Part shown: piece after piece, positions 1 through 64,000 of the stretch | Layout of the letters: the number at the start of each line of letters is the position of its first letter | Position numbering within the stretch: position 1 is the stretch's first letter | Virus record (IMG/VR): IMGVR_UViG_3300009008_000002 | Source of the DNA: a virus | Taxonomy: Duplodnaviria; Heunggongvirae; Uroviricota; Caudoviricetes | Length of the DNA: 64,000 nt | Reading direction: 5' to 3' (one strand) | The notes under the pieces: model-generated | Database searches by the model: none | Seen by the model: the letters and a program-made list of their open reading frames with translations, nothing else | Told to the model about the DNA's origin: nothing | Made by a program: the position numbers and the translations under genes

Positions 1-269
1 GCCGCCACGGTATTTAGGATCTCCCAAAAAGGCGCAGGCCCACAACCTCTTAAATATTTCACCCTTGCTAATCCATTTCCACTGCGCCTCTGACAATTCC
101 TCCATGACGCGAATGGTATCTTGTGGGTTGATTTCCACGAATGAAGGAACATCAACTTTAAGATTCTGCTGATGAACAATAACGCAAAAGCCACTGTCGG
201 CCATCTCTACTTCATGTTCCGACTTGGCGGGCTTCCCATCCAAAATGGCTGTAGCGGTAATTTGAACCA

Positions 270-485
270 TTAAATACTCCCCGCAGTGATTGTCAACTCA
301 AAACTACCATCGTCTTGGCGCTCAAGGAAATAGCGACTGCCCCAAACCTGTGAGAATACTTCCATACACATTCTCTCAAACAAACTTGGGTTCATGTCGA
401 TTGCCACACGGGCCTTCGTGAGAAGCAAGTCTTTTAATTCCTGCTCACTCAATGTGTGAATTTGGTGTGCCATCATCTTCCTCAA
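270..485 (-). CDS. hypothetical protein (71 aa)
   Basis: ORF only; same strand as neighbours; no recognisable motifs. Confidence 0.3.
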   Translation of the reverse strand: MRKMMAHQIHTLSEQELKDLLLTKARVAIDMNPSLFERMCMEVFSQVWGSRYFLERQDDGSFELTITAGSI

Positions 486-620
486 GCGAATGAATTATTT
501 TCTGTGTGCAATGCTCAGCCGTTTCCTGTGCCTCTTGCCAACTAACCTGGGCTTCACACTGAATCGCTTCAATGTATTGTCGTAGCGTATCCGTCAATGC
601 AGTTAAGCATTCCTCTCGAT

Positions 621-911
621 TCATCTTAGAACCCTCGGAACATCCTCATTGGCAACCGCAGCACGATATGCATTTTCAATGAATTTATAATCCTGCTGCG
701 TGATTGTGCCATCTTTGGAATACTTCTCAATGGTTTCCTTGATTTCCGGCTGCTCAAATCGCCAGACGTTAATTTGATCTGCTTGCTCTATCGTAATGGG
801 GCGCGTATCCTGATATACAAAATAGAACACAGCAATAAGGACCGCAATAATGACAGCAATCACGGCCAGCTTCCCCAAAGTATCAAGGATTTGCGTCCGA
901 CTCATACTCAT
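621..911 (-). CDS. small membrane-anchored protein, tandem paralog A
   Basis: N-terminal hydrophobic helix; C-terminal region (QINVWxFxQPE...PRVxR) clearly paralogous to adjacent ORF 908..1246. Confidence 0.45.
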   Translation of the reverse strand: MSMSRTQILDTLGKLAVIAVIIAVLIAVFYFVYQDTRPITIEQADQINVWRFEQPEIKETIEKYSKDGTITQQDYKFIENAYRAAVANEDVPRVLR

Positions 912-1246
912 CGTATCACCCTCGGAATCTTCTCGCCAGCGAGCAAGGCCCGATAAGCGTCTTCAAGCTGATTGTATTCTTCATTGGTGATTTTGCCGTC
1001 TTTGGAAGCCTCATCAATCCTGCCTGCAAGTTCCGGTTGGTCAAACAACCAAACATTAATTTGCTCAGCCTGTTCGGGACTGATGGACTCTTGAAGTTGC
1101 TCCAACGCTTTCTGCTCTTGCTCTTTTTTCTTATCGGATTGCATCGAGGAATACGTTGTAACTGCGATAAAAAGGATCGCAATTATCAACCAGATGTAAT
1201 CTTTTATGAAGTCTAGGATTGCTTTCATTTGATGACCCCTTGCCAC
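908..1246 (-). CDS. small membrane-anchored protein, tandem paralog B
   Basis: N-terminal TM helix; shares the QINVWLFDQPE...EKIPRVIR region with 621..911; 4-nt overlap with the downstream gene. Confidence 0.45.
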   Translation of the reverse strand: MARGHQMKAILDFIKDYIWLIIAILFIAVTTYSSMQSDKKKEQEQKALEQLQESISPEQAEQINVWLFDQPELAGRIDEASKDGKITNEEYNQLEDAYRALLAGEKIPRVIR

Positions 1247-1704
1247 GTATTAAAACTATCCTCGCCAGAAGCAGCCACCCCTTCCCTCTCTCGCAACTGT
1301 TTCAGGCAATTTACAACCGAATCAGCCAAATCGTCCCGGCCCAACGATTTCAGACATTTCAACACACGAGTAATCCGTGACCAGTTACGATTGGGTTGGC
1401 TCCAGACAGCAACACGACGACTCGAAAAAGTGGATGACTTGGCAACAATCCAATTGTTGCCGAATTGCACCAAAGAAAGACCTAGAAATTCGAGAAATTT
1501 ACGCAGAGAAGTTTCAAGTCGGTCCATCAGATCAACATCATCTTGGAATTCCGCAACTTCTTCGGCAGTCAAATCAGTTGGAAACAACCACTGGATGTAA
1601 TCTTCTGTGGACTCCAACTTGGCATCATCCCAATTGTAGATAATGTCTTCCCAGTCATAGGGTTTGCCAGAGTCTTGATAAAAGTCAATCAACTCACTTG
1701 CCAT
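1225..1704 (-). CDS. hypothetical protein; weak resemblance to OGFr-N-like conserved region (YIQWLFP motif)
   Basis: ORF; motif YIQWLFPTD resembles the conserved core of the OGFr N-terminal family. Similarity judged by eye only. Confidence 0.35.
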   Translation of the reverse strand: MASELIDFYQDSGKPYDWEDIIYNWDDAKLESTEDYIQWLFPTDLTAEEVAEFQDDVDLMDRLETSLRKFLEFLGLSLVQFGNNWIVAKSSTFSSRRVAVWSQPNRNWSRITRVLKCLKSLGRDDLADSVVNCLKQLREREGVAASGEDSFNTWQGVIK

Positions 1705-1717
1705 GTCACGCTTCTCC

Positions 1718-1954
1718 TCATAGCCAAGTTTCTATGATGTTGGGATCGTCATGCTCTTGACGAGCTAGGCAGCATAAACCCGCTGGTAATTGCTCTCTGA
1801 TTTCCTCTAACGAACTCCCAGTTGCCACTACCTCACAGGGAACTACATGGGGTTCAGGTTCACCATAAGATTCAAACCGCCTACACACGAAAACACCAGG
1901 AAAATCCTTAGTCTTATCGTTAAACACAGTCCAAACGGAAAGTGATTCAGACAT
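1718..1954 (-). CDS. hypothetical protein (78 aa)
   Basis: ORF only. Confidence 0.3.
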   Translation of the reverse strand: MSESLSVWTVFNDKTKDFPGVFVCRRFESYGEPEPHVVPCEVVATGSSLEEIREQLPAGLCCLARQEHDDPNIIETWL

Positions 1955-2081
1955 GATTCAGACTCCAATTTTTTGTCAAATCATCACGTTGGGCTTTGTG
2001 GCCAATATCCAGCAATCTCTCAAATCGTTATCCCCTAATTCGTGGGGTTTCTCTTGGTCGCTACACCAAAAAGGACGCATT

Positions 2082-2741
2082 TCAGTTTCCCCACACGTAA
2101 ATTACATTTTTTGTAGGATCGGCTGAGCGTGAAATCAACCACGGGAAATAAAATTTCTCATGTGGCAAAGACAATACCTTCTTTTGTGCGTGAGAACCAT
2201 CATTGCCAATGTGGATATACATTTCCACCTGTTCAATTATAGCGGACTCGTCAGCCCCATACACACTGCCTTGTGTTTCGGGCACGCATTCTTCGGGTGA
2301 CACAAATTGCGTCAACCAAGAGGCGATGGCAACCTTGGGTTGTAACCCCTCCACAGCTTCAAGAGCGTCATACTCATAAATATCATCTGGGGGAGTGGTG
2401 ATTGCTTGACCAAGCGCCTCGTAATATGCTCGACACTCTGGACGGTCTTGCATGAAGGAATCAGTTTGTATAATCCCTAAATTCCGTCCCAAGTCACCAC
2501 AACCAGCGCCCAACTCAATGGCAAATCGATCTCTGATTTTATCTTTAAGCCATTCAATCAACTCGACAGTTGGAATACCATATCGCGCACGGGTGCAAGC
2601 CCAGATACGCAGGTGAGTTTGGTCGAGATTAAGATATGTTGAAGCTGGTAGGAGTTTTAAATACTCACCCTCAAGCAAGACTTCATCCAGGTAGGCTACA
2701 TCGGCCTTTGGAAGAATTTGCATTGGGCTATTGGGAAACAT
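2082..2741 (-). CDS. putative class I SAM-dependent methyltransferase
   Basis: Motif-I-like AIELGAGCGDLG with downstream acidic residue; 219 aa. Confidence 0.4.
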   Translation of the reverse strand: MFPNSPMQILPKADVAYLDEVLLEGEYLKLLPASTYLNLDQTHLRIWACTRARYGIPTVELIEWLKDKIRDRFAIELGAGCGDLGRNLGIIQTDSFMQDRPECRAYYEALGQAITTPPDDIYEYDALEAVEGLQPKVAIASWLTQFVSPEECVPETQGSVYGADESAIIEQVEMYIHIGNDGSHAQKKVLSLPHEKFYFPWLISRSADPTKNVIYVWGN

Positions 2742-3263
2742 ACCAGCATTCCTATTAAAAGTAGGGGGTTGTTATCGTACAACCGCCCAGAAAAACGCCC
2801 CTTTTAACTTAAAAGGAAGAAACGTGTCCCTGTTGTAGCACAGGCTCAGAGTAAGCTGGTCATTTCGTTGACACACGAAATTCCGAAAAGAGCGGGGCAG
2901 TTGTCCACACAACTCCGAAGGGGGGCTTTTAACGGTCTTTCGACGGATGGTTAGTTCCCAACCAGCGGTTTTTACGAGAAACCTGCTAAAAACGACGCTT
3001 AAAAAGGCTCTTGTTCCTTTAAATGTTTCAGTGCTGTTTTTATTTTCTCAAAGACACTTGTTGCCAACCTCATGTCGCTCGGTAATTCAGAATTATGAAG
3101 CGTGACTTCAATGAATGCCTTTCTTTCCTGATAAGTTGTATTGTTCTCCCACATGAACATCACCACCTGCATTCGGGAGAATCAGATGGTAACGCCTTCC
3201 CGCTTGTATCTGCGAGCGCTGGTTTACAGCCAGGACAATCATCGCAGAATTCGTGGTCTTCCA

Positions 3264-3980
3264 TCATTCCGATTCTTCCTCCAATTTTTGCTCAACCACA
3301 GTCAGACCGGGAATCCCGGTTTCCTTTTTGAATGTGGCTCTAGCTTCGGTGGCTTGAGCAATAAATGTAGTTTTGTCCTTTTCGTCCAAACCCCTCAAAT
3401 TTGCCAAGGTGTGGGTGTGATCTGTCTCTTCGACTTCCCTTTTTCTCTTTGCATTAGCGACTGCATCTTCTCGTTCGCCTTCAAGGTCGCCCTTTTCCAT
3501 CTTTAAAATTGACAATCTTTGTTCGTGTTGAAGAATCTTTTTGTCTAAATCTTCAATTTCTTCCCTCAACTGAGGGATGAGGCGCTGTTTTTCCTCCAAA
3601 GATTGACTTGTTCGGGTGTAGTGATCCCAGCAATAATTAAATTCTTCGTCGTTTTCAATTTCGGCCAGTCTCGACTCTGCCTCTTCGTGAGTAATATCAC
3701 CCTTAGTCAGCAACTCCTCAATTTCCGCTTTCTTCCTGTTGACGATTTCCTGCGCCATCAGCTTCGCACCCTGAGAGTGCTTTTGTAAGTCAGCAATGGA
3801 GCTAGTAAGACGTTTTAATTCATCCCTTTTTGTTTCACTGCGTATGGTCTGATCTCTTATCATCTCCTCATAGGCCGTGATAGCTGCGCCCTTATCACCA
3901 ACAATTTCATCATAACCAGCACGCACAATGGTGGGATTTCCCAACAATCTCTGGCGAATATTTTCAAGCCATTGCAACAT
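3264..3980 (-). CDS. coiled-coil hypothetical protein
   Basis: Charged, heptad-rich 238 aa ORF; abuts ORF 3981..4682. Confidence 0.4.
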   Translation of the reverse strand: MLQWLENIRQRLLGNPTIVRAGYDEIVGDKGAAITAYEEMIRDQTIRSETKRDELKRLTSSIADLQKHSQGAKLMAQEIVNRKKAEIEELLTKGDITHEEAESRLAEIENDEEFNYCWDHYTRTSQSLEEKQRLIPQLREEIEDLDKKILQHEQRLSILKMEKGDLEGEREDAVANAKRKREVEETDHTHTLANLRGLDEKDKTTFIAQATEARATFKKETGIPGLTVVEQKLEEESE

Positions 3981-4682
3981 TTAACTTTCCCCGTAAGCTG
4001 AACGTGTTTTAGCGATTCTAGCCTCAACCCGTTGTGCCCTTTCAAGACTGCTCTCCATCTCTTCCCGAAGTTCTATCAGGTCATGTGCGTCATCGGCAGT
4101 CATTCGCTGGACTTGATGCACAGCCATCGTCAAGGTTTCCACACTATTTTCAACTTCGGTGATCAGTTTTTCTCGTTCATCCATGAACGGTTGTCTTTTA
4201 TCACCCGGCATGGTCATCGCTTGACGCCACACATCCATGCTCTCGTCCAATTTTTGAATGGATGTATGAAACAATTTCTCGGCGGTATTCAGAAAATTAT
4301 ATTCACGCACCCTGCCGTCTTGAACACATTCCACAAAGACTTTATAAATTGAGCGAAGTTTCCTTAACGCCACTTCGTCTCTGGTGTCCTCGTCTGCTTG
4401 TAGCGCCCTATCCAAATCATCGAGTCTTTTAGATTGTCGCCTCTGGGTGTCCCTTTGCCACTTCATAAATGTCTTGTGGGCAATACTGTTGAAACAAAGA
4501 CATACTCTGGCAAACAAAGAGAAAATAGCCACGCCTACAGCAAGAGCGGCTATGACCCTAAACTGACGAACGCCAGTAAGGGAGAGACACATTGTAAACG
4601 CACCAATCAAACCCGGAATGGCCACAATGGGATGTAGAAACAAAGTCATCAAAAATCTGCGTCTAAATTCTGAATCATTCAT
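3981..4682 (-). CDS. hypothetical coiled-coil protein with hydrophobic (2 predicted TM) tail
   Basis: ORF; hydrophobic segments in the last ~70 aa (per the listed ORF translation). Confidence 0.4.
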   Translation of the reverse strand: MNDSEFRRRFLMTLFLHPIVAIPGLIGAFTMCLSLTGVRQFRVIAALAVGVAIFSLFARVCLCFNSIAHKTFMKWQRDTQRRQSKRLDDLDRALQADEDTRDEVALRKLRSIYKVFVECVQDGRVREYNFLNTAEKLFHTSIQKLDESMDVWRQAMTMPGDKRQPFMDEREKLITEVENSVETLTMAVHQVQRMTADDAHDLIELREEMESSLERAQRVEARIAKTRSAYGES

Positions 4683-5193
4683 TTGCGATCTCTCGTTTGG
4701 CGTTTATTAAAGCACCCATCAAGAACCCAAGTTTCATCATTACCATTGTCTTGTGGTCTTGAGGGTTGAAAAGTGTTGATATAAAAGTTACCAGCACGGA
4801 CCTTGGCAAGAATTTTAATTCTTCACCAACTTGGTCATAAGGCTCCATGTTTCCAAAATCGCCTTCGTCCCAAATCTCACTTAGTTCTTCGATTTTTTCA
4901 GCGACTTCTTGTGGACTCCAGCCATTTTCAGCATCAACAAAGCAAGCTGCAAGCTGAGATAGCTTCTCATCCTTAGTCCCTTCCACTACTTTTGCAACCA
5001 CAAGGTCTACACAAAAGACCGAAGTGTATTCTGGTGGTTCCTCCATTAAATAAGCCACGACTTCACCAAACCGCCCCTCTTGCCACTTATCAACGAGTCC
5101 AGGGCAATATTGAGCATAACTTTCGTTGGCCCATTCATCAAACATTATACCACCTAGCTCCCTATAAAAATAGCCCGGTGCGGTTGCAACCAA
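4675..5193 (-). CDS. hypothetical protein (172 aa)
   Basis: ORF, operon-like packing. Confidence 0.4.
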   Translation of the reverse strand: MVATAPGYFYRELGGIMFDEWANESYAQYCPGLVDKWQEGRFGEVVAYLMEEPPEYTSVFCVDLVVAKVVEGTKDEKLSQLAACFVDAENGWSPQEVAEKIEELSEIWDEGDFGNMEPYDQVGEELKFLPRSVLVTFISTLFNPQDHKTMVMMKLGFLMGALINAKREIANE

Positions 5194-5253
5194 CCGACCG
5201 GGCTATTAGCCAGAACCAACCGTGGGCAAAATCCCAGTAACACACCCAACGGT

Positions 5254-5748
5254 TTACGTCAAAGTTTCATTTGCCAACTTATAAAGTCGTCTCGCATCCC
5301 TCTTTGTTACGCCTTGCTCTTCGGAAATCTGTTGAATCATTTCCCAGTATTCTGCTCTGCGGTCCCGGTCGGTGGTCGGCACTGCCAACAGCAAAGGTCG
5401 AATACTGCTCAAATCTTTAATTTCCGAATCATCATCTTCAATAAACCCTGCTTCCTCTAAGGCTTTTTGAAGTTGAACATGGCCGGGTTTACGATCCTTG
5501 TAAATCACACCCCAGTAAAAACAATGCGCGACTCCCTCTTTTGAACTTCTGCCGAATGCAACTTCAGGTAGAACTTTTAATTCCCCCGATAACCGTTGCA
5601 CCAAAGGACCATACGAACCGAAATCGTGATAATCCTCAACAGCAAAAGCCAACGGCAAATTCAATTGTAGCTCGGCCATAATCTCAAACACTGTGAAAAA
5701 ATGGGGAGTGAGGGGAGGCGGGAGAAGCGTGCAAGCCCGGTCTCCCAC
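5254..5748 (-). CDS. hypothetical protein (164 aa)
   Basis: ORF. Confidence 0.4.
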   Translation of the reverse strand: MGDRACTLLPPPLTPHFFTVFEIMAELQLNLPLAFAVEDYHDFGSYGPLVQRLSGELKVLPEVAFGRSSKEGVAHCFYWGVIYKDRKPGHVQLQKALEEAGFIEDDDSEIKDLSSIRPLLLAVPTTDRDRRAEYWEMIQQISEEQGVTKRDARRLYKLANETLT

Positions 5749-5766
5749 TCACACCCCCACTCTGAG

Positions 5767-7689
5767 TCATTCGCCACCCTTCGCTTCAGGGGCTTCCGTC
5801 GCTCCTGCGGGTGCCGCTTCTTTCTTTTTCGGCGTGACCCGAACCCTTGCGACCGTGCAACCCTCCAGGGAGAGATTGTGCGTATCCGCAAAGTCTTCAA
5901 GGTCGAACTTGTGGTTCAACGCCATGTGGCGATTGTAAACCGCTTCAATCGAAGCCTTAATGTCGGTCGGCAGCACACCAGTTTTGGTGTTATTTTCAAT
6001 ATCACGACGGAGCGCCAACGAAGTTGCTTCATCAATGATACCTTTGACCATACTGCCGGTCAGACAATCACCAAAGGTGAACCAGTGCTCTTCCTTGGAT
6101 GACTTGTCCGTGACCTGATAAATCTTACGACGCTTGTGGAAACAATCAGCCACAGCACGCTTGACCATCTGATCCATTTCCATATCCACAACGGGGATAC
6201 CTCGGAAATGAATATTAAAGATTTCGGTCGCGGCAACCATATTCGGTCGGGCGATTTTAATGTGCTTGTCAACACGACCCTCACGAACCACTGCCGGGTC
6301 CAACATTTTTGGACGGTTTGTAGCCAGCATCACAAGGATGTGGTTTTCAATCAGACCATCCATTTCCGACAGGAACATCGGAACGATGGTCTTGTCCACG
6401 TCGGAGCTACGGCTAGTGCCACGTTCGGACAGGATAGCTTCCGCTTCATCAATGAACAGGATGGCCGGGAAACCATGTCGCTCGTAATGCTTGCGACCAC
6501 GCATGAACAGGGCGCGAATATTCGCTTCGCTATTGCCCACATACATGTTCAGGATTTCAGGGCCTTTGCAGTAGATGAAGCCAGAAGCAATCGCCTCTTG
6601 ACCGTAAATCTGAGCAAGGCTGTAAGTGGTTGCCTTACCAACCAACGTTTTGCCACAGCCGGGAGGGCCATACAACAGCACGCCCTTCGGTGGTTGCTTG
6701 TTGTAGTGGGCAAAGGTTTCAGGGTGACGGAACGGCAATTCCACCGCCTCTTTAATTGCTTCCTTCGCCTCTTCCAGACCACCGATTTCGTTCCAGCTAA
6801 CTTGGCACTCTTGCTCCAAGCAGAAACGCTTATCTGCGGCCAAGTGACCGATAACGATCCGTTTGTGGTTATCCAAGATAACCCGGTCGCCTTCCGTCAC
6901 GGGGTTTTCGCCTTCCGGCTCGACGCCGTTATAAACCCGTTTCTTCTCGCCACCAACTTCAACCTCCATGACCGGCTCACCTTCCAGTGGGTCGGAAATC
7001 ATGCAGATCACGCCGTCTTCGGGAGTTTCGGATTTGTCGATAATTTGCTTGGACTGCAAATTAACTTTCACTTTGCTGCCGGGGCCGAGATCCATACCCG
7101 GAATGGCACCGACTTCATAGGGAGTCTCGCCAATCACCACCAAAGCGTAGATGCCGTCATCCTTGCCCAGCAATTTAACTTGGGCCGGATCTTTTTCGGG
7201 CAAACCAACCGCAAAGCAGTCCGGTGAACCGTCTTTAAAAACGACATTCACTTCGCCAGCATCACGGTCATAGGCAGTGATTTTCGCTACCTTCTCGTAG
7301 CGTGGGTGTTCCTGATCAGTCACCCAGCAAATATCCTCTACCTCGAACGCATCGGGGTTGACTTCGGTATTGCATTCGACAACGCGACCATAGACCTTGG
7401 GCGCAGCCAACACTTGTGCGAGTTGGGAGTCCAGAACAGCGATGGCACCTTGAGCCTCTTGCAAGGCTTCTACCAACTCCGCATATTCGTCAGCAGTCGG
7501 AACATGCCGTTGCCTCTCTTCACCTTCTTCCCCACCACGGGCAGGGACAGGTGGAGCCAGACCAGTGTGATGCTGCGGGGGCGCAGCAGTCTCGCCTTGC
7601 TCTTGCTCTTGCCTTTCAGCATTTTGTGCCCTCATTGCACTCAGAAAATCCGGGTGATCGGGCTGCACGCTTCTTTCGTCTTGACTCAT
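5767..7689 (-). CDS. AAA+ ATPase, proteasome-associated ATPase (ARC/Mpa/PAN)-like; N-terminal coiled coil and OB-like interdomain plus single AAA module
   Basis: Walker A GPPGCGKT, Walker B ILFIDEAEAI, second region of homology; the IGGLEEAKEAIKEAVELPFRHPE lead-in is typical of classical AAA proteins. The long N-terminal region resembles the ARC interdomain. Confidence 0.8.
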   Translation of the reverse strand: MSQDERSVQPDHPDFLSAMRAQNAERQEQEQGETAAPPQHHTGLAPPVPARGGEEGEERQRHVPTADEYAELVEALQEAQGAIAVLDSQLAQVLAAPKVYGRVVECNTEVNPDAFEVEDICWVTDQEHPRYEKVAKITAYDRDAGEVNVVFKDGSPDCFAVGLPEKDPAQVKLLGKDDGIYALVVIGETPYEVGAIPGMDLGPGSKVKVNLQSKQIIDKSETPEDGVICMISDPLEGEPVMEVEVGGEKKRVYNGVEPEGENPVTEGDRVILDNHKRIVIGHLAADKRFCLEQECQVSWNEIGGLEEAKEAIKEAVELPFRHPETFAHYNKQPPKGVLLYGPPGCGKTLVGKATTYSLAQIYGQEAIASGFIYCKGPEILNMYVGNSEANIRALFMRGRKHYERHGFPAILFIDEAEAILSERGTSRSSDVDKTIVPMFLSEMDGLIENHILVMLATNRPKMLDPAVVREGRVDKHIKIARPNMVAATEIFNIHFRGIPVVDMEMDQMVKRAVADCFHKRRKIYQVTDKSSKEEHWFTFGDCLTGSMVKGIIDEATSLALRRDIENNTKTGVLPTDIKASIEAVYNRHMALNHKFDLEDFADTHNLSLEGCTVARVRVTPKKKEAAPAGATEAPEAKGGE

Positions 7690-7776
7690 TTAGGAAACTC
7701 CCTTCAACACGATTGGAAATCATCAAGTACCGTCATTCTAACATGAATCTTGGCACTGTGAAGTAAACTACAATTT

Positions 7777-8151
7777 TTACTCGCTCTCGTCTTGACCCGT
7801 CGCATGTGCGAGTGATCGTAAAAGAAACTGAGCAACGGCGTCTCCACTACATGCCAAATGGATCAACATATCACGGATAACCTCTTTACAATCATCCGTT
7901 TTCATAGCCAATGCTTCCATTGGTCGCTGATCATTTGCCTTACGGTGTAAATTCTCCACCGTAAGGACAATCACGTTTTTTGTCCCATCAACTTTTTGTT
8001 CCTGAACCATTTCAGAAATGGCCTCAGTCTCAACCCGCGTCAGTGATTTATCATGTTCATCTGGACCTTGTAGGTGCCCAGATTCAAGACTGACGTATTT
8101 TACTGGCATTGCGCTATATGGCATTTGTTGTAACTCCCACCTGTGAAGCAA
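7777..8151 (-). CDS. hypothetical protein (124 aa)
   Basis: ORF. Confidence 0.35.
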   Translation of the reverse strand: MLHRWELQQMPYSAMPVKYVSLESGHLQGPDEHDKSLTRVETEAISEMVQEQKVDGTKNVIVLTVENLHRKANDQRPMEALAMKTDDCKEVIRDMLIHLACSGDAVAQFLLRSLAHATGQDESE

Positions 8152-8713
8152 TCTCTTCTGCTAACTGCGGAACAAAATCAAAACGACGTGGCTCACAATA
8201 CAATTTTTTGTTCGCCCGTATAAATTCAACCGCAGCTTCCGGCCCATTCGCCTCATATATGTTGCGAACTTCGTATTTGTATTTTCCAAAATTAAAGAGG
8301 CGACATTCTAATCGTATGTCGAGGGGTGTTACCCACCCCATCCAACTACCATCTGTATTCAAAAAGTGAATATCCTGAAATTGCTCCCAGGTTCGTTGTT
8401 CAACTTCGTATTCTTCCGGCAACAGGACTTCCCTGCCACCCAAAAGAATAGACGCCGCCCGGTGGTGGCCATTGCGAATATACCAGATTGGCTCACCGTT
8501 GGGACCACCAATCGCCGCAATGGCAATTAATTGAATATCTCTTGGAACAGGTCCAGGCCGCATTTCTGCAAAATCTCTGATCGCCTCAGCAGAAAAAACA
8601 CCCCCACCCTGCACAAATTCAATCATCTCTGGGATTTGGTTCAGATTCCGCAGTGATTGCTGCGTTATCTTCAACTTTGACATTGGAACCCTTACCATTG
8701 TTATCCCACTCAT
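8114..8713 (-). CDS. hypothetical protein with ParB/Srx-like motif (IRNGHHRAAS)
   Basis: DGxHR-type motif characteristic of ParB/sulfiredoxin-fold nucleases. The single motif is the only support. Confidence 0.35.
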   Translation of the reverse strand: MSGITMVRVPMSKLKITQQSLRNLNQIPEMIEFVQGGGVFSAEAIRDFAEMRPGPVPRDIQLIAIAAIGGPNGEPIWYIRNGHHRAASILLGGREVLLPEEYEVEQRTWEQFQDIHFLNTDGSWMGWVTPLDIRLECRLFNFGKYKYEVRNIYEANGPEAAVEFIRANKKLYCEPRRFDFVPQLAEEIASQVGVTTNAI

Positions 8714-8852
8714 GCGGCTGTTTGTTTATATCGTGATCAGGATGGTGTGGTGGCACTTCTGGGGGATACGGCGATGACTTCTCAAAAGGGTCACAAGGGT
8801 CGCATCCTACCAAAAAACCACACACTACCAAAATTGCCAAAAAACGTTTCAC
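8619..8852 (-). CDS. small putative lipoprotein
   Basis: N-terminal signal peptide with lipobox-like LVGC; His/Pro-rich mature part. Confidence 0.35.
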   Translation of the reverse strand: MKRFLAILVVCGFLVGCDPCDPFEKSSPYPPEVPPHHPDHDINKQPHEWDNNGKGSNVKVEDNAAITAESEPNPRDD

Positions 8853-8872
8853 GGTTCAAAACCTCCAATTTT

Positions 8873-9235
8873 TTACACCCCGTTTATGTAGTCAATGAGG
8901 TTGCGAAACGGTTCGGGCAAATCAAAAAATTGACCTCCAAAAACGTCTTTACAAATCAGATCAATTTCTGCACGGATGGACTCATGTTGCGAGCGATCCC
9001 CAAGTTGTTCTTTGAGCAATTCAAACCTATCAAGAAGACCTGGATAATCGTCCCACTTAGCATGGGTCCAAATTCTCTCTCGCTCTTCCAACTCTCGCTT
9101 CGCAGCAGCATGTGCCACTTCAAAAACCAATCGAATTCTATCCTGATCGAAACATGATGTTTCTAAATAATCAACCAACAACCTACAGTCTGTAGTAGCT
9201 ACATCCTCAAGTTGTTCAGTTGTGAAATCATTCAT
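8873..9235 (-). CDS. hypothetical protein (120 aa)
   Basis: ORF. Confidence 0.35.
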   Translation of the reverse strand: MNDFTTEQLEDVATTDCRLLVDYLETSCFDQDRIRLVFEVAHAAAKRELEERERIWTHAKWDDYPGLLDRFELLKEQLGDRSQHESIRAEIDLICKDVFGGQFFDLPEPFRNLIDYINGV

Positions 9236-9412
9236 AATGGTCAGCTATCATGTTGATGTAATCCGCCGCAACTCTTAAATGTTCCTTACAAAAACAATCA
9301 AAAGTTGGGCCTTCTGCCGTCATGATCCGGGTTGTTAAAACCGCAGGATTACTACAACCTTCCCTGCCACAATTTTGAAGTTTCGCCTGATCGCCGTCCA
9401 TTACCATTTGAA

Positions 9413-9961
9413 CTACTCTTCTGCGGCTACCGTCGCATTCGCTTCGTGAAGTGCCCGGTCCAAAGGAATTTCTAAGGCGCGTTTCAATGCACCATCATTG
9501 AGAACACGATTGATTGCCATTTTCAATTCGACTTCATTCCTGATCTTAAAAACCCTGCCAGAATAAACCATGTAGACAGGATAATTACTGCCACGATTGC
9601 CATTGTTCCAATTGCCCATGTCATACTCAAATCGAGCAATCCATAACTGCTTGCGGCTCAAGACTGTGACCTTATCCGTTTTGTTGTGCCACTTCTTCTC
9701 TGATTCCCCAATTTTCTTCTGGAAAACGATATAACAACCCATTCCAAATTCGGGATGAATACGAGTGGGCTTCGTTCCATTATTGTAGCCACTCAGATAT
9801 TCAACCTTTACCCTTCCACCATCGCCAAGGCGTCCACTGTCCAGGTCATGTTGGAGCATGTCATTAAAATGCCTCACCACTTCGCTCGGCATCATATCTT
9901 GATCTTCGTTCACTTGAAAAGGAACTTCTTGGCCATTTCTCCACACCATGTCAATCCTCAC
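9413..9961 (-). CDS. hypothetical protein (182 aa)
   Basis: ORF. Confidence 0.4.
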   Translation of the reverse strand: MRIDMVWRNGQEVPFQVNEDQDMMPSEVVRHFNDMLQHDLDSGRLGDGGRVKVEYLSGYNNGTKPTRIHPEFGMGCYIVFQKKIGESEKKWHNKTDKVTVLSRKQLWIARFEYDMGNWNNGNRGSNYPVYMVYSGRVFKIRNEVELKMAINRVLNDGALKRALEIPLDRALHEANATVAAEE

Positions 9962-10469
9962 TTTCTAATTTATGATCTTCCGATGGTAGTTCGTGATCAT
10001 GTCGAGGTTCATCTGCCTGTGGAAACTCCCGCCAGTCAGAACCATCTTGTAATGCAGTGGTATCCATTCCGACAATTGTGCCGCCACCCAAAATACTTTG
10101 TTTCAGGCCGGAAACCTCCATCATGGGCAACCAAACAAGATTTAAAAACTCCTGTTTAGTCATATGGTTGCTATTAAACAACCCCAATGCTCGTTCAATT
10201 GTATTGATTTGCATGGCGAGATTCATGGCACCATCGCCACGAACAAAATAACCCGGCCAATCATCGCCAAATTGAACAGCACCAGTCTCTATGCGCGGAG
10301 GTAAGTTCTCCCCCCGTGACATGCCGCCATTGTTAGGATAATCAATCTTCTGAATTGTCACGATCACCCTCCAATGCTGCAACGAACTGACGCTGAACTG
10401 GAAATATCGGAAAACGGGGCAACTCAAACACCTTCTCTTGCTCAACCAGATCAGCGCCAAAGAAGGCAT
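9951..10469 (-). CDS. hypothetical protein (172 aa)
   Basis: ORF. Confidence 0.4.
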   Translation of the reverse strand: MPSLALIWLSKRRCLSCPVFRYFQFSVSSLQHWRVIVTIQKIDYPNNGGMSRGENLPPRIETGAVQFGDDWPGYFVRGDGAMNLAMQINTIERALGLFNSNHMTKQEFLNLVWLPMMEVSGLKQSILGGGTIVGMDTTALQDGSDWREFPQADEPRHDHELPSEDHKLESED

Positions 10470-10713
10470 TTAAAAAGTCCGTAGCCACTTCGTCTGGTAT
10501 CTCTGTTTCTTTGTCTTCATGCGCCAGCGACAACTGCAAGCCTTGTATATCCTCATACAAATTGATAGTCAAGACACAGACGATTTTATATTCATCGCTG
10601 TATGCATACTCTCTCATGCAACCTGTATCAGCAATTTGCCCAGACTTCATGGGGTGTTGCCTCGCAAACACCTTCATCTCTTCCACAAGCTGTTCAATTG
10701 TGATCATGCACAT
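10342..10713 (-). CDS. hypothetical protein (123 aa)
   Basis: ORF immediately downstream of the TIR gene. Confidence 0.35.
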   Translation of the reverse strand: MCMITIEQLVEEMKVFARQHPMKSGQIADTGCMREYAYSDEYKIVCVLTINLYEDIQGLQLSLAHEDKETEIPDEVATDFLNAFFGADLVEQEKVFELPRFPIFPVQRQFVAALEGDRDNSED

Positions 10714-11759
10714 TTTAATTCTTCCCGTCTCAAGTCCCGAACCAATCGTTCAAACATCCAATTCTCTGGATAGGGTGAATCGAAATCATAAACGAAAGTC
10801 TCCAATAAATTATCCGGCACTTGATCAAGTGGCATCAAACGAATTGGAAAAAACTTTCGCTGATTTTCTCGTGCCCATTTAATTTCAGCTTTCACCCACT
10901 GGTTCTTCAAACTGAATTTAGACAAAATCACTATGAAATTATCATGCTCGGAAATGGCTTCTTCAATCTGTTCGTGCAGCTTGCTGCCGCCTCTTAAATT
11001 ATCATCAGCGAACCATACCCGAATCCCTCTTGCCTGCAAATCCAGATACACTTTGTCTGCAATAGCCTTATCTTCCCCCGCATAGCTAAGGAAACAGGAA
11101 ACATCGACTGACGGCTGTTGGTGTCCCCGTGGCGTTCTAATTTTCCCATGTCGGAGGGCATTATACTGCCCATCCGTCAAACAATGAAGATAGGTAAGTG
11201 AATCATTGCCGAAATTACCGAAACCCGGATGGCACTGACCTGATAAAATGGCTTGAAGTCCTGGCCCCAAACACCTACCGATCTCAGCTAAAAGGCGATT
11301 ATGGTCATGGAAATTAATGTCGTAATCCACAAGAGGCAAAACAAACACTGGGTCTACAACACTGGTTGCGTGTCTTAAAATTTCAATAGCTGGACGGATG
11401 TTTTGCTGCAATTCAAAATTCATCTGAGTAAGCTGCACACTTTGAGCAGCATAATCATCCAACGAATGTGCTGAGCGTGCAGGATCGTAACCTTGACACG
11501 CTGCATTTCGTTTTAAATTTTCAACAATCTCCCTTCCCTCATATTGATGCCAAGCACGCTCTCCCAAGGCAGCACGCTCCATCTGGCTAATTAAAAAAAG
11601 AAGACCGGCAGTGCTTGGAGGAACGTATGTAACTTCGTCCATCCAAATAGCACGACCTTCCAATTCGGAAGCAAGTCGCTCTAATTCGTGTTGTTTGAAT
11701 TCAAGCATCCTTCCGCCACCATCCATCTTCAGATTCGGAACGCTGTCGCTGGGCCACAT
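10704..11759 (-). CDS. TIR-domain protein (C-terminal TIR; ~230 aa N-terminal domain of unknown function)
   Basis: C-terminal VDVSCFLSYAGEDKAIADKVYLDLQARGIRVWFADDNLRGGSKLHEQIEEAISEHDNFIVILSKFSLKNQWVKAEIKWA matches the TIR boxes (FxSY, GEDxR, RGI..F.DD, I..AI..S...IVILS, W...E), including the conserved glutamate. Confidence 0.8.
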   Translation of the reverse strand: MWPSDSVPNLKMDGGGRMLEFKQHELERLASELEGRAIWMDEVTYVPPSTAGLLFLISQMERAALGERAWHQYEGREIVENLKRNAACQGYDPARSAHSLDDYAAQSVQLTQMNFELQQNIRPAIEILRHATSVVDPVFVLPLVDYDINFHDHNRLLAEIGRCLGPGLQAILSGQCHPGFGNFGNDSLTYLHCLTDGQYNALRHGKIRTPRGHQQPSVDVSCFLSYAGEDKAIADKVYLDLQARGIRVWFADDNLRGGSKLHEQIEEAISEHDNFIVILSKFSLKNQWVKAEIKWARENQRKFFPIRLMPLDQVPDNLLETFVYDFDSPYPENWMFERLVRDLRREELKCA

Positions 11760-12870
11760 AAGCTGTAGCAGACTGCCGTTGTCTCGCTTGTTCCTCTCTA
11801 ATTTCCTTAGAGAGTTGCATGTCCTGTTGCGTATAGATTTCTTGATCCATTACCCAGTGTGGAACTTTTGCACCACCCCTGAGAGTTCGAGCTTCAGAAC
11901 CATCCAAGTATCTCCCAAATGCGTAACTGCACTTGTTAAATACGCCGAGCAGATTGTCGAAATTCTTAACCTCGACCCTTGGGTTGATGAGCCACTTTGA
12001 CAACAAACGAGATTGATTTGCGGGATCAGGATGGGTGTCCTTATCGACGTGCGACCAAAATTCATAAGCCAATTCTGGTATATCTCGTTCAATAGCGAGC
12101 AAGTAACTCGCAAATACTGCTGACCAGATAGCGCCTCGATGAATGTGGAATTTCTTCTGCATATTCATATTCTTAAATTGCAGAAAGAAAGAGGGGTAGG
12201 TGAACATTAGTTCTTCTACCTGTTCCGCTTTCAATTTGGGCATGGTGTCATCACCATGAAGTCGTCTTATCTCGTAGTAGAATTTAATACCACGGGACAT
12301 TCTCGCAACACCTTCCATTGATCCCGTCAACAATTCTGACAGAGCTTCAGTAGCACCAGCATTGGCTGCTAGACATTCTTTGGTAGTTCTGGACGACCAC
12401 CGATTGTCAAATTGCTTAAACAACTGACCTTCGCCTGCTGAACTATAACATTCGTAGGTATCCAGATGAACTGCCTCTGGCGTGCGGCCATCACCGGGAT
12501 GAAACAGCCCTCTCTCAATTAAATAGAGGAAAAGCGCAATGCTGTGCTGACAGTTAATTTTACGCATACCAATTCGTTCACCATTCTCATCATCCCAAAG
12601 ACAGTCTGCAACCACCCACTCACAGGGATGAAATGCGCCTTCTCGCCATTTCTCAAGCAGCCTTTCAATTTGCTGCCTTCCTCTCCTGATAGTTATGTCG
12701 CGGTTGCCTTTGTAATTGGCCATTTCAGCAAGTGCCACAACTAAGTCAGTAGTCAGTGGAACAACACTGGGCGTGCGGATTTTAAACTCCATTTTAATTG
12801 GTTCATCGGGAGTAAAACCAACCATGCAAGGATCAAGAAAATCAAAATCACTCAATTCAGGTCTGGCCAT
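11701..12870 (-). CDS. hypothetical protein (389 aa), overlaps the TIR gene start by ~59 nt
   Basis: Long ORF with no recognisable motif; translationally coupled with the TIR gene. Confidence 0.45.
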   Translation of the reverse strand: MARPELSDFDFLDPCMVGFTPDEPIKMEFKIRTPSVVPLTTDLVVALAEMANYKGNRDITIRRGRQQIERLLEKWREGAFHPCEWVVADCLWDDENGERIGMRKINCQHSIALFLYLIERGLFHPGDGRTPEAVHLDTYECYSSAGEGQLFKQFDNRWSSRTTKECLAANAGATEALSELLTGSMEGVARMSRGIKFYYEIRRLHGDDTMPKLKAEQVEELMFTYPSFFLQFKNMNMQKKFHIHRGAIWSAVFASYLLAIERDIPELAYEFWSHVDKDTHPDPANQSRLLSKWLINPRVEVKNFDNLLGVFNKCSYAFGRYLDGSEARTLRGGAKVPHWVMDQEIYTQQDMQLSKEIREEQARQRQSATAYVAQRQRSESEDGWWRKDA

Positions 12871-13483
12871 TGTTCGTGCCTTTCTTTTTTCTACCTCGTT
12901 GCTTTTTTAAATCTCCGTTGTCGAGCAATTCTCGACAATATCCTTCCATTTTTTTCGCAATATGTTTCATCTGCGGAACTACAGAACCAGAAAATGGAGC
13001 ATCTGCCAAATCTCCAAGTTGTTGACACCATGCATACATTTTCAACACTCTGTCTTCGTTTAGCGCCTTTATTACGCTCACAGGGGGCTTTATATCTTCT
13101 GGTAGTATTTTTCCACCACTAACCAATTCCTTCTGTCGCGTCTTAAGATAGACACCAGAAATTCTAAAACCCCTTTGCATGTTGATTCTACCATCACGCA
13201 CCGCCGCCAAAACCTCTGGATCACCATCCCTGATAATTTTTAATGCATTGCACAATCTTTTCTTGGCTACATTGTGTTTGTCAGCAAATTCCTTTTGCCT
13301 TGCTTTTGTGCTTTCTCCTGTAGCCAACATATCCTCAACGGCTTCAATGGCTCGTTGATTGGTTTGGCGTTCCGCTTCAGAAGTTGTTTCGGTTGCAGAA
13401 GTTGTTTCGGTTGCATTAGACATAAATTGCGTTCTCCCATTGGCCCTTCTCTGGGTCATCGCTCCCAGGTTGTATTTCTTCAA
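12857..13483 (-). CDS. hypothetical protein with tandem ETTSATETTS duplication
   Basis: ORF; contains an 18-nt tandem direct repeat (agaagttgtttcggttgc x2, 13378..13415). Confidence 0.4.
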   Translation of the reverse strand: MKKYNLGAMTQRRANGRTQFMSNATETTSATETTSEAERQTNQRAIEAVEDMLATGESTKARQKEFADKHNVAKKRLCNALKIIRDGDPEVLAAVRDGRINMQRGFRISGVYLKTRQKELVSGGKILPEDIKPPVSVIKALNEDRVLKMYAWCQQLGDLADAPFSGSVVPQMKHIAKKMEGYCRELLDNGDLKKQRGRKKKGTNNGQT

Positions 13484-13496
13484 GGCATCCTAGTAG

Positions 13497-13571
13497 TAGG
13501 CCGGATAGGACTTGAACCTATGACCTAACGATTATGAGTCGTTTGCTCTAAACCAACTGAGCTACCGGCCC
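13497..13571 (-). tRNA. tRNA with CAU anticodon (elongator Met or Ile2-lysidine type); no encoded CCA
   Basis: Reverse complement folds by hand into a 75-nt cloverleaf: 7-bp acceptor stem (G1:U72 wobble), GCTC/GAGC D-stem, anticodon stem AACGA/TCGTT with loop CUCAUAA, 5-nt variable loop, T-arm ATAGG-TTCAAGT-CCTAT, discriminator A. Confidence 0.85.
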
Positions 13572-13608
13572 TCTATGACATTATATCATAGCCAGATGAA
13601 AGCGTTAG

Positions 13609-13803
13609 TTAGCCTTCTTCCAAAAGTTCCTTGATAGCCTGCAATTCCATTTCGGCCCGAAGTTCGGGAGAAACGATTTTCTCAAGACGGGTTTCCAGCG
13701 CCTCAAGTTGTCTCTTCTTTTTGTCGATTGAAACCTTGCCGATTCGGGTCTTCACGTCGGCAACGTTGATTTTGTCTGGAATAAAGAGTTGGGCTGTACT
13801 CAT
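13609..13803 (-). CDS. hypothetical protein (64 aa)
   Basis: ORF. Confidence 0.3.
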   Translation of the reverse strand: MSTAQLFIPDKINVADVKTRIGKVSIDKKKRQLEALETRLEKIVSPELRAEMELQAIKELLEEG

Positions 13804-14159
13804 TCTATTTTAGTCCCTTCTGGTCTATCAGGATTCTCTTCGATAGAGGGTTCATCCCCTATCCAAGTGGAATCCCCCGCAACAAATCGCAATAATGCAT
13901 CAACTCCAATTTTTTCTCCCTCATCCCAAGTTTCGTATTCCCGAAAACAATCATCACAAAGCAACAGCCATTCAGTCTCGGCTTGCGATCCATCAGGACG
14001 AGCAAATTTAATATTGCCCAAACGAAACCAGTGCCCATGCTCCGCTTCCGTAGCATGGGCACAATGTAGAATTACATCCCCGTCTTTAGGTTGTGACTCA
14101 GTGAACTTCTCCATCTGTATCCTCCCACGGATCAAATTCATCTTCAATTGGCACTTCAC
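13800..14159 (-). CDS. hypothetical protein (119 aa)
   Basis: ORF. Confidence 0.35.
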   Translation of the reverse strand: MKCQLKMNLIRGRIQMEKFTESQPKDGDVILHCAHATEAEHGHWFRLGNIKFARPDGSQAETEWLLLCDDCFREYETWDEGEKIGVDALLRFVAGDSTWIGDEPSIEENPDRPEGTKIE

Positions 14160-14799
14160 AAATCAAAGGTTCATCCAACTCTCTGTCGGTGATGCCTTTG
14201 GATTTCATATAATATCTGACCCGGCCTTTTTCCACCATTTCAGCATCTTTGCGACCTAGCGGACCATCGTAAACATCACTGTCTTTGGCATTTATTAAAT
14301 GCACAAGGCGATCAGTATCTTCAATCGGAAATCCCTTCCAACCTGCTTGCTCCAAAACATCCTCATCCTTAGTGCAAGCTAAAACTTTAGCTGGACCGCC
14401 AGCGACAAAAGGAAGCACCCCTTCCTCGAATCGCATATTGACCGCTTCTGCCGTGTCATACGCTGTTTGCTTCATTGATAGAGGAATTGTAACTAAATTC
14501 CACATCAACCCTTCCCACTTGATCACACGGAACTGCATTAAATCATTTAAAGCAGCATCATTTGGCGAAAAATATTCATGCTCCAAATGTGTTTGAAACT
14601 CTGACACACCCGGTCGTGTTCCCATCATCAAGATATTAAACTTCTCTTTATCATCCGTGAGTCTTTTGAGTGTGGAATCTCGCTCCTCAATCTGAATAGC
14701 AAGATGTTCTCCCTCTGCCGTCATGTGACACAACTTGTCATCCGGCATGGCTTGGATAACTTGGGCAACATCAACTTGCATGTTTTTTCCCCTTGTCAA
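14098..14799 (-). CDS. hypothetical protein (233 aa)
   Basis: ORF. Confidence 0.4.
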   Translation of the reverse strand: MTRGKNMQVDVAQVIQAMPDDKLCHMTAEGEHLAIQIEERDSTLKRLTDDKEKFNILMMGTRPGVSEFQTHLEHEYFSPNDAALNDLMQFRVIKWEGLMWNLVTIPLSMKQTAYDTAEAVNMRFEEGVLPFVAGGPAKVLACTKDEDVLEQAGWKGFPIEDTDRLVHLINAKDSDVYDGPLGRKDAEMVEKGRVRYYMKSKGITDRELDEPLICEVPIEDEFDPWEDTDGEVH

Positions 14800-15199
14800 G
14801 GTGCTTTGCGAAATTTCGTGGTAGCCCTCCGAAATCCTCTGTAGGATTCACAGGCACAAAACCCATATGAAGTAAAATGGGCATGAATTCCTCAACCAAT
14901 ACACTTTCGACAAAAATGGGACCATCCCACTCTTTTTCTAATTTATCAACTAACCTGCGAAATGCACCTCTTCCTTCATCTTCTGCCTGAATTGCCCCAA
15001 TATCAAACACGTTTGTAAAATATAACAACTTGCCTTCATGGCGTATCGCCCTCGGACCCTTACGAACGTAGAGCCTGTCCATTCCATCTTCCTCGACCCA
15101 GGAGCGGTCAAGTTTGCTTTCAAAGAATTCATCCAGCGTCATTTTTTGTATCCCACGGATCGTAATCCTTCTGCTGTTGAACCATTTCCGCCACGTCAT
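14771..15199 (-). CDS. hypothetical protein, possible GNAT-like fold
   Basis: Weak Q..G.G-like stretch (IQAEDEGRGAFRRLV); very tentative. Confidence 0.3.
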   Translation of the reverse strand: MTWRKWFNSRRITIRGIQKMTLDEFFESKLDRSWVEEDGMDRLYVRKGPRAIRHEGKLLYFTNVFDIGAIQAEDEGRGAFRRLVDKLEKEWDGPIFVESVLVEEFMPILLHMGFVPVNPTEDFGGLPRNFAKHLDKGKKHAS

Positions 15200-15491
15200 C
15201 CTCAGAGACGACGTAATATCGACCTTTCTTCCCCAAAACCTCTGCCGTGACAGCCTGTTTAAATTGACACATTAACTGACCATGTAGGAAGCATTCGTCC
15301 AAAGTCAACGCGCGTTCGCCAGCAATATCCATTAATCGCACATGCATTTCCATACACTCTTCGACAGTCATTTTGGGCAATGGCCGTGAATTAGGTCGGG
15401 CCATTTGTTGAACTTGATCCTTCAACCTCGGCAACAGTCGCCTTAAATCCTCAATTGTGTATGGGGTTAGCTTATCCATCCTCGTCATCAT
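15129..15491 (-). CDS. hypothetical protein (120 aa)
   Basis: ORF. Confidence 0.35.
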   Translation of the reverse strand: MMTRMDKLTPYTIEDLRRLLPRLKDQVQQMARPNSRPLPKMTVEECMEMHVRLMDIAGERALTLDECFLHGQLMCQFKQAVTAEVLGKKGRYYVVSEDDVAEMVQQQKDYDPWDTKNDAG

Positions 15492-15915
15492 CCTTCCAAG
15501 GGTCCATCGTATGAGTGATCTTGCCGCAACCCTCTTTCATCCTCTCCGCACTAGCCAGCAGTATGTCTACGGATGCTTCTACCGAAACATTGCAAGCATC
15601 CACACTGACAGCTTGTAGCTCAGCAGTCTTCAATACATCATCGAGTTTAAATTCAGGCACCATCAAAATAAATCTGAGTGGTCGCCTCTTTAATTCATCC
15701 ACCAATTGATCTTGTGTGGCAAGGCTTAACTCCAAATCCATTATCGTTTGCTGCTTCAACGCATTCGACCACCTAATTGCTTTTCTGGCTTGTGAACGGT
15801 AATAGAACATAAAGTAACCCAGGATCACAATGGTTATTGCGCCCAGAATTAAATATGGCCACATCCCATAACTCCCTTCTAGTTGTCGAACCAAAAAACG
15901 AGGCGAGGATCGCAA
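15472..15915 (-). CDS. hypothetical protein with N-terminal TM helix
   Basis: ORF; hydrophobic N-terminus. Confidence 0.35.
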   Translation of the reverse strand: MRSSPRFLVRQLEGSYGMWPYLILGAITIVILGYFMFYYRSQARKAIRWSNALKQQTIMDLELSLATQDQLVDELKRRPLRFILMVPEFKLDDVLKTAELQAVSVDACNVSVEASVDILLASAERMKEGCGKITHTMDPWKDDDEDG

Positions 15916-16625
15916 CCAGCCCGCAACAAACCTTCCATAGCTCCCACCAAAGCAGAAATACTACTGGGAACGACAAGGGGTTGAGGCTCTTCGCTTTCAA
16001 TCATCGTTCGGGTTGCATGAAGTCCATGCATTCCCTCACTTTCCTTCCACCCTTCTGGGATGGGGCCATCGGTTTCTGTATCGTGGAATTTAACTTGACG
16101 TTCTTTGTGATCTTCATAGGCTTTCACCACTTCTTTTATATCAAACAGTGAAAGCCACGAGTGGCTGTGCCAATCGGGGTGATAGACTGCTGCTTTGGTT
16201 TCGTCGCAATATCCGTAATAAAGACGATCTATGTCGGTCTGTGGTAAGTTTTTCTCCCTAGCGTTCTCTCGATACTTGACAGCCGTTGCCTCGTATTTAT
16301 CAGCGTCTTCTCGCCTGCAAAAACCTTCTGAGTTGTCAACCCAATCAATGTTATCCTCATTATCTTCTTTGGGATCAACAACTCTCAGAATTAAATCATA
16401 TAGACAATTCCACGAAAGTCTTTCAGGCAAGCCTCTAGGCAGAGAAACAGGTTCTACGGAATTATCACGAACACCTGCTAGGATGCCAAACAAGAAATAA
16501 TTACGATGGATAGAAACTCGACCGAAATGCTCTGCATATTGAAAAGGCGTGCCTTTGTGGGGCTGTTCACCCATCGTGCTATCAGGCTCATCGTATTCAA
16601 GATATGCATGAATATCGCAACCCAT
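15879..16625 (-). CDS. hypothetical protein (248 aa)
   Basis: ORF. Confidence 0.4.
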   Translation of the reverse strand: MGCDIHAYLEYDEPDSTMGEQPHKGTPFQYAEHFGRVSIHRNYFLFGILAGVRDNSVEPVSLPRGLPERLSWNCLYDLILRVVDPKEDNEDNIDWVDNSEGFCRREDADKYEATAVKYRENAREKNLPQTDIDRLYYGYCDETKAAVYHPDWHSHSWLSLFDIKEVVKAYEDHKERQVKFHDTETDGPIPEGWKESEGMHGLHATRTMIESEEPQPLVVPSSISALVGAMEGLLRAGCDPRLVFWFDN

Positions 16626-16684
16626 AAACCGACTCCCTAAGTGAAGCGGGGGCGCAGATGCGCCCCCGCAAACATAGTCACGAA

Positions 16685-17524
16685 CTACTCAGTCGCGGCG
16701 GGTTCTTCATCTTCGTTCTCAACTGTTTCCGGCAGTTGGAAGTCGGAATCGGTGTCGCCAAAGATGCGGTCGGAAATGCGATCCATCGCAGCGCCACACC
16801 ACTTTTGCAGCTTCATAAAGAACTTCTTCACGCCTTCTGCAAGGAAGGTCCAGAGCAGCGACCACGGCCAGTAGGCCATCCAAGTGGTGATCCGCAGCTT
16901 GTTTTTGTTTGCGCGGAGTTTGAGGGTAGGAATGATTCGCATTTCCCTCAGATTTTCGTCGTCATCTTGCCCGTGGCGGTTGTAGGGATCAGGATTACAG
17001 GTGATATAAATTTCACCCTCACGCTTGGTTACGCCATCCCAATCGTGGTCGAAGCGGGCGTAGTCGGTATGCTTGGCACAATGAACCATCCAGTCGGATT
17101 TCAGATCAGCCGTCAACTGGTGTTTATCGGCTGCATTGGCGGGTTCACCCAGCTTATCGTTCAACCATGCTTCCAAATCTTCCTGGTATTTCTCTTTTCG
17201 ATCCGAACAGAAAAGCGGCCATTTAATAAAGCCCCAGATGATCGAACCAGAAATATATATCCCGATTGCAATAAGCGGGTTCCAGCCAGTCGTGAGCCAA
17301 GTGATGAAGGTTTCCCCGCCACAGAAAATGCAGGCTGCAAGGGATGCAATGAAGACAATGGTAGAGCCAACGAAACTCTCCCTTTCCAAAGCCCAGATCA
17401 AGAGCATCGAGCCGATGGCGATCAATACCCACCACGCAAAACTGAATGCTACGAACCAAGAGGTCCATACCAAGGCGGTTGGGTCAAAAGTGGGCGCAGC
17501 TTGCGCAAGCAGTGTCAGATTCAT
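16685..17524 (-). CDS. integral membrane protein (several TM helices, Trp-rich)
   Basis: Multiple hydrophobic segments; same strand as neighbours. Preferred over the antisense 323-aa ORF. Confidence 0.5.
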   Translation of the reverse strand: MNLTLLAQAAPTFDPTALVWTSWFVAFSFAWWVLIAIGSMLLIWALERESFVGSTIVFIASLAACIFCGGETFITWLTTGWNPLIAIGIYISGSIIWGFIKWPLFCSDRKEKYQEDLEAWLNDKLGEPANAADKHQLTADLKSDWMVHCAKHTDYARFDHDWDGVTKREGEIYITCNPDPYNRHGQDDDENLREMRIIPTLKLRANKNKLRITTWMAYWPWSLLWTFLAEGVKKFFMKLQKWCGAAMDRISDRIFGDTDSDFQLPETVENEDEEPAATE

Positions 17525-17601
17525 GTTTCTTCTCCTTCATTCACTGAGACATTAACGGGTAACATATTTCGTAGGTCGGGGCACCAACCCCAATTTCAAC
17601 T

Positions 17602-17889
17602 TCAATCGTCTAATTGTTTTTTGAAATAGGTGTGCATTTCAATTAATTTTTGAACACGTTTATCAGCAGCTTCAAAACTTGTGTCTCTCGCCATTTCATC
17701 AAATTTCAGAATGTTCTCTGCTATGGATTTTCGTTCTTCTGGATCAACAACCCCGAAATCAGACAGGGTTCTATCCAATGCAGTCAGCTTCATCCGTGCC
17801 TTTATATCATCTCCTGCTTTATGTTGTAGCCTTTCGTACAGGACCATTAACGGTCTCCCAAACTGGTGGTGTCTTCCTGGGTGTAACAC
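17602..17889 (-). CDS. hypothetical protein (95 aa)
   Basis: ORF. Confidence 0.3.
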   Translation of the reverse strand: MLHPGRHHQFGRPLMVLYERLQHKAGDDIKARMKLTALDRTLSDFGVVDPEERKSIAENILKFDEMARDTSFEAADKRVQKLIEMHTYFKKQLDD

Positions 17890-17978
17890 TCATATTACTC
17901 CTCTACTACTACGACTACTACTACAAAACAGCCCGTGAAAGCATTGTAACATAGGAAACTGCATTGTGAAGCAAATAC

Positions 17979-18008
17979 GAAAAAAGCCCCCGATTCTCTC
18001 TGAGGGCT
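17979..18008 (-). terminator. rho-independent terminator (distal of two tandem hairpins downstream of clpX)
   Basis: Minus-strand hairpin AAGCCC-(14 nt)-GGGCTT followed by TTTTTT. Confidence 0.5.
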
Positions 18009-18077
18009 TAAAAAAATAGGGGCCACAGTTTGTCCTGCCATCTCTCTGGATGAATGGGATCAACCCTTGTGGCCCCT
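18009..18077 (-). terminator. long stem-loop plus T-run (proximal structure downstream of clpX)
   Basis: 8-10 bp arms GGGGCCAC.../...GTGGCCCC separated by ~37 nt, followed on the minus strand by TATTTTTTT. Confidence 0.35.
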
Positions 18078-18174
18078 TCTCTCACTGTGCGCTTTGGCAC
18101 AAGTCGAAAGTTCTTTAAGGTCGGGTATCTCGCACCCACCCGGCAATATGTATATATTGAAGCTGTCCTCTTTT

Positions 18175-19482
18175 TTAGGCCGCAACTTTATCAAAAAGTG
18201 AAGCCGTGCCTTGCACAACTTCCTTCGTAATAAGGTATTCTTGGCCACGAGGTTGTTCGGACAGATTGTATTTAATCTCCAACATGAACCCTTCGACTAC
18301 ACTTCGCAATCCTCTTGCACCAGTTCCTTTTTCCTTAGCCAATTTTGCGATTTCTTCAAGGGCATCCGGCGTGAATTCAAGTTTGGCCTTATCAAAATCG
18401 AAAAAGACTTGCTGTTGTCGAACAAGAGCATTTTTGGGTTCAGTTAAAATCCTGATAAGATCATCTACAGCCAACTCATTCAAACTGCAAATGACTGGCA
18501 GACGACCAACTAATTCAGGAATTAAACCATAACCGTGTAAATCATCAGGCGTGACGCATGAGAATAATTCATCCTTGTTTCTTTCAGCGTCAGTTACACC
18601 ATCCTGGCCAAAGCCCATCTTTCGCTTTCCAAGACGCCTTGAAACGATCTCGTCCAATCCAACGAATGTGCCACCGCATATAAAAAGGATATTACTGGTG
18701 TCAAGTTGGATGTATTGCTGTTCGGGATGCTTTCTTCCGCCTCCCGGTGGAACATTGGCAATCGTTCCTTCCAGCATTTTTAATAGAGACTGTTGCACGC
18801 CTTCGCCAGATACATCACGAGTGATCGAGACATTCTGCGACGTTTTTCCAATCTTGTCGATTTCGTCAATATATATGATGCCGGTTTCGGCTGTCGGAAC
18901 GTCAAAATCGGCTTCTCGCAAGAGCCGAAGCAACAGGTTTTCTACGTCTTCACCAACATAACCCGCTTCGGTAAGAGTAGTGGCGTCACCTATTGCGAAG
19001 GGAACATCCAACATTTCGGCCAAAGTTCTGGCTAGAAGCGTTTTTCCGCAACCAGTTGGCCCCAAGAGCATTACGTTGGATTTTTCTAACTCGACCTCAT
19101 CGAGGTTTTTTGAGCCTTGTGCGTGCATTAGCCGTTTGTAATGGTCAATGACTGCCACGGCTAACGTTTTCTTTGCTGCCCCTTGACCGATTATATACTG
19201 ATCAAGGTGTTCTACAACTTGTCTTGGCGACGGCAGGTGGTTGATTTCACTCACATTGATTTCTTCAACCTGATCTGTATTCCAACCCTCTTGTTCTCGC
19301 AGTGATACGCACTTATCTACACAGCTTGAACACGCAAAAACCTGTTCATCACCTTCTTTTATGACTCGATTTCTGGAACCTGGACCCCTGAATAGGGGGC
19401 CGGTATCGCTATTTGGACGGCCACAAAAGTCACAATAGCGACGTTTCGTACGTGGCGCGCCTCTTTTTTTCTGTTTAGCCAT
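18175..19482 (-). CDS. clpX: ATP-dependent Clp protease ATP-binding subunit ClpX
   Basis: N-terminal C4 zinc-binding domain (CDFCG...CSSCVDKC), Walker [24 protein letters not shown] Walker B, MGFG (IGF-loop-like) ClpP-docking tripeptide, sensor-2 region; overall ClpX architecture. Confidence 0.9.
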
Positions 19483-19558
19483 TCGCTACCTCTCTCTATT
19501 TCGGAATTTCGATACTTACCCAGTAACATTCTACCACAATTTCAAGAATTGTGAAGGA

Positions 19559-19981
19559 TCAACTGTCGTCAAATCCGCTACATCGGGGGAGTTTATAGAA
19601 AATTCGCTCTTTTCTATCTTTACAAGTTTGTTGGAGATCCAAGGCATCCTGCTTAGAGACGAGTTCCCATTCATTCCAGTAGCCATTCTCTGTATCCACA
19701 TATAGTGCGGCATACGCTTGAATAACACCATCTGGGGGTATCAGCCCTGTGTCTCCGAATGGTCGAACTTCTTTGATCACAACCTTTCTCAGACTGCAAT
19801 ATCGAAGCGCATCGGGTTTTGAGTATAGAATATCGCCAACTACAAAAACAGTGGGGCCATTGTCAATATGCTCAACAATTGCACAGCCCAACCCCATACC
19901 GCCGCCGAAGATTGGCCCGGCATTATCCGCTACGCCACCCACAGTGACGCCACCAGATCCTACTTCGGTATATTCTGCCAT
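19559..19981 (-). CDS. hypothetical protein (140 aa), Gly-rich N-terminus
   Basis: ORF; no ClpP-like motifs. Confidence 0.4.
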   Translation of the reverse strand: MAEYTEVGSGGVTVGGVADNAGPIFGGGMGLGCAIVEHIDNGPTVFVVGDILYSKPDALRYCSLRKVVIKEVRPFGDTGLIPPDGVIQAYAALYVDTENGYWNEWELVSKQDALDLQQTCKDRKERIFYKLPRCSGFDDS

Positions 19982-20388
19982 TATGTCTCAGAATTCAATG
20001 TAAATTTCGGTGTAATCTTAAAAACGTCATTTAAACTTAACGGTCTGGCTGTATCAAACTTCTCTGCCCACAAACAAACCGATCCGGCTGCATTTTCTAC
20101 AAAATAACCATAAATGGTATCACCTGTAGAACCGCATGTCCATGCAAGTTCCGAATTTGATGATTCGGCCTTATTGCTTGGATTAGTTGTTGCCGCAGAC
20201 CAGTTGCCAGCAGTCATTGTTTGAGAACTGTAACCAGTGAATGTAGTTTCTGTGAAATCAGCAAGAACACTGCTATTAGTTGGGGTGAGATTGTTTCTAT
20301 ACAGTTTTAAAACGTAATTTTCTCCCGCCCCAGACAGCATTTTGTCCAAAACTATTCTCTCGCCCAAATCAGGTGTAACTAAAGCCAT
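19981..20388 (-). CDS. hypothetical protein, tandem paralog 1 (KLYRNxLTP family)
   Basis: Clear paralogy to 20421..20837 (…KLYRNNLTP…DF.E..FTGYS…GSTG.T.YGY…WAEKF…KITP.F). Confidence 0.45.
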   Translation of the reverse strand: MALVTPDLGERIVLDKMLSGAGENYVLKLYRNNLTPTNSSVLADFTETTFTGYSSQTMTAGNWSAATTNPSNKAESSNSELAWTCGSTGDTIYGYFVENAAGSVCLWAEKFDTARPLSLNDVFKITPKFTLNSET

Positions 20389-20420
20389 TTTTTCCTCCTA
20401 AGTCCCATTCTATATATAAA

Positions 20421-20837
20421 TTATGAACAGGTTATTTGTGTTCTGAAATTAAATATGGGGGTAATCTTCAATTCATCACCCGGATCTAAAATACGGGCAC
20501 GAGCAAACTTTTCTGCCCATTGAAGTTTGCCAGTTACCTTACCTGTAACATAATATCCATAGACGGTATTGCCGGTAGAACCCACTGACCACGACTGCTC
20601 CTCTGAATAGGTTGCACGAGCTTCCCCATTTATCGTAACGGGAGTCTGCCACTTGGTTCGTTCTATCAATTGGGCTGAATAATTAGTAAAATTAGCCTCC
20701 TGAAAGTCACCAGAAACCGAAGCAGCTTGAGGGGTTAAATCATTCCTATACAGTTTTAAATTAAGATCCTCATCACTTTCTATGAGCATCTTCTCAAGCA
20801 GCGATATTTCGCCTACATTTGGTATATAAATTGGCAT
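20421..20837 (-). CDS. hypothetical protein, tandem paralog 2 (KLYRNxLTP family)
   Basis: Paralogous to 19981..20388. Confidence 0.45.
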   Translation of the reverse strand: MPIYIPNVGEISLLEKMLIESDEDLNLKLYRNDLTPQAASVSGDFQEANFTNYSAQLIERTKWQTPVTINGEARATYSEEQSWSVGSTGNTVYGYYVTGKVTGKLQWAEKFARARILDPGDELKITPIFNFRTQITCS

Positions 20838-20909
20838 AAAAAGTCACCTATTCTAAGAAACATGTTGCCTTACGACTTATTTATATAGATTAGGAGAGGT
20901 AGTAAATCT

Positions 20910-21365
20910 ATGACTAAGAAAATAAAGTTCTATTTGAAGAAAAACCAAATGCAACACTGGAAGAAACATATGAGTTTGTTTGCCAAAATGCCCCTGATAT
21001 TGGGGACCACTGCCCTACTTTGGCAAAATACGCTCGAAAATGCGACCATGTGACAGAAATGGGCACTCGATGGGGAGCATCCACAGTTGCTTTTTTGTAT
21101 GGTCAACCAAAAAGATTGATTTGCTATGATCACAAAAAGAAGGAACATCCAAGACCCAAGTAGCACATTTGTGGGCCTGAAGAAATTAACAAAAAGAGGC
21201 GCAAAAATGTTAATTTCGGTTCCATATAGAGATCACTATACACACCCCACCCATGTTCATTATTGGTATAGTGACAAAGAATTAAAAGACTACCTAAGCC
21301 AGTTTGTTGAAGTATTAGACGTAAAAGTAAGACGACCAGTATTGAGGGCTGTATGCAAACTATAA
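20910..21365 (+). pseudogene. frameshifted class I SAM-methyltransferase (Methyltransf_24/TylF-like) remnant
   Basis: Three consecutive frames carry MTase pieces: EETYEFVCQNAPDIGDHCPTLAKYARKCDHVTEMGTRWGASTVAFLYGQPKRLICYDH (motif I/post-I), then FVGLKKLTKRGAKMLISVPYRDH. Frame breaks sit at A-tracts (GAAGAAAAACC; CACAAAAAGAAGG). Confidence 0.5.
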
Positions 21366-21973
21366 AAATATTTGGACTCCCCCGGAGTTGCACGAATGTT
21401 ACAGAAGTTATTATAAAGCATAACTTCAAAGTTAGAATTTTAACTAATTATCCAGATTGGAAACACGGACCCAATACACACAAGGGTCGATCAGTCCATG
21501 ATGACCAAAGAAGCATTCATACAGACGACCTGAAATTCGTAATTTGCACCAAGAATCCATATCACTGGCTGTGGTCGCTCCATACTTTTGAAAACCAATC
21601 CAAGAGACAACACAAGACAGAAATCGAGTTTTTAAAAGGAACCGCATGGCATTACGAAAAAAACCCTATCACTATGCATAATGAATTAATCACCCATTGG
21701 CTCACAATGTATGATGATCCCTCAATATTACAACAAGCAAAACACGAAGACATCCTGAAGAATCAAAAAGCTCTACTTAAAAGATTAGAGAAAGCCTTCG
21801 GATTGGAGAGAAGACGCCACGAATTAGAACCAATTAAAAAACGAATCAACCCCGGTGCTAAAATCACCGATAGTCAATTCGACAAAAAACAAATGGGGTT
21901 TAATTCGCCATCTGTTAATTACATAAAACGAAACCTAGATAAAAAAGCACTGAAATTATCAGGATACCTATGA
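21353..21973 (+). CDS. sulfotransferase-like protein
   Basis: PAPS 5'-phosphosulfate-binding-like P-loop IFGLPRSCTN near the N-terminus. Confidence 0.55.
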   Translation: MQTIKIFGLPRSCTNVTEVIIKHNFKVRILTNYPDWKHGPNTHKGRSVHDDQRSIHTDDLKFVICTKNPYHWLWSLHTFENQSKRQHKTEIEFLKGTAWHYEKNPITMHNELITHWLTMYDDPSILQQAKHEDILKNQKALLKRLEKAFGLERRRHELEPIKKRINPGAKITDSQFDKKQMGFNSPSVNYIKRNLDKKALKLSGYL

Positions 21974-22581
21974 ATAAATTAAAACCCATTGCAGCTAGAA
22001 CAAAAGCTAGAAAATTAGATAATTACATTGATGAATATTGGCGACTTTTTGGTTCTATTCGACACGAAATTAAAAATGTATTAGAAATTGGTGTTGCACA
22101 AGGTTTTGCTCTCGCCATGTGGAAAGAATTTTTCCCTAATGCAATGTTTTATGGCTTGGACAAGAAGCCGCATCTCAAAGAAATGCATGAATGTGAACGT
22201 GTTGAAATGTTTACAGGAAGTCAAGGCGATCCAGCTATTTTAAATAAAATCAAAAAACTAGGCTGCATATTTGATATTATTTTTGATGATGGAAGCCACC
22301 AAGTAAAACACCAAATATTTACAGCAAATCAACTGTTTCCACTGGTTAAACCCGGTGGAGTCTATATTATTGAAGACCTCCACACCAGTTACATGCCTGG
22401 ATATGGTGGAAAAATGGGAACAACGACGTGTGTAGAATGGTTAAAGTCAATGCTCGATGAAGTCAACCACCAATGGCACATTCACGATCCTAATCGACCA
22501 CAAAAAAAAGAAAATCAATGGAATGAAAATTTGAGAGGAATGTATGTTTGTGATAGTTTAGTTTTTTTGTTTAAACAATAA
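21970..22581 (+). CDS. class I SAM-dependent methyltransferase (Methyltransf_24-like)
   Basis: Motif I VLEIGVAQGF, acidic post-I (GLD), IIFDDGSH, and the PGG motif region (VKPGGVYIIED); paralogous to 44704..45315. Confidence 0.65.
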   Translation: MNKLKPIAARTKARKLDNYIDEYWRLFGSIRHEIKNVLEIGVAQGFALAMWKEFFPNAMFYGLDKKPHLKEMHECERVEMFTGSQGDPAILNKIKKLGCIFDIIFDDGSHQVKHQIFTANQLFPLVKPGGVYIIEDLHTSYMPGYGGKMGTTTCVEWLKSMLDEVNHQWHIHDPNRPQKKENQWNENLRGMYVCDSLVFLFKQ

Positions 22582-22588
22582 ATAAAAT

Positions 22589-23215
22589 ATGCCACTTCTA
22601 CTCCCAAATAGTGCATTCATTCACGTTCCTAAAACAGGTGGAAACTTCTGTAGAACATGCATTAGAGAAATGGGGATTCCCCATCAAGAAACTGGTCCGA
22701 TGGCGAGACACCGGCATGGAGACGTGGAATACATCAAAATCAAGTGTTTTACTTTTGGCTTTGTAAGAGACCCATTAAGCTGGCTTCGCAGCAGATGGTC
22801 TTACGCTTGCAAAACAGGCGCACTTGATAGGTGGGTAGAACTACGAAAAGAAAACCCAAAAAAACACGGATTTTTAATTGATTGTTTTAGCCGTGATTGG
22901 GATTTCTATATTAATAAAGTTGCAGAAAAATACGCTGGAATGCCATCTAATGATATGCTAAGAAGATTGGGATATGATTATGATGGAAATTGGTTCCCAA
23001 AAATTCCCATAAATTTCATAGGTCGCACAGAATCTCTCCGAACCGACTTAATAAAAGCACTCAGTCTAGCGGGAGAGAAATTCGATAAGAAATTTATCTT
23101 GAACCGTCCCAAAAGAAACACAAGCGATCAATCTAAAGAAGGTAAATTCCCGCCCCAAATTAGAAATAAGATACTTGAGGCGAATAGCTTTTTGATGGAA
23201 GAATTCTACTCGTAG
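22589..23215 (+). CDS. sulfotransferase family protein
   Basis: FIHVPKTGGNF motif typical of the sulfotransferase-2-like PAPS binding loop. Confidence 0.55.
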   Translation: MPLLLPNSAFIHVPKTGGNFCRTCIREMGIPHQETGPMARHRHGDVEYIKIKCFTFGFVRDPLSWLRSRWSYACKTGALDRWVELRKENPKKHGFLIDCFSRDWDFYINKVAEKYAGMPSNDMLRRLGYDYDGNWFPKIPINFIGRTESLRTDLIKALSLAGEKFDKKFILNRPKRNTSDQSKEGKFPPQIRNKILEANSFLMEEFYS

Positions 23216-23451
23216 TCTTCATCCTGCACATCAAACGGTTCCAACTGAGCGTAGGGCACAGAATCTAAATCTGCACTAAAGCAAACTGGTTCCGGCAAGC
23301 CGTCATCGAACACGACATAGCCAACTGGACGTAAAGAATGGTCGGTGTAAAGCGATCTTTCCTCCCCATCCTTTGCAGCGTGAACACAACTTTCTGCCTC
23401 TGAAAAGAAATTGAATCGAGGCTGACCATCGAAAAGAACACGGACCAGCAT
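23206..23451 (-). CDS. hypothetical protein (81 aa)
   Basis: ORF. Confidence 0.25.
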   Translation of the reverse strand: MLVRVLFDGQPRFNFFSEAESCVHAAKDGEERSLYTDHSLRPVGYVVFDDGLPEPVCFSADLDSVPYAQLEPFDVQDEDYE

Positions 23452-23781
23452 CTATTTTCTCCTATATTCGGCTGGTATATCATCAATAGAATGGGGCATC
23501 GAATCTCTAAGCGTAAGGGCAATTGGGTCGCCCGCCGCTATAAGTGCCCCGATTAAATCGACCATCAACACCCTAGCTGACCCAATATTTAGGGCATGGT
23601 CGGTCATTGTTTGATTTGGGCCAGATTCCAGAGAAACAACTACGCTATTTACATCCCGGTCACAACCTTCCACCAAACTCAATGGCTCAGAATCCACCAT
23701 TACATTACCAGTGGGTAAAACGTTTTCGACCTTCCCTGGCTCTACACTAACCACCCGTGTAGTGATAGCCTTGTAACTCAT
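23452..23781 (-). CDS. hypothetical protein (109 aa)
   Basis: ORF. Confidence 0.35.
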   Translation of the reverse strand: MSYKAITTRVVSVEPGKVENVLPTGNVMVDSEPLSLVEGCDRDVNSVVVSLESGPNQTMTDHALNIGSARVLMVDLIGALIAAGDPIALTLRDSMPHSIDDIPAEYRRK

Positions 23782-23802
23782 TGTCTCTTCCTATTCCCTT
23801 TC

Positions 23803-24264
23803 CTATCTGTAAAAACGGCCCCTACGAGTTTGGTGAATGTGAACATGACCAGGACGGCCATAGCCATATCCCCATCCCCGTCTCATCCAGGCATTTGCGG
23901 ATTTTAGGACTTCCAATTCCTGTTTCTTAATATGCATAGTCATATCGAATTCACGCTTCAAGTGATCCCGATACGCCTGTGCCTTCATAAGATTCAACTT
24001 TGCCTGATTCATTACAGCCCCTTGCTGTATCTGAACCATGTTTGCCCGATATTGCTGTTCCTTCTCTTTCTTATCGAGAAACACCCGATAGATTATTCGC
24101 ACTTGACTGGGGGATTGACTCTTGAAATGTTCTTGAGCCTGTTGCATGGCTTGTGGGCCTGCTGCAACATAAATATGTGCCAACATTTCCTCAATCATTA
24201 CTTGATGATCAGGAACCGTTGTCGTTTGCCCCGGCAAGAGCATCATTAATACGAGTGCGTACAT
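23803..24264 (-). CDS. secreted hypothetical protein (signal peptide, GYGYGRPG C-terminus)
   Basis: N-terminal hydrophobic signal-like segment. Confidence 0.4.
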   Translation of the reverse strand: MYALVLMMLLPGQTTTVPDHQVMIEEMLAHIYVAAGPQAMQQAQEHFKSQSPSQVRIIYRVFLDKKEKEQQYRANMVQIQQGAVMNQAKLNLMKAQAYRDHLKREFDMTMHIKKQELEVLKSANAWMRRGWGYGYGRPGHVHIHQTRRGRFYR

Positions 24265-24598
24265 TTGAATCCTCTATTATTTCTCCGAACTTGTCGGCCA
24301 ATTCGTGATCGTGTTCAATGGCCCATTCGTATATACGTCCCAACGCATAATGCGTGTCGGTAATTATATACGTCTTGACAGAATTTCCCCAGAGTTTACA
24401 AAACTCATCCAAAATCTGCTTTAGGGACAACCCATGAACAAAGATCAACCTACGGAAAGCCGATGCCTTCTGTTGAATTGTCGTATCTGACCATTCAGAA
24501 CAAAAAGCATCGAACCACGTTCGCAAACTCATATCTCCACCAGCTAATGCCCCCAACATGGGGTCATCGTAAACAATCTGATGAAGTAAGTGTGCCAT
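24209..24598 (-). CDS. hypothetical protein (129 aa)
   Basis: ORF. Confidence 0.35.
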   Translation of the reverse strand: MAHLLHQIVYDDPMLGALAGGDMSLRTWFDAFCSEWSDTTIQQKASAFRRLIFVHGLSLKQILDEFCKLWGNSVKTYIITDTHYALGRIYEWAIEHDHELADKFGEIIEDSNVRTRINDALAGANDNGS

Positions 24599-24663
24599 GA
24601 CTCAAACACTCCAATTTTTACATAGAGAATACACTACCATCTTAACATAAACCAAGCCATTGT

Positions 24664-24704
24664 AAAGAAAAAGGCCCGCTATCCACCGGGATAGCGGGCC
24701 TTTT
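24664..24704 (-). terminator. rho-independent terminator (bidirectional-looking) downstream of 24727..25269
   Basis: Perfect 12-bp inverted repeat GGCCCGCTATCC-ACCG-GGATAGCGGGCC, flanked by A-run (T-run on minus strand) and TTTT. Confidence 0.75.
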
Positions 24705-24726
24705 GGCCACCCTGATCAGCCCATTG

Positions 24727-25269
24727 TTAGGCTGCGGCTACATGGTAACGCTTGTCGTCGTCCTTCGTCACCTTGCCATCGTTCATCAGGCTGTTGAGAT
24801 TCGTCCGAATGTTCTGGACAAAACCCTTACGATCCGAAGTCGAGCGATAGCCAGCTTCGTAGCACGCTTGAACGAGATCATCCAACTTGATTCCGTCGTT
24901 GTGCGTCCCAGCAATCGAGCAGATCAACTCTTTCAGGGAAACCCGATTGCGAAACCGCTTGCCCGATGCAGTCATTTCTTCCTGCGTCTGTTCGGGTGCG
25001 GGAGCTTGGGCTTCCGGCTGGGTTTCGGCTGCGGTCTCTTTGGGCTTGTTACGCGAACCCTTCGGACGACCGGGCTTTCGCTTCTTTCGGCGTTGGCCAT
25101 TGGTTTTCTGGGCAACAGTTGCCTTGGGCTTGGCAGGGGCAGGAGCGGGTGTCGTGCCCTTGGAACCTTGAGCGATCTGGTCGTCAACCGCATTTAATTG
25201 TTCGACCAACTCGGCTCGTTTTCCCCACAAACCCATCATCTCACGCGCTTGTTCTACAGCATTTCCCAT
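24727..25269 (-). CDS. lysine/proline-rich DNA-binding protein with AT-hook-like GRPKGS motif and C-terminal winged-helix-like (H1/Hc1-like) domain
   Basis: Basic low-complexity PAPAKPKA…RRKKRKPGRPKGSRNKPK followed by a ~70-aa globular domain. Confidence 0.5.
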   Translation of the reverse strand: MGNAVEQAREMMGLWGKRAELVEQLNAVDDQIAQGSKGTTPAPAPAKPKATVAQKTNGQRRKKRKPGRPKGSRNKPKETAAETQPEAQAPAPEQTQEEMTASGKRFRNRVSLKELICSIAGTHNDGIKLDDLVQACYEAGYRSTSDRKGFVQNIRTNLNSLMNDGKVTKDDDKRYHVAAA

Positions 25270-25493
25270 TACTCTTCTCCCTTGTCGGAGTCAACTAAAG
25301 CAAGTTTCAGCAGTTTGATTCTGCCGCCATTCAATTCTACTCAATTATACGGCGAAAGTCGTAATTGTATAGTCCCAAATTTGAAACAGAGCAGCAGAAT
25401 GCATTTTTTTTGAGATAGAAAGTTCCGAATAATCCCGAAAAAGGGCGCAAATTTACTTACTTAGGATAACCTAAGAACAGTAAAGGAATTGAA

Positions 25494-25685
25494 ATGTTAG
25501 TATTGTCAAGAAAGAAAGATGAAAGCATTCTATTGCAGATTGATGGACTTCCCGATATTAAAATCACAGTCGTTCGGGTAGACAACCTGAATAAAGTCCG
25601 GCTCGGAATCGAGGCTGAAAAAGAAGTAACGGTTCTCCGATCAGAACTGTTGGAAAAACAACCCCTTAAGGTCGCTGCACTCTGA
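25494..25685 (+). CDS. csrA: carbon storage regulator CsrA (RNA-binding translational regulator)
   Basis: MLVLSRKKDESILL…IKITVV…VRLGIEAEKEV.VLRSEL matches the CsrA/RsmA fold sequence nearly position by position; AAGGA RBS 8 nt upstream. Confidence 0.85.
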   Translation: MLVLSRKKDESILLQIDGLPDIKITVVRVDNLNKVRLGIEAEKEVTVLRSELLEKQPLKVAAL

Positions 25686-25757
25686 GGTTGTAAAGTTCCA
25701 AGTCCAATCTTATTGTAGCATATGCTACCATGCAGTCAAGTCTAGGTAAGGATTCGC

Positions 25758-26498
25758 CTAGCTAGGCGAATCCTCATTTAGATATTCCATGCGTTTGGTG
25801 TGTTCGTTGTAGGTCGCAATTAACTCGATTGATCTAATTGCACCAGCATCCCAAATGCATCCGGCTGCACAATCCCAGCCATAATACCACATTCCGCCAT
25901 TTAACCGCAGACTCCACAGGTAAGGGCTAATCTCAATCCCGCTCCAAATTTCCGATACATCGTGCCAATTAATGTAATTGGGCCGCATTTCACCGAATCC
26001 TTGGTCAAGAATTCCAAGTGATCTGGCCGCTTCGCTATCAGGAGCAACCCCCATTTTTTGGGCGTAATAATCTGCCGACTTCATGCCGAATTCATCCGAA
26101 AATTCAACAAATTCAGCATCATTCGTTATTTTACACACCTTTCCGTTGTAGAGTTGGACTTCATGGATTAAATGCGGACACCCGAAATCTTCGGACACAC
26201 ACCAATCAATCCACGATCCGCCGCACGAATACCACAACCCCAAAGGTTTTCCACAACCATCATGGGTCCAATCTTGTTCCCTGTCTGTAGGAACAATTAT
26301 GGTTTCCACGCTGGTAATTATTTTCCTATCTTCGCTCAAACCTTCCGAAAAATCACTGAGCGAAGCCTTGTAAGTGTCATCCCAAATAGGCGCACGTTCC
26401 TTGCGGTTCGCCTCAAATTTTTTCTCCCAGCGCTCTGCAAGTTCTTGTGGATTACACATTCCCGCTAACGCTTCTTCGTGGATTGCCTGATCGTCCAT
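25758..26498 (-). CDS. hypothetical protein (246 aa), Trp/Cys-rich
   Basis: ORF. Confidence 0.4.
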   Translation of the reverse strand: MDDQAIHEEALAGMCNPQELAERWEKKFEANRKERAPIWDDTYKASLSDFSEGLSEDRKIITSVETIIVPTDREQDWTHDGCGKPLGLWYSCGGSWIDWCVSEDFGCPHLIHEVQLYNGKVCKITNDAEFVEFSDEFGMKSADYYAQKMGVAPDSEAARSLGILDQGFGEMRPNYINWHDVSEIWSGIEISPYLWSLRLNGGMWYYGWDCAAGCIWDAGAIRSIELIATYNEHTKRMEYLNEDSPS

Positions 26499-26661
26499 TT
26501 TATTTAACCCGAAAAAGTTGGCTATCCCATCTGACTTCGCCCAAACCCCGATAACTCGTCAGCCATCTTCAAAGGGGGGCCGTTCTACCAGATTGCACAG
26601 GTAAGTTTATTCACAAAGGATCTGTGGAAGATACACCGCTCTATAGCACGATGCTTGCCAA

Positions 26662-28104
26662 CTAATCTTCACTTCTTGACCCATCACCGCACATTCGCAC
26701 GATTTTAGGATCGAATTGCGCCACGATTTCCACAAGGTCAGCCTGTTCCATCATAACATTGTGGATATTTTTATAAACCCCCGGCACTTCGTCTGCGCCA
26801 GCAGAAAGCACCCTAACCCCTTTACGGGCAAGGTCTTCTCGCACTGCCTTCCAATTGTATTTATCTTTCGCTTTTTTTCGGGACATAACCCGACCTGCGC
26901 CATGTGACGCAGAATACAGACTATCGGGATTACCCATACCACGAACGATAAACGCTGGCGTAGCCATAGAACCTGGGATTACACCCAACACACCTGGGCC
27001 AGCAGGAGTAGCACCTTTTCGGTGGACAATTACCTCTCCAACATCCAGAGAGTGCATTTCTTTCCACGCAAAGTTATGGTGATTCTCCACGTCCCAGAGG
27101 ACTTCGGCACCAGTTAATTTCGCAAGCTGCTTATGGATCACGTCATGGTTCGCAGCCGCAAATCTACCCATCAACTCCATCGCCAGCCAGTATTCCTGGC
27201 CTTCCTCAGAATCTAAGGACAACCAAGCCAGACGCCCCAAATCTTCTTTATATCGAGGGTCCAACTTCATTTGCGCAATGGCGCTGTATTGCTGGCAGAC
27301 AGTGCTTCCTGGCCCTCTTGAGCCAGAATGCGACATAACCGCTACATACTGCCCGGCAGGTAAAGTGAGGCTCTTTGGCACATGCGGATCACTAGCGGCA
27401 TGTGAATGATCATCAGGAATAGTAACAAGTCCAAATTCCACAAAATGATTCCCACTACCACTTGTCCCAAGCTGGAGGACCGCTTTATCTTTTTGGTCTT
27501 TCGTGACGCTGGTGACAGACCAATCATCATCAAGAACAGGATGATTTCGAGGCTGATCATATACAGCGCTACCTTTATTACCGATTCCAAAGCGAGTTCC
27601 TTTCTCCAAGGCTTCCTTGAACAAATTAAACTTGGAGTCCAGGTGGGTCACTGGCAAATCCAAGACCGACAATTTCATTCGACAGGCAATGTCAACACCT
27701 ACCGCGTAAGGACACACGGCATTTTTAAGAGCCAACACCCCGCCAATTGGCAGTCCGTAACCCAAGTGCGCATCCGGCATTAGCGCAGCACCAACCGCAT
27801 CTGGCAGACTACATGCCTGCTTCATTTGACCGTGGCAAGACTCTTCAATTTGGTCGCCTCCCCACGTTTTATAATCAATCGGCTCTGGGCGCACGAAATC
27901 ATTGTTCTCGATCACTGCCTTAGCGAAATCGCCCCAGTGTTCATGGTCAGCGTATTCACCCGGAAGTGCCAAAACGTTTTTTATCGTATTTTTCAGAACA
28001 TTGGTGCGCACATGTCCTTTGATACATGCAGACTGAATGCCCTGGATGCACGCTTTCAAGCAAATTTCCGGCACGCCTAGTTTTCGTAAAGCCTTGTTAT
28101 TCAC
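26662..28104 (-). CDS. rtcB: RNA-splicing ligase RtcB (3'-phosphate/5'-hydroxyl RNA ligase)
   Basis: MPDAHLGYGLPIGGV, GSGNHFVEF, HSGSRG, HNFA motifs of the RtcB family; 480 aa. Confidence 0.9.
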   Translation of the reverse strand: MNNKALRKLGVPEICLKACIQGIQSACIKGHVRTNVLKNTIKNVLALPGEYADHEHWGDFAKAVIENNDFVRPEPIDYKTWGGDQIEESCHGQMKQACSLPDAVGAALMPDAHLGYGLPIGGVLALKNAVCPYAVGVDIACRMKLSVLDLPVTHLDSKFNLFKEALEKGTRFGIGNKGSAVYDQPRNHPVLDDDWSVTSVTKDQKDKAVLQLGTSGSGNHFVEFGLVTIPDDHSHAASDPHVPKSLTLPAGQYVAVMSHSGSRGPGSTVCQQYSAIAQMKLDPRYKEDLGRLAWLSLDSEEGQEYWLAMELMGRFAAANHDVIHKQLAKLTGAEVLWDVENHHNFAWKEMHSLDVGEVIVHRKGATPAGPGVLGVIPGSMATPAFIVRGMGNPDSLYSASHGAGRVMSRKKAKDKYNWKAVREDLARKGVRVLSAGADEVPGVYKNIHNVMMEQADLVEIVAQFDPKIVRMCGDGSRSED

Positions 28105-28108
28105 GATC

Positions 28109-28624
28109 TTACCTTTGAATTAAACTGGATGGTTTCGTTTTCACTTTCTCAACGAAACTCTCCAATTTTTGTCGGTCATACTCCAAAGCATCTACTGCTT
28201 GTTGAGGGGTCATAGCCTTCCAAGCTCGGTAGCTGCCATAATTGGTTTTGAGAGAGGAGTTACACTCCATCCAACCACTATCTGTAAACTGGGTCTGCCA
28301 AAACCGGGCAATAAGAGTATCCATATCCGTTGCAGCCCGCTTATAGTGGCCTCCACTATACCCCAAACAGACTGCTGCGTATCGACCAATGACATTGGGA
28401 ACGGATGGCCAGTAGACAAACTCATCGTCTTCTTTAGCAAAGGCTAAGAAGAGATAAGAGTGTTTCTGGTATTTCCTATGGCCAAAGACCAAATATGGAA
28501 AAGGCAAAAAATAAATATTGCTATGGTGCGAAATACACCTCTTCTGAGGGGGATATTTCCTTACCTCATACCCTCTCCCCTTCGCCAACACTTTGTACTG
28601 GGTCGCCATACCCGAAATCCTCAA
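28109..28624 (-). CDS. hypothetical protein (171 aa) sandwiched between rtcB and the kinase-SLOG gene
   Basis: ORF; operon position only. Confidence 0.4.
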   Translation of the reverse strand: MRISGMATQYKVLAKGRGYEVRKYPPQKRCISHHSNIYFLPFPYLVFGHRKYQKHSYLFLAFAKEDDEFVYWPSVPNVIGRYAAVCLGYSGGHYKRAATDMDTLIARFWQTQFTDSGWMECNSSLKTNYGSYRAWKAMTPQQAVDALEYDRQKLESFVEKVKTKPSSLIQR

Positions 28625-29576
28625 ACACTTTTAATAAAAATTTGACAGTGAATTCCTGAATTCCCGGTGATTTACTCTCTCTGTTGCCCGCAATATTGAC
28701 GATTCGTATATCGTTTTCCTGAAACCAAGCCTTTACAGTTTCAACTTGTTCAGAGAAATCGTTTTTCGGATCAACGTCAACATAGGGCTTGTTGTAATCT
28801 CGAATTCCCTTCAGAGTGCATTTCTCGCCCACAGAACCCCAATTTGAGGCAATTCTGATTGTGCCATCAGAATCCTTGGCATTCAACCGAGTTCTAGGGA
28901 CGTAACTATCTGTCTCCGTTTCAGTTAGGCCAAGCACCTTCAACTCAGGACTCGCCCCTTTTTCTGTTCTAAAGCCTTTGGGAATCCACCCGCCAGTGGG
29001 TATTTTCAGCATATATGCGGCTTGCAATCCGCCCTGATCAGCACCAGTTTGGCCACCAGAAATTACCCTTTCGACATTATAACTGGTTTTCCCCAACTGT
29101 GAACTTACAATTTCACTAAACCCTTCTTCAGCCTGAACTTCCTGATAAACAGACAAGTGGTGGCGGGCATTCACCAACCAACGCTCATACGAAGTGCCCC
29201 TAGAATCGTGTTCCGTTCGTCTCTTAGCATGAACCTCTGGGGATTCTATGGGAAACAGTATGGCGATTGGTTCCGCTTCAAGGCTCTTGGCAAGAGCAAT
29301 CCAACGGACACGACTTTGACGAGCAAGGTTCAATCCCCTATCAATTATTACATCTTTGCCCATAGCAATGGCAATATGTAAAATATGATCTTCGATAGAC
29401 TTGTAAAGGGGCTTTAATTCTTTGGAATAAAGAGTGTAGACGCCACCATGAACAGCAGTCACGATGGAATCGTCATTTATGACGATAGCACCTTCTTGTG
29501 CTCTTTTTGCTGAGTAGGTTGACTTGCCAGAGGCAATCATGCCTACCAGAACTTCAATTCTAGGTTTGCTTTTCAT
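28566..29576 (-). CDS. P-loop polynucleotide-kinase-like domain fused to C-terminal SLOG (MoCo-carrier/YpsA-like) domain
   Basis: N-terminal Walker A VGMIASGKST, then IVINDDS and DRGLNL…R (PNK/zeta-like kinase layout). C-terminal ISGGQTGADQGGLQAA…GGWIPKG…DSDGTIRI matches the SLOG/MoCo-carrier-like signature. Confidence 0.7.
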   Translation of the reverse strand: MKSKPRIEVLVGMIASGKSTYSAKRAQEGAIVINDDSIVTAVHGGVYTLYSKELKPLYKSIEDHILHIAIAMGKDVIIDRGLNLARQSRVRWIALAKSLEAEPIAILFPIESPEVHAKRRTEHDSRGTSYERWLVNARHHLSVYQEVQAEEGFSEIVSSQLGKTSYNVERVISGGQTGADQGGLQAAYMLKIPTGGWIPKGFRTEKGASPELKVLGLTETETDSYVPRTRLNAKDSDGTIRIASNWGSVGEKCTLKGIRDYNKPYVDVDPKNDFSEQVETVKAWFQENDIRIVNIAGNRESKSPGIQEFTVKFLLKVFEDFGYGDPVQSVGEGERV

Positions 29577-29603
29577 GCAAACATTATATTTATTTGGTCT
29601 ACT

Positions 29604-29879
29604 TTATGCAACCTTATTATTGATAAATCTAATCAATTCATCATGCGTATAACCTGCCTCAATCACGTAATCCTCGATAAACTCAATCTGATCTTGAGTA
29701 AGAAAATCGAAATGTTGGAGTTCATCAAGAGTGACGTTTCTACGTCGGACGTGCCATGCGGCAGATAGAAGTCGGTTGTTTATTGAGCTATCAAACAACC
29801 GATTGCAATTTGAACAGCTAGAGATCCCGTTAGCTAAGGGAGCATCTAGTATGTGACCACAAAATGGGCAATATAACAT
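29604..29879 (-). CDS. small zinc-ribbon protein
   Basis: CPFCGH…CSNC four-Cys ribbon at the N-terminus. Confidence 0.4.
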   Translation of the reverse strand: MLYCPFCGHILDAPLANGISSCSNCNRLFDSSINNRLLSAAWHVRRRNVTLDELQHFDFLTQDQIEFIEDYVIEAGYTHDELIRFINNKVA

Positions 29880-29893
29880 ACTACCCTATTTAT

Positions 29894-30229
29894 TCATTTC
29901 GTGGAAATATTAAAACCCAATGCTGTTGCTATTTCATTTAAATAAAACTGCTTGCCTTCTGGTGTGGGATCAAGACTACCATTTTTCAATAATGCCTCTA
30001 CGTCACCTAAGCCATTCTTAAACGCAGTAACGGCTCCGTCTACCATTTCCTGCAATGCTTCTAATTGCTGGGACCGTTGTAGAAATATTTCTAGCCGGGG
30101 TCCAGTCTCAAATAGACTTTCTAATTCCAGACCTTCATCCAACTCTTGCTCTGTGATCTGCCCAATTCCTGCTTTGAACCACAACTCATTCAAGCGAGCT
30201 ACTTTTTCAAGACGTTCTTCATCCATCAT
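29894..30229 (-). CDS. hypothetical protein (111 aa)
   Basis: ORF followed by an A/T-rich hairpin region. Confidence 0.35.
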   Translation of the reverse strand: MMDEERLEKVARLNELWFKAGIGQITEQELDEGLELESLFETGPRLEIFLQRSQQLEALQEMVDGAVTAFKNGLGDVEALLKNGSLDPTPEGKQFYLNEIATALGFNISTK

Positions 30230-30286
30230 AATAAAAAAACCTCGTTACCCTAATAGAGCAACGAGGTTTTTATTTTGAACGGACTT

Positions 30287-31573
30287 CTACACGAAATCAG
30301 ATTCCTCATCATCGTCATCGTAGTCCGCATCGTCGTCGTCATAATCTTCGTCTTCAGCGACGACACTTTCGACTTCATCCTCTTCCTGATAGTCAGCTAT
30401 GACTTCTTCGGCTGAGGCAGCTTCATCATCATCGACTTCCTGCTCGGCGGTTTCTTCTGTGTCAGCATCATCCTCTACATAATAATCGGAGAACACCGAT
30501 TTAATGAGGGCGATTGGCTCTTGGTTTCCGCCTGTGAGAATCGAATCTACGATAGCACGGGCCAGATTCAGATGATCCACTTCACCAATGAATTCATCGT
30601 CTTCGTCGTGACCATCATTCCCTAACCACTTATCAAGCGATTTTAGAATCTTCTTGATTTTGGCTTTGCTGAGGGAAGATGATACGTGTGTGGCACCGAC
30701 AACAGTAGAAGCAGTGTTGAGGTTTTTATTTCGAGCCTGCGGAGTAGTGTCTTCCGCCTCTTCAAGTGCCGCTTGGGCAGTGTTGAGGTTTTCGTGCGCT
30801 TGTTCCGCTTCCTCTGAAGCCTGCTCTTTGTCGTCGTCGTCACCCATGACGTTAGCAGCAGCCACATTGGCGTCTGCCGTTTCGACTTTATCCTCGGCCT
30901 TTGTCACGGCTTTCTCTCGCTTTCCTATTTCGGCCTGCCAATCTTTGGCAAGGTCGTCAAGGGTTGCTTTGAGCAAAGCGTGACGCAATTCAACTTCCTC
31001 GATAGCGGCCAATTTTAAAGCCACCCGCAGACTGAGACGACCATTCTGGTATTCCTCGAACGTGGTAAGATCGAGATTGCCAAGAATGTCCATCTGGCGA
31101 AGCCAAGGTTTGGTCCGACCAGTGATTTCTAAAATCTTCTCGTCAGAAAAACCGATTTTTCGCCAATGACGAACACATGCCGCCGTGGCATTGTCGCCAA
31201 TCGGCTTGCCCGTATCATTATCGCGCCACGCGATGATCCAGGCTTCATCGTCGGTAATACCTTCGTAGATACGAACGGGCACCGACTCTTTTTCCAACTT
31301 CATGGCACAGCGAAGTCTTCGTTCACCGGCCAAGAGTATTAAATCACCATTATCCAGCTTCCTGAGAAGAAGTGGGTTGGTGATACCGCGAGTGTCAATA
31401 TCCTCACAAAGCTGTTCCATTGACTGGTTTTCAAAGCCTTGTGCAGACAACTCGCCTTCGCCGCCCTGGTGGAAATGGCGGGGATTGCAGAAGCCGTCAT
31501 CCGTCAACGAATCTGCAAAAATGATTTCCCCAGGAGAAATTTGTTGAACTTCCGGCATTGTGGCGGTAGTCAT
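30287..31573 (-). CDS. ParB N-terminal-domain (ParB/Srx nuclease-like) protein with extremely acidic C-terminal tail
   Basis: LLAGERRLRCAMKL (GERRxRA ParB box II); C-terminal ~60 aa almost entirely D/E (DEDYDDDDADYDDDDEESDFV). Confidence 0.65.
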   Translation of the reverse strand: MTTATMPEVQQISPGEIIFADSLTDDGFCNPRHFHQGGEGELSAQGFENQSMEQLCEDIDTRGITNPLLLRKLDNGDLILLAGERRLRCAMKLEKESVPVRIYEGITDDEAWIIAWRDNDTGKPIGDNATAACVRHWRKIGFSDEKILEITGRTKPWLRQMDILGNLDLTTFEEYQNGRLSLRVALKLAAIEEVELRHALLKATLDDLAKDWQAEIGKREKAVTKAEDKVETADANVAAANVMGDDDDKEQASEEAEQAHENLNTAQAALEEAEDTTPQARNKNLNTASTVVGATHVSSSLSKAKIKKILKSLDKWLGNDGHDEDDEFIGEVDHLNLARAIVDSILTGGNQEPIALIKSVFSDYYVEDDADTEETAEQEVDDDEAASAEEVIADYQEEDEVESVVAEDEDYDDDDADYDDDDEESDFV

Positions 31574-31603
31574 GCTCTAGAACCTCCAATCCTGTTTGTT
31601 GAG

Positions 31604-32236
31604 TTAGAAAGCATAATTCTTATTTTCTTTACGACAACGAAGTTGCCAAGAGACTTCATACTCCTTTCTCCCAAAATTATCAAGCGAAGAATTCTTCTTT
31701 TTTAGGACTAAACCTTCGATTTCGTCCAATTCGATGAAATCTTGAAATCGGGGAACAAAATCTCGATCAAAAGTTTCAGCCAACCACACGTTCTCTGAAA
31801 CTACTAAAGCGATTCCGTTCGCTGATTCCCTTTCTTCAGGACTTCGACATATACTTTGAAGCAACTCATATCGCTTCAAGAGGTTAGGGCTACCGAATAA
31901 ATACCTACCAGCCTGCAACACGTCGAACAAAACCACACGATTTTTGTATTGTGGATCACTTGTTTTTCTATGCAAAAGTTCAGCGTCAAACCAGTATTCC
32001 TTACCCGGTTCAATTGCCAAATCAAGGATTTGTTGAGCTACCTGATCTGACAAACTCCACTGCTTATGGGGGGAATTGTGTCTTGTCCACGCCGCAACTT
32101 GGCCATTGGCGCTAACATTCAGGACAGTCCTAGTCCCATTGAACTTTCTCTGGGCTACCCATATTCCCTGTCTTTCGTATTTGGGTAGCTCTACGGGACG
32201 AATTCTATGCTTGGGGCGGGGCGGGTAAATGGCCAA
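31604..32236 (-). CDS. minimal ATP-dependent polynucleotide ligase/capping-enzyme-superfamily nucleotidyltransferase domain (no OB domain)
   Basis: Motif I AQRKFNGTR (KxNGxR), motif III FDAELL, motif IV VLFDVL, motif V EGLVLKKKNS in correct order and spacing. Confidence 0.55.
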   Translation of the reverse strand: MAIYPPRPKHRIRPVELPKYERQGIWVAQRKFNGTRTVLNVSANGQVAAWTRHNSPHKQWSLSDQVAQQILDLAIEPGKEYWFDAELLHRKTSDPQYKNRVVLFDVLQAGRYLFGSPNLLKRYELLQSICRSPEERESANGIALVVSENVWLAETFDRDFVPRFQDFIELDEIEGLVLKKKNSSLDNFGRKEYEVSWQLRCRKENKNYAF

Positions 32237-32361
32237 GGTAATGTCCTTTCAACAGTAAGTTTAAGTGATTCTGACTGTCTCTAGGAACTACAATTTTTTC
32301 CATACCAACCACCTTACCCACGATTATAGCATAGAATTTGGAGAAGTGAAGCTGGATATGC

Positions 32362-32679
32362 CTATCCGACTTTCAATTCATTCCGCACCGTCAAAGCAAG
32401 ATACGGAATGGACGACCCATTGATCGCACGTCGCACCGCCTCTTGGGCCATTTGCTTCTGATAATACGTGCCCACATCACCTTGGATAATCAAATCCCCA
32501 TCGTCATACGAAACAATTATTTTACAGCATTCTACCCCGGCACGAACGTGTGGCTCACTTAACAGTTCGTCCTGCACCGCCTCCATGACTTTCCGCATGT
32601 CCATTCTCTCCATTTGTATATCCCGGTTCCACACATCTAAAAAGCTGTCCACAATCTTCACACCGCACTCGTAGCGCAT
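32362..32679 (-). CDS. hypothetical protein (105 aa)
   Basis: ORF. Confidence 0.3.
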   Translation of the reverse strand: MRYECGVKIVDSFLDVWNRDIQMERMDMRKVMEAVQDELLSEPHVRAGVECCKIIVSYDDGDLIIQGDVGTYYQKQMAQEAVRRAINGSSIPYLALTVRNELKVG

Positions 32680-33313
32680 GAGATTTATCTGGACGGCGAC
32701 CCGACCTTACGCTGTTGTATGGCGGATCACAACCACATTCATATTTCAGAAAATAATTTTTAGGAGATTTTGCTCTAAACTTAACATGTTTAAATACTTC
32801 AAAATCCACTTCCTGCATCATTCTTTCATACCAATCCTCTCTCAGATCCATAATCTGTTCATCAGGGAAAACTACGCAACCATTTTTACACGGACAATCC
32901 AAACCTCCAAAATCATCACACTGCGAGTGATCAGAAAAATCGCCTACATCACTACTGGAAAGGTAGCCAAACTTATCGTCGCGGGCCACGTAAAGACCAC
33001 ACAATAGAGCCTGTTTGGCATAGTTTTTGTTGTGATATTGATAGTTCGATGAATCTTTTATCGAGTGTATATGGTTGTTGATGTGACAGGCTTGGTGAAT
33101 GACCTCATCTAAAATTATTCGAGGCGGCACATGAGGCATTAAAGTCCCCAACACCAACTCAAAAGGACCGGAAAAAAATCGCATAGCAAAACGATTTCTC
33201 CCCTTGACCTTTATCGCTGGGACCGGCAAGGTATCCTCAAAAAATGTCTTTGAACAATCTTTAAGTATCCTTAAAATCTCTCTCTTCGCTAGTCGATTCG
33301 GCATAAGTCTCAC
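32555..33313 (-). CDS. hypothetical Cys-rich protein with C-terminal zinc ribbon (SprT-like?)
   Basis: C-terminal CGC…CEDCG ribbon; HQACH is not a canonical HExxH, so the protease assignment is weak. Confidence 0.3.
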   Translation of the reverse strand: MRLMPNRLAKREILRILKDCSKTFFEDTLPVPAIKVKGRNRFAMRFFSGPFELVLGTLMPHVPPRIILDEVIHQACHINNHIHSIKDSSNYQYHNKNYAKQALLCGLYVARDDKFGYLSSSDVGDFSDHSQCDDFGGLDCPCKNGCVVFPDEQIMDLREDWYERMMQEVDFEVFKHVKFRAKSPKNYFLKYECGCDPPYNSVRSGRRPDKSHALRVRCEDCGQLFRCVEPGYTNGENGHAESHGGGAGRTVK

Positions 33314-33947
33314 CTTCTTCTTCTAAGCGAACTTCTCGAAATAACTCGCCAATTCCTTCTGCATCCCCCAAATCGACAAATCTAGTTGCCGCCTCTTTTA
33401 ATTTGTAGGAACACTTTTGATCGAAGAAAGCGACCTCAACCGCCAAACCTTTTTCATCTTGTAAACGGGTAACTAAGCGGGCATATTCTTCGTCGCCCGC
33501 CACCAAAACCAAAGTATCAAATGCGGCGTCACGACTTAACGCACACATATCGTAAACAATCTCCAAATTAATATTAGCGGAAAAACCCTGGTGCTGGGGC
33601 AATCTTACCGTGGTGTAGCCAGCACGCTCCAGCACATAATAAAATGAGCGGCGCTTTTTGGCCGCTCTGAGCAACGCTGGATCTGCGTCATCCCTTACCA
33701 CAGGCTCCGAGTAATAAAATTTGGCAGCAGCCATCGTCCTGTTGTCTGCAAGGTATTCCTTCAATTTAATATAGTCGATCCGGCGACTACTCAGAACTTC
33801 CTGCATTTCCTGCACAGCGCCAAACAAGCTGCTGTTGTCCACAAATAACGCTACTTTCTCTTTCTGCCTTATTTCCTCCTGTAAATCATCTAACCTCTCG
33901 ACTAAAAATTGGAGACCACCATCTTCAGGCCATAAATTGGAATCCAT
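33261..33947 (-). CDS. NYN-domain (LabA-like, PIN-fold) ribonuclease; start trimmed to internal Met
   Basis: VALFVDNSSL…, DYIKL…, LVLVAGDEEYARLV…GLAVEV pattern of NYN domains. The listed N-terminal 43 aa look like antisense read-through. Confidence 0.6.
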   Translation of the reverse strand: MDSNLWPEDGGLQFLVERLDDLQEEIRQKEKVALFVDNSSLFGAVQEMQEVLSSRRIDYIKLKEYLADNRTMAAAKFYYSEPVVRDDADPALLRAAKKRRSFYYVLERAGYTTVRLPQHQGFSANINLEIVYDMCALSRDAAFDTLVLVAGDEEYARLVTRLQDEKGLAVEVAFFDQKCSYKLKEAATRFVDLGDAEGIGELFREVRLEEEGETYAESTSEERDFKDT

Positions 33948-34045
33948 TTCGGTTCCCCAAAGTGAAGTGAAAAAGAGACATTTCTTCGCATACTGAGGCA
34001 TGATCGTTGAAAGTATGCACCAAAACCAAACTGGAGTCAAGAGCA

Positions 34046-34732
34046 ATGTCTGGAAAAAAAGAACACGTAGAAACAAAAGTATTCCAGCACGGGAAAAAGA
34101 TTCTCCTGAATATCCACCACGCCGATGACAAAATGCGCGGACATCGAGTTTCCGTCTACATAGCCCGTGATCAGAATGAATTGTTTGGTGATTGGTTGTG
34201 CGACGTTCAGACCTACGATGCCGAAGCCGACGATGGAGAATGGTTCCTCACGTTCCGGGGTAGTAGAGAACTTCCCGAAGAGATCAAATACAAGCGATGG
34301 CCCAGCTACAGAGCTGCCATAGACTTCTACCTACCCTTCAGTATAGCCGTTCGCAACGAAACCGAACGACACCCTCTCCCTGAAGATGTTACCCAAATTC
34401 TGGAAAGTTGGTCAAGATCGCTGTCTGACGAACGGAAAGAACTGGATAGTCGGTATCATGCCCTGATGCGCCGACGATGGGAATTAAAACACCTAGCTGA
34501 CAAATACAATTTGACCAGCCTTGGGTATCAGAATGAAGACACTGACAAGGCTCAAGCACTTCGTCGTCTGCTAGATTTTGAACACTGGATGGAGAAAGAA
34601 GAAAAGACTATTCCGTTCTTTTCTGAAGCTGTTCTCTACGAATTGGTGGGCAAGGAAGACGCCCGCACCATTCTAGCTCTATTGAGGGGTGTAGCAGAAC
34701 ACATTGATCCAGAAATCGCTAAGGAGATTTAA
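34046..34732 (+). CDS. hypothetical protein (~228 aa), divergent from the NYN gene
   Basis: Plus-strand ORF not contradicted by minus-strand genes; start set at the second Met. Confidence 0.4.
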   Translation: MSGKKEHVETKVFQHGKKILLNIHHADDKMRGHRVSVYIARDQNELFGDWLCDVQTYDAEADDGEWFLTFRGSRELPEEIKYKRWPSYRAAIDFYLPFSIAVRNETERHPLPEDVTQILESWSRSLSDERKELDSRYHALMRRRWELKHLADKYNLTSLGYQNEDTDKAQALRRLLDFEHWMEKEEKTIPFFSEAVLYELVGKEDARTILALLRGVAEHIDPEIAKEI

Positions 34733-34782
34733 TTAATGTTCCAAGCGGCAAAATTGACCAAACTCTCAGTCTGTCATTGTTT

Positions 34783-35061
34783 TTAGTCTTGTTGAGGGAC
34801 AATAGTGGTTTTCATGCGTTCACGCCTCTGTTGTCTCTGATCCTTCCACCTATAAACCGCATCCAGTCGTTCTAACTGCTTATGAACCTTTTCCATTGCA
34901 AACTCAATATCACCGAAAATCATGTAGTGCAAGGAATTAGGACGACGAAGAACATTCTCTAGCGCCTCTGCCGCTCGGACAAAATCGGTCCACGCCTTCT
35001 TATCTTGGGGGTCTACCCCCTCAGCGATCATGTCTTCTTTGTATTCATCGTAAGATTTCAT
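34783..35061 (-). CDS. hypothetical protein (92 aa)
   Basis: ORF. Confidence 0.35.
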   Translation of the reverse strand: MKSYDEYKEDMIAEGVDPQDKKAWTDFVRAAEALENVLRRPNSLHYMIFGDIEFAMEKVHKQLERLDAVYRWKDQRQQRRERMKTTIVPQQD

Positions 35062-35134
35062 GTTTTTCGTTTTCTCCTATCTGTGAATTTATTTATGCCT
35101 TGACACTATTATAATTGTAATCTATAATTTTCAT

Positions 35135-35446
35135 ATGCATATTAAAACCCTCACAGATATAATCGATCTTTGCCTCGAAGAAGTCATGCTCGTAGGAAAT
35201 TTCTCGTTCATGGCAGTAAACGGAGGCGTGATGGTCTGCTATAGCTGTCCTGTGGATAACGCAAGCAGACTGGAAATCCAAGCACTATTAAAAGATGAAG
35301 GTGAATTCTCCAACGGAGAAGTGGAAGTTTGGGCTTGTGAAGCCAATGGCATTCAAACCTACTCCAAAGTAGACATCATCGAATTAATCGACGTGCTTCA
35401 AAAGAAAAAAGACATATTAATACAAAAACCCGCCCCAAGTAATTGA
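35135..35446 (+). CDS. hypothetical protein (103 aa)
   Basis: ORF. Confidence 0.3.
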   Translation: MHIKTLTDIIDLCLEEVMLVGNFSFMAVNGGVMVCYSCPVDNASRLEIQALLKDEGEFSNGEVEVWACEANGIQTYSKVDIIELIDVLQKKKDILIQKPAPSN

Positions 35447-35702
35447 GACGGGCTTTGTCTGTACCTTTGTCACCCGGATGATACATGTATTCTATGTATT
35501 TTTATGTCCACAACGCTTGACGGCAAACAGTTACAGCGGCAACATAAGCGCCACTTGTTGCGCTACAAAGCAAATTGAGCTTTGGGCACCTTACATAAAA
35601 GTATTGCCATGTAGTGTTGGTATACACACCGTTTGACTTCCTACAATTATAAGCTGGCATAAAAAATCCCTCCTTAAAAAGGCTCATGCTAATCTCTTAT
35701 AT

Positions 35703-36530
35703 TTAGGTAGGTTGGGCGTATTTTTGAATATCTTTTAGGTAGAGAATTTTATTTCCCTTCGTTATCTGCTCTGTAGTGTCTGGCCTCTTCCGGCGCATAT
35801 ACTTCATAGTGCAATCACCTTCGTGATATATAAAGCTCTTTACAGAGATGGCTTGACTGAATCCGTAAGCTCGCATTCGCTTGGCAAATTCCGCATTTTC
35901 GTAACCAGCAAAGGGATAATGCTTTATGTGTCCTATCCTATTAAATAACTCACGATGACACATTGCACAATACAAAGGTAAATACTCATCCTCTTCATCA
36001 AGGACAATATCCGCAAAATCTGTTTCTTCATCTGGAATCAGGGATGCAGAAGACTTCATCTTAAAATTATCAACTGTAGGGTTATTAGTCAAAGGTGCTA
36101 CCATCTTAATGCCTTGATCCTTCAGTTTCATCATAGATTGACCCAAATTAAGGAGCCAGCGAGGCTCTTTAATCAGACAATCTGAGTGCATTATCACCAC
36201 CCATTTGAAAATCGGCTGATTCTTACGCCTCACCTTATCTAGCGCCTCAATTCCCTTCTGAATACACGCTCCAAAACCAATTTGCTCATCATTTCTGACC
36301 TCTAGCAAATTCGGTATTTGCCCAAAACCGTATTGAATGAAATCCTGATTAGGTGAAGCATCATCAACCAAACAAATTCTAAAATGAGGCGTCATGGTGT
36401 GATGAATTAAACTTGTTACTAACGATGCTACCTTTTCATATTGACCATAAAAAGGAATGACCACATCCACATATTGATCTGAAAAAAGAGGGTGATCATC
36501 TACAAAATTAAAAACTTTCGATTTTCCCAT
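35703..36530 (-). CDS. family-2-like glycosyltransferase
   Basis: VVIPFYGQYEKV…ICLVDDASPN (GT-A fold DxD region). Confidence 0.5.
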   Translation of the reverse strand: MGKSKVFNFVDDHPLFSDQYVDVVIPFYGQYEKVASLVTSLIHHTMTPHFRICLVDDASPNQDFIQYGFGQIPNLLEVRNDEQIGFGACIQKGIEALDKVRRKNQPIFKWVVIMHSDCLIKEPRWLLNLGQSMMKLKDQGIKMVAPLTNNPTVDNFKMKSSASLIPDEETDFADIVLDEEDEYLPLYCAMCHRELFNRIGHIKHYPFAGYENAEFAKRMRAYGFSQAISVKSFIYHEGDCTMKYMRRKRPDTTEQITKGNKILYLKDIQKYAQPT

Positions 36531-37046
36531 TTAAATACCTAAAATTAAATCAGAGGGTGAATCACAATGATATACTGTAGCCTGTTCAGCAAAAGTTGCC
36601 ATAGTGTCATAAGCATCTCCAATGCCATAAAACACGAATTTAGTAGGAACATCTAATCTCTCCTTGAATCTCATGCCCTTCACAACGCCATATTTATTGT
36701 CGGACTCGTACCTATCCGTCACTACCATGATTACCCTGTCATAATCATACGAATCTTCTCCAGCCAAAACAAAGTAAGTTTGCTTAATAGCCTGCCCCAA
36801 GTGAAACTCTGAGAACTTTAACCGCATCATTTGTGCGATAGTTTGGCTTTTGTATCGAGGAACATCTAATTCGTCTTCCCGAAAAACATACACCCTGTCA
36901 TCATGGTGAAGACCCGCTATAAAATGAGAAAACTTTGTTTTGAGTTCATTTAAAAAAGGCGGTCTATTTATATCAAAAATCACACCTATTAAGCTATTTT
37001 GCATTTTTTCTCCTGTGTTTCTGGTGATTGTAAATCTTGCACACAT
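36531..37046 (-). CDS. hypothetical protein (171 aa)
   Basis: ORF; 5' end overlapped by the homing endonuclease gene. Confidence 0.35.
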   Translation of the reverse strand: MCARFTITRNTGEKMQNSLIGVIFDINRPPFLNELKTKFSHFIAGLHHDDRVYVFREDELDVPRYKSQTIAQMMRLKFSEFHLGQAIKQTYFVLAGEDSYDYDRVIMVVTDRYESDNKYGVVKGMRFKERLDVPTKFVFYGIGDAYDTMATFAEQATVYHCDSPSDLILGI

Positions 37047-37950
37047 ACTGAAAAGATGTCCCTAACTCAATTGCTATTTCTTTATAGGTCCAACCTTTTT
37101 CTCTTAAATCAAAAACACTATTAAGTTTCTCTTGGCTGAATTGCCTTGCAAAAGCAGATTTAGAAATATCAATTTTGTAATCCATACACTCACACGGTAT
37201 TTTTTGATCTCTAATTAAATCCATAAAATCAAAGTATGATTTGGCAGGAACATTAATCTCAACTTTATCTTTTTTAACCAACCTTAGTTTCGTTTTAATC
37301 CCCACACCCAATTCTATTAAATCTACAAGTCTTTCACACTCCTCATCAGAAAAACCATCAGTAGAGAAAAATGCTTGCCTGTGCGGGCTAAAATTCCTAC
37401 CATCATCAAAAAACCACACAGCAAGTACAAAGGGAGTAATGTTTAACTTAGAAGGCAAACACTTAACCCTTCTGCCACCTTTCAAAATGTAATCACCATC
37501 ATTGTTTCGTAAATACCACTCTTTTTCCATTTCATAAAAAACAGAATGATAAAGCGTATAGCATTGCCACGACTCTTTCCTTTGTCCTATTTTACCATTA
37601 GGAAAAACAACCTCAGTTGGTGGTCTTGGAATTAATTTGCGAGAAAATGGCTTCAATAAATCATTTTTCCAACTCAAATAATCCTTTTGCACAACCGAAT
37701 GCCATTCTGCAAAATTTGATTTTACTTTTCTTGGTTTAGACAAACTGCCATCGCCCAAAAGCGATCCAATTAAAAGGTTATGCTGCTTTTGAGTAAACAC
37801 ATTTGGAAGATCCACCCTGCGTTTAAAAAGCCCATGCCGTTTTGCAATGCGGTCAACAGTAGACCTTGAAACACCAAAATAATCAGCCGTTTCATTGTTT
37901 GTGTGTTCAAGCCAAATATTTTTAAATTCTTCAACATCAACATCTATCAT
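36994..37950 (-). CDS. LAGLIDADG homing endonuclease (two-motif, single-chain) with flanking HTH-like segments
   Basis: LLIGSLLGDGSL and VLAVWFFDDGR LAGLIDADG motifs ~100 aa apart; free-standing (not obviously intronic/inteinic). Confidence 0.8.
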   Translation of the reverse strand: MIDVDVEEFKNIWLEHTNNETADYFGVSRSTVDRIAKRHGLFKRRVDLPNVFTQKQHNLLIGSLLGDGSLSKPRKVKSNFAEWHSVVQKDYLSWKNDLLKPFSRKLIPRPPTEVVFPNGKIGQRKESWQCYTLYHSVFYEMEKEWYLRNNDGDYILKGGRRVKCLPSKLNITPFVLAVWFFDDGRNFSPHRQAFFSTDGFSDEECERLVDLIELGVGIKTKLRLVKKDKVEINVPAKSYFDFMDLIRDQKIPCECMDYKIDISKSAFARQFSQEKLNSVFDLREKGWTYKEIAIELGTSFQYVCKIYNHQKHRRKNAK

Positions 37951-38744
37951 AGCGAACTTCCTCTTAGTTTTCTATGATATATACGAATAGGATTTAAAAA
38001 ATCTTTAATCGGGTGTAAAATACTTGCTTTTTTGTAATTTACATCTATATCAGGTCTAAATCTTATTGGAAACTGTTCGTGATAGCCGTGCCACTTCTGA
38101 TCCGCTTCTGTAAACTTAGCAAGCTCATTAACAACGCCGCCGTAATGAGCCGCTAAAGTGGGAAACAGGTGCTCACCGAAATCGTAACCACCCTGCTCTT
38201 CGTAGCCAGGGAAAAACCCCTTTGAAAAATCGTTAGTATAAAAAAGGAACTTATCAAAGAAATCAATCTCAAATAATTTCTTGACAAAATCTCGATGATG
38301 GAACACACAAGCACCAAGTAGATAGTGACTAAATAAAAAATTCGTCTCGAATATACTTTCCAACAATGGGAACTGTATATTCCCAGTTCTGTAGTCATTC
38401 CCCAAACACCATATCTTTTCCTTTTCTGCTGCTTGTAAATATGGCCCAAATCCTGACGATGCTACCAAGCAATCGTATTCCATATAACAATACCAATCAG
38501 CATCAGGGAATATGGTCCCAGCGTGTTTTAAAGCTAGAACAATGTTTCTATATGGGGCACGGTTGCAAGCATGATATAGCCCCTCTAGCTTATGAACTGG
38601 CAATTTCACCTTTTCTAGTTTATGCCAACCGGCACCATCACAAATAACCAACACATCATGGGTCATCCACCGTCTTATGGATTCTAATGTATCGAAGACA
38701 ATTGGCGAGTCATCATGCACATTTAAAATGGCTGCTATTTTCAT
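37947..38744 (-). CDS. hypothetical protein (265 aa), possibly glycosyltransferase-like
   Basis: ORF in glycan island. Confidence 0.35.
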   Translation of the reverse strand: MKIAAILNVHDDSPIVFDTLESIRRWMTHDVLVICDGAGWHKLEKVKLPVHKLEGLYHACNRAPYRNIVLALKHAGTIFPDADWYCYMEYDCLVASSGFGPYLQAAEKEKIWCLGNDYRTGNIQFPLLESIFETNFLFSHYLLGACVFHHRDFVKKLFEIDFFDKFLFYTNDFSKGFFPGYEEQGGYDFGEHLFPTLAAHYGGVVNELAKFTEADQKWHGYHEQFPIRFRPDIDVNYKKASILHPIKDFLNPIRIYHRKLRGSSL

Positions 38745-38807
38745 ACAAAAAAAATTCCTGCTAACTAACTTATTTTAAGTGAGTAACAATATTCAGGAGT
38801 CGAATAA

Positions 38808-39722
38808 ATGAATCCAGAAGAAAAAACAAAGTTGAAAGAATTGTATAGGGTGTTAGTTGATGAAAACGACCCCCAAAAGCTACCCTATCTGCATGTATTG
38901 GGCGACCTTGTAGGTCAGAACACTGATTTCATTGCACTGAAAAGCCTGTTAGCAGGCGATAACTGGCCGCGAGCGGTTGATCCCAACTTGATTTGCGACC
39001 AAGAATCAGAAACAGATAAAATTAGTCGTGCAGAAGGTATTTTAGAACTATTAGTCGAGAAAGACTTAAAAGACAAGAAATTTCTCGATTTCGGATGTGG
39101 GGAAGGTCATGTGCCATATAAGTCACTGGTGCAAGAGCCTACTGTCACGGTTGGTTACGATATTAAAACCAACGACCATTGGACTGAGTTCGGGAGCAAT
39201 GAAAAACTTGTATTCACCGACAAATTAGAAGAAGCAAAAGAACACGCTCCTTATGACGTGATTCTTGTATACGACGTTATCGATCACGTCACAGCAGAGG
39301 AAAGCGTTGCCATTTTAAAACAAGTCCATGAATTGCTTGATGAAAACGGCACGGTTTATTTAAGAGCACACCCCTTCTGCTCACGACACGCCACACACTT
39401 ATATCACAACATCAACAAATCGTTTATCCATTTGGTGTTTTCCGCAGATGAATTGCAACAATTGGGATATGAAGCCCCACCGAATGCTAAAGTTGTTTAT
39501 CCAATCACTCAATACGGCCAGATGTTTGAGCAAGCTGGCTTTACAGTAAGCCACCACAACATTTTAAGAGAGAAGGTCGAACCCTTCTTTTTGAAGAACC
39601 CAGTTGTAAAAGAAAGGGTTAGATTGAATTACGCAAACAGCCCTGATAAACACATTAAAAAAGGTGGTTTCCCTGAATTCCAACTTGAACAACAATTCAT
39701 TGATTATGTCCTAAAGAGATAA
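38808..39722 (+). CDS. class I SAM-dependent methyltransferase
   Basis: KFLDFGCGEGH motif I, VILVYDVIDHV (post-II), NGTVYL motif III. Confidence 0.6.
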   Translation: MNPEEKTKLKELYRVLVDENDPQKLPYLHVLGDLVGQNTDFIALKSLLAGDNWPRAVDPNLICDQESETDKISRAEGILELLVEKDLKDKKFLDFGCGEGHVPYKSLVQEPTVTVGYDIKTNDHWTEFGSNEKLVFTDKLEEAKEHAPYDVILVYDVIDHVTAEESVAILKQVHELLDENGTVYLRAHPFCSRHATHLYHNINKSFIHLVFSADELQQLGYEAPPNAKVVYPITQYGQMFEQAGFTVSHHNILREKVEPFFLKNPVVKERVRLNYANSPDKHIKKGGFPEFQLEQQFIDYVLKR

Positions 39723-39723
39723 T

Positions 39724-40785
39724 ATGTCAAAATCAACAATATACGATCTCCAGATCGTGATGCCAGTAACCTTTGAGGGCAAATATGGTCAAAGGTTGCT
39801 GGATTTTAAAAAGACCGGACTCCTGAATATTAAGGATAAGAAAGTGCTGGTTACTCTGCTCATTGGGCCAGAACGCGCTCCATTTTGGAAAGGCGACTGG
39901 CCCGATGGAGTAGATGTTGAAGCCATTGAGAGTCCACACAAGCAGGAAACCCCAAAAACTTATAGCTATTTCGGCACACTCAAAGCTGAAGATATAAGAG
40001 CAAGATGGATAGCCAAAATTGATGATGACACAATTAATGATGTGTCAAATTGGGTTGATAAACTAGATGAAGAATATGATCATACTAGAGAATATTATAT
40101 CGTCACTGAATTCAGACCAGAACAACATGCCCACGAAGACAACATCTTAAGAGAAATGGGATTTAATCGTTGGTTTACAACCAAGAAATGCGTCATCTGG
40201 CATGAATTAGAAGGATGCGTGGTATCTGAAGCGGCTCTTAGCAGAATAGTAAGCAATGAAACTGCGACCAAATTCATGCAAAAAAGAGCAACCATTCCAG
40301 AGGGCTACAATGACTATGCTCTAGCGTGCGCTGCTCGCATATGTAAGATTTACCCCAGCGATGCATATTTTATGTCAAAACTTCCACAGATTGGGGATCT
40401 CATGTTGTTCGGTGGACACCTTTGCCATATACATGAAATCTCACATGATAGAAACTTCCACTGCTTTGATTTAATACAAAGAATGATGAATGAAGATATA
40501 GGCAGTGAAACAGACATCCATAATGAGGTTGTAGGAAAAGAGTTTGTGTACACAAATGGACATGCGATGCTAATTGTTAAATTAGAACCAAATGGTGTAA
40601 TAAGCGGCCAACGTTCAGATGCTAGAATTTGGCATGTCAAACCAAACGGCTTTTTGGAATTTCTGAGAAGTGATGGCTCGCTGGTTGAAGTGTTTGATAA
40701 TTATGAAAACACAAATTTTATGGAAGGGTATCACGACAAAAACTCACGCCTACCAGGAAAACCTCAACTCAGAAAACTAGCATGA
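39724..40785 (+). CDS. hypothetical protein (353 aa)
   Basis: ORF directly coupled to the upstream MTase. Confidence 0.4.
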   Translation: MSKSTIYDLQIVMPVTFEGKYGQRLLDFKKTGLLNIKDKKVLVTLLIGPERAPFWKGDWPDGVDVEAIESPHKQETPKTYSYFGTLKAEDIRARWIAKIDDDTINDVSNWVDKLDEEYDHTREYYIVTEFRPEQHAHEDNILREMGFNRWFTTKKCVIWHELEGCVVSEAALSRIVSNETATKFMQKRATIPEGYNDYALACAARICKIYPSDAYFMSKLPQIGDLMLFGGHLCHIHEISHDRNFHCFDLIQRMMNEDIGSETDIHNEVVGKEFVYTNGHAMLIVKLEPNGVISGQRSDARIWHVKPNGFLEFLRSDGSLVEVFDNYENTNFMEGYHDKNSRLPGKPQLRKLA

Positions 40786-40801
40786 TTTTATTATATACAG
40801 T

Positions 40802-41464
40802 ATGAAACTGGTTGCATTCTATAATAAATCATATGAGCCATTAAAAAAACGATTTCTCAAGTCCCTCCTTGATGACTTTGAGCTAGATATAGATTTCATT
40901 CCAATAAAAGCAAACGAAAACACGCCAGGAGGAGGTCGTTCAATATGGAAAGCCAGAACAAAATGGACAGCAGACAAAATCCAAAAATACAAAAATGAAA
41001 TAGTATTATTCTGTGATTTGGATATTCAATTTTTCCAGCCAATCAAAGACAATATCCTAGCCTTATTGAATGACAATGATATACTATTTCAAAGAGCCAA
41101 ACCCAATAGAAAACCAATTAATATTGGAGTTATGGTAGTCAAATGCAACAAAAAAACTGAAACTTTGTGGAGGTTAGCGAGCAATATTTCACACTATTAT
41201 AAAATTCAAGACGAAGATATAATAAACACCCTATTAAGCTCTCAAGTAACCAATCCACTTCAAATAAAATATGATTTCCTACCATTAACCTATGCTATCA
41301 CTAATTACATAAATAATTCTACTATTGTTGACTTGATGTTACACCATGAAACATCTACTAGATTTATAGAAAGCAAACTAGAAGTTATGTCCAAAATAAA
41401 AAAAAGATGGGAGAAGGGAATGAGAGAAAAGGAGAGGAAAGTCTCCCGACCGTGCTATTTATAA
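40802..41464 (+). CDS. hypothetical protein, possible nucleotide-sugar transferase-like
   Basis: ORF; FCDLDIQFF resembles GT-A DxD context (weak). Confidence 0.35.
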   Translation: MKLVAFYNKSYEPLKKRFLKSLLDDFELDIDFIPIKANENTPGGGRSIWKARTKWTADKIQKYKNEIVLFCDLDIQFFQPIKDNILALLNDNDILFQRAKPNRKPINIGVMVVKCNKKTETLWRLASNISHYYKIQDEDIINTLLSSQVTNPLQIKYDFLPLTYAITNYINNSTIVDLMLHHETSTRFIESKLEVMSKIKKRWEKGMREKERKVSRPCYL

Positions 41465-42255
41465 ACATTAGCATTTGATACACGATGCACTTTTGGGCGA
41501 GCACTCTTTGGGTTTTCATGTGTAGAATAATCAGAATAATCGAAATCCCCTAAATAATCTGCCTCAATATTGAAATATTCTAAAAAAACCAATTGATTAG
41601 TTATAATTGCTTCCAGATCAAAAGATGAACCCACTCTGCCACTTTGCTTGCTAATCCTCTCATCGTGACAATGGTGCTTATAATATTGAGGACAACAGCC
41701 TATCATCGTAGCTTTTTGAATACCACAAAACCACATAAAATGAATCAATGTAGTAATGCTGCCTGTATGTGCAAAAAGTGATTTTTGCTTGATGATTTCA
41801 TTTTTATCTAAACACCAATTTGGAAACTTTTTTATATCCATAGATTTATTTTTGTACCAATCATCTGGAGTAGAACCAAAAGTGGGAACATAATATAATC
41901 GTTTGACTTCTGGTTTTATGTCTTTTATGGATTTTAACCAAACTGTTTCTGACCATGCTCTCTCAAAATCTAAAAATTTATCAGGATTTCTAAAATAAAC
42001 AAGTGGACAAAGATACAAGGATTTAGAAACTAAACCACAAGCTGGATAGGGAGGGTGATGGGTTACAAGAAAGGATTCATTAACATATTTCTCAAATCTT
42101 ACTGCATCATTTACTAAAAATACAGGACAAGAAAAATCGGATAAATCCCTATAATCAAAAAGTGTAGGGCCAGATGCTACAACTACTGCATTTTTTCCTT
42201 TGAAACAGTCTTTATACTGACTCAACACAGCTACATTAGAGTAATGTTGCAACAT
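41455..42255 (-). CDS. hypothetical protein (266 aa)
   Basis: ORF. Confidence 0.35.
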   Translation of the reverse strand: MLQHYSNVAVLSQYKDCFKGKNAVVVASGPTLFDYRDLSDFSCPVFLVNDAVRFEKYVNESFLVTHHPPYPACGLVSKSLYLCPLVYFRNPDKFLDFERAWSETVWLKSIKDIKPEVKRLYYVPTFGSTPDDWYKNKSMDIKKFPNWCLDKNEIIKQKSLFAHTGSITTLIHFMWFCGIQKATMIGCCPQYYKHHCHDERISKQSGRVGSSFDLEAIITNQLVFLEYFNIEADYLGDFDYSDYSTHENPKSARPKVHRVSNANVYK

Positions 42256-42949
42256 ACCCGTATCTCTTCCGCAAGGCCAGAAACTTCTCTTTCACCTCAC
42301 CATCGGGAATTTCATCTACAGTGAAGTCTTTTTCCCTCTTGCGCATAGTGTTTGTCTTTTTATTGCGAAATGTTATGTCCTGTTTTGGAATATCCAAGAA
42401 TTCAAAAAAGTCATCTTTAAATTCGTCTTCTACCCGCTTGAAATAATAAGGACGATCCTTACAAGCGTCTTCTATTTTTGTATTCCAAATAGTCCAAAAA
42501 CAACAGGCCCTTTCAATAGGGTTTTCATACATGTTTAATTCTGGAACTTGTGCCCACATCCACTCTTCCCACTTTCCATCCTTGTTGAACTTGTTATCTT
42601 CCAATAACTGAAAATAATGCAGGTCTTTCACAAAAGAACTTACGACAGACAACGGCTCCCGCACTACATGGATAACTGGGATACTTTCAATGATTTCATG
42701 CCTCAAATATGGAACCGCCATATAACTGGAATCTGCCACTATGTTTTCTAATTCCAACCACCCTTGGTTATCAGCCACCTTGCTTATCGTAAGGTCTACA
42801 AAACCGTAAGCCCTACCAATGACTTCTTTCTCTTTGTCTTGATTGAAGACGCTTTCGTGACCACATTGAATGCCTAAACTCGTTAAAATACGAGCCATAT
42901 AAACAGTGCCACTTCTGCCAGTTCCAGTTACAATAAATTTGAGTCGCAT
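42236..42949 (-). CDS. sulfotransferase-like P-loop protein
   Basis: N-terminal FIVTGTGRSGTVYM PAPS-binding-like loop; paralog of 44066..44695. Confidence 0.5.
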   Translation of the reverse strand: MRLKFIVTGTGRSGTVYMARILTSLGIQCGHESVFNQDKEKEVIGRAYGFVDLTISKVADNQGWLELENIVADSSYMAVPYLRHEIIESIPVIHVVREPLSVVSSFVKDLHYFQLLEDNKFNKDGKWEEWMWAQVPELNMYENPIERACCFWTIWNTKIEDACKDRPYYFKRVEDEFKDDFFEFLDIPKQDITFRNKKTNTMRKREKDFTVDEIPDGEVKEKFLALRKRYGYVATLL

Positions 42950-42962
42950 ACTTTATTAAAGT

Positions 42963-44069
42963 ATGTTCAAGAAAAAATATGATGTGTTAGTTTGTGGTGC
43001 AGGTCTGTATGGCAGCACTTTCGCTAGAACGGCAGCAGAAGCAGGGCAGAAGGTTCTATTAGTTGAGAAGAACCCATATGTATCAGGGCACACCTTCACA
43101 AAAACAATCGAAGGAATTCCTGTGCATGTCTACGGCCCCCACTACTTTCACACTAATAGTAAAAAAATATGGGACTGGGTGACTCAATTTGGCGAATTCA
43201 ACACATATCAAGCCAAAGTAAAAGCCATGCACCAGGGAAACATCTACTCGCTCCCATTTAATATGATGACTTTTTATCAGATGTGGGGATGTGTGACGCC
43301 AGGGGAAGCAAGACAAAAAATCAAAGAGCAACAAGTTAAAATAGAATCACCCCGAACCCTTGAAGAATTTGCCTTATCTGAAATTGGCAGAGACCTTTAT
43401 AATGTTTTTGTATATGGTTATTCTAAAAAACAATGGGGCAGAGAGCCTAAGAACTTGCCCGCCTCAATAATTAGAAGAATACCTGTCAGATACACATATA
43501 ACGACAACTACCATAGAGCGCGACATGCGGGCGTCCCAATAAGGGGCTACACACATTTAGTAGAAAACATCATAGATCACCCCAACATAGAGCTTCAATT
43601 AAACACCGACTTCTTCGATGTCCCCAAATGGCAACGACTTGCAAAGAAACTGGTCTATTCTGGTCCTGTTGATCAATTGTTTGATTATCAATATGGGAAA
43701 TTAGAATACCGAAGTTTAGAATTTAAGCACGTTGTAGCAGACAGCGAAGATTTTCAAGGCGCAGGCCAAGTGAACTACACCGAAGATGGTGTCCCATATA
43801 CGAGAATATCAGAACACAAACACTTCTATCCTGAAGCTAAATTTGAAAAATCCGTCATCAGTTTTGAATATCCCAAAATATGGGAAGAAGGCATGGAAAG
43901 GTTCTACCCTGTTCCTATCGCAAAAAACCTTGAAACTTGCTATAAATATTCCAAATTAGTAGCTAATGAAAATGATTTAATTGTTGGAGGTCGATTGGGA
44001 ACCTACAAATATCTTGACATGGATATGGTAATAGGCATGGCACTTAAAGATGCCTCTCAAGACAAATGA
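42963..44069 (+). CDS. glf: UDP-galactopyranose mutase
   Basis: N-terminal FAD motif YDVLVCGAGLYGSTFA…GQKVLLVEKNPYVSGHTFT and C-terminal GRLGTYKYLDMDMVIGMAL are diagnostic of Glf. Confidence 0.85.
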   Translation: MFKKKYDVLVCGAGLYGSTFARTAAEAGQKVLLVEKNPYVSGHTFTKTIEGIPVHVYGPHYFHTNSKKIWDWVTQFGEFNTYQAKVKAMHQGNIYSLPFNMMTFYQMWGCVTPGEARQKIKEQQVKIESPRTLEEFALSEIGRDLYNVFVYGYSKKQWGREPKNLPASIIRRIPVRYTYNDNYHRARHAGVPIRGYTHLVENIIDHPNIELQLNTDFFDVPKWQRLAKKLVYSGPVDQLFDYQYGKLEYRSLEFKHVVADSEDFQGAGQVNYTEDGVPYTRISEHKHFYPEAKFEKSVISFEYPKIWEEGMERFYPVPIAKNLETCYKYSKLVANENDLIVGGRLGTYKYLDMDMVIGMALKDASQDK

Positions 44070-44695
44070 AAAGCCATGTGATAATATCAGGCACAGGACG
44101 GACTGGGACTTCTTTTTTGGTAAACCTTCTAACAAGATTAGGGTTAGACACAGGTTTTAATAATGTAAACGGATACCACATAAATTGTAGAGCAGGATTT
44201 GAAAAAGAATTCAAAGAAAAGAATCTCCCCTATATTATAAAAAACCCATATTTCTGCGATTATGCAGAAGACATAATCAGAGATAAATCAATGATTATAG
44301 ATCATGTCTACATCCCCATGAGAGACATAGATGCAGCAGTGGCTAGTAGACAATTTGTAGTAGATAGCTCACAAGATACTCATGGGCATCTCCCGCCCTC
44401 AAAAATACCGGGCGGTTTGTGGGGAACGGATAAAAAAAATGAACAGAAAAACATTCTACTCAACCATTTTTACAAACTACTCTTAGCACTATCGAAAGAA
44501 TCAATACCTGTTACAATCCTAAATTACCCAAAATTGGTGAAAGATGTTAAATATCTCTACAGCAAACTGCAATTTCTAGTGAAAGAGATTGAATATCGAA
44601 AATTTAAAACGGTATTTGAAGAAACCGTAAACCCAAACTGGGTACATTCTTTCAATGAAAAAGATGTCTGTTCTTCCACAAAAATTTATCTTTAA
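44066..44695 (+). CDS. sulfotransferase-like P-loop protein
   Basis: VIISGTGRTGTSFLVNLL N-terminal loop; paralog of 42236..42949. Confidence 0.5.
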   Translation: MKSHVIISGTGRTGTSFLVNLLTRLGLDTGFNNVNGYHINCRAGFEKEFKEKNLPYIIKNPYFCDYAEDIIRDKSMIIDHVYIPMRDIDAAVASRQFVVDSSQDTHGHLPPSKIPGGLWGTDKKNEQKNILLNHFYKLLLALSKESIPVTILNYPKLVKDVKYLYSKLQFLVKEIEYRKFKTVFEETVNPNWVHSFNEKDVCSSTKIYL

Positions 44696-44703
44696 TCCGA
44701 GAG

Positions 44704-45315
44704 ATGCCAATGTTAATTCCAAATAGAGATAAGGTGGGCATCTTAAACAAGTTAATATCCAAATTTAACTACACCAACTACTTAGAAATAGGCATCGATC
44801 AAGCACAATGTATAAGCAACATCACAGCTTCCAAAAAGACAGGCGTTGATCCTTCTCCTGATGTTTTAAAGATGAAACTCAAAAACACCGAATTCATCTG
44901 CGTAACTTCGGATTGTTTTTTCAGTCTCTATCAAGATAAATACGATTTGATTTTTATAGATGGATGCCACTATTACCAACAAGTCTATAGAGATATTGTT
45001 AATTCCATCAATCAACTAAATGCAAATGGCACTATTGTTGTCCACGATTGCAACCCCAAAACAGAGATGGCACAACGAGTTCCTAGACAAAGCAGATATT
45101 GGTCTGGTGATGTGTGGAAAGCAATCGTCAGATTAAGACAAGAACTGACTGATTATGAAATCTTCGTAATAGATGTTGATTGTGGAATAGGCATAATAAG
45201 ACAAGGCAAAAATGAACCATTAATTTTAACGAAACCCATTAATGACTTAACATGGATTGACCTCCATCAGAATAGAACATCCTACTTAAACATCAAACCA
45301 ATTACAGAACTGTAG
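44704..45315 (+). CDS. class I SAM-dependent methyltransferase (Methyltransf_24-like)
   Basis: LIFIDGCHYYQQVYRD and NGTIVVHDC resemble 21970..22581 (IIFDDGSHQVKHQ / PGGVYIIEDL). Confidence 0.5.
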   Translation: MPMLIPNRDKVGILNKLISKFNYTNYLEIGIDQAQCISNITASKKTGVDPSPDVLKMKLKNTEFICVTSDCFFSLYQDKYDLIFIDGCHYYQQVYRDIVNSINQLNANGTIVVHDCNPKTEMAQRVPRQSRYWSGDVWKAIVRLRQELTDYEIFVIDVDCGIGIIRQGKNEPLILTKPINDLTWIDLHQNRTSYLNIKPITEL

Positions 45316-45322
45316 GGGGGAA

Positions 45323-46072
45323 ATGAATAAATTATTAGTAGCATCAGTATATTGCGATTACAGTCACAATGAAGTGTGGAGTCAATTGCAAAAAAAGTTC
45401 CTAACTGAAACAACAGAAGTGGGATATGACTACGCTGTGTACTTAAATAGAGCAAATTCTGCTTTCTTCAAAAAAGACATCATAATAGGCTCCACAAAAA
45501 AAAGAAACAAACGAAGCATCTCACACGATCATGCATCAGGATTAAAACACATACTAGAATATTTTAAAAACTCCCATTACGATTATTGTCTCATTCTTGA
45601 TAGTGATTGTTTTCCTTTTGCCCCCAATTGGTTCTCTAGCATTATAAAAAAAATGGGAGAGTTTGATTTAGCAGCTATGTTAAGACTTGAAGACCTGAGT
45701 GTATACCCACATCCTGCTGCTATGTTCTTTAACCGAAACGCTCTCAATTTTATCTCATTTGAACCATCATTAGTAATGAATTTCTTGAATATTGATTGGC
45801 TAGATGTGGGTGGCCTAATTCCATTAAACAAAACATATCCTTTAATAAGAACTAACAAATACAACCCTCATCCCGTTTTTGCTGGAATCTACGCTGATAC
45901 CTTCTATCATCACGGTTGTGGTTCAAGAAAACCGCACTTTAAATCCCAAGAACACTATGAATACACTAATGAAGACAATGAGAGATTGGAAAGAATAATT
46001 TTCCAATCTCTAATGAGAAATCCCGAAAAATTCATCAAGAGACTAATGAGCAGCAACATCGTTTATATGTAA
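45323..46072 (+). CDS. hypothetical protein (249 aa)
   Basis: ORF. Confidence 0.4.
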   Translation: MNKLLVASVYCDYSHNEVWSQLQKKFLTETTEVGYDYAVYLNRANSAFFKKDIIIGSTKKRNKRSISHDHASGLKHILEYFKNSHYDYCLILDSDCFPFAPNWFSSIIKKMGEFDLAAMLRLEDLSVYPHPAAMFFNRNALNFISFEPSLVMNFLNIDWLDVGGLIPLNKTYPLIRTNKYNPHPVFAGIYADTFYHHGCGSRKPHFKSQEHYEYTNEDNERLERIIFQSLMRNPEKFIKRLMSSNIVYM

Positions 46073-46702
46073 AGCCATCAAATAATCTTCTTGATAATCT
46101 ATGTCTATTGATTCCGGCCATTTTATCTCAAAAAAAATAGGATTGTTGCCATAATAATAGTGGTTTTTAATCATATTCTCTCTAGGTTGAATGAATATAC
46201 CACCATCTTGTTCAAAAATCGGTTCCAACTCAGAGGCAACAGTGTGATTTATCAAAGGTTTGAAATTAAGAGGCTCTTGTCGATACCAAAAATGCCCATG
46301 AACCACTCTGACAGAGAAGAGTGAATCATATTCAGGCGAACTTGCCAACAAATCTATAGCACGATCATAAGTTGAACTTTTGATTAAAGGATTGGTACAA
46401 TGTGCCCATATTATTAAATCAGTTTCAACTGATTCCACTAAATTAGCAATCATTTTGTTTGCAAGTGTATCAGCACGACAATACTTTGCTGGTATTTCTA
46501 AAACCTCTGCTCCAGCAGACTGTGACAACGATAATATTTCATCTGAATCCGATCCAACTACGATTCTATCTATGTTTTTGCAACAACTCAAACATGCTAT
46601 CTTGTGTTCTATCAAAGAACCAGAATCACCAAAAGGCAAGAAGTTCTTATTTTTTAAACGAACACTGTTTTTTTTAGATGGAATAATTGCAGTTCTTTCC
46701 AT
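46043..46702 (-). CDS. acylneuraminate (nonulosonic acid) cytidylyltransferase, NeuA/CMP-sugar synthetase-like
   Basis: AIIPSKKNSVRLKNKNF N-terminal signature of CMP-NeuAc/CMP-Kdo synthetases. Start trimmed to MERTAIIP; its ATG abuts the stop of the upstream synthase gene. Confidence 0.65.
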   Translation of the reverse strand: MERTAIIPSKKNSVRLKNKNFLPFGDSGSLIEHKIACLSCCKNIDRIVVGSDSDEILSLSQSAGAEVLEIPAKYCRADTLANKMIANLVESVETDLIIWAHCTNPLIKSSTYDRAIDLLASSPEYDSLFSVRVVHGHFWYRQEPLNFKPLINHTVASELEPIFEQDGGIFIQPRENMIKNHYYYGNNPIFFEIKWPESIDIDYQEDYLMALHINDVAAH

Positions 46703-46703
46703 T

Positions 46704-47549
46704 TTACTTACCATAAATTCGATGTAAAAGAAATTTTTCCTCCTTTGTATCCATCCCAAATTTAGCATCAAAAGCACAAGAAGGTAAATTTGGCGTTGGA
46801 TTATCAATTTTAATGAGTTTAAATTCCTCCGGCTCAAGACTGCACGATATGTGATGGGCGTAAGAACTCCTGCTGATACAAAAATGTCGCTCAACAAAAT
46901 CTGCTCCCATATTTATTGCTCCATAGGTTCCATTTAATCCACATTCATGCCCCGAATAACCTATTTTAATTCGTTTACTGCCGAAATATTTCTTCAACAC
47001 CCTAATGTTACCCAATCGCAGTTCTTCGTCAGGACAAGGATAAATAGCTACACAGTGATTTATAATGATTTTATTTTGTTGGGCAAACAAATCAAGCACA
47101 TTTTCAATATGCGATAAATCCAAACCAGCCAAAGAAACTACCAGAGTTTTTTCTTTCGGAATCAGCGATTTCACAGCACTCAAAAATTGAGCATTACTTG
47201 CATTAATAGATGAAATCTTATACATTGGCAAGTCAAAATCTAACATAAATTCAAAAGATGCAATATCCTGTGCTGTTACAAACCATTTAGCGCCAAGCTC
47301 TTGACACCTTTGATCAAATTGCAAAAATTCATCTTTGCTAAACTCAAACATACTTCTGTATTCTCTGTATGTCTTGCCATATGGGCTTTTATATGCAGAA
47401 TTTAACTCCTCATTGCTGTAAAAACCTTCAATGTCTTTCTTTTGTAATTTAATGTAATCCGCACCAGATGACACTGCTGCTTCCAACATCCTTAATGATA
47501 ACTTAAAATTACCCAAATGATTGGTTGTAAATTCCGCTACTGTTTTCAT
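46704..47549 (-). CDS. N-acetylneuraminate (nonulosonic acid) synthase NeuB-like
   Basis: NHLGNFKLSLRMLEAAVSSGADYIKLQ, KISS, HCVAIYPCP, IGYSGHE are conserved NeuB/PseI/LegI family motifs. Confidence 0.8.
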   Translation of the reverse strand: MKTVAEFTTNHLGNFKLSLRMLEAAVSSGADYIKLQKKDIEGFYSNEELNSAYKSPYGKTYREYRSMFEFSKDEFLQFDQRCQELGAKWFVTAQDIASFEFMLDFDLPMYKISSINASNAQFLSAVKSLIPKEKTLVVSLAGLDLSHIENVLDLFAQQNKIIINHCVAIYPCPDEELRLGNIRVLKKYFGSKRIKIGYSGHECGLNGTYGAINMGADFVERHFCISRSSYAHHISCSLEPEEFKLIKIDNPTPNLPSCAFDAKFGMDTKEEKFLLHRIYGK

Positions 47550-47609
47550 TTTAAATCTCTCAACAGACAGACCACCCCTACTATATAAAATACTAGGAAA
47601 ATCAAGAAA

Positions 47610-48464
47610 ATGATCAAAAATTACCTATTTAACACACATCCCACCATCATCCATAGCCCAGGCAATAATGGTTTTTTCAAGGATATTGTGCTAGAATTTC
47701 GCAACACTCGACAAAGAAACAAAAAAACCCCCGTTGAGGACTGTGAAGTTTTCACTTGGAACAATAGAGGTCGTCCAGGCGTATTGGAAAAAAGTTTAGA
47801 AAAACTAGGGTGCCCATATACTGTAATGGGAGGGAAAATAGCAAAATCACTGTGGAAAAATATATTCAAAGTCTATCTTACTGTCCGATTCTTAAAAACC
47901 GTCAAAACAAAGTATGTAATGGGAATAGATTCATTTGATGCTATCTTCACGAAACACCCCAACCATGCACTTGAGTTGTTTAAAGAATTCAAAAAACCAC
48001 TGATATTCAACGCAACAACAGCGCCTAACCTCACCATAACTAAACAAATGAGAGATTGGGAAAAGACACTATACCCCAATCAATTAAATGGATTTCTTAA
48101 TGCGGGAGCTTGGATTGCAGAAACACAATACGCCAGAGAGTTTTTTCAAAAAGTCTTAGAAAAAAGTCGCCACAGAAAAAAAACCATCAACAAACACGCA
48201 AAAAAAGGCACGCTCATACAGCCACCTAACCGACACCCTAACTTTTTGAAGAACCCACTTTTAAAAAATAGATACATACAATTCCTGAGCCAAAGCGAAC
48301 AGTTAATTGTTAAGTGGGTTTTTAAAGAAACATATCCAACAGTAAACATAGACACCAAACAAAAAATAATGGCCTGTCTAAATATGCCTGAATATTACCC
48401 AGTAAAACTGCGGCAAGATTTTGGACTTAAAATATTAAAACAAAACAAGATTCGCTTTTTTTAG
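47610..48464 (+). CDS. hypothetical protein (284 aa)
   Basis: ORF. Confidence 0.4.
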   Translation: MIKNYLFNTHPTIIHSPGNNGFFKDIVLEFRNTRQRNKKTPVEDCEVFTWNNRGRPGVLEKSLEKLGCPYTVMGGKIAKSLWKNIFKVYLTVRFLKTVKTKYVMGIDSFDAIFTKHPNHALELFKEFKKPLIFNATTAPNLTITKQMRDWEKTLYPNQLNGFLNAGAWIAETQYAREFFQKVLEKSRHRKKTINKHAKKGTLIQPPNRHPNFLKNPLLKNRYIQFLSQSEQLIVKWVFKETYPTVNIDTKQKIMACLNMPEYYPVKLRQDFGLKILKQNKIRFF

Positions 48465-49621
48465 AGATAAAGTTTATTCCGCTTGCACACAATGATAACA
48501 TTCCTTCTATTGCAAAAATATCCAGGTATATATTGCATGTCTTTAACATCAATTAAGGAACAAATTTCATCAATTCCCATAGCAACATGAGGAAAATCCT
48601 TTTTGTCTAATGAATCTTTATTGTGTTCCATAACAAGCAGATGATCGCAACACTTGCGAGCCTTTTTATAAACAGCCTGAAAATATTCTACCGGCACTCT
48701 GTTGCCTAATAAAATATGCAATGATAAACACTTAAATGTCTTGCGCGATTTTAAGAAGTCACGGTAGTATATGCCTTCATACGACTTGAATGGCCCGCGA
48801 GATTGTCTTTTACAAGCCCATCTTGAAGAATGATGTATTTCAGCAACCTCGTCTCCAGCAAGTTGATGCAATGCATTTGTCGCATATTTATGAGGGCTAC
48901 CGTCTTTTGCTTTATTGTCAGGAGTGCTTTCCCAAATACACCAATTAGTTCGTTTTTGTATTGGTTTTGATTTGAAGTTTCCTCTAATATTTGAGATCCA
49001 CACTACAACCATACTATTTTTAAATTCTCTACTTGAACAAAAACTGCCTATATCGTCACAAACATATGTGATCCTATCCTGCATTTTATCAAGATTCGAG
49101 CGTAGATTCTCTTGTGATCTAAGGAATCCATAATCATAACCAGCCCATACTTTGGTTCTCGTTTTATTTTGATTTGGCAATATATCTAACTCAAGATCGC
49201 TGTGGAAAATAGGAGGGGGTGGTGTCCATAATGTTCCATCAGAATGTTTCTTAATTTCGATTCCCAACTTACACCCTTCAATGTTGCAATCATCCCATAC
49301 GTTCTCTTCTAAAAGCAAATCATTATCTTCGTGAAAACGTTTTGCAAACTTAAACCCTGTCATATCTTCGATGATTTTAAGACGATCATTTGGGTTATCA
49401 ACAATTGCTTTTAGGGTGCGTTTATGATGCTCTAATTGAGCTTCGGACACATCAACAAAATACATATGTTTTATTTTATCTGGACTTATATCATCTAATA
49501 AATATGACAACATATGAAACGATGCATGATTGCCAACAGCTATTACCACAACCGAGCTATCTTTTGATATTGATGGAATTTCAGGGCAGAACGCACACCA
49601 ATCATTAGAAAAGACATACAT
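48461..49621 (-). CDS. hypothetical protein (386 aa)
   Basis: ORF. Confidence 0.4.
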   Translation of the reverse strand: MYVFSNDWCAFCPEIPSISKDSSVVVIAVGNHASFHMLSYLLDDISPDKIKHMYFVDVSEAQLEHHKRTLKAIVDNPNDRLKIIEDMTGFKFAKRFHEDNDLLLEENVWDDCNIEGCKLGIEIKKHSDGTLWTPPPPIFHSDLELDILPNQNKTRTKVWAGYDYGFLRSQENLRSNLDKMQDRITYVCDDIGSFCSSREFKNSMVVVWISNIRGNFKSKPIQKRTNWCIWESTPDNKAKDGSPHKYATNALHQLAGDEVAEIHHSSRWACKRQSRGPFKSYEGIYYRDFLKSRKTFKCLSLHILLGNRVPVEYFQAVYKKARKCCDHLLVMEHNKDSLDKKDFPHVAMGIDEICSLIDVKDMQYIPGYFCNRRNVIIVCKRNKLYL

Positions 49622-49747
49622 ACCAAACTCGCTTAAAGATAAAGTTTTTCTGACTCATTAGGGACAAACAAGAAATGGTCCCTTCTCCCTAAAGGATATA
49701 CACTCGACACCCTCCTTCCACCAGCATTAATTATGTAGTCTCAACCA

Positions 49748-50545
49748 TCAGTAAATCTTCCTCTTTTTCTCTATAGCCTTTTTCCATGAAGGTGACACCA
49801 CTTGTTTAGTTACAACATCTCTAGGATACTTAAAATACCCACAATACATACAGCATTTTGCAAGCCTATCTCTTGCTTCATTATCTGTCGCATCCAATAA
49901 CTGCTTAAGTGTAGTCACGCCCGTCTTAAGATCAAATACCCTATCCACATGATAAGACACTTCACATGAATAATACAAACCATCAGCACCTAATGCGCAC
50001 CCTCCGCATTTGGTTACTCGTGAACAAAGTTGTCGAAACACTTTTTTATCAATATCTTTATATTCTGGCGTGTCAATTGGAGACACATTGAAACTTTCAA
50101 ATATGTTCCAAATTTTATTTGGGATAGAATTTTGATTTTGTAATTTCAACCATTTAGGCAATCCCTTTGTAAATTCTGAATTGGTTCCATTAGTTAGCAG
50201 TTTAAATTGACAAACTGGTATTCTTAAGCCCGACTTTTTAATAGATGATCTATTAAAAAGTCTATATTTATCCAACAAAAAAACAATCTCTTTGAATTGA
50301 GGGTGTAGTGTAGGTTCTCCCCCTGTTAATTTGATTGTATCCCAACAACATTTGAGTGATATTGCATCTTCAATAAATTTCTCAACATGCTTGAGGCTTA
50401 TGTGGGTAAAATCAGGAGCTATTCCGACACATGCCTGACAATTAGGACATCTAAGATTACACATATTTGTCACATTTATTTCAAATATATGTCTGTTAAT
50501 GTGCCAAACCACATTGGTTTTATATTCTTCGTTTCCATGAAACAT
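49748..50545 (-). CDS. radical SAM enzyme
   Basis: CNLRCPNC (CxxxCxxC) cluster near the N-terminus plus GGEP-like TGGEPTL. Confidence 0.6.
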   Translation of the reverse strand: MFHGNEEYKTNVVWHINRHIFEINVTNMCNLRCPNCQACVGIAPDFTHISLKHVEKFIEDAISLKCCWDTIKLTGGEPTLHPQFKEIVFLLDKYRLFNRSSIKKSGLRIPVCQFKLLTNGTNSEFTKGLPKWLKLQNQNSIPNKIWNIFESFNVSPIDTPEYKDIDKKVFRQLCSRVTKCGGCALGADGLYYSCEVSYHVDRVFDLKTGVTTLKQLLDATDNEARDRLAKCCMYCGYFKYPRDVVTKQVVSPSWKKAIEKKRKIY

Positions 50546-51249
50546 TACATAATCCTTTCCTTTTTGCTAAAATTCGTCAATTTAGTGGACTTTTGTTTAA
50601 AGTGAGTGTTAGCAGCACATCTGCCGCACGCACCCAGAGGATCATTCATCAATCGCTCTTTGATTTCCAACAAACCATCGACATAATTCAAAGTCAATTC
50701 ATTGCTCAATGAATATGGGCAATCTAAATATAAAGACAACCCGTGAGCACAACAATAAATCCTTCTGTTGTAATACCACCACTTGTCATATTCACAAACA
50801 GCCGGGGTGGTCCCTTGTATCGGAGATTCGGGGATTGGATAAAACTTTTCTCTAGGCACAATCCTCACCTTATCTCCGAACTGTTGCTTCAGTTGTTTAA
50901 CTTCCTTTGAATTGGCTCGATATGCAGAAATTCTAATTTCGTTAAAACAATCTGCCACTTCATTATTCAAAGCATCTATATTCAGTGCATTGGTAAACAT
51001 CAACATTCCACAACATGTGTCTGATTCCCTTAATAATTTAACCCCTTCTTGTAAATTAGACCACAGCAAAGGCTCGCCACCACTTATCGTATACTTAAAT
51101 TTATAGCCAGATTTATGTGTTATTTCAATAAACTCCTCTAGATCAGGAATGGATATTTCATAATCACAACTTTCCATAAGTGGTCGCATAATGCAATTAG
51201 CACAATGTAGGTTGCACTTTGAAGTGCTAAACAACGAGAGTTCTTTCAT
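50545..51249 (-). CDS. radical SAM enzyme
   Basis: CNLHCANC (CxxxCxxC) and ISGGEPLL glycine-rich SAM motif. Confidence 0.6.
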   Translation of the reverse strand: MKELSLFSTSKCNLHCANCIMRPLMESCDYEISIPDLEEFIEITHKSGYKFKYTISGGEPLLWSNLQEGVKLLRESDTCCGMLMFTNALNIDALNNEVADCFNEIRISAYRANSKEVKQLKQQFGDKVRIVPREKFYPIPESPIQGTTPAVCEYDKWWYYNRRIYCCAHGLSLYLDCPYSLSNELTLNYVDGLLEIKERLMNDPLGACGRCAANTHFKQKSTKLTNFSKKERIM

Positions 51250-52073
51250 TTAAAAACCTTTACACGATCTGTAATTTCGTATGGGGGAAATAAATCCTTA
51301 TCACATCTGCCAATGACACCTTCATTTATCATACTGTGCTTCCTTGTTTTGTAAATCTCCGACTTATACCCTATGTGTTGACACACGCCTCGCTTCAACA
51401 CACCAACTGCCACGTTCGCCTTCCGACAATTATCAACCCAAAAATCATCCATATCTCTAGTTTGAACGATGTTGTTTTCAAAAAGAACAGGCTTCTTTTC
51501 ACACAACATTTTGCTAATCATCAACAATACGCCGCCAACATTCCCTTGAGCAATTTCATCCATATGGGTATTTACTCCCCGAAATTTCACCCTTCCAAAA
51601 AAATGCCGGAATCCTGATATAATGCCAAACTCACCATCCTGACTCGCTTGACACATCTTGTGATACCACCCATCTTTAAAAACAGCATCATCTTGCACCT
51701 TTATTACATGAGAACATGAACATTCTAAAAAAGCCAACCTGACCACATCCGTAAAATGCTTAACCCCCTTGATAGTTTTGTGGATCACCACATTAGCCTT
51801 GCCACTAATTCCCTTGACAGATTTGTAATTTGGCAACACACCCATCTGCTTCACCCAAACTTGAGAAACAGGAAAGGTCCAGTCATCTATTTCAATCTCA
51901 TTAGATGTAGTTAAATATTCCACCATCTTAGCGTTCTGTGTGCCATCATTGCTAATGTAAACTGGCACGCTAGATGGAACCGTTGCGCTTAGGCTTTTCA
52001 TAGTAATATCCAAAAGCCTAATCCTATCCTTACAAGTCACAACTATAGGAATTATTGGATGATGACGTATCAA
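51246..52073 (-). CDS. putative GT-A-fold glycosyltransferase
   Basis: PIVVTCKDR…YISNDGT resembles GT2 N-terminal region (weak). Confidence 0.4.
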   Translation of the reverse strand: MIRHHPIIPIVVTCKDRIRLLDITMKSLSATVPSSVPVYISNDGTQNAKMVEYLTTSNEIEIDDWTFPVSQVWVKQMGVLPNYKSVKGISGKANVVIHKTIKGVKHFTDVVRLAFLECSCSHVIKVQDDAVFKDGWYHKMCQASQDGEFGIISGFRHFFGRVKFRGVNTHMDEIAQGNVGGVLLMISKMLCEKKPVLFENNIVQTRDMDDFWVDNCRKANVAVGVLKRGVCQHIGYKSEIYKTRKHSMINEGVIGRCDKDLFPPYEITDRVKVFK

Positions 52074-52687
52074 GAAACAACCTCGCTTATAAAAAGAAAC
52101 TTACTTTTTCTAGGGAAGGCACTCATTGCTGCCTCAAAAATATCCGGCAACCCATCCTTGTTTTTCTGCTCTTGTACATGACTGTGAAATGTATGAAATT
52201 CAGAATTTTCATACCAAACTGATCTCATTTTCTCTTGTCCCAAATTAAAATGGTAAATCCTATCAGCATTCACATCATAATAACCCTTCATGGCTGAAAT
52301 CAGAAACCCTTTCTTATTCAAAACATTTGCGGTTATTTGATCCATCATCCACCACGGGGACTTGAATCCGCGATAAAAATACCGCTCATAAGGAAATTCA
52401 ACTTCCGTCTTATTAAACCATTCTTTTCTGTCTCTATGATTGCTGCCATGATAGTGCATTTCTATCCAGTCATATTTTTCCTGAATCATGGCAAGCCACT
52501 GCTCGCTACACCGAAGCGGAATAGTAAACATGGTTATCTTTAAATGAGGGTAGTGATCTTTGAGATAGAACAACTTGTTCCACAACTGAGGATTCATAAT
52601 ATCCTCACAGAAATCATCAAGATCAAATACAACTGGTTTACTAGAAAAAAGCATAAATATATATATGAAAATCATATGGGCAATCAC
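52070..52687 (-). CDS. hypothetical protein (205 aa)
   Basis: ORF. Confidence 0.35.
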   Translation of the reverse strand: MIAHMIFIYIFMLFSSKPVVFDLDDFCEDIMNPQLWNKLFYLKDHYPHLKITMFTIPLRCSEQWLAMIQEKYDWIEMHYHGSNHRDRKEWFNKTEVEFPYERYFYRGFKSPWWMMDQITANVLNKKGFLISAMKGYYDVNADRIYHFNLGQEKMRSVWYENSEFHTFHSHVQEQKNKDGLPDIFEAAMSAFPRKSKFLFISEVVS

Positions 52688-53459
52688 AACCTACAATCGC
52701 CTCAAATATTTAAAACAATGCATAGAATCCTGGGAAAGAACACATAACCCAAAACACCAATGGACACTCATAGCTTGTGACGATGGCTCAAATGATGGGA
52801 CTAAAAAATATCTAAAATCACATGGATTCAAAATATTTAAGCACAACCGGCGAGGGGTTCACCATCAAACAAACACAATTATAAAACACTGCTCTAAAAT
52901 AGACTTTGACATAACCTTCAAGACAGATGACGACATAACATTTAAACAGAAAACATGGGACGATAGGTATATTGAAGCCATTACAGAGACCGGATGTGAT
53001 CATCTGAATTTCCACGATTTAAAATGGAAACGAAAGAAACACAAACGAGCTACAATAAGTCACCCATCTGCGTTGATAGAAAACAAAGCGGTGAATAGTG
53101 ACACACAAGGAGCTTGTTGGACATTCACACCCCAAGTTATTGAAAAAGTAGGGTATTTTGATTTGCAAAAATTTGGGGCGTGTGGATTCGGGCATCGTGA
53201 CTACACATTTAGATGCTGTAGGGCCGGTTTTAATGTGTTGGATTCCATATATGACATCAAAGACAGCAATAAATATCTGGGATTAATCAAAAAGGATTAC
53301 CAATCGGCATCTGAGGATTATTTTAAAATATGGAATGAGAATTTCAAAACATGGAATATACGCGAAAAAAAAGCATTACTTCGCACTAATAGAGTGTATG
53401 TTCCATACAACACAATTCATTACAATATTCTAGGACAGCCATTATACAGACTTTTCTGA
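52665..53459 (+). CDS. family 2 glycosyltransferase
   Basis: IIWAITTYNR…LIACDDGSNDGT (canonical GT2 DDGSxDGT). Confidence 0.6.
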   Translation: MKIIWAITTYNRLKYLKQCIESWERTHNPKHQWTLIACDDGSNDGTKKYLKSHGFKIFKHNRRGVHHQTNTIIKHCSKIDFDITFKTDDDITFKQKTWDDRYIEAITETGCDHLNFHDLKWKRKKHKRATISHPSALIENKAVNSDTQGACWTFTPQVIEKVGYFDLQKFGACGFGHRDYTFRCCRAGFNVLDSIYDIKDSNKYLGLIKKDYQSASEDYFKIWNENFKTWNIREKKALLRTNRVYVPYNTIHYNILGQPLYRLF

Positions 53460-53936
53460 AGCCTTATCCTTATCAGATACAACAATAGGATCAACAGGCC
53501 ACTCAATACCGAAACTGGTATAGTGGTAATTTTTATCTTGCCCTGGCTTCCAAATATCCCCTTGTAGATACAACAAAATGGTATCATCAACATTAGAATA
53601 AAACCCATGCGCACAATTTGATGGTATGAAAAGATGCTCTGCCTCTTCACCTGATAACCATGTGCCAAACCATTGTTTGTAAGTTTTAGAATCTTCTCTT
53701 AAGTCCACGACCACATCATAAAGACGACCCTTCAAACACTGAACAAATTTAGAATAAGGCGAACAATGCAATCCCCTAATAACCCCTTTTCCAGAAACCG
53801 AATAACTGGTTTGTTTAAAATCACAATGATAATCACCATCTTGTATGTAAATGGTCTGGAAATAACCTCTATCGTCCGCAAATCTATTCCCAGAAAATAA
53901 AAAACAACCCTCAAATAATGTCTTCTTAAGTTCCAT
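53442..53936 (-). CDS. dTDP-4-dehydrorhamnose 3,5-epimerase (RmlC)-like cupin sugar epimerase; start trimmed to MELKK
   Basis: FADDRGYF…GVIRGLH…KFVQCLKGRLYDVVVDLR…IPSNCAHGF matches RmlC family conserved blocks. Confidence 0.7.
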   Translation of the reverse strand: MELKKTLFEGCFLFSGNRFADDRGYFQTIYIQDGDYHCDFKQTSYSVSGKGVIRGLHCSPYSKFVQCLKGRLYDVVVDLREDSKTYKQWFGTWLSGEEAEHLFIPSNCAHGFYSNVDDTILLYLQGDIWKPGQDKNYHYTSFGIEWPVDPIVVSDKDKASEKSV

Positions 53937-53970
53937 TCTTTCTCTCCTTTCCAACACTATATAAAATACT

Positions 53971-54162
53971 ATGGAAAAAATCAAGACGTTCAAAGAATGG
54001 CTAGAACTAAAAGAGGGCCTGTGGTTAAATGATAGCAATTCCGAACCTAATGGCACGGCTGTCAATGATGACAGAAAAAGCGGCTGGATGAAAGCCAAAG
54101 CTGGAGGAGGTATGGCGGCGGCTGGAGGATTCGGAAACATGGCTCTTGGAGGTCGTAGGTGA
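53971..54162 (+). CDS. hypothetical Gly-rich small protein
   Basis: ORF; GTGA overlap with the next ORF. Confidence 0.3.
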   Translation: MEKIKTFKEWLELKEGLWLNDSNSEPNGTAVNDDRKSGWMKAKAGGGMAAAGGFGNMALGGRR

Positions 54163-54722
54163 ACTTCAAACTCTGGTTAGAAAGCCAATATAAATTCAAT
54201 ATGAAACGCCTCCCGCTAATCCTACAAGGATTAGCGGCTGAAGCCGTCAAAGCAGGCTCGTTTACTGAATTTAAAAAGGATTTCACGCTTCAAATCAAGC
54301 ATGGCCTCTACTGGCACTGGACCGATGATATTTATTTTAAAATTGATTCTGAGCGGGGTCCAAGGGATATGTCCAGTTTGGCAGCAGGTGGAATGGATGA
54401 GGGGAAATTGATGATTACCTCAGACATTGATGCCTGGGCAAATTACGGCACTAGACCGTATGCTGCACTGATTGATATGACAGAAGTTCCCAGAAATGGC
54501 TATCGACAAGTCAATCGAGGATTTGGGAATGAATTTTTTGTAAGCGATCCTAGTAAAGCCAAAGTCCTTGAAGTTTTACCACGAAAACAAGCCTTTGCAA
54601 AAGACCGGCAACAACGCTCGCTTCTATCAAAAGCCATCAACAGCAATGAAGATTTAGAAGCATTTTATGACGCTGTTAATGGGTTTCACCAAGAGAGACA
54701 ATTAGACAGCCCTCTTAATTAA
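54159..54722 (+). CDS. hypothetical protein (187 aa)
   Basis: ORF (GTG start). Confidence 0.4.
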   Translation: MNFKLWLESQYKFNMKRLPLILQGLAAEAVKAGSFTEFKKDFTLQIKHGLYWHWTDDIYFKIDSERGPRDMSSLAAGGMDEGKLMITSDIDAWANYGTRPYAALIDMTEVPRNGYRQVNRGFGNEFFVSDPSKAKVLEVLPRKQAFAKDRQQRSLLSKAINSNEDLEAFYDAVNGFHQERQLDSPLN

Positions 54723-57418
54723 TCATCTTCCGAATCATCAATCTTAATGTATTCATCTTTGGCTCGTGTGTCTCTCACATAACCAATGCGTCTTTCGGTT
54801 AGATGATCCGCCTCTAATTTGGTTCTGGGGTGTGGATATAAACTAGGAGTAATCTCAATCAATCGCTCAAACTCCAGACCTTTTGATTTGTGTGCAGTAG
54901 TCAAAATCACTGGGTTTTCTTCTTCCATTTTCTTCTTATGTGCCCGCTCTTGTGCTGGACTCATATCCTCAGGAACGCCACCCAATCTACGATATAACCA
55001 ATTCTTAAATTCCTTGACTGTTATTTCCACTCTACTGGCGTATGTCTGGTCTCCATCCTCGCCCTTCTTCTCATCCATTAGAACTTCTGCGGAGGCTACT
55101 AGGGCTTTCTGTGCCTCTAGTAAATCTTTGAGTTGACCTTGTTTACGAACCTTTCCGCCCCAATCTTCCTTTTTAGCTTCACAGAAGTCATTTAATTCAT
55201 CTAAGAAGTCTTCTATGTCGCTATCATCATCAACTCTCTTGTAACCACCCCATGCTATGACCCTATTAATAGTGGCCAACACATCCCTGGCTAAGTCTTT
55301 GCCATAAATCACAAATGGAATCTTGTGTTTCAGCAATTCCATTGCTGCCTTGGCCAACGGTTCATTGGTCCTAGCAATAATGGCAGTTTCTTTCTTCATC
55401 TCGCCCATGACTCGCATTTCGGTCCCTAGACGATCCATTACGTCATCATATTTAAACTCACTATCAGAAATGTAGGCGGGATCATCTGGGTCATCTGCCA
55501 CTCCCGCTTGTAAATTACTTACCACACCTTGTCGATTGGAATAATCTATGATACCGGGTTTTGAACGGAAGTTTCTAGTAAGGGTTTGTTCAGCAGCACC
55601 AGGGGTAGCAGATGCGCTCGTCAACATAGTGGTAATATCTCTGAAAGAATTATCATCTGCGCCTCTAAACCTATACATGCCTTGATTGGGGTCGCCAACA
55701 GCAACTATTCTCGCTCCAGCTTCTACCAATTTTTGCAGCAGAACTTTTTGTGCAATATTAAAGTCTTGGACTTCATCTACAAGCACGAATCTGTATTTTT
55801 GTGGCTTAGTCCAATCTAATTCAGCAGCGTGTCTAGCAGCATACCAAAGATCGTCATCAAAATCCCTCAGTCCCTTCAAGTTATGCTCAACAGGCGTATG
55901 TCTACCCTGTGCATCCGTTATTCTTCTCCACTCTTTCCTACCGCCACCAACATCTTGCTCTTCATGGGTCTGCATCCACTTTTGATCAATACCATGAGGC
56001 TTAGACACTTTCAGAACCCACGCAGCCGCTTTTATCATTCTCGGCAAAAACGCTCCAGTTTCGCAATCACGAAGAAAATCATCTACCCCCATAGCATGGG
56101 AAATTTCTTCATTTTTAAAATCAGCTTTAGGATCTTCTTCTAACTGCTCTTTTACCCTCTCCAGTTCCCAATTAATATCATAATTTGGTTCATCTAATTC
56201 CCCAAGCAACTCTGCAATGTCTTTTTCAGGATTATCAGGATCTAAATTGTAAGCCTTCGCCAAACCAATGATTTTCTCAACTTCCCTATTAAACTCTCTC
56301 CAAATTTTCTTCATGTAAGATTTGGTGTATTTGCCGCATCGAGGGGAATCAAAATGCACAACATTCACACTTTCCAACATGTTTTTATATTGTCCACCGT
56401 CTAAAATCTCTGCTGCTTTAGTGCCTTTCTCTGAATACTTGGCAAACCTTTGCGTCGAGGGAACAGGCCCCTCATTCTCCCCAGTTGAACGATTCTTTTT
56501 GCCATTAGCATCTAAAACTTCACCAGCATAACTGTGAGTAGTGTATACATCTACCCATTTGGGGAAAGACTTCTTCGCTTGCTTCCTGTTTTCCCTACCA
56601 AATACTAAATACAACCACTCATTTTTGCCTCTGGCTTTCTTGCCGAATTTCTCAGCAAGATATTTTAACATAAATGTCTTGCCCGTTCCTGCTAATGCGT
56701 TAATAACCAAATGATCAACTGAGTCGTTGGTGGCAATGTCTCCAAATCTGGCTTCAATAGCCCTCTGCTCGTCCGTTAGTTCCTCTTTTTTATCTTTTTG
56801 CGTCCAAGTAGCCTTAGCTAAATCACTAGCTTTGGCACCTTTGACCATTTTCCCATTCTCTTCCACCCTTTGAAATCTACCTGCTAATTCAGCTTGGGGC
56901 ATGTGAGCATTAAACCACTGCAACTTGCCCTTCCAAATGGTAGCGTATGCCCAAGTGCCATCCCCATTATTTTTAAGAGCTACGTGTTGACCCTGCCTGA
57001 TTTTATGATCAACACCCGTGTGATCGGGGAGAACTTCATCTTGTTTGGCAGTAGCCAAAAACCACGGCTTAACCTGTGCTTGTTGGCCTCTGGAAGAATG
57101 GGAGCCTCTTTGTGTTCGTTGCGTCTGTGCTTGCTGTGTCTGTGCGGCTGTCTGCCCCTGTCTGCTAATTGGACTATCAGGAACCTCTAAAGCAGAAATA
57201 GTCTCAGAACCACCAGGGCCTTTCCTCCAATAAATCCACTCTTTATCGCCAAAAGTGGACTGCATGTAGCGATAACCTTGGCCCACTAAGGTTTGGTGCG
57301 TAGCACCAGGAGGCGCTGGAATCTTTGCCATTTCAAACAACGCCTTCTCTTGAAGGTTAAACCAATCTTTAAAATCAACGTCTGCTTGGTATGGTGGTAG
57401 AAATTCTATGTCAAACAC
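54719..57418 (-). CDS. UvrD/PcrA/Rep-like superfamily 1 DNA helicase with long N-terminal extension
   Basis: Motif I INALAGTGKTF, motif II LVDEVQDFN, motif III GDPNQ, motif IV TRNFRSKP, motif VI TTAHKSKGLEFERLI. Confidence 0.8.
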   Translation of the reverse strand: MFDIEFLPPYQADVDFKDWFNLQEKALFEMAKIPAPPGATHQTLVGQGYRYMQSTFGDKEWIYWRKGPGGSETISALEVPDSPISRQGQTAAQTQQAQTQRTQRGSHSSRGQQAQVKPWFLATAKQDEVLPDHTGVDHKIRQGQHVALKNNGDGTWAYATIWKGKLQWFNAHMPQAELAGRFQRVEENGKMVKGAKASDLAKATWTQKDKKEELTDEQRAIEARFGDIATNDSVDHLVINALAGTGKTFMLKYLAEKFGKKARGKNEWLYLVFGRENRKQAKKSFPKWVDVYTTHSYAGEVLDANGKKNRSTGENEGPVPSTQRFAKYSEKGTKAAEILDGGQYKNMLESVNVVHFDSPRCGKYTKSYMKKIWREFNREVEKIIGLAKAYNLDPDNPEKDIAELLGELDEPNYDINWELERVKEQLEEDPKADFKNEEISHAMGVDDFLRDCETGAFLPRMIKAAAWVLKVSKPHGIDQKWMQTHEEQDVGGGRKEWRRITDAQGRHTPVEHNLKGLRDFDDDLWYAARHAAELDWTKPQKYRFVLVDEVQDFNIAQKVLLQKLVEAGARIVAVGDPNQGMYRFRGADDNSFRDITTMLTSASATPGAAEQTLTRNFRSKPGIIDYSNRQGVVSNLQAGVADDPDDPAYISDSEFKYDDVMDRLGTEMRVMGEMKKETAIIARTNEPLAKAAMELLKHKIPFVIYGKDLARDVLATINRVIAWGGYKRVDDDSDIEDFLDELNDFCEAKKEDWGGKVRKQGQLKDLLEAQKALVASAEVLMDEKKGEDGDQTYASRVEITVKEFKNWLYRRLGGVPEDMSPAQERAHKKKMEEENPVILTTAHKSKGLEFERLIEITPSLYPHPRTKLEADHLTERRIGYVRDTRAKDEYIKIDDSEDD

Positions 57419-57479
57419 TATTAACCCGTCCCATCTTTCCCCAATTTTGGTACACTTTATTTATCTAGTGTGTGCCAAT

Positions 57480-57514
57480 AAAAAAAGCCCCCGGCAAATT
57501 TCTCTGCCGAGGGC
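57480..57514 (-). terminator. rho-independent terminator downstream of 57536..59281
   Basis: Hairpin GCCC-C-CGGCA/TGCCG-A-GGGC with 8-nt loop, followed on the minus strand by TTTTTTT. Confidence 0.65.
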
Positions 57515-57535
57515 TTCCGGTGCCGCCAAAGCGTG

Positions 57536-59281
57536 TTACTTAGTAACCGAAACTGGCTGTGCAACAGGAGCCGGTTTCGGAGTCGGAGTCGGTTTCTTCG
57601 GAGCTACGGCCTTTGGAGCCGCACGAACGGGAATCGTGGGTGTTGCGCTTTTCAGATCCGTCCAGAGGGTTCCTTCGCCAGCGTAGAGCAATTGAAGGTC
57701 AATATCCTCTGGCAACCCTTCAGCGAACTGCCATTTCGTATACGCCGTGCTGTCACCAAACGCCTGAACAGCGAGACGGAATTTATCAGCCTGTGCTTCT
57801 GCTTGCACTTTTTCAGCAGTAGCCTCAGCTTCACCAAGGGTTCGGGTGATTTCCGCCTGAATTTCGGCAACCTGCTTTTGAATAGCGGCTACCTGCTTGT
57901 CCGTTTCGGCGTCAATTTCCTTACCTTGCTTCTCACCTTCTCGCTTTTTCTCTGCAACCAATTTCTTGGTATCTTCGGTGACTTTATCCGATTCCAGCTT
58001 CACCTGTTGCTCAGCTTCCCGAAGGTTAGCTTCGATCTTGGCGGTGTCACCTTCAACTTTTCTGGTGAGTTTTAATTCCTCGGCAACATAGCCCTTTTGA
58101 ATAGGCTCACGAATGTCCTTCGGAATATAAATGTGCCTCACCAGGGCGTAGAGAAGCGTCAGATTTTTACCAGGAACCTCAATCTCTTCGCTGATTTCCT
58201 TGATAGTTCCATCTTCCTGCTTCTTCTTCAACACTTTCGTCATCGAACCACCTTCAAGCACCAGCTTGAATTCTTTGGTGGTCTGCTCTTGGAAAGCCGT
58301 TCGTGTGATGCCTTCCAATAGTTCCGTCGCCTCTAATTTAGAACCATTGTTACGGCTGATCGACTCACTTTGCGGGATGATAACCTTATCTCGCACGGCA
58401 TCCACATTACCGAACGTCCGCACTACATCTGGGGCTTGGTCTGGCATGACGCCCCAAATACTTGTGAAGTCCATCACGATTTTACGACCATCATCAGACG
58501 GGAAGTTAATACCAGTCCCAGGAACCGGCTGTGCCTCTCCACTTTCATCCTTCACGATCTTGCCGTTCTCGTCGTGAACAACGTCTGCGATGATACTGGT
58601 TTCCGTATAACCGATTTCGACAACATCAACCTGTGCTTCTCTCGGATTGATTGGATACAGACCCGGAGGCAACACGTCGTCGTGGGTGCCAGCAGCGATG
58701 CTAGACGCTTTATCAGCCGTCAAATAAGTCACAACACCAACATAACCAGCAGGGATTTTGACCCACCCGGAATGTTTAATTTGCGTTGCGCCTTCTCGAC
58801 CAACCGAATCTTGCTGCTCTTGGATGATTTTAAACTCGTAGGCGTAGGGATGGGCACGATAGCGGCCTGGACCGAAGCATTTTCGGAGAATACCCTTGTG
58901 CTGCGCTGTGTCCAAATCACCATCGACCAAGAATTCACCCTTGGGCAACTCATTTCCCAACTTGCTGGTGCAAATACCAACATTGCCCGGCTCAATCACC
59001 ACATCTGGAACGATGTTGCGCTCGTAGTAAATCGGGTTATAAAAGTGGCGACCGGGACCACGCAAATCCCGAAGAACACCAACTTCACCCTCTTCCGCAA
59101 AGTGACCGGCTTTGGCATATTTCAAGCCAACCCGGAAGATCAGTGGCCCTTTCCATCGTAGCTGCAAGCTAGACCCTTCAGGGACATAGACTCGGCAGAT
59201 TCCCCATTGAAAGGCTTCGTAGGCAAGGAAGCACAGGAACAGAGCAGCAACGGCACCAACACCAATTCTCAAGTTTCTCAT
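57536..59281 (-). CDS. SPFH/band-7 (flotillin/prohibitin-like) domain protein with long coiled-coil and Pro/Ala-rich tail
   Basis: N-terminal TM, SPFH-like core, then charged coiled coil (…AEIQAEITRTLGEAEATAEKVQAEAQADKFRL…) typical of flotillin-like proteins. Confidence 0.6.
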   Translation of the reverse strand: MRNLRIGVGAVAALFLCFLAYEAFQWGICRVYVPEGSSLQLRWKGPLIFRVGLKYAKAGHFAEEGEVGVLRDLRGPGRHFYNPIYYERNIVPDVVIEPGNVGICTSKLGNELPKGEFLVDGDLDTAQHKGILRKCFGPGRYRAHPYAYEFKIIQEQQDSVGREGATQIKHSGWVKIPAGYVGVVTYLTADKASSIAAGTHDDVLPPGLYPINPREAQVDVVEIGYTETSIIADVVHDENGKIVKDESGEAQPVPGTGINFPSDDGRKIVMDFTSIWGVMPDQAPDVVRTFGNVDAVRDKVIIPQSESISRNNGSKLEATELLEGITRTAFQEQTTKEFKLVLEGGSMTKVLKKKQEDGTIKEISEEIEVPGKNLTLLYALVRHIYIPKDIREPIQKGYVAEELKLTRKVEGDTAKIEANLREAEQQVKLESDKVTEDTKKLVAEKKREGEKQGKEIDAETDKQVAAIQKQVAEIQAEITRTLGEAEATAEKVQAEAQADKFRLAVQAFGDSTAYTKWQFAEGLPEDIDLQLLYAGEGTLWTDLKSATPTIPVRAAPKAVAPKKPTPTPKPAPVAQPVSVTK

Positions 59282-59316
59282 TTATGAATCTCCTATTCGG
59301 ACGGTTCGGTTTCTAG

Positions 59317-60966
59317 TTAGTTGGCGGGTTTCTCAGCAGGAACAGGCTTAGGAGCGGGCTTCTTTTCAGGAGCCTTCTCGACGGGCTTAGTCGTCGTCGT
59401 GCCATCCTCTTTGACTTCCGCAACGGCAGGGGGCTTGTAACCCTCAGTCTGCTCTGAGAATTCCTTGAAAACAGCAACCACCGGGCTATCAGCCGTATTT
59501 ACCATCATCTTCTGGTAGGCGGGAGCCATCTTCTTAAGGAACGTCCAGCGAGCAAACTCGTCACCGTTTCCACCAAAGGCATCAACGGAATTCTTCCAGC
59601 CAGCAGCTTCGGCTTCGTTGTTAAAACCGATAACATCAGCAGCCGCTTGTCCCTTGGCGATTGTTGCAGAAGCCTTGTCTTTCGCTGCTTCTAGCTCCAA
59701 CTTGGCGACTTCAAGTTCCTGATTGGCTTGAAGTAGTGCCAATTCCTGATTTTTATTCGCCTCGGTAACAATTACGACCACTTCTTGCTCTGCCTCAACC
59801 AACTCTTGCTTTTGCAGCACCATAGCCTTCTCGATGGCCAGGGTTTTCTCAGAGTCTTGCTGGTCAATTTCTTTCACATACTGAGCGGCTTCCTGAACAG
59901 CAAGTTGCCGATCTCGAATAGGCTCAGCAATTTTTTCGGGCGGATTGATTTTCGTAATCAACGCCTGAATGATTTCGATACCTTGTTTGGCACACGTCGC
60001 CTGTAGGTCTCTCTGGAATTCATTCTGGAAAGCAACACGGGTTTCACCGCTAATAAATTCCCGGCCAGAGTGGCTAGAACCTTCAAGTCGAACGAAACTA
60101 CGTGCGTTCGGCAAGATAATCTTTGAAATAATCTCTTCGTCAATCGCATCGCCGTTATCGGTATCGTTGTAGATAACGTAAACCTCGGACGCTTTTTCAG
60201 GCATCACGCGAAATTCGATGATACCCTGCAAACTAACCCAGAAACCGTCGATAGTCGGAAATCCCAACTCTTCCTCGCCTAGCTGAGCGAGATTAAACCT
60301 CTGAGAACGGCAGTCAACAAGGTTGATGTTGGTCACAAAGGGATTGACGTAGTAAGTGCTGGGTGCAAGCGTAGGATTTTGAACGCCTCGCTTTTTATCT
60401 TCCACCAACAGAACATTGGTGTCATCGGGAAGCGGCGCGGATAGCTCGGTGACGATACCTTTAAAACCGGCTGGAATCGTGATCGGGTCGTATAGCAAGA
60501 TATGCTCGGCGTAGCTGTCGCCATCTTCTCTCGGTGGAGCGCCTTCCAACTTAGCATTGATGGCATAACGACCAGGACGAAGCACTTCGGGCACGATACC
60601 TTTCTGGTTTTCCTCCCAAGCAATCAAGTCTCTGGGAGGCAAATCATCACCATACAGCCTCACCCGAACACCCAACTTGCCTTCAGGAATCTCAATCTGC
60701 GGAACTACAGTCCAGTCCCAAGAGTAGGGATTGTAGAAATAACGGCCTTCCGCAAGCACCTTCTTTTGCACCCCCTTGTAACTTTCGTCAGGTGCAATTT
60801 CTGCATCCGTGGGCATGTCATTCCCAGTCTTCTTGATCATAATCACCATCTGCTTTGTCGGGCATTCAATCCGACATTGCGTGTAGACGAAAAACGGTGT
60901 CACAATCAACAAAATAAGGGCCACACACCCCCCAACCAACCATTTCAGTCCTGCATCAGATCCCAT
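59317..60966 (-). CDS. SPFH/band-7 flotillin-like protein (paralog of upstream gene)
   Basis: N-terminal TM; EA-rich coiled coil …QELALLQANQELEVAKLELEAAKDKASATIAKGQAAAD… as in FloA/YqiK-type flotillins. Confidence 0.65.
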   Translation of the reverse strand: MGSDAGLKWLVGGCVALILLIVTPFFVYTQCRIECPTKQMVIMIKKTGNDMPTDAEIAPDESYKGVQKKVLAEGRYFYNPYSWDWTVVPQIEIPEGKLGVRVRLYGDDLPPRDLIAWEENQKGIVPEVLRPGRYAINAKLEGAPPREDGDSYAEHILLYDPITIPAGFKGIVTELSAPLPDDTNVLLVEDKKRGVQNPTLAPSTYYVNPFVTNINLVDCRSQRFNLAQLGEEELGFPTIDGFWVSLQGIIEFRVMPEKASEVYVIYNDTDNGDAIDEEIISKIILPNARSFVRLEGSSHSGREFISGETRVAFQNEFQRDLQATCAKQGIEIIQALITKINPPEKIAEPIRDRQLAVQEAAQYVKEIDQQDSEKTLAIEKAMVLQKQELVEAEQEVVVIVTEANKNQELALLQANQELEVAKLELEAAKDKASATIAKGQAAADVIGFNNEAEAAGWKNSVDAFGGNGDEFARWTFLKKMAPAYQKMMVNTADSPVVAVFKEFSEQTEGYKPPAVAEVKEDGTTTTKPVEKAPEKKPAPKPVPAEKPAN

Positions 60967-61055
60967 GCGAGTTCTCCTTGTTTCGAGTTTGGGACGACGG
61001 TTTGGAAATTTTCGACTTCACCAACATTTTACCACAAAAACGGCAATTGTGAAGC

Positions 61056-61895
61056 TCAAATAGAAAATGTGACAAGTTCCGGCAACATGACGACTGAGAG
61101 TTTACCACCTAACCCAGCCCCCGTATCTACCATGATCCTACCATGTCTAGGGTTGTTCACGGATTTCACAACCAGAACATCAGGCACATTCAAGTGACCT
61201 GAAACTACAATTTTGGGATAATTGACGACTCGATAAGGAATATTAAATGAATGAAGCCAAGGATTTCTGTATATATTGTCACGATTTCTGAGAACTTTAA
61301 GCTGATCAGGAATCGTGGGCCAATTTTGCAAACCATTCTCTTTAGGCATACCAATACACTGCTGCGGTTCATGGTTGCTAGGCCAAACAGTCTGATCAGG
61401 AACCAATCCCGAATGCACAAAAATATAATCAGGATGCTCGACACACCACGGCATCATATTGATGAACTTTTTGTGATGAAACGGCACCCGGTTCATTAAA
61501 GAAAACCAATCCATGTGATTGCATCCGTAGGACGAAAAAGTGTATCTGGAATACTTGTGCGTGGCCCAAGTGTCTCTTACCCTAGCCTTACGCCCCAAAT
61601 AATCAATGGCACCTATGGCCACACCAAAACCTAAATCGTGATTTCCCAAACACGCAGTACACTTGTGCTTCTCAGTCAACTCGATAACGGTTTCAATCGT
61701 CTCTTTTTGCTTCCTGCCATAATGATCAACAATGTCGCCCAAAAAAACAATCCACCTATCTTCGGTTAGATAGCCTTCTTTCTTTATCTTATTTAAAAGA
61801 TAATCAAGACGATCCTTCTCGCCATGAACATCTCCAAAAACAGCTACCGGGCCGTAAATCCTTTGAGGTAGGGTGTTGTTAAAGTGGTGGATCAT
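61056..61895 (-). CDS. calcineurin-like metallophosphoesterase, lambda-phosphatase/PPP-family-like
   Basis: GDVHG, GDIVDHYG, GNHD motifs in canonical order. Confidence 0.75.
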   Translation of the reverse strand: MIHHFNNTLPQRIYGPVAVFGDVHGEKDRLDYLLNKIKKEGYLTEDRWIVFLGDIVDHYGRKQKETIETVIELTEKHKCTACLGNHDLGFGVAIGAIDYLGRKARVRDTWATHKYSRYTFSSYGCNHMDWFSLMNRVPFHHKKFINMMPWCVEHPDYIFVHSGLVPDQTVWPSNHEPQQCIGMPKENGLQNWPTIPDQLKVLRNRDNIYRNPWLHSFNIPYRVVNYPKIVVSGHLNVPDVLVVKSVNNPRHGRIMVDTGAGLGGKLSVVMLPELVTFSI

Positions 61896-61962
61896 ATCAG
61901 TATAAATGAGAACATAAATGTTTTTTTTAAGTTATTTTGGTGTTGACTCCGATACATAAAAT

Positions 61963-62616
61963 ATGAAGAAAAAATGTTCAAAATGCCAGGAAAACAAAGA
62001 CTCGGAAGCCTTCACAAAAAGATCATCATCCAAAGATGGATTACACCCGTGGTGTAGAAGTTGTGTCCAAGATTACAATAAAAACCATCACAAGAGAAAC
62101 AAAAAATCTGCTAATGTAAGAAATAAAAAATGGCGAGAAAACAATGTAGAATACAACAAAGAAAGAAATAGAAAATGGATGGTAGAAAATGCAGAATACC
62201 GTCAAGAGTATAAAAAACGGCACAGAAAAGAAAATAGAGAAAAAATAAATTCATACAAAAGACAAAGAAGACTAGAGTTGTCCCAAGACCCACTATTCCG
62301 ACTTGAGACCAACCTTAGAAAAAGACTTTATAGAGCTATTAAAAAAATAGAGGGAAACGCTCTTGAAAACAAAAGCATCTCCCTCGAAAGCAGCAATTTA
62401 CTTGGTTGTTCTATTCAGGATTTACAAAAACACCTTGAAAAGCAATTCACCAAAGAAATGAGTTGGAACAATTATGGACAATGGCACGTAGACCATATTC
62501 GTCCAGTTTCCAGTTTTGATCTAACTGACAAATCTCAAGTTCAAGAATGTTTTCATTATGCAAATTTACAACCTTTATGGGCCAAAGATAACTACAAGAA
62601 GGGTTCATCATATTAA
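61963..62616 (+). CDS. HNH endonuclease with N-terminal Cys4 zinc finger and basic repeat region
   Basis: C-terminal GQWHVDHIRPVS…NLQPLWAKDN (HNH: H-N-H with DH and N..N). N-terminal CSKC…CRSC. Repeated NKKWRENNVEYNKERNRKW-like basic units. Confidence 0.75.
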   Translation: MKKKCSKCQENKDSEAFTKRSSSKDGLHPWCRSCVQDYNKNHHKRNKKSANVRNKKWRENNVEYNKERNRKWMVENAEYRQEYKKRHRKENREKINSYKRQRRLELSQDPLFRLETNLRKRLYRAIKKIEGNALENKSISLESSNLLGCSIQDLQKHLEKQFTKEMSWNNYGQWHVDHIRPVSSFDLTDKSQVQECFHYANLQPLWAKDNYKKGSSY

Positions 62617-63377
62617 TAAGCCCAACTTGCCTTTCTCAATCACATCCCTTACCTTCGTAGTTTTCTTGCCTGTGCGGTGATCTACCGCTCGACTCTGGAT
62701 GTAATTGTAAGTGCGAATCTTGTCTGAACCGCTACCATCACCTATTTGCTCTTTACGACGCCGATCATAATCCTTCTGATCTTGTTTCGATTTCATTTTT
62801 GAAACCTTTACAGAAAGAATACGATGCGCCTCACGTCGGTTTTGGTGTTGATTGCGACCATCAATCACAACTTGCATGTTGGTTGGTCGATGAATCATCC
62901 TCACACAAGATTCTGTACGATTGCGATGTTGTCCTCCAGGCCCTTGACCTACTGCTGTTTTAACTTCTAATTCGCTTTCTGGCAATAATTTAACCTCACG
63001 CTTTGAAGGCATAGGCAAAACTGCCACCATAACAAAAGAAGTCTGGCGGCGTCCTTTACTCTCCGTAGGTGGGACTCGCTGAATGCAATGCACACCAGCC
63101 TCTTGGCTAAACAGAGTCGCAGCTTTTTGACCAGAAATGCGGGATGTTACTTCACCCTTGACTGAATCAAGGATTTCAACTTTTAGGCCATTAGATTTGG
63201 CAAACTTAACATAAGCTGCAAAAAGATCATGGACGAATAATTTAGAATCTTCGCCCCCTTTGCCAGCATGGACCTCTAGGATGATCTCATTAGACTGGCT
63301 AAAGACACCCCCATCCCTTCAACGTGTTCTGTGTGTTTTGCGCATTGTTAAAGATACCTCCGATTTCTTTTACCCAT
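62608..63377 (-). CDS. class I peptide chain release factor homolog (RF1-like PxT/GGQ) lacking domain 1; frame assembled via two putative +1 frameshifts (at 63351..63348 and 63302..63299)
   Basis: Contiguous frame 63301..62608 encodes LEVHAGKGGEDSKLF…IQRVPPTESKGRRQTS…GQGPGGQHRN…DKIRTYNY…DHRTGK (RF domains 2-4). No in-frame start codon exists upstream of domain 2 in that frame. An upstream SD+ATG mini-ORF (63377) and two CUU-stop-C shift sites connect the frames. Confidence 0.55.
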
Positions 63378-63570
63378 TTTCTTGTCCTCCATATTGATAA
63401 AGTAATTCTTCGACGGTAATGGGTTTACCGTCTCGGTCAAACACTAAAACATTGTCTGGTTGTCTAGTATCTATCGCCACACTCAGTCTTTTGCACCTGT
63501 TGTTGCGCAGCCAACTCCAATCTTCGTCACGGAGTTTGATCAGATACTCAATCAGGCTATCAACGTCCAT
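63370..63570 (-). CDS. hypothetical protein (66 aa)
   Basis: ORF; 3' end overlaps the SD/mini-ORF of the RF gene. Confidence 0.3.
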   Translation of the reverse strand: MDVDSLIEYLIKLRDEDWSWLRNNRCKRLSVAIDTRQPDNVLVFDRDGKPITVEELLYQYGGQENG

Positions 63571-63594
63571 TGTGGCATTCTACCACAAATTGGC

Positions 63595-63981
63595 TCATTG
63601 TGAAGCCTCTGGCGGCATATCTGGCGGTAATTCCTGTGGCAAAGTCTCTCGTTGCGGCTTAGCTGGGGGCTGAACCCCAATTTTAGGAAGCACGGTGAAA
63701 ATCACAACAGACCGTTTCGAGTGTGGATTATTAAAATGAAGCGGTGACGGTTCCCACTGGAAGAACCACGAATTTCGCTCATAATTATCACGAGGAATGT
63801 AAACTTCGTAGCCTGCTGGGCCTTTTTTACACCACATCACTCGATATTCGTCATCTCCCACGGGCGTCTCTATTCTACGAGAAACATCTAGCCACAGTTT
63901 TCTATCCAAATCAACGCTGAGGGCTGTTTTAGCAATCCAACAACCTTCGCCTTCTCTCAAATCCACGATCCTTTTTGGCAT
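63595..63981 (-). CDS. hypothetical protein (128 aa)
   Basis: ORF. Confidence 0.35.
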   Translation of the reverse strand: MPKRIVDLREGEGCWIAKTALSVDLDRKLWLDVSRRIETPVGDDEYRVMWCKKGPAGYEVYIPRDNYERNSWFFQWEPSPLHFNNPHSKRSVVIFTVLPKIGVQPPAKPQRETLPQELPPDMPPEASQ

Positions 63982-64000
63982 AAATCGAGCTTCCCCAGCT

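Follow-up and report, generated by a model that had tools for sequence, protein, structure and literature searches.

A free-standing homing endonuclease gene of the LAGLIDADG family (I-SceI branch) between two genes of a glycosyltransferase operon in a likely huge marine phage

I-SceI-like LAGLIDADG homing endonucleases recognize targets of 18–22 bp and generate 4-nt 3′ overhangs. WhiA (DUF199), a bacterial transcription factor, combines a degenerate LAGLIDADG scaffold with a C-terminal helix-turn-helix (HTH) domain. I-SceI and I-WcaI comprise no more than the core (about 235 aa), and their genes lie in mitochondrial group I introns, whereas the gene of the enzyme described here is free-standing in a phage operon. 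Among T-even phages, hairpins at the translation initiation site have been described for I-TevI, I-TevII, I-TevIII, segB, and mobE, and intronless homing accompanied by co-conversion is set out in the same source (PMC2988022). LAGLIDADG enzymes are unmentioned in that T4 review (PMC2988022).

The window (the whole 64,000-nt stretch analysed, from IMG/VR record IMGVR_UViG_3300009008_000002) carries a LAGLIDADG gene, here called HE, between two genes designated UP and DN (Table 1). On the basis of the motifs LLGDGSL and WFFDDGR, the initial annotation had proposed a single-chain LAGLIDADG enzyme, and this is borne out by Pfam, by PDB profiles, and by structure prediction. HE matches Pfam LAGLIDADG_2 (PF03161) with 74.6 bits (cut-off 25, E=1.2e-20, residues 59–236), which is far over chance, and it matches phrog_11023, annotated as "homing endonuclease with LAGLIDADG motif" (E=4e-20). 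A PDB profile search retrieved I-WcaI (E=1e-22) and I-SceI (E~1e-19) with both motifs aligned. In the profile alignment, the HE core corresponds to residues 4–224 of I-SceI; D67 of HE is aligned with the LGD of I-SceI, the Asp of which is Asp44 in the established numbering, and motif 2 of HE is aligned with WFMDDG. The AF2 model (pLDDT 91.6) consists of two alpha-beta-beta-alpha-beta-beta-alpha halves, and its best PDB matches in Foldseek are I-SceI (TMt 0.73–0.74, rmsd 2.8 Å) and I-WcaI (0.70), with an identity to solved enzymes of only 19–23%. The predicted fold is that of a pseudo-dimeric LAGLIDADG enzyme with a beta-sheet DNA saddle. Sequence and model together place HE in the I-SceI family, as a LAGLIDADG enzyme with two motifs in a single chain.

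Both ends of the protein are confidently modelled as three-helix bundles, in line with the HTH-like flanking segments that had been suspected. At the N-terminus, Sigma70_r4 (E=2.7e-5) and HTH_17 (E=3e-3) match residues 15–42, and the AF2 model has helices at residues 6–15, 18–25, and 29–38 with pLDDT >=90. The C-terminus is matched by HTH_23 (E=9e-10), HTH_7 (E=8e-6), and Sigma70_r4_2 (E=4e-5), with HTH_23 and HTH_7 spanning residues 272–309 and modelled helices at 273–284, 289–296, and 300–308. Paralogues of HE were not found within the window.

Table 1. Coordinates of the features in and around the homing endonuclease gene.
Feature	Position	Strand	Description and basis
Free-standing LAGLIDADG homing endonuclease gene (HE)	36994..37950	-	318 aa, ATG to TAG; HTH, I-SceI-like core, HTH
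HE N-terminal three-helix HTH	37837..37935	-	residues ~6–38; Pfam matches and AF2 helices
HE LAGLIDADG double-motif catalytic core	37171..37791	-	residues ~54–260; PF03161 and I-SceI alignment
HE LAGLIDADG motif 1, LLIGSLLGDGSL	37741..37776	-	residues 59–70; catalytic Asp67 codon 37750..37752
HE LAGLIDADG motif 2, LAVWFFDDGR	37396..37425	-	residues 176–185; Asp182/Asp183 codons 37402..37407
HE C-terminal three-helix HTH	37021..37143	-	residues ~270–310; Pfam matches and AF2 helices
UP, upstream host gene	37947..38744	-	265 aa, GT-A-fold glycosyltransferase-like; AF2 and Foldseek
DN, downstream host gene	36531..37004	-	157 aa, no assigned function; start revised by ortholog alignment, gene calls, and sequence
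GT2 glycosyltransferase	35703..36530	-	end gene of the UP-(HE)-DN-GT2 cassette; PF00535 E=5e-8
Predicted mRNA hairpin	37945..37979	-	5′ arm UAUCAUAG (37979..37972) pairs with CUAUGAUA (37952..37945)
Putative inserted cassette	37012..37976	-	His-Arg codons CAYAGR on each side: CATAGA 37976..37971, CACAGG 37017..37012
CGTATATATCATAG, 14 nt in the 3′ end of UP	37972..37985	-	kept in all five HE+ alleles; codon-level comparison

Absence of the acidic residues, or a fragmentary gene in homologs, had been named beforehand as evidence that would speak against a homing endonuclease; the opposite was found. L65, G66, and D67 as well as W179, D182, D183, and G184 are unchanged in 31/31 homologues with identities down to 25%, while G68 is nearly invariant in these and invariant among the 13 closest. 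All HE ORFs seen in relatives are intact. For the pair P0004/P0005, dN is 0.10 and dS is 0.98 (dN/dS ~0.1); the gene is under purifying selection. Judged from its sequence, HE is intact and probably active as a DNA-cutting selfish gene.

The genes UP, HE, DN, and GT2 follow each other in this order and are all co-oriented, GT2 being syntenic across all cassette loci. UP did not match any Pfam or PHROG family. Its AF2 model (pLDDT 95.6) retrieved GT-A glycosyltransferases as top Foldseek matches (chondroitin synthase, GfsA, B3GalT5, SpsA), and its homologues form 98 clusters. The HE start overlaps the UP stop by ATGA, the two genes being in different frames. An overlap of HE with the 5′ end of its downstream neighbour had also been reported; it does exist, but it is smaller than the ~50 nt stated, a figure which resulted from taking the longest ORF (36531..37046) as the gene. 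By comparison with its orthologues, DN starts at the ATG 37004..37002; the 3′ end of HE contains an AGGAG ahead of it (37014..37010), and DN was called as 157 aa on 3/4 contigs by the gene callers. The overlap thus amounts to 11 nt (ATGCAAAATAG). HE is flanked by genes for GT2, a GT-A-fold protein, Fringe-like and Nucleotid_trans proteins, GLF, NeuB, CTP_transf_3, and methyltransferases, so that its assignment to a glycan island is correct.

The genome, earlier described as phage or large-virus-like, looks like that of a huge marine phage. Among annotated relatives, the uncultured phage LR756511.1 (595 kb) is the closest, and the sizes of related contigs in IMG/VR are 177–459 kb. The window is tied to LR756511.1 only by UP and a ClpX-like gene. 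LR756511.1 was considered as an empty site and rejected because the gene downstream of its UP is a different one. In the GenBank phage collection, no match was found to 34000..42000 (megablast) or to HE (tblastn, E<=1e-5). The initial annotation had listed a further homing endonuclease, an HNH enzyme at 61963..62616. This ORF gave no hit in Pfam; the PHROG that it matches is annotated as endonuclease VII, and an HNH-like motif (WHVDH...NLQPLW..DN) can be recognized by eye. In locus L006, genes for a GIY-YIG and a LAGLIDADG_3 protein are located in the same glycan island. Relatives of HE adjoin GT9/GT2 genes at other sites.

As had been suggested, genomes with and without the insertion were compared. 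HE occupies the same site in all six HE+ lineages (P0001–P0006; HE identity 39–65%). In HE-less relatives, DN follows UP directly and overlaps it (loci L012–L015, L017, L021–L025, L028–L031, and L035). The same cassette is found in six HE+ lineages and in 13 or more HE- lineages. When loci were retrieved via UP, without reference to HE, the gene was present in only 1/16 cassette loci. The UP protein of HE+ locus L005 is 88/82/78% identical to that of the HE- loci L028/L022/L035 but only 46–61% identical to that of other HE+ loci, and HE+ loci are scattered across the UP tree (NJ, without support values). L005 (occupied) has 1027 nt in place of 43 nt in L028 (empty), with 76–80% DNA identity in the flanks, and this comparison gave the insertion site. 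HE is found at one precise spot, between the last codons of UP and the start codon of DN. A CAYAGR repeat occurs at both junctions in L001, L005, L009, and L011, and we infer from these repeats the boundaries of the cassette. For the window's own genome, no closely related one lacking HE turned up, and the identity of its UP to any other does not exceed 60%.

The sequences flanking HE are mosaic in one case. L027 differs from L005 at 1 position in 3,178 nt and then at 41 positions in 506 nt (8%), the switch lying 125 nt upstream of the start codon of HE. This is the pattern that would be expected from homing with co-conversion. No mosaicism was seen between L009 and L037. The distances of HE and of the host genes are incongruent as judged from sequence comparison: the window and L011 form the closest HE pair (65%), although the UP of the window is an outlier (46–51%).

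The 3′ end of UP differs between occupied and empty alleles. The first 11 nt of CGTATATATCATAG are identical in five HE+ alleles, with one later base differing in L027, and CGTATATATCA is identical in 5/5 HE+ alleles. For a 15-nt window at this position, the mean pairwise nucleotide identity is 0.86 among HE+ alleles versus 0.52 among HE- alleles. Over the final 30 nt of conserved UP, L005 scores 0.53–0.57 against its HE- relatives, compared to 0.70–0.77 among those relatives. CGTATATATCATAG is found once in the window, and an exact-pattern scan of IMG/VR for the 14-nt motif returned nothing. A strict linkage of this motif to HE was rejected, since L044 has a 13/14 match without HE and without DN. 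Tails reading RIYHR also occur in 3 other UP clusters, which may or may not carry HE. Across 24 loci, the third codon after HPLK specifies Asp wherever HE is absent and Leu/Ser wherever it is present. As an "immunity" signature, this Asp is weakened by the 98 UP clusters, in which Ser, Asn, Gly, and others occur, and we retain it as a weak lead only.

A hairpin is predicted at the start of HE (Table 1). Its 3′ arm, CUAUGAUA, contains the HE AUG, and its loop carries the HE Shine-Dalgarno sequence AAGAGGAAG (37965..37957). RNAalifold yields 9 pairs in 4 diverged alleles. The hairpin is the MFE structure in 4/5 HE+ alleles (z -1.3 to -4.3), the exception being L027, and its stems are extended in each allele by different, mutually complementary sequences. 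The probability that the HE start codon is paired is ~1.0; among controls, P>=0.95 was obtained for 6/34 genes, so that pairing in a single sequence is not rare. From this set of 4–5 sequences, the hairpin is predicted to bury the HE start codon in four diverged alleles. An invariant TATATAT sits just 5′ of, and within, the 5′ arm. A promoter at this position was considered and found no support: a sigma-70 scan did not rise above background, and the regions upstream of genes in the window showed no recurrent motif.

We consider it very likely that HE, a free-standing gene in a huge marine phage, encodes a functional homing endonuclease of the I-SceI branch and that it spreads by intronless homing. 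Upon co-infection, HE would cut alleles that lack it, at the UP/DN junction or close by, the final ~100 nt of UP being the most probable place. Repair of the double-strand break would then copy HE together with a short stretch of the UP 3′ end from the HE+ genome. The two HTH modules may lengthen the DNA contact past the ~18–22 bp of the core. Expression of HE would be held at a low level and linked to that of the host operon. Because the 5′ arm of the hairpin is UP coding sequence, the HE AUG would be reached mainly by ribosomes which have translated UP as far as its overlapping UGA (ATGA) and terminated there; an alternative route might be a transcript starting inside the hairpin. The operon would stay translationally coupled after the insertion since the 3′ end of HE carries the Shine-Dalgarno sequence and the start codon of DN.

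Most characterised LAGLIDADG enzymes, including I-SceI and I-WcaI as the nearest solved relatives, are intron-encoded, which might suggest that HE is borne by an intron or intein as well. However, an Rfam intron search of 35500..39500 revealed no family and no match at E<=1, UP and DN are separate and intact in the empty alleles, each with a stop or start of its own, and HE is out of frame with UP at the ATGA overlap. A mis-called ORF is contradicted by the 318-aa protein having been called identically on five contigs from four samples. HE is free-standing, neither intron- nor intein-borne, as the initial annotation had claimed, and we give practically no weight to these explanations. A different proposal is that HE has been domesticated into a WhiA-like LAGLIDADG/HTH DNA-binding regulator of the glycan operon and is no longer a mobile nuclease. 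This would fit its co-oriented and translationally coupled position in the operon, its two HTH modules, its dN/dS of 0.1, and the finding that six lineages, with identities down to 39%, have it at one and the same place. It would also fit the better conservation of HE among HE+ loci (53–65%) compared to UP (45–49%), DN (20–35%), and GT2 (33–46%), and WhiA is among the fold matches of HE (8dy9_I, 3hyi). Yet both catalytic Asp motifs are invariant in HE but absent from WhiA (structure 3hyi), and the fold match to I-SceI (E 4e-12) exceeds that to WhiA (2e-6). HE-protein relatives are found at unrelated sites. HE is also missing from 15/16 of the UP-retrieved cassette loci, including relatives with a 78–88% identical UP, which shows that the operon can do without HE. 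The proposal had been prompted by the synteny down to 39% identity and was dropped once HE-less cassettes had been found, among them the close relatives of L005. A WhiA-like domesticated regulator would have lost the acidic residues and be universally present by vertical inheritance; HE has kept these residues and is missing from most relatives, and we regard domestication as highly improbable.

The scatter of HE might alternatively reflect deletions only, HE being a fixed and decaying remnant which entered once long ago, was inherited vertically with many losses, and is now inactive or nearly lost. The divergence of HE among HE+ loci is comparable to that of the host genes, so that ancient presence with many losses could explain part of the scatter, and the UP/DN overlap in empty sites is clean. 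But decay is at odds with intact ORFs, invariant catalytic residues, and the low dN/dS, and a few gains are more parsimonious than a precise loss restoring the UP/DN overlap in at least 13 lineages. Nor does it agree with the incongruent distances of HE and UP, or with L005 and L027, where near-identity over 3.2 kb gives way to 8% divergence close to HE, a switch that requires recent recombination there. A remnant is thus improbable in our view, and spread by intronless homing is retained as the preferred reading.

HE is perhaps no mere passenger. It could be one of several unrelated homing endonuclease genes which cause huge phages to exchange glycosyltransferase modules, with hairpin-gated expression, an idea that we put forward tentatively and consider rather doubtful. 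It is raised by the HE relatives adjoining GT9/GT2 genes, by the endonuclease genes in the L006 island, and by the L005/L027 breakpoint being inside a glycosyltransferase gene. If so, such genes may mark and create recombination boundaries in glycan islands, and the start-codon hairpin may make HE synthesis depend on translation of the very glycosyltransferase gene that is targeted.

An abundant branch of the I-SceI family, with HTH-core-HTH architecture and hundreds of metagenome clusters, hereby gains a concrete natural setting with known occupied and empty alleles. With both alleles in hand, the homing site is open to synthesis and direct test, which is useful for meganuclease discovery. 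The rules established for the GIY-YIG and HNH enzymes of T4 (intergenic insertion into operons, co-conversion of flanks, and hairpin-limited translation) appear to hold for a LAGLIDADG enzyme in uncultured huge phages. The recombination touches genes which likely shape glycans of the virion or of the host surface.

Known systems close to HE include phrog_11023, which is matched by the HE core (E=4e-20), and the metagenomic HTH-LAGLIDADG_2-HTH family. With a profile of HE relatives, 554 clusters (50% identity) were retrieved at E<=1e-30, a number that rose to 6,950 at E<=1e-10; many of these are full-length with both HTH ends. In the GenBank phage collection, tblastn at E<=1e-5 revealed no member of this family; to our knowledge, no member of this family appears to have been characterised biochemically. 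WhiA resembles HE in its domain order, with a sigma-70-region-4-like HTH placed after a LAGLIDADG double domain. In contrast to WhiA, which is a much weaker match than I-SceI, HE keeps the catalytic acidic residues, has an N-terminal HTH, and is sporadic and phage-borne. With the free-standing homing endonucleases of T-even phages (Seg, Mob), HE shares the co-oriented intergenic insertion between conserved genes, the sporadic presence, signs of co-converted flanks, and a hairpin over translation initiation, which for HE is a predicted one. The T-even enzymes are, however, of the GIY-YIG (Seg) or HNH (Mob) type, while HE is a LAGLIDADG enzyme. Their hairpins occlude the Shine-Dalgarno sequence, whereas that of HE would bury the start codon, and in the T-even type of control a late promoter inside the 5′ arm allows late transcripts to escape the hairpin; for HE, promoter scans gave no evidence of one. 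I-SceI and I-WcaI have a core that is homologous to HE over about 210 residues with both motif Asp aligned, and the predicted fold of HE superposes on I-SceI (TM 0.73, rmsd 2.8 Å), HE adding an HTH module at each end. HE is thus an ordinary representative of an already known class, and current understanding stands.

The minus-strand gene HE encodes a protein matched by LAGLIDADG_2 of Pfam (PF03161; residues 59-236, 74.6 bits, E=1.2e-20) and by phrog_11023 of PHROGs, 'homing endonuclease with LAGLIDADG motif' (E=4e-20). Its two motifs, LLIGSLLGDGSL (residues 59-70) and LAVWFFDDGR (residues 176-185), show the same ~115-residue spacing as those of monomeric double-motif LAGLIDADG enzymes. A PDB search with a profile built from 13 HE homologues retrieved I-WcaI (6x1j, E=1e-22) and I-SceI (1r7m and others, E~1e-19), the catalytic motifs of which align with LGD and DDG of HE. 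The AlphaFold2 model (31 input sequences, mean pLDDT 91.6) has a twice-repeated alpha-beta-beta-alpha-beta-beta-alpha core which is capped at both ends by a three-helix bundle. The best Foldseek match is I-SceI (rmsd 2.8 A over 216 columns, target TM 0.73-0.74), followed by I-WcaI; WhiA and bI3 maturase rank far lower. At the C-terminus, residues 272-309 match HTH_23, HTH_7, and Sigma70_r4_2 (E down to 9e-10), and a weaker N-terminal match is to Sigma70_r4 and HTH_17 (residues 15-42). The two motifs in a single chain and the flanking HTH-like segments described in the initial annotation are thus both recovered by sequence searches and in the model. Sequence and model support the assignment of HE as a free-standing LAGLIDADG homing endonuclease of the I-SceI family with HTH extensions, which is polymorphic at a defined site in glycan operons of huge phages; its cleavage activity, its target sequence, and the role of the HTH segments are putative.

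Features of the window around HE and elsewhere
Feature	Coordinates	Strand	Length	Remark
TIR-domain protein	10704..11759	minus	351 aa	phage-encoded; TIR domain at the C-terminus (TIR_2 E=3e-22; ThsB_TIR matched weakly)
ClpX-like AAA+	18175..19482	minus		phrog_4339 E=2e-97; 54% identical to LR756511.1 counterpart
RtcB RNA ligase	26662..28104	minus
Prok-E2_D	28109..28624	minus
NYN-domain nuclease	33261..34076	minus
GT2 glycosyltransferase	35703..36530	minus		same strand as HE
DN (downstream neighbour)	36531..37004	minus	157 aa	no functional annotation; between HE and GT2
HE (homing endonuclease)	36994..37950	minus	318 aa
UP (upstream neighbour)	37947..38744	minus	265 aa
UvrD-like helicase	54719..57418		899 aa	adjoins the SPFH/Band 7 pair
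SPFH/Band 7 paralogue	57536..59281	minus	581 aa	large; adjacent to the next
SPFH/Band 7 paralogue	59317..60966	minus	549 aa	large; adjacent to the previous
Endonuclease VII-like protein	61963..62616	plus		phrog_1035
Methyltransf_23, Fringe-like, Nucleotid_trans				further genes around HE
UDP-galactopyranose mutase, NeuB, CTP_transf_3				further genes around HE

The window stems from a huge-phage genome. A nucleotide search of GenBank phages with 34000..42000 gave no match, and the best match of both the ClpX-like gene and UP is to a 595-kb uncultured phage (LR756511.1). Its relatives from IMG/VR are on contigs of 177-459 kb, and five contigs from four samples, the longest of 193 kb, encode the identical HE protein. 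Gene spacing is tight, and genes have ATGA overlaps as well as Shine-Dalgarno sequences. UP matched neither a Pfam nor a PHROG family; the fold modelled for it (pLDDT 95.6) is that of GT-A glycosyltransferases, with chondroitin synthase, GfsA, B3GalT5, and SpsA as best matches, and on this model UP represents a huge-phage glycosyltransferase family that lacks annotation. The earlier designation of the region as a glycan island is justified by UP together with GT2 and the Methyltransf_23, Fringe-like, Nucleotid_trans, UDP-galactopyranose mutase, NeuB, and CTP_transf_3 genes.

All five closest HE homologues (39-65% identical) share the order UP, HE, DN, GT2 on one strand. This arrangement first suggested a fixed or domesticated gene, an idea that was given up once HE-less cassettes had been found via UP. 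When UP instead of HE was used as query, 25 further loci (L-numbers, on related contigs) were retrieved; 16 of these have the UP-DN-GT2 cassette, and HE is present in only one of the 16 (L027). At the protein level, six HE clusters at the UP/DN site compare with at least 98 UP clusters. In HE-less cassettes the UP stop directly overlaps the DN start (e.g., UP 8001..8792 and DN 8789..9343 in L012). In the HE-less relative L035, the cassette GT2 (5390-6151) is on the opposite strand, a local inversion beside the HE insertion site.

The comparison with genomes devoid of the insertion, as proposed in the initial annotation, revealed a defined site. Both flanks show 76-80% DNA identity between L005 (with HE) and L028 (without), and 1027 nt in the former correspond to 43 nt in the latter. 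On the right side, the DN start codon is the exact point at which homology returns; on the left side, homology fades ~65 nt before the HE ATG. His-Arg codons (CAYAGR) bracket the insert in every HE-containing allele. The last HE codons (HRRKNAK in the window), in which the DN start is embedded, have their counterpart in the UP tail of alleles without HE (HREKRKNAK in L015), and the junction of UP tail and HE start in the window (...AGTTCGCTATGATAGATG) is similar to that of UP tail and DN start in L012 (...AGTGTTTTATGATAGATG), which lacks HE. The bracketing codons and tail resemblances place the insertion, as judged from the alignments, within the UP/DN overlap, where it would re-create a coupled junction on either side.

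The HE-containing loci are dispersed across the neighbor-joining tree of UP. In L005, UP is 88%, 82%, and 78% identical to its counterparts in L028, L022, and L035, all without HE, and only 46-61% identical to those of other HE-containing loci. Such scatter may in part reflect loss, as expected if HE were a remnant that was passed on vertically and lost many times. Such a history cannot explain, however, that distances of HE and host genes disagree: the HEs of the window and L011 are the most similar (65%), yet the window UP is the outlier of the set (46-51%). It also fails on a sharp recombination breakpoint inside UP (L027:3041-3684 vs. L005:5785-6428). These loci have a single difference in 3,178 nt covering a methyltransferase gene and most of UP, and 41 differences (8%) in the next 506 nt, beginning 125 nt before the HE start codon and extending into HE; the right-hand boundary lies beyond the end of L027. 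This pattern requires a recent recombination which replaced HE and the UP 3' end together, and homing with co-conversion yields exactly such a pattern (PMC2988022).

A remnant is also at odds with strong purifying selection (dN=0.10, dS=0.98 for P0004 and P0005, the two closest sequenced HE alleles). The initial annotation had considered that catalytic residues might be absent or homologues fragmentary; instead, the homologous ORFs are intact, and L65, G66, D67, W179, D182, D183, and G184 are invariant in 31/31 homologues, down to 25% identity. This invariance, and the absence of HE from most cassettes, contradict domestication as a WhiA-like protein. An intron- or intein-borne HE is excluded because an Rfam search gave no match and each neighbour is a gene of its own, not in frame with HE, in agreement with the free-standing, intron-less state originally described.

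The UP 3' end carries an HE-linked motif. The last conserved UP codons are CGT ATA TAT CAY in 5/5 HE-containing alleles, followed by AGR in four (AAA in L027), and the first 11 nt are identical though identity between the UP proteins is only 46-63%. HE-less cassette alleles have at least three mismatches. Mean pairwise nucleotide identity of this stretch is 0.86 among HE-containing versus 0.52 among HE-less alleles; over the last 30 nt of UP, L005 is 0.53-0.57 identical to its HE-less relatives and these are 0.70-0.77 identical among themselves. The signal is not exclusive, as three further UP clusters, which may or may not be linked to HE, also end in RIYHR. A UP homologue in L044 (440-565) ends with ...KISSPVRIYHR, encoded by CGCATATATCATAGG (13/14 bases of the motif), and is followed by unrelated sequence without HE, DN, or GT2; this allele may have been rearranged, or may never have been invaded. 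Two readings of the motif are possible: it could belong to the recognized site, in which case it would occur only where HE could enter, or it could be retained for a start-codon hairpin (see below).

More distant HE homologues (31-41% identical) are at other sites on large phage-like contigs. Three subfamily members (31-40% identity) are next to or near GT9-type genes, with a Glyco_transf_9 gene directly beside L039:5001-5615 and L041:437-1258 and ~1.5 kb away from L040:5001-6017, so that a recurrent association with glycosyltransferase genes is possible. A profile search against 1.84 billion representatives returned 554 clusters at E<=1e-30, a number that rises to 6,950 at E<=1e-10, and the match often spans the full HE length including both HTH ends; the HTH-core-HTH architecture is therefore common in nature, though uncharacterized. 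The GenBank phage collection has no family member at tblastn E<=1e-5.

The endonuclease-rich character noted initially fits with two more putative homing endonuclease genes in the glycan island of a relative (L006: 433-1227 and 2282-3199). One combines GIY-YIG, NUMOD3, and AP2; the other (305 aa, unrelated to HE) carries a pair of HTHs at its N-terminus along with motifs of the LAGLIDADG_3 type (YWLGFITADGAI, LFDGDGSI). The second putative endonuclease of the window had been called HNH. Its C-terminus (WHVDHIRP...NLQPLWAKDNYKKG) is HNH-like by eye. Searches of Pfam, down to E<=0.1, and of PDB sequences gave no match for it, and residues 78-215 match phrog_1035 'endonuclease VII' (E=2e-21). It may belong with F-CphI-type homing endonucleases with an Endo VII motif (PMC6083498).

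HE and DN overlap by only 11 nt, since DN orthologues begin at the ATG at 37004, six bases past AGGAG (37014..37010), and gene callers report 157 aa on 3/4 contigs; the overlap of ~50 nt reported previously resulted from choosing the longest ORF (36531..37046). On the other side, the HE ATG shares bases with the TGA of UP (ATGA). In the RNAalifold prediction for four HE-containing junctions, UAUCAUAGR from the invariant stretch base-pairs with YCUAUGAUA, where the HE AUG is found, and the HE Shine-Dalgarno sequence is in the loop. This predicted hairpin is also the lowest-energy fold of the single sequences from the window, L005, L009, and L011 (-12.1, -12.8, -16.6, and -15.2 kcal/mol; z-scores -2.3, -1.3, -3.3, and -4.3), and not of that from L027. 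Stem extensions are allele-specific yet complementary: UAGGA/UCCUA in L009, UAGAGA/UCUCUA in L011, and CAGGCAA/UUGUCUG with a bulged A in L005. Start-codon pairing probability is ~1.0 in three alleles and averages 0.52 in controls; because 6/34 control genes reach 0.95, the case for the hairpin is based on conservation across alleles, not on one fold.

Translation of UP passes through the 5' arm of the predicted hairpin and ends at the UGA overlapping the HE AUG. On the simplest reading, HE synthesis would depend on termination-reinitiation by the ribosomes that translate UP; the invariant TATATAT might instead hold an internal promoter, an idea for which there is no support. Hairpins that block initiation on endonuclease ORFs are documented for I-TevI, I-TevII, I-TevIII, segB, and mobE (PMC2988022).

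Follow-up and report, generated by a model that had tools for sequence, protein, structure and literature searches.

Frameshift autoregulation of bacterial release factors has been concluded to be confined to RF2, in a survey in which TAG occurred in none of 8,164 prfB motifs and prfA showed no programmed shift across 12,753 genomes (PMC12421855). The prfB site of Escherichia coli reads AGGGGG-TAT-CTT-TGA-C, comprising a Shine-Dalgarno (SD)-like element, a 3-nt spacer, the slippery CUU, a stop codon and C, and it lies close to the 5' end of a gene for a class I release factor, where termination at the sentinel stop codon is expected to compete with slippage (PMC12421855). PrfH (RFH) is a class I homologue without domain 1 (PMC1586002; PMC6514570); it has decoding motifs of its own, lacks the PxT motif, and is encoded beside RtcB2. 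The class I release-factor gene of Mimivirus and Megavirus contains two recoding events at internal stop codons, one frameshift and one read-through, an arrangement interpreted as bacterial-style autoregulation (PMC3521657). Large recoded phages (Lak, crAss-like and Jade) carry RF1 or RF2 as code-change accessories; these are encoded in the standard code, and neither a frameshift nor a truncation is reported for them (bioRxiv 10.1101/2021.08.26.457843).

The window analysed here, a 64,000-nt stretch of the Caudoviricetes record IMGVR_UViG_3300009008_000002, contains on its minus strand a release-factor gene that resembles each of these systems in part. The gene shares with prfB all parts of the cassette, the position of the cassette near the 5' end and the expected logic; however, it is RF1-like, its sentinels are UAA and UAG in two tandem cassettes, and, domain 1 being missing, the putative shifts fall ahead of domain 2. 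Like PrfH, the product lacks domain 1, but it keeps the RF1 loop with its PxT motif, and the gene is not adjacent to RtcB. Like the Mimivirus gene, it is virus-borne with two putative recoding events at internal stops, whereas the former is eRF1-like and belongs to a eukaryotic virus, and the window gene has a bacterial-type RF1 core and two putative +1 shifts. The likeness to the recoded phages lies in the presence of a release factor on a large phage, though the window uses the standard code, with 34 of its 86 ORFs ending in TGA. Mora et al., in Molecular Microbiology in 2003, reportedly observed that RF1 and RF2 without domain 1 retain codon-dependent release in vitro and lose interaction with RF3; those proteins were laboratory constructs, whereas the truncation described here is natural, conserved and widespread. 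We found no earlier account of a frameshift-gated mini-RF1. The mechanism itself is known from RF2; the novelty is that an RF1-type gene carries a prfB-type cassette, with UAG as a sentinel and often in two copies.

Leader, linker and tandem cassettes

The preliminary description placed a domain-1-less class I release factor at 62608-63377. Its assignment to the class I release factors was confirmed, but the span is not a single ORF: the ATG at 63377 is out of frame with the release-factor body, and two +1 frame changes, unnoticed in that description, are required on the minus strand, at CTT-TAA (63353..63348) and CTT-TAG (63304..63299). The features, all on the minus strand, are as follows.

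63386..63390, minus strand: Shine-Dalgarno sequence GGAGG, read from the sequence, 8 nt 5' of the leader ATG
63351..63377, minus strand: leader ORF 1, ATG GGT AAA AGA AAT CGG AGG TAT CTT, MGKRNRRYL
63347..63361, minus strand: candidate frameshift cassette 1, GGAGG-TAT-CTT-TAA-C, with SD-like element, 3-nt spacer, slippery CUU, UAA sentinel and C at +4
63302..63349, minus strand: linker ORF 2, 16 codons after the first +1 shift, NNAQNTQNTLKGWGCL
63319..63345, minus strand: ATG..TGA mini-frame in the release-factor frame, MRKTHRTR followed by the stop
63298..63312, minus strand: candidate frameshift cassette 2, GGGGG-TGT-CTT-TAG-C, with UAG, the RF1-specific stop, as sentinel
62608..63300, minus strand: release-factor body, RF1 domains 2-4, 230 codons (SQSNEIILEVHAGKGG...GLLI) and a TGA stop, after the second +1 shift
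63247..63264, minus strand: GKGGED, tip of helix alpha5, aligned to Thermus thermophilus RF1
63037..63081, minus strand: recognition loop QRVPPTESKGRRQTS, with the Gln181 equivalent, PxT as PPT, Gln for His193 and the Thr194 equivalent
62929..62937, minus strand: GGQ catalytic motif (GPGGQH), from the sequence and Pfam

Two copies of the pattern GGRGGTRTCTTTARC are present in the window, where 0.02 would be expected by chance. The two cassettes are perfect prfB-like sites 49 nt apart, each in the frame leading into the next segment, each with the SD-like element 3 nt 5' of CUU and with C directly after the stop, and the linker frame is open exactly between them. Furthermore, both sentinels are RF1 codons, which fits an RF1-type product. 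The release-factor frame has a TGA at 63321..63319 and no ATG, GTG or TTG before 63093, leaving 75 codons start-less; the mini-frame MRKTHRTR was judged to be a by-product of the linker ORF rather than a gene start. An alternative in-frame ATG for the leader lies at 63392, and homologous leaders, MARNKRRYL in locus L246 and MTRRYL in L247, likewise end at a stop codon. Translational coupling of the leader to the upstream 66-aa ORF (63570..63370) is possible, because the Shine-Dalgarno sequence overlaps the 3' end of that ORF.

Identity of the release-factor body

As the preliminary description had indicated, the minus strand from 63300 to 62608 encodes all the motifs named there, in the order SQSNEIILEVHAGKGG...RVPPTES...GPGGQH...DKIRTYNY...DHRTGKK...GLLI and stop, and the homology begins at domain 2: two NCBIfam RF1 models match only at positions 103-332 of 347 and 111-339 of 361. 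In a tblastn search with E. coli RF1 as query, residues 112-334 aligned to 63282..62635 (E 1e-39), and PHROG 19918 (355 positions) matches the protein from position 107 on only. Pfam identified the C-terminal half of PCRF (profile positions 99-194 of 194, E 1.4e-26) and the RF-1 domain (E 4.3e-24). No domain 1 was found when the window was searched with domain 1 of E. coli RF1 (best E 0.68), and the upstream ORFs had no Pfam match; a frame running on into a normal domain 1, the outcome that the preliminary description had set against its own reading, was thus looked for and no such domain was found.

The comparison with RF1, RF2 and PrfH proposed earlier ranked RF1 above RF2 and both far above PrfH (NCBIfam scores of 220, 158 and 84 bits), with RF1-like decoding motifs. 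The protein is not an RF2, with its lower score for that family and PxT instead of SPF, and is not ArfB, as it has a codon-recognition domain and scored 24 bits against a cut-off of 100 (NF006718). It also missed the RF1 equivalog cut-offs (220.1 versus 400 for TIGR00019 and 213.2 versus 423.25 for NF001859). Among PDB sequences the top matches were RF1 (E 1e-45), and the AlphaFold model (pLDDT 85.8) had ribosome-bound RF1 as its best fold matches in the PDB (TM 0.77-0.80). These sequence features support the reading as a class I release factor that lacks domain 1 and has decoding motifs like those of RF1 (PPT, together with GGQ).

In the alignment with T. thermophilus RF1, QRVPPTE..RRQTS retains the equivalents of Gln181, PxT and Thr194. 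The tip of helix alpha5, the reader of U1 in RF1, is GKGGED, in which the Gly116 equivalent is kept and the Glu119 equivalent is Asp, a residue invariant across the mini-RF relatives. The codon specificity suggested by the loop is not certain, because the equivalents of both Glu119 and His193 are changed.

Conservation of the sites in related loci

Domain-1-less RF1 homologues form a large natural family, found on planctomycete chromosomes and among 316 IMG/VR stretches confirmed as relatives, a count of relatedness in which domain 1 was not checked one by one. The relatives include contigs of huge phages (LR756511.1 among them) and chromosomal loci of Planctomycetota. A scan of metagenome contigs with this one protein as query yielded nothing but canonical RF1s of about 40% identity, because DKIRTYNY-type patterns are common to both.

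The site table comprised 37 sites from 30 related loci, chosen for CTT-T and a stop codon in the frame that runs into the release-factor body. Conservation extended to positions that played no part in this choice, namely T at -3 (35 of 37), G at -2 (32 of 37) and C after the stop (31 of 37); an SD-like 4-mer was present in only 16 of the 37, and the E-site codon was, unlike that of prfB, mostly UGU. Leaders in the relatives open with ATG in the shift frame. The sentinel was TGA at 17 sites, TAG at another 17 and TAA at three. The form TGT/TGC-CTT-TAG-C also occurs in L001, L005, L246, L247 and L248. By our classing, nine loci are tandem doubles (30 loci tabulated): in the close relatives L246 and L247, TGT-CTT-TAG-C comes after CGGAGG-TAT-CTT-TAG-C, and further doubles are L015, L017, L026, L085 and LR756511.1.

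The sentinel varies among close relatives. L022 and L023 encode identical proteins with TAA and TAG, respectively, both RF1 codons, at the shift site, and orthologue-like pairs with 70-75% identity differ in having TAG (L087/L089) or TGA (L086/L088). No alignment column separating the proteins of the TAG class from those of the TGA class was found, and their decoding loops are identical. Strict recognition of its own sentinel by an RF1-specific product thus cannot hold family-wide, because the same decoding motifs stand with UGA sentinels and the sentinel switches between close orthologues. The sites have been lost in some relatives: L245 has a direct ATG, and L003 has no recognisable CUU-stop site. 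Such a site was not recognised in L020, L024 and L029 either. In a sister clade, the same kind of gene is gated by an in-frame UGA.

Proposed expression and function of the mini-RF1

Considering these features, we regard it as rather probable that the locus encodes a 255-residue mini-RF1, composed of a 25-residue leader and domains 2-4, whose synthesis needs two prfB-type +1 frameshifts; the sequence is best read as that of a frameshift-gated, RF3-independent mini-RF1. We infer the following scenario. Ribosomes would initiate at the ATG at 63377, read MGKRNRRYL and stall once CUU occupies the P site and UAA the A site; GGAGG would pair with the anti-SD of 16S rRNA, and tRNA-Leu would slip from CUU to UUU. 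A second slip would occur 16 codons on, at GGGGG-UGU-CUU-UAG-C, and the factor would be made only by ribosomes that escape termination at both sentinels. Output would accordingly drop steeply with rising RF1-type termination activity of the cell, that is, of host RF1 together with the mini-RF1 itself, approximately as the product of two escape probabilities. The predicted product may recognize UAA and UAG through its RF1-like loop (Q..PPT..T) and hydrolyse peptidyl-tRNA via GGQ, and would do so without the contacts that domain 1 makes with the L7/L12 stalk and RF3.

Alternative explanations

The frame breaks could be suspected of being assembly errors or the marks of a decaying pseudogene, as gene callers returned only the 140-aa fragment P0008 or fragments with TTG or GTG starts. 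This is very improbable: over the 75 start-less codons, comparison with L001 gave a dN/dS of 0.054 (30.5 synonymous and 11.5 non-synonymous differences), the release-factor frame is under strong purifying selection (dN/dS about 0.05; range 0.04-0.05), an independent assembly (Ga0105013_1039413) is identical over 203 compared bases that include the leader and both sites, and dozens of divergent loci have their frame broken in the same way at this motif. Expression without frameshifting is unlikely, though somewhat less so. It would proceed by read-through of the UGA at 63321..63319 from the ATG at 63345, by a UUG start at 63322, which would leave only the second shift necessary, or by an AUC start at the Ile-Ile pair. 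A GGAGG stands 11 nt 5' of the ATG at 63345, a UGA with A after it is prone to read-through, and L024 and L029 carry a short ATG frame with an in-frame TGA and lack the CTT site. However, the TGA of the release-factor frame in the relatives is an ATGA or TTGA overlap with a leader codon in the -1 frame, on which the read-through from 63345, our first reading, was dropped; moreover, the ATG in the release-factor frame is not conserved, all differences from L001 in the FSQSNE codons 5' of the Ile-Ile pair are synonymous, and the conservation of two complete cassettes would be left unaccounted for.

A role like that of PrfH, in which the factor would act with the RtcB of the window on ribosomes with damaged 16S rRNA, is hardly likely. 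Domain 1 is missing, as in PrfH (PMC1586002), and the preliminary description had drawn this analogy and pointed to a non-adjacent RtcB gene at 26662..28104, the presence of which was verified (Pfam RtcB, E 4.5e-85). The analogy itself failed: some 34.5 kb separate the two genes, and RtcB is flanked by genes for a Prok-E2_D protein and an AAA_33/kinase-cpYpsA protein, with no release factor; the PrfH model (TIGR03072) gave 83.6 bits, half its cut-off of 166.65 and far below RF1; PrfH chains in the PDB were weak matches (E 4e-9); the stop-codon reading loop, including PxT, is conserved; and the mini-RF relatives are not beside RtcB. More plausible, yet still doubtful, is that the sentinels report the canonical release-factor capacity of the host instead of the level of the product, UAG reporting RF1 and UGA in the relatives RF2, and that the mini-RF is a termination-stress back-up that might read codons loosely or omnipotently, or work on ribosomes that idle at a stop of any kind. 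TAG and TGA occur equally often among proteins whose decoding loops are the same, and close orthologues may have one or the other; TAA, a stop shared by the two canonical factors, is rare (3 of 37); two codon-reading positions are unlike those of all canonical RF1s and RF2s (E119D, and H193Q in many members), and the sister clade uses UGA. Because UAG, UGA and UAA all serve the same unusual loop (GG-x-D, PPT, R-x-Q/H-TS), the mini-RF may recognize each of them or be such a back-up. Against this, Pro-x-Thr and the Gln181 equivalent are an RF1 signature, the want of any residue separating the TAG and TGA classes gives no positive sign of altered specificity, and no tandem locus was seen to mix TAG and TGA within a gene, a pattern that class-specific control fits equally well.

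Genomic setting and wider significance

The earlier view of the locus as part of an accessory element is plausible but unproven for the window, and the family is also chromosomal in planctomycetes, beside housekeeping genes. PHROG and Pfam scans of 20 further ORFs of the window detected no virion hallmark that would establish the type of element. An exact search with a 65-mer in IMG/VR returned no match, which places the contig of the window outside that collection. Genome-wide recoding of TGA was considered and rejected, as the standard code gave 91% coding coverage, with TGA ending 34 ORFs as noted above and many ATGA junctions; a suppressor tRNA was likewise rejected, the window having only a tRNA-Met and a 90-nt 'tRNA-Trp(cca)' of poor structure.

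For the frameshift-gated mini-RF1, the locus and its relatives permit a direct test of whether RF1 levels are sensed as those of RF2 are, and tandem sites are a natural means of making a dose-response steeper. The family also bears on how far termination can dispense with domain 1 and RF3, and on the ways in which large phages adjust host termination. Quite tentatively, mini-RFs might add to the bacterial-type class I release factors a third class that has so far gone unrecognised, domain-1-less, RF3-independent and licensed by termination failure at one or two sentinels, which would comprise chromosomal genes of Pirellulaceae-like Planctomycetota captured by huge phages; if this is true, tandem sentinels would give a switch-like response. 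In practice, automatic gene calls shorten mini-RF genes or misplace their starts, as with the 140-aa and TTG/GTG-start fragments obtained here.

Gene layout and tandem prfB-type sites

The preliminary description had drawn attention to a real release factor but misread the anatomy of its gene; the ATG at 63377, taken as the start, is in a different frame from the body. In the release-factor frame, a TGA lies at 63321..63319, and the first ATG, GTG or TTG occurs only at 63093, 75 codons on. Reading of the three frames gave the following layout.

Features of the release-factor gene in the window
63390..63386, minus strand: SD GGAGG, 8 nt before ATG 63377
From ATG 63377, minus strand: leader MGKRNRRYL, ending at CGG-AGG-TAT-CTT-TAA-C
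After the leader, minus strand: linker frame NNAQNTQNTLKGWGCL, 16 codons, one base forward of the leader, ending at TGG-GGG-TGT-CTT-TAG-C
AGC (63300), minus strand: start of the release-factor body, one further base forward, after the second site
63300..62608, minus strand: release-factor body, 230 residues, SQSNEIILEVHAGKGGEDSK...HCIQRVPPTESKGRRQTSF...GQGPGGQHRN...DKIRTYNYIQSRAVDHRTGKK...GLLI and stop

Both sites contain all the parts of a prfB shift site: an SD-like element, a 3-nt spacer, CUU-U, a stop codon (the sentinel), and then C. The anatomy is that of Escherichia coli prfB (AGGGGG-TAT-CTT-TGA-C; PMC12421855), though the prfB sentinel is TGA whereas those of the window are TAA and TAG. 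Across the 64 kb of the window there are exactly two copies of the degenerate 15-mer GGRGGTRTCTTTARC, one at each shift site, compared to 0.02 occurrences expected from shuffles. The window locus reads as a frameshift-gated gene for a 255-residue RF1-type product (mini-RF1), kept across huge phages and planctomycete chromosomes.

An assembly error or a pseudogene is contradicted by a second, independent assembly (JGI 3300007510, a contig of 4.7 kb), which is identical across the 203 compared bases spanning the leader and both sites, and by the low dN/dS. In a comparison with L001, a relative of 87% identity, the first 69 body codons, all upstream of any canonical in-frame start, showed 30.5 synonymous and 11.5 non-synonymous differences (dN/dS 0.054); the value across the whole gene was 0.036. 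For L001 and another relative, L003, gene callers placed the start at a TTG Leu codon; the window has CTA at this position, so the codon is internal.

An RF1-type factor without domain 1

Pfam recognized in the body the C-terminal half of PCRF (profile 99-194 of 194) and the RF-1/GGQ domain. The top NCBIfam profiles were those of RF1 (NF001859, 220 bits; TIGR00019, 213 bits), aligning only from position 103 or 111 on, with RF2 (158), PrfH (84; cut-off 167), and ArfB (24) below them. Among PDB sequences, phmmer matched RF1 chains at 1e-45 to 1e-38, RF2 at 1e-30 to 1e-26, and PrfH at 4e-9, and the AlphaFold model (pLDDT 85.8) superposed best on ribosome-bound RF1 (TM 0.77-0.80). With an E. coli RF1 query, tblastn aligned residues 112-334 to the window gene and detected no significant match to domain 1 anywhere in the 64-kb window, so that a continuation into a normal domain 1 was not found. 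The RF1 signature is present in the product as P-x-T together with the equivalents of Gln181 and Thr194. The agreement of these analyses bears out the earlier proposal that the predicted product is a class I release factor lacking domain 1 and bearing RF1-like motifs, and places RF1 first, RF2 next, and PrfH far below. Because domain 1 is missing, the product is predicted to be independent of RF3 and of stalk contact, as judged from the general structure of release factors and from work with truncated factors.

The analogy to PrfH drawn in the preliminary description is not supported, PrfH being a poor match by profile, motif, and context, and the RtcB (26662..28104) adduced with it is accompanied by other proteins. 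Upstream of RtcB (480 aa), within 26662..29576 on the minus strand, lie genes for a Prok-E2_D-like protein (28109..28624) and, at 28566..29576, for an AAA_33 kinase joined to a circularly permuted YpsA/SLOG domain. Together with RtcB they may form a separate RNA-repair or modification module. As the preliminary description also suggested, a release factor borne on a mobile element may interfere with termination.

Shift sites among relatives

A protein search yielded numerous matches of the same type, approximately 220-250 aa long, the best 120 all being short, and 316 IMG/VR stretches were confirmed as relatives, many on contigs of 100-570 kb. At loci sharing 45-87% identity with the window, a leader begun at an ATG in the -1 frame stops at CTT-T(AG/GA/AA), exactly where the release-factor frame begins. 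Our table of sites comprises 37 from 30 loci, all chosen for CTT-T followed by a stop in the frame required. At positions outside this selection, T was present at -3 in 35 of the 37 sites and G at -2 in 32, giving UGU as the usual E-site codon; the stop was followed by C in 31. An SD-like 4-mer was present in 16/37. The sentinels were TAG (17), TGA (17), and TAA (3).

Tandem double sites and their sentinels
Window: TAA + TAG
L246 (leader MARNKRRYL and stop): TAG + TAG
L247 (leader MTRRYL and stop): TAG + TAG
L085: TAG + TAG
L015 and L026: TGA + TGA
L017: TAA + TGA
LR756511.1 (L253), 413467-414959, reverse strand: TGT-CTT-TAA-C, then CGT-CTT-TGA-C

LR756511.1 is a published 595-kb huge-phage genome, its record without annotation. 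L090 may be a further TAG + TAG double, given the same 10-mer twice upstream of its gene. No tandem double among those classed mixed TAG with TGA. The shift device has been lost in some relatives: L245 starts at a direct SD-ATG, and L003 has no recognizable shift site. L024 and L029 (IMG/VR) and L003/L004 have a short SD-ATG frame with an in-frame TGA at its end (CAG-TGA-AGA, AGT-TGA-AGA) and no CUU-stop site; a tRNA-like T-arm lies just upstream of the L024 gene.

A sister clade from IMG/VR (L034-L083; for example, L035, L040, and L061) comprises short PPT-type release factors, approximately 37-41% identical to the window protein, whose sequences open directly with domain 2 (MKRVIEIRAAEGG...). 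A single in-frame TGA occurs in at least 38 distinct sequences, in every case at the conserved Trp position of RF1 'KGW' (GGY TGA RC), and their flanks gave no clear sign of code 4. The pattern looks like another form of sentinel-stop gating, in which read-through or suppression would insert Trp.

Model of regulation and its alternatives

The window sites are interpreted by analogy to prfB, in which a ribosome whose P site holds CUU, and whose A site holds a stop that is terminated poorly (stop + C), undergoes either class I release or a +1 slip (PMC12421855). RF1-type factors read two codons, UAA and UAG, and both serve as sentinels in the window. In the simplest model, RF1-type activity, of the host RF1 and the product together, would feed back negatively on mini-RF1 synthesis, and with two sites in series the output would follow the product of two escape probabilities. 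The identical proteins of L022 and L023, with TAA and TAG sentinels, respectively, fit RF1-type recognition. However, a purely self-recognizing model fits the family poorly, because TAG and TGA sentinels are equally frequent, the two classes cannot be told apart by their decoding loops (GG-x-D-S-K; QR[VI]PPTE..GR-x-[QH]-TS), and pairs 70-75% identical carry different sentinels. The sentinel may instead be read by the canonical host factor, RF1 in some lineages and RF2 in others, or the family's unusual loop, in which Asp always stands at the Glu119 position and Gln often at that of His193, may give broader stop recognition.

The proposed gating of mini-RF1 would be a new variation on the prfB mechanism, in an RF1-type, domain-1-less factor. 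A 2025 survey reported no programmed frameshift in prfA across 12,753 genomes and TAG in 0/8,164 prfB motifs (PMC12421855), and a broad survey of release-factor evolution covers PrfH and ArfB, but neither the mini-RF family nor frameshifting (PMC6514570). Work on recoded phages describes phage RF1 and RF2, with no truncation or frameshifts reported. The nearest conceptual precedent is the eRF1-like gene of Mimivirus, which needs a frameshift and read-through (PMC3521657). Our full-text literature search, in which absence is no proof, returned no account of a CUU-UAG/CTTTAG frameshift with RF1.

Hosts and genomic context

The window contains many ORFans and genes for UvrD-like helicase, ParB-like, ClpX-like, TIR, and RtcB proteins; LR756511.1 was the top phage-database match (54%) for the release factor and likewise for the ClpX-like gene. 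The window looks as if it belongs to a large phage or a comparable element, a phage assignment that is still inferred because no virion gene was identified in it. The mini-RF family is not confined to phages. In L251, a 156-kb contig (GC 52%) of the Planctomycetota MAG GCA_038534355.1, the gene (10001-10729) lies between lexA and a Glu/Gln-tRNA synthetase gene, with rpsL-rpsG-fusA 6 kb off, and its 28-codon leader ends in AAC-TGG-CTT-TAG-C. The deposited 242-aa 'peptide chain release factor-like protein' takes a release-factor-frame GTG as its start and omits the leader. Among species-representative genomes, the nine closest matches were all from uncultured Pirellulaceae MAGs, with neighbours including MetRS, a PilB-type ATPase, and FG-GAP and TPR proteins. 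It is likely that phages and planctomycete hosts of this kind have exchanged copies. L086, L089, and L091 are likewise chromosomal copies beside housekeeping genes.

In the window, an endonuclease VII/HNH-like gene (61963..62616, plus strand; phrog_1035) converges on the release-factor gene with a 9-nt overlap at the 3′ end and, together with a metallophosphatase gene (61056..61895), parts it from two SPFH/Band_7 genes. In L001, SPFH/Band_7 genes directly follow the release-factor gene; by this comparison, 61056..62616 looks like an insertion. A 90-nt ARAGORN 'tRNA-Trp(cca)' (34346..34435, minus strand) has weak stems and a long variable arm; it is not a suppressor and is probably either a degenerate tRNA or a false call. 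A 351-aa protein (10704..11759, minus strand) has a C-terminal TIR domain (TIR_2, E 2.7e-22), unusual cargo for a phage-like element. The block at approximately 36000..54000 has lower G+C (0.35-0.40 vs approximately 0.45 elsewhere) and ORFs on both strands.

Follow-up and report, generated by a model that had tools for sequence, protein, structure and literature searches.

Translational autoregulation has a textbook example in programmed +1 frameshifting at a CUU-stop sequence, which in bacteria has been tied to one gene, prfB, encoding release factor RF2, and to one stop codon, UGA. The autoregulatory site of Escherichia coli prfB reads AGG GGG UAU CUU UGA C. A related protein, PrfH (RF-H), is a release-factor paralogue devoid of domain 1 and paired with RtcB. 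As regards RF1, a survey of 12,753 genomes published in 2025 found nothing convincing in prfA and no instance of TAG in the prfB motif (PMC12421855), and a 2016 review states that an RF1/UAG counterpart of the RF2 frameshift is unknown (PMC5009743).

In viruses, the release-factor gene of Mimivirus (R726) and Megavirus (mg280) carries the motif CUU UAG C or CUU UAA C (PMC3521657). Besides this case, our search of the literature on release-factor frameshifting in phages found nothing. Huge phages carry RF1 and RF2 genes (PMC7162821), and neither frameshifting nor a missing domain 1 is mentioned for the release factors of huge or recoded phages (PMC7162821; bioRxiv 10.1101/2021.08.26.457843). 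An earlier note on the DNA studied here had stated that programmed frameshifting is not known in RF1-type genes. This agrees with the survey and the review, with the reservation that a viral eRF1-like precedent exists.

Here, we describe a locus within a 64-kb stretch of DNA (the window) that would encode a class-I release factor of 255 amino acids, RF1-type and without domain 1, made via two sequential prfB-type +1 frameshifts. We give this reading a probability of about 80%. The DNA most likely belongs to a huge phage or to some other large mobile element.

Comparison with described systems

The locus shares with bacterial prfB the slippery CUU in the P site, a stop codon followed by C at position +4, a short leader ORF and a class-I release factor as product. 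Moreover, both window cassettes have a Shine-Dalgarno (SD)-like element with a 3-nt spacer, and UAU precedes CUU in the first one. However, the host gene is RF1-type and domain-1-less, whereas prfB encodes RF2. The window site lies directly before domain 2, whereas that of prfB is found around codon 26, within domain 1. The stop codons are UAA and UAG in the window and any of the three in its family, instead of the UGA of prfB. Finally, the element is phage-borne and up to two cassettes occur in series.

The Mimivirus and Megavirus genes resemble the locus in that a viral termination factor is concerned, with two recoding events and the same two motifs as in the window. In contrast, they belong to the eukaryotic/archaeal eRF1 family, in viruses of amoebae, whereas the window gene is of the bacterial RF1 type. 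They combine one readthrough with one frameshift instead of two frameshifts, and no SD-like stimulator is described for them (PMC3521657).

Among genomes of huge phages, the curated LR756511.1 holds a double-cassette member of the window's family. Unlike stop-codon-recoded phages, the window uses the standard code, so that nothing assigns the factor to a code-switch module. As to PrfH, the likeness consists in the absence of domain 1, with the decoding domain and the GGQ motif kept, and the window also encodes RtcB (26662..28104, about 35 kb from the release-factor gene). The encoded protein is, however, far nearer to RF1 than to PrfH in a PDB search (E-values of 1.7e-45 and 3.6e-09, respectively). 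Membership of the PrfH family was rejected, with 83.6 bits against TIGR03072 for a cut-off of 166.65 and an rtcB gene too distant to form one operon with the locus.

Organization of the locus

All the features below are on the minus strand and are listed from upstream to downstream.

63577..63604, minus: promoter-like site TTCACA-16-TAGAAT with TG, upstream of the 66-aa ORF (consensus scan, 10/12 matches)
63370..63570, minus: upstream ORF of 66 aa (ORF list; no Pfam match)
63390..63385, minus: Shine-Dalgarno GGAGGA, 7-nt spacer to the leader ATG at 63377..63375 (read from the sequence)
63348..63377, minus: leader ORF in frame 0, ATG + 8 codons + TAA, MGKRNRRYL* (translation)
63347..63361, minus: frameshift cassette 1, GGAGG TAT CTT TAA C, i.e., SD-like element, 3-nt spacer, CUU, UAA, C (sequence)
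63319..63345, minus: ATG at 63345 in the body frame, 7 codons and TGA at 63321..63319, the element of a rival reading (translation)
63299..63349, minus: middle frame (+1), 16 sense codons NNAQNTQNTLKGWGCL, then TAG (translation, simulated decoding)
63298..63312, minus: frameshift cassette 2, GGGGG TGT CTT TAG C (sequence)
62608..63300, minus: body frame (+2 relative to the leader), 230 aa, ending TGA TGA (translation; Pfam, NCBIfam and PDB matches)
63064..63072, minus: PPT tripeptide at the position of the RF1 PxT "anticodon", nearly invariant in the family (translation)
62929..62937, minus: GGQ motif of peptidyl-tRNA hydrolysis, invariant in alignment A1 (translation)

From 63300, the body frame continues without a stop as far as the TGA at 62610..62608; its translation starts SQSNEIILEVHAGKGG. 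As the earlier note had reported, it has no start of its own. Indeed, when ATG, GTG and TTG were sought, the first one met was GTG 63093, and the closest upstream stop is the TGA at 63321..63319. The GGAGGA-7nt-ATG arrangement and the nine-codon leader were also found as described. The leader reads ATG GGT AAA AGA AAT CGG AGG TAT CTT TAA C. Its SD-ATG layout is common to related loci, and homologous leaders, rich in Lys and Arg and ending in RRYL or RRLL, are present in L191, L192, L111 and L114.

After the CTT TAA of cassette 1 (63353..63348), the +1 frame is open. This middle frame begins with AAC and closes with TGT CTT TAG C; it had been given 17 codons, and actually holds 16 sense codons. 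Its L-[KN]-x-x-x-C-L motif also occurs in close relatives. After the CTT TAG of cassette 2 (63304..63299), the +1 frame is open again, and the cassette sits 12 codons ahead of the conserved G of HAG-K-GG. Two cassettes were said to be unlikely by chance, and counting agrees: the pattern GGRGGNNNCTTTRR has exactly two matches on both strands of the 64 kb, namely the two cassettes, for 0.21 expected, and a single shuffle out of 100 reached two matches anywhere.

Upstream, the TAA of the 66-aa ORF (63372..63370) overlaps the leader start (ATGGGTAA), so that translational coupling of the two is possible. The promoter-like site gives a weak hint of an operon promoter. In an Rfam scan of the window, tRNA-Met was the sole match, and none of the known RNA elements was recognized at the locus.

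Proposed course of translation

From this arrangement, we infer the following course. Initiation would take place at the SD-ATG 63377, and MGKRNRRYL would be translated. When CUU occupies the P site and UAA-C, a weak terminator, the A site, the peptidyl-tRNA-Leu would slip from CUU to UUU, and the GGAGG located 3 nt upstream may aid this slip at cassette 1 by pairing with 16S rRNA. Sixteen codons further on, an equal slip at GGGGG-UGU-CUU-UAG-C would bring the ribosome into the frame of the factor. The predicted product thus comprises 9 + 16 + 230 = 255 residues. The junctions had been written RRYL-FNNAQ and GWGCL-FSQSN, but a prfB-type slip inserts no Phe; L-N and L-S are predicted instead (...RRYL-NNAQ... 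and ...GWGCL-SQSN...), with YLNNAQNTQNTLK and GWGCLSQSNEIILEVHAGK as junction peptides.

At each site, termination would compete with slippage. Output should therefore fall as termination activity rises at UAA (RF1 and RF2) and at UAG (RF1-type factors, including the product itself), which would make the circuit a sensor of release-factor activity. With two sites in series, the efficiencies would multiply, so that basal output would be low and the response steeper.

A release factor of the RF1 type without domain 1

Judging from sequence comparisons and structure prediction, the body is an RF1-type class-I release factor made of domains 2-4, without domain 1. In Pfam, it matches PCRF, over profile positions 99-194 only, and RF-1. 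In NCBIfam, the prfA match covers positions 103-332 of 347, and the scores stay below the equivalog cut-offs (220.1 bits versus 400 for NF001859; 213.2 versus 423.25 for TIGR00019). The AF2 model has a pLDDT of 88.7, and Foldseek aligns it with ribosome-bound RF1 with a TM-score of 0.90 on the query and of 0.60 on full-length RF1. The four-domain architecture of RF1 is not restored by the recoded part, as leader and middle segment add only 25 aa. Another candidate source of domain 1, separate upstream ORFs, was rejected: these have no Pfam matches, and L001, the closest relative, has other upstream genes than the window.

The RF1-like PPT noticed earlier is indeed encoded in the body. This tripeptide and its Q-R-V-P context lead us to infer that the predicted factor is specific for UAA and UAG and not for UGA. 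In the decoding loop GR[IR]HTS, the His is replaced by Gln in the window body.

The body is under strong purifying selection, with dN/dS = 0.036 relative to L001 over 230 codons, synonymous sites being saturated (pS 0.72).

Conservation of the cassette in related loci

BLASTN of the locus against GenBank phages and a single-sequence scan of IMG/VR with the locus both gave zero matches. Relatives were reached only with an alignment search, in huge-phage contigs and metagenomes. This yielded 46 unique short release-factor loci (the window and 45 others) in which the body frame lacks a usable start and a CTT followed by a stop lies one base out of frame. The cassette has the form TGT, TGG or TAT, then CTT, then TAG, TGA or TAA, and is placed 4-20 codons before a conserved G (G13 of the body, in the motif E-[IV]-x-x-G-x-GG). 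Each of the 46 cassettes is preceded by a K/R-rich leader ORF having its own SD-ATG. As a positive control, the same scan also recovers real bacterial prfB sites (CGGGAC TCT CTT TGA C).

The cassette goes with the lack of a start. It is present in 45 of 50 start-less loci and in none of 64 short relatives whose body frame starts at a plain ATG (Fisher p = 2e-26). Loci found after this test, namely L194 with a cassette and three more direct-ATG loci without one, follow the same pattern. The central claim of the earlier note, two prfB-style +1 cassettes on UAA and UAG in series before an RF1-type body, is strongly supported by the comparison of homologous loci that it had called for. A protein-level cause of the V/G-F-[S/D/E/N] motif was considered and rejected, because the plain-ATG relatives do not have the motif and the residues after Phe are only those whose codons complete a stop.

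Among close relatives, L001 (87% identical, the closest), L109 and L193 have one cassette, L190 has none and a plain ATG, and in L003 the cassette is deleted. The proximal stops in the 46 loci are TAG in 25, TGA in 20 and TAA in one. An SD-like element accompanies the proximal cassette in only about a quarter of the family; the SD role proposed for cassette 2 is therefore not general.

One might also suppose that no frameshift occurs and that translation starts at the body-frame ATG 63345 (MRKTHRTR) and crosses the TGA at 63321..63319 by near-cognate decoding. The GGAGG of cassette 1, 11 nt upstream of this ATG, could serve as its SD, and the same ATG, short ORF and TGA in frame with the body are found in L001 and L003. 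Furthermore, in each of four relatives lacking both a cassette and a start of the usual kind (L003, L019, L029 and L115), an in-frame start is followed by 3-11 codons and TGA, and of 42 cassette loci, 31 have TGA as their body-frame stop. This layout is, however, not general in the family, since 25 of these 42 loci either have no in-frame ATG before the body-frame stop or have TAA or TAG there. In the near relatives, conserved leader codons (TTG AAG; AAY RAT GCG) produce the TGA and the ATG incidentally when read in the other frame. Readthrough would also leave the conservation of the CTT-stop and the SD-ATG leaders unexplained.

The genetic code likewise argues against readthrough. All three stops end genes in the window, TGA terminating 27 of the 67 long ORFs, and code 11 already gives high ORF coverage. 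Stop-codon recoding of the window or of its relatives was rejected on these grounds, and also because the only confirmed tRNA is tRNA-Met, hence no suppressor tRNA. Readthrough from ATG 63345, which the earlier note already disfavoured, appears improbable to us.

Tandem cassettes

The tandem layout is not restricted to the window. Eleven loci are unambiguous doubles (the window, L111, L114, L084, L085, L018, L014, L027, L191, L192 and L194), spread over at least five lineages of an NJ tree; L194 is LR756511.1, the curated 595-kb phage genome. The two cassettes are 12-18 codons apart (16 in the window). All 11 distal stops are followed by C at +4. In 10 of the 11 distal cassettes (eight loci scored by script, plus L191 and L192), a strong SD-like run precedes CTT with a 3-nt spacer, and L194 has a weaker AGGTG. 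When decoding was simulated with +1 at each CTT-stop, uninterrupted proteins were obtained in all nine doubles run; the frames of L027 and L194 were read from translations.

A second possibility is that initiation occurs at TTG 63322 (MKGWGCL) and that cassette 2 alone is used, cassette 1 being a functionless recent insertion of 7 nt (TATCTTT relative to L001). Indeed, the closest relative has a single cassette, and the 7-nt indel that separates it from the window falls precisely at cassette 1; the TTG stands 6 codons ahead of the cassette-2 stop. But this TTG, the sole alternative start of a middle frame without ATG, has no SD ("aaacacacagaacacg"), whereas frame 0 has a strong SD-ATG. More generally, in six of eight doubles checked, the middle frame contains no ATG, GTG or TTG after cassette 1, and the other two, the window and L114, have one TTG each, without SD. 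In addition, the distal cassette CGGAGG TAT CTT TA[AG] C recurs in L191, L192 and L111, and with TTA for TAT in L114, although these loci are only 46-63% identical to the window. For this reason, the double cassette is probably ancestral in the window's subclade, and L001 would have lost it through a frame-restoring 7-nt deletion. The use of cassette 2 alone thus has little likelihood in our view, to about the same degree as readthrough.

Initiation within the body and integrity of the gene

Non-canonical initiation in the body frame, at ATC 63285/63282 or CTA 63279, would make the upstream frames unrelated small ORFs. In its favor, gene callers start the proteins of L001 and L003 (P0001 and P0002) at a TTG equivalent to the Leu of IIL-EV, and L190, a 68% relative, begins M-NEIILE from a plain SD-ATG. 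In the window, however, the corresponding codon is CTA and not TTG, and there is no SD nearby. Moreover, the segment S-Q-S-N-E-I-I-L, upstream of any start, is shared by the window, L001 and L003 despite synonymous changes, and conservation of the cassettes would again have no explanation. We regard such initiation as very improbable.

Lastly, a gene whose frame breaks twice within 50 nt near its 5' end would suit a decaying pseudogene or a homopolymer error, and L003 has apparently lost its cassette, but we see hardly any chance that the breaks are accidental. The body is under purifying selection, both breaks are perfect SD-NNN-CTT-stop-C cassettes, and a second JGI contig is identical at the locus (L189, sample 3300007510), which also speaks against the assembly artefact anticipated earlier. 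The layout recurs, moreover, in assemblies made independently, among them a complete phage genome curated by hand.

Regulatory logic

According to the earlier note, the circuit mirrors the RF2/UGA feedback. This may apply to the window, where the two stops are UAA and UAG. It does not extend to the family, because UGA is used in 20 of the 46 proximal cassettes and the TGA-cassette loci carry the same PPT/GRRQTS decoding loop as the TAG loci; strict self-feedback is therefore not the general logic. We looked for decoding-loop residues that separate the proteins of UAG cassettes from those of UGA cassettes and found none, QRVPPTESKGRRQTS being identical in both groups.

A broader view, which we put forward tentatively and consider rather unlikely, is that of a "termination sensor" of huge phages: a minimal domain-1-less factor gated by 0, 1 or 2 CUU-stop cassettes on any stop. 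Over short evolutionary times, the number of cassettes and the identity of their stops would be readjusted, as exemplified by TAG versus TAA in nearly identical proteins and by gain or loss through 7-nt indels. Tandem cassettes would amount to an AND gate for two types of failed termination, here at UAA and UAG. The stop of the cassette would follow the stop usage of neighbouring genes; this, together with UGA cassettes facing an unchanged PPT loop, suggests that the stop specificity of the factor may be broadened, possibly to omnipotence. If this were true, the phage would assume control of termination once the release factors of its host run short or come under attack.

Whatever the logic, the prfB device is found here on an RF1-type factor, in the window and 45 unique relatives, with all three stops and 11 doubled loci. 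This raises the question of why huge phages need a minimal release factor of their own and what they sense with it. The family forms a natural allelic series (0, 1 or 2 cassettes; UAA, UAG or UGA; with or without SD), through which the effects of stop identity, E-site codon and SD spacing on frameshift efficiency can be approached, and the tandem loci offer a natural test of response sharpening by serial sites. These genes also pose an annotation problem, as gene callers truncate them or pick spurious TTG/GTG starts; the window's gene itself is recorded as a 140-aa fragment, P0008.

Organization of the Release-Factor Locus

The minus strand was read from 62300 to 64000 and translated in three frames. 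As the earlier note had described, a release-factor reading frame devoid of a start (the body) is preceded by a short leader opening at an ATG with its own Shine-Dalgarno (SD) sequence, and by two cassettes, each made up of an SD-like run, a 3-nt spacer, CTT, a stop codon, and a C.

Features of the release-factor locus
63390..63385, minus strand: Shine-Dalgarno GGAGGA, 7 nt upstream of ATG 63377
ATG 63377 to stop 63350..63348, minus strand: leader (frame 0), ATG GGT AAA AGA AAT CGG AGG TAT CTT TAA C, translated as MGKRNRRYL, ending in cassette 1 (distal)
Ending at stop 63301..63299, minus strand: middle frame (+1), AAC AAT GCG CAA AAC ACA CAG AAC ACG TTG AAG GGA TGG GGG TGT CTT TAG C, 16 sense codons, ending in cassette 2 (proximal)
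AGC 63300 to TGA 62610..62608, minus strand: body frame (+1 from the middle frame), beginning SQSNEIILEVHAGKGGEDSKLF, open throughout

In the body frame, the closest upstream stop is the TGA at 63321..63319, and no ATG, GTG, or TTG is found before GTG 63093, deep within the protein. The middle frame has 16 codons rather than the 17 counted earlier. Since a prfB-type slip adds no Phe, the L-F junctions first proposed are corrected to RRYL-NNAQ and GWGCL-SQSN, and the predicted product would be 255 aa long. Over the two strands of the 64 kb taken together, the cassette pattern GGRGGNNNCTTTRR has exactly two matches, namely cassettes 1 and 2, for 0.21 expected; two matches anywhere in the window were reached by 1 of 100 shuffles, which agrees with the initial view that two cassettes in series are improbable by chance.

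The gene ends with TGA TGA. Its 3' end is overlapped by 9 nt by a convergent, Lys/Arg-rich 217-aa ORF (61963..62616, plus strand) carrying an HNH-like “HVDHIRP” motif but having no Pfam match. A strong terminator-like hairpin for the minus strand lies inside this ORF (62385..62350).

Identity of the Encoded Factor

The body is an RF1-type factor reduced to domains 2-4, with PPT at the PxT position and a GGQ motif but without domain 1. This identity follows from concordant matches. Pfam finds the C-terminal half of PCRF (profile positions 99-194 of 194) and RF-1. The best NCBIfam model is prfA (220 bits, model positions 103-332 of 347, under the 400-bit cut-off), followed by prfB (158 bits) and by PrfH, another domain-1-less factor (84 bits, under its cut-off). 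In a PDB sequence search, RF1 comes first (E 1.7e-45), with RF2 at about 1e-30 and PrfH at 3.6e-09. Finally, an AlphaFold2 model of the body (pLDDT 88.7) superimposes on ribosome-bound RF1 with a TM-score of 0.90 on the query, a value that falls to 0.60 on full-length RF1. Leader and middle frame together add just 25 residues, too few to stand in for the domain 1 of about 100 residues. At 63040..63054, the window has GRRQTS, in which Gln replaces the His of GR[I/R]HTS, a decoding element conserved in RF1/RF2, as in about half of the family; the preceding residue is Arg, as in RF2.

Cassettes in Related Loci

A large family of release factors, about 222-240 aa in length, came out of a protein search; gene callers place their starts at a TTG, GTG, or ATG right at an “EVHAG” motif, and the database record of the window's own gene (P0008) is only a 140-aa fragment. 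In the closest loci, L001 (87%) and L003 (77%), the stretch S/N-Q-S-N-E-I-I-L upstream of the called start is kept via synonymous changes (TCT/TCC, GAG/GAA, ATC/ATA/ATT, CTA/TTG) and is therefore translated.

Loci were gathered from IMG/VR, GTDB genomes, JGI metagenomes, single-contig look-ups, and GenBank phages, duplicates were removed, and a single script was applied to the sequence ahead of the motif's conserved Gly. Conservation in homologous loci had been proposed as a check of the double frameshift, and the CTT-stop is indeed conserved. In 46 unique short loci lacking a usable body-frame start, a CTT-stop sits exactly one base out of the body frame and 4-20 codons ahead of this Gly, and it is found in none of the 67 short relatives with a plain in-frame ATG. 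Cassette and missing start are associated at Fisher p = 2e-26 (45/5 vs. 0/64, prior to inclusion of the final four GenBank loci). The collection also contains 40 full-length RF1 or RF2, and the same script recovers, as a positive control, the CGGGAC TCT CTT TGA C of genuine bacterial prfB, about 107 codons upstream. All cassette loci have, in the zero frame, a short Lys/Arg-rich leader starting at an ATG with its own SD (e.g., aaggagaaaaacc-ATG).

An apparent [V/G]-F-[S/D/E/N] motif at the start of the body is, judging from its codons, the cassette read in the wrong frame. Its Phe is invariably encoded by TTT, a C closes each preceding codon, the following residues are only those whose codons complete TAG, TGA, or TAA, and the motif is missing from plain-ATG relatives.

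Five odd relatives belong to neither class. In L003, L019, L029, and L115, which have no CTT-stop, the body is directly preceded by an in-frame start followed by 3-11 codons and a TGA; L025 shows GTT TGA A where the CTT-stop is expected. Such start-less relatives may be decayed copies or, for the first four, a UGA-readthrough variant. Three curated huge phages of 636-735 kb (LR756504.1, LR756501.1, and LR756502.1; L195-L197) also encode domain-1-less factors, but these open with a plain ATG immediately in front of domain 2. Hence the minimal factor occurs widely among huge phages, whether or not frameshifting is involved.

CTT is preceded by TGT, TGG, or TGC in 37 of 42 proximal cassettes (e.g., L004, L009, L016, L087, and the window at 63305..63307), by TCT or AGT in bacterial prfB controls, and by TAT in the distal cassettes of the window's subclade. 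An SD-like sequence is found in only about a quarter of proximal cassettes.

Loci with Two Cassettes

An unambiguous second upstream cassette, with no ATG in the middle frame, occurs in 11 loci; L007/L006 is likely a twelfth.

Stop codons of paired cassettes
Locus: distal stop, proximal stop
Window: TAA, TAG
L111, L114, L084, L191, L192: TAG, TAG
L085: TAG, TGA
L018, L194: TAA, TGA
L014, L027: TGA, TGA

L194, from the complete and manually curated 595-kb genome of a phage (LR756511.1), decodes as MKKKVKNQVCL / NSAANPATTSPLDRL / DKANEIILEIQFG. An SD-like run (GGAGG, GGGGG, GGGAG, or GAGG) lies 3 nt before CTT in all eight script-scored distal cassettes, as well as in L191 and L192; L194 has a weaker AGGTG. 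The stop is followed by C in 11/11 doubles, the leader ATG lies 6-15 codons upstream, and 12-18 codons (16 in the window) separate the paired cassettes. In six of the eight doubles checked, the middle frame has no ATG, GTG, or TTG downstream of cassette 1, the other two (window and L114) having one TTG each, without SD. When decoding was simulated with a +1 shift at every CTT-stop, an uninterrupted protein from the SD-ATG to the natural stop was obtained in all 13 loci run, nine of them doubles.

In a rough NJ tree, doubles appear in at least five separate places. The window's subclade combines doubles (window, L191, L192, L111, L114), singles (L001, L109, L193), a plain-ATG locus (L190), and a locus with a deleted cassette (L003). 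CGGAGG TAT CTT TA[AG] C is common to L191, L192, and L111 (52-63% identical to the window), and L114 (46%) has CGGAGG TTA CTT TAG C. Because these four loci share the distal cassette at 46-63% identity, the double layout is probably ancestral in the subclade. A 7-nt indel (TATCTTT) located precisely at cassette 1 distinguishes L001 from the window, and L001 would have lost one cassette by a frame-restoring deletion.

Alternative Readings

On paper, UGA readthrough could proceed from the body-frame ATG 63345, and this ATG and the TGA are common to the window, L001, and L003. However, this path is missing from 25 of 42 cassette loci, and the ATG and TGA can be explained as by-products of conserved leader codons. 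Moreover, as argued from the outset, TGA is an ordinary stop in the window: the genetic code is standard, code 11 already gives full coverage by long ORFs, and of 67 long ORFs that do not overlap, 27 end with TAA, 27 with TGA, and 13 with TAG. If translation began at TTG 63322, cassette 1 would be superfluous, but this TTG has no SD, whereas an SD-ATG sits in frame 0. Non-canonical initiation within the body would leave the conserved upstream residues out of account. Finally, a pseudogene or an assembly error is excluded, since a second JGI contig (L189) is identical to the window locus, the double layout recurs, including in the curated L194, and window and L001 show a dN/dS of 0.036 (pN 0.078) with synonymous sites near saturation (pS 0.72). 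Near-saturation also makes meaningful the nucleotide identity of TG[TC] CTT TAG CCA GTC in these two loci.

Proposed Mechanism and Stop Codon Usage

The best-supported reading is that the prfB mechanism would be used twice; strong comparative evidence upholds the tandem-frameshift interpretation of the earlier note, and we put at 0.8 the probability that both frameshifts are programmed and required. Peptidyl-tRNA-Leu on CUU would meet a poorly recognized stop (UAA-C, then UAG-C) and re-pair on UUU, translation going on in +1. Slippage would be aided by the SD-like element 3 nt upstream, a stimulation established for E. coli prfB (summarized in PMC12421855). The output would then be the product of two efficiencies, each expected to drop as termination at its own stop gains in efficiency. 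Both RF1 and RF2 recognize UAA; UAG is recognized only by RF1-type factors, among them presumably the gene's own product.

This logic had been likened to the RF2/UGA self-feedback, a parallel that is only partly supported. Indeed, proximal cassettes carry TAG (25), TGA (20), or TAA (1), and the decoding loop is alike in the TAG and TGA groups, the window's QRVPPTESKGRRQTS being seen with both; L023 (TAG) and L024 (TAA) encode nearly identical proteins. Mixed stops with one decoding loop therefore call for caution against a simple mirror. The stop of the cassette also correlates with the stops used by genes nearby. In the 6.7-kb flanks of L004-L116, neighboring genes end in TGA (50%) and TAG (12%) at TGA-cassette loci vs. 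26% and 25% at TAG-cassette loci (chi-square 12.4, p = 0.002, without phylogenetic correction). Two readings are open: the cassettes may respond to how well the infected cell terminates translation overall and not to the product alone, or the factor may read more than UAA and UAG. Cassette-bearing release-factor genes end in TAA in 34 of 42 cases; the direct-ATG clade ends in TGA in 50 of 63.

Relation to Known Frameshifting

Autoregulatory frameshifting has been shown for prfB, not prfA; 12,753 genomes yielded no convincing example in prfA, and the prfB motif was never found to contain TAG (PMC12421855, 2025); a UAG/RF1 counterpart was stated as unknown (PMC5009743, 2016). Within open-access papers and bioRxiv, these sources agree with the earlier note that RF1-type genes are not known to frameshift. 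Every CUU-stop entry in RECODE is prfB (PMC10885494). Huge phages encode RF1 and RF2 (PMC7162821) and recoded phages carry release factors (bioRxiv 10.1101/2021.08.26.457843), both without mention of frameshifting. In the same literature, the closest precedent is the eRF1-like gene of Mimivirus/Megavirus, in which readthrough and one +1 frameshift at CUU UAG C or CUU UAA C were shown experimentally in E. coli (PMC3521657). Both motifs also occur in the window, where two frameshifts would be used instead. In contrast to bacterial prfB, the device is here found on an RF1-type factor that is phage-borne and lacks domain 1, without the restriction to UGA and in some loci in two copies.

Genomic Surroundings

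The window encodes RtcB, a polynucleotide kinase/cpYpsA protein, ClpX-like and other AAA ATPases, ParB, a UvrD-type helicase, two SPFH proteins, a TIR protein, homing endonucleases, and a low-GC sugar-modification block. This gene content, strong PHROG matches for several proteins, and relatives on IMG/VR contigs of 50-570 kb suggest a huge phage or similar large mobile element as the source, a reading that stays inferential because no structural phage gene lies within the window.

RtcB (26662..28104, minus strand) is located about 35 kb from the release-factor gene and forms an RNA-repair set with the polynucleotide-kinase-like AAA_33 + cpYpsA protein (28566..29576, minus strand) and a tRNA-Met gene (13496..13571, minus strand). 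RtcB is the usual partner of PrfH. A 90-nt tRNA-Trp (CCA) called by ARAGORN (34346..34435, minus strand), with an oddly placed anticodon and a score below the Rfam tRNA gathering threshold, could represent either a false call or an interrupted tRNA. The low-GC block (36000..54000; 0.35-0.40 vs. about 0.45 elsewhere) carries UDP-galactopyranose mutase, methyltransferases, and a LAGLIDADG homing endonuclease, and looks like a laterally acquired sugar-modification island. The 351-aa TIR protein (10704..11759, minus strand; C-terminal Pfam TIR_2, E 2.7e-22), which has phage-like surroundings, may act in defence or counter-defence.
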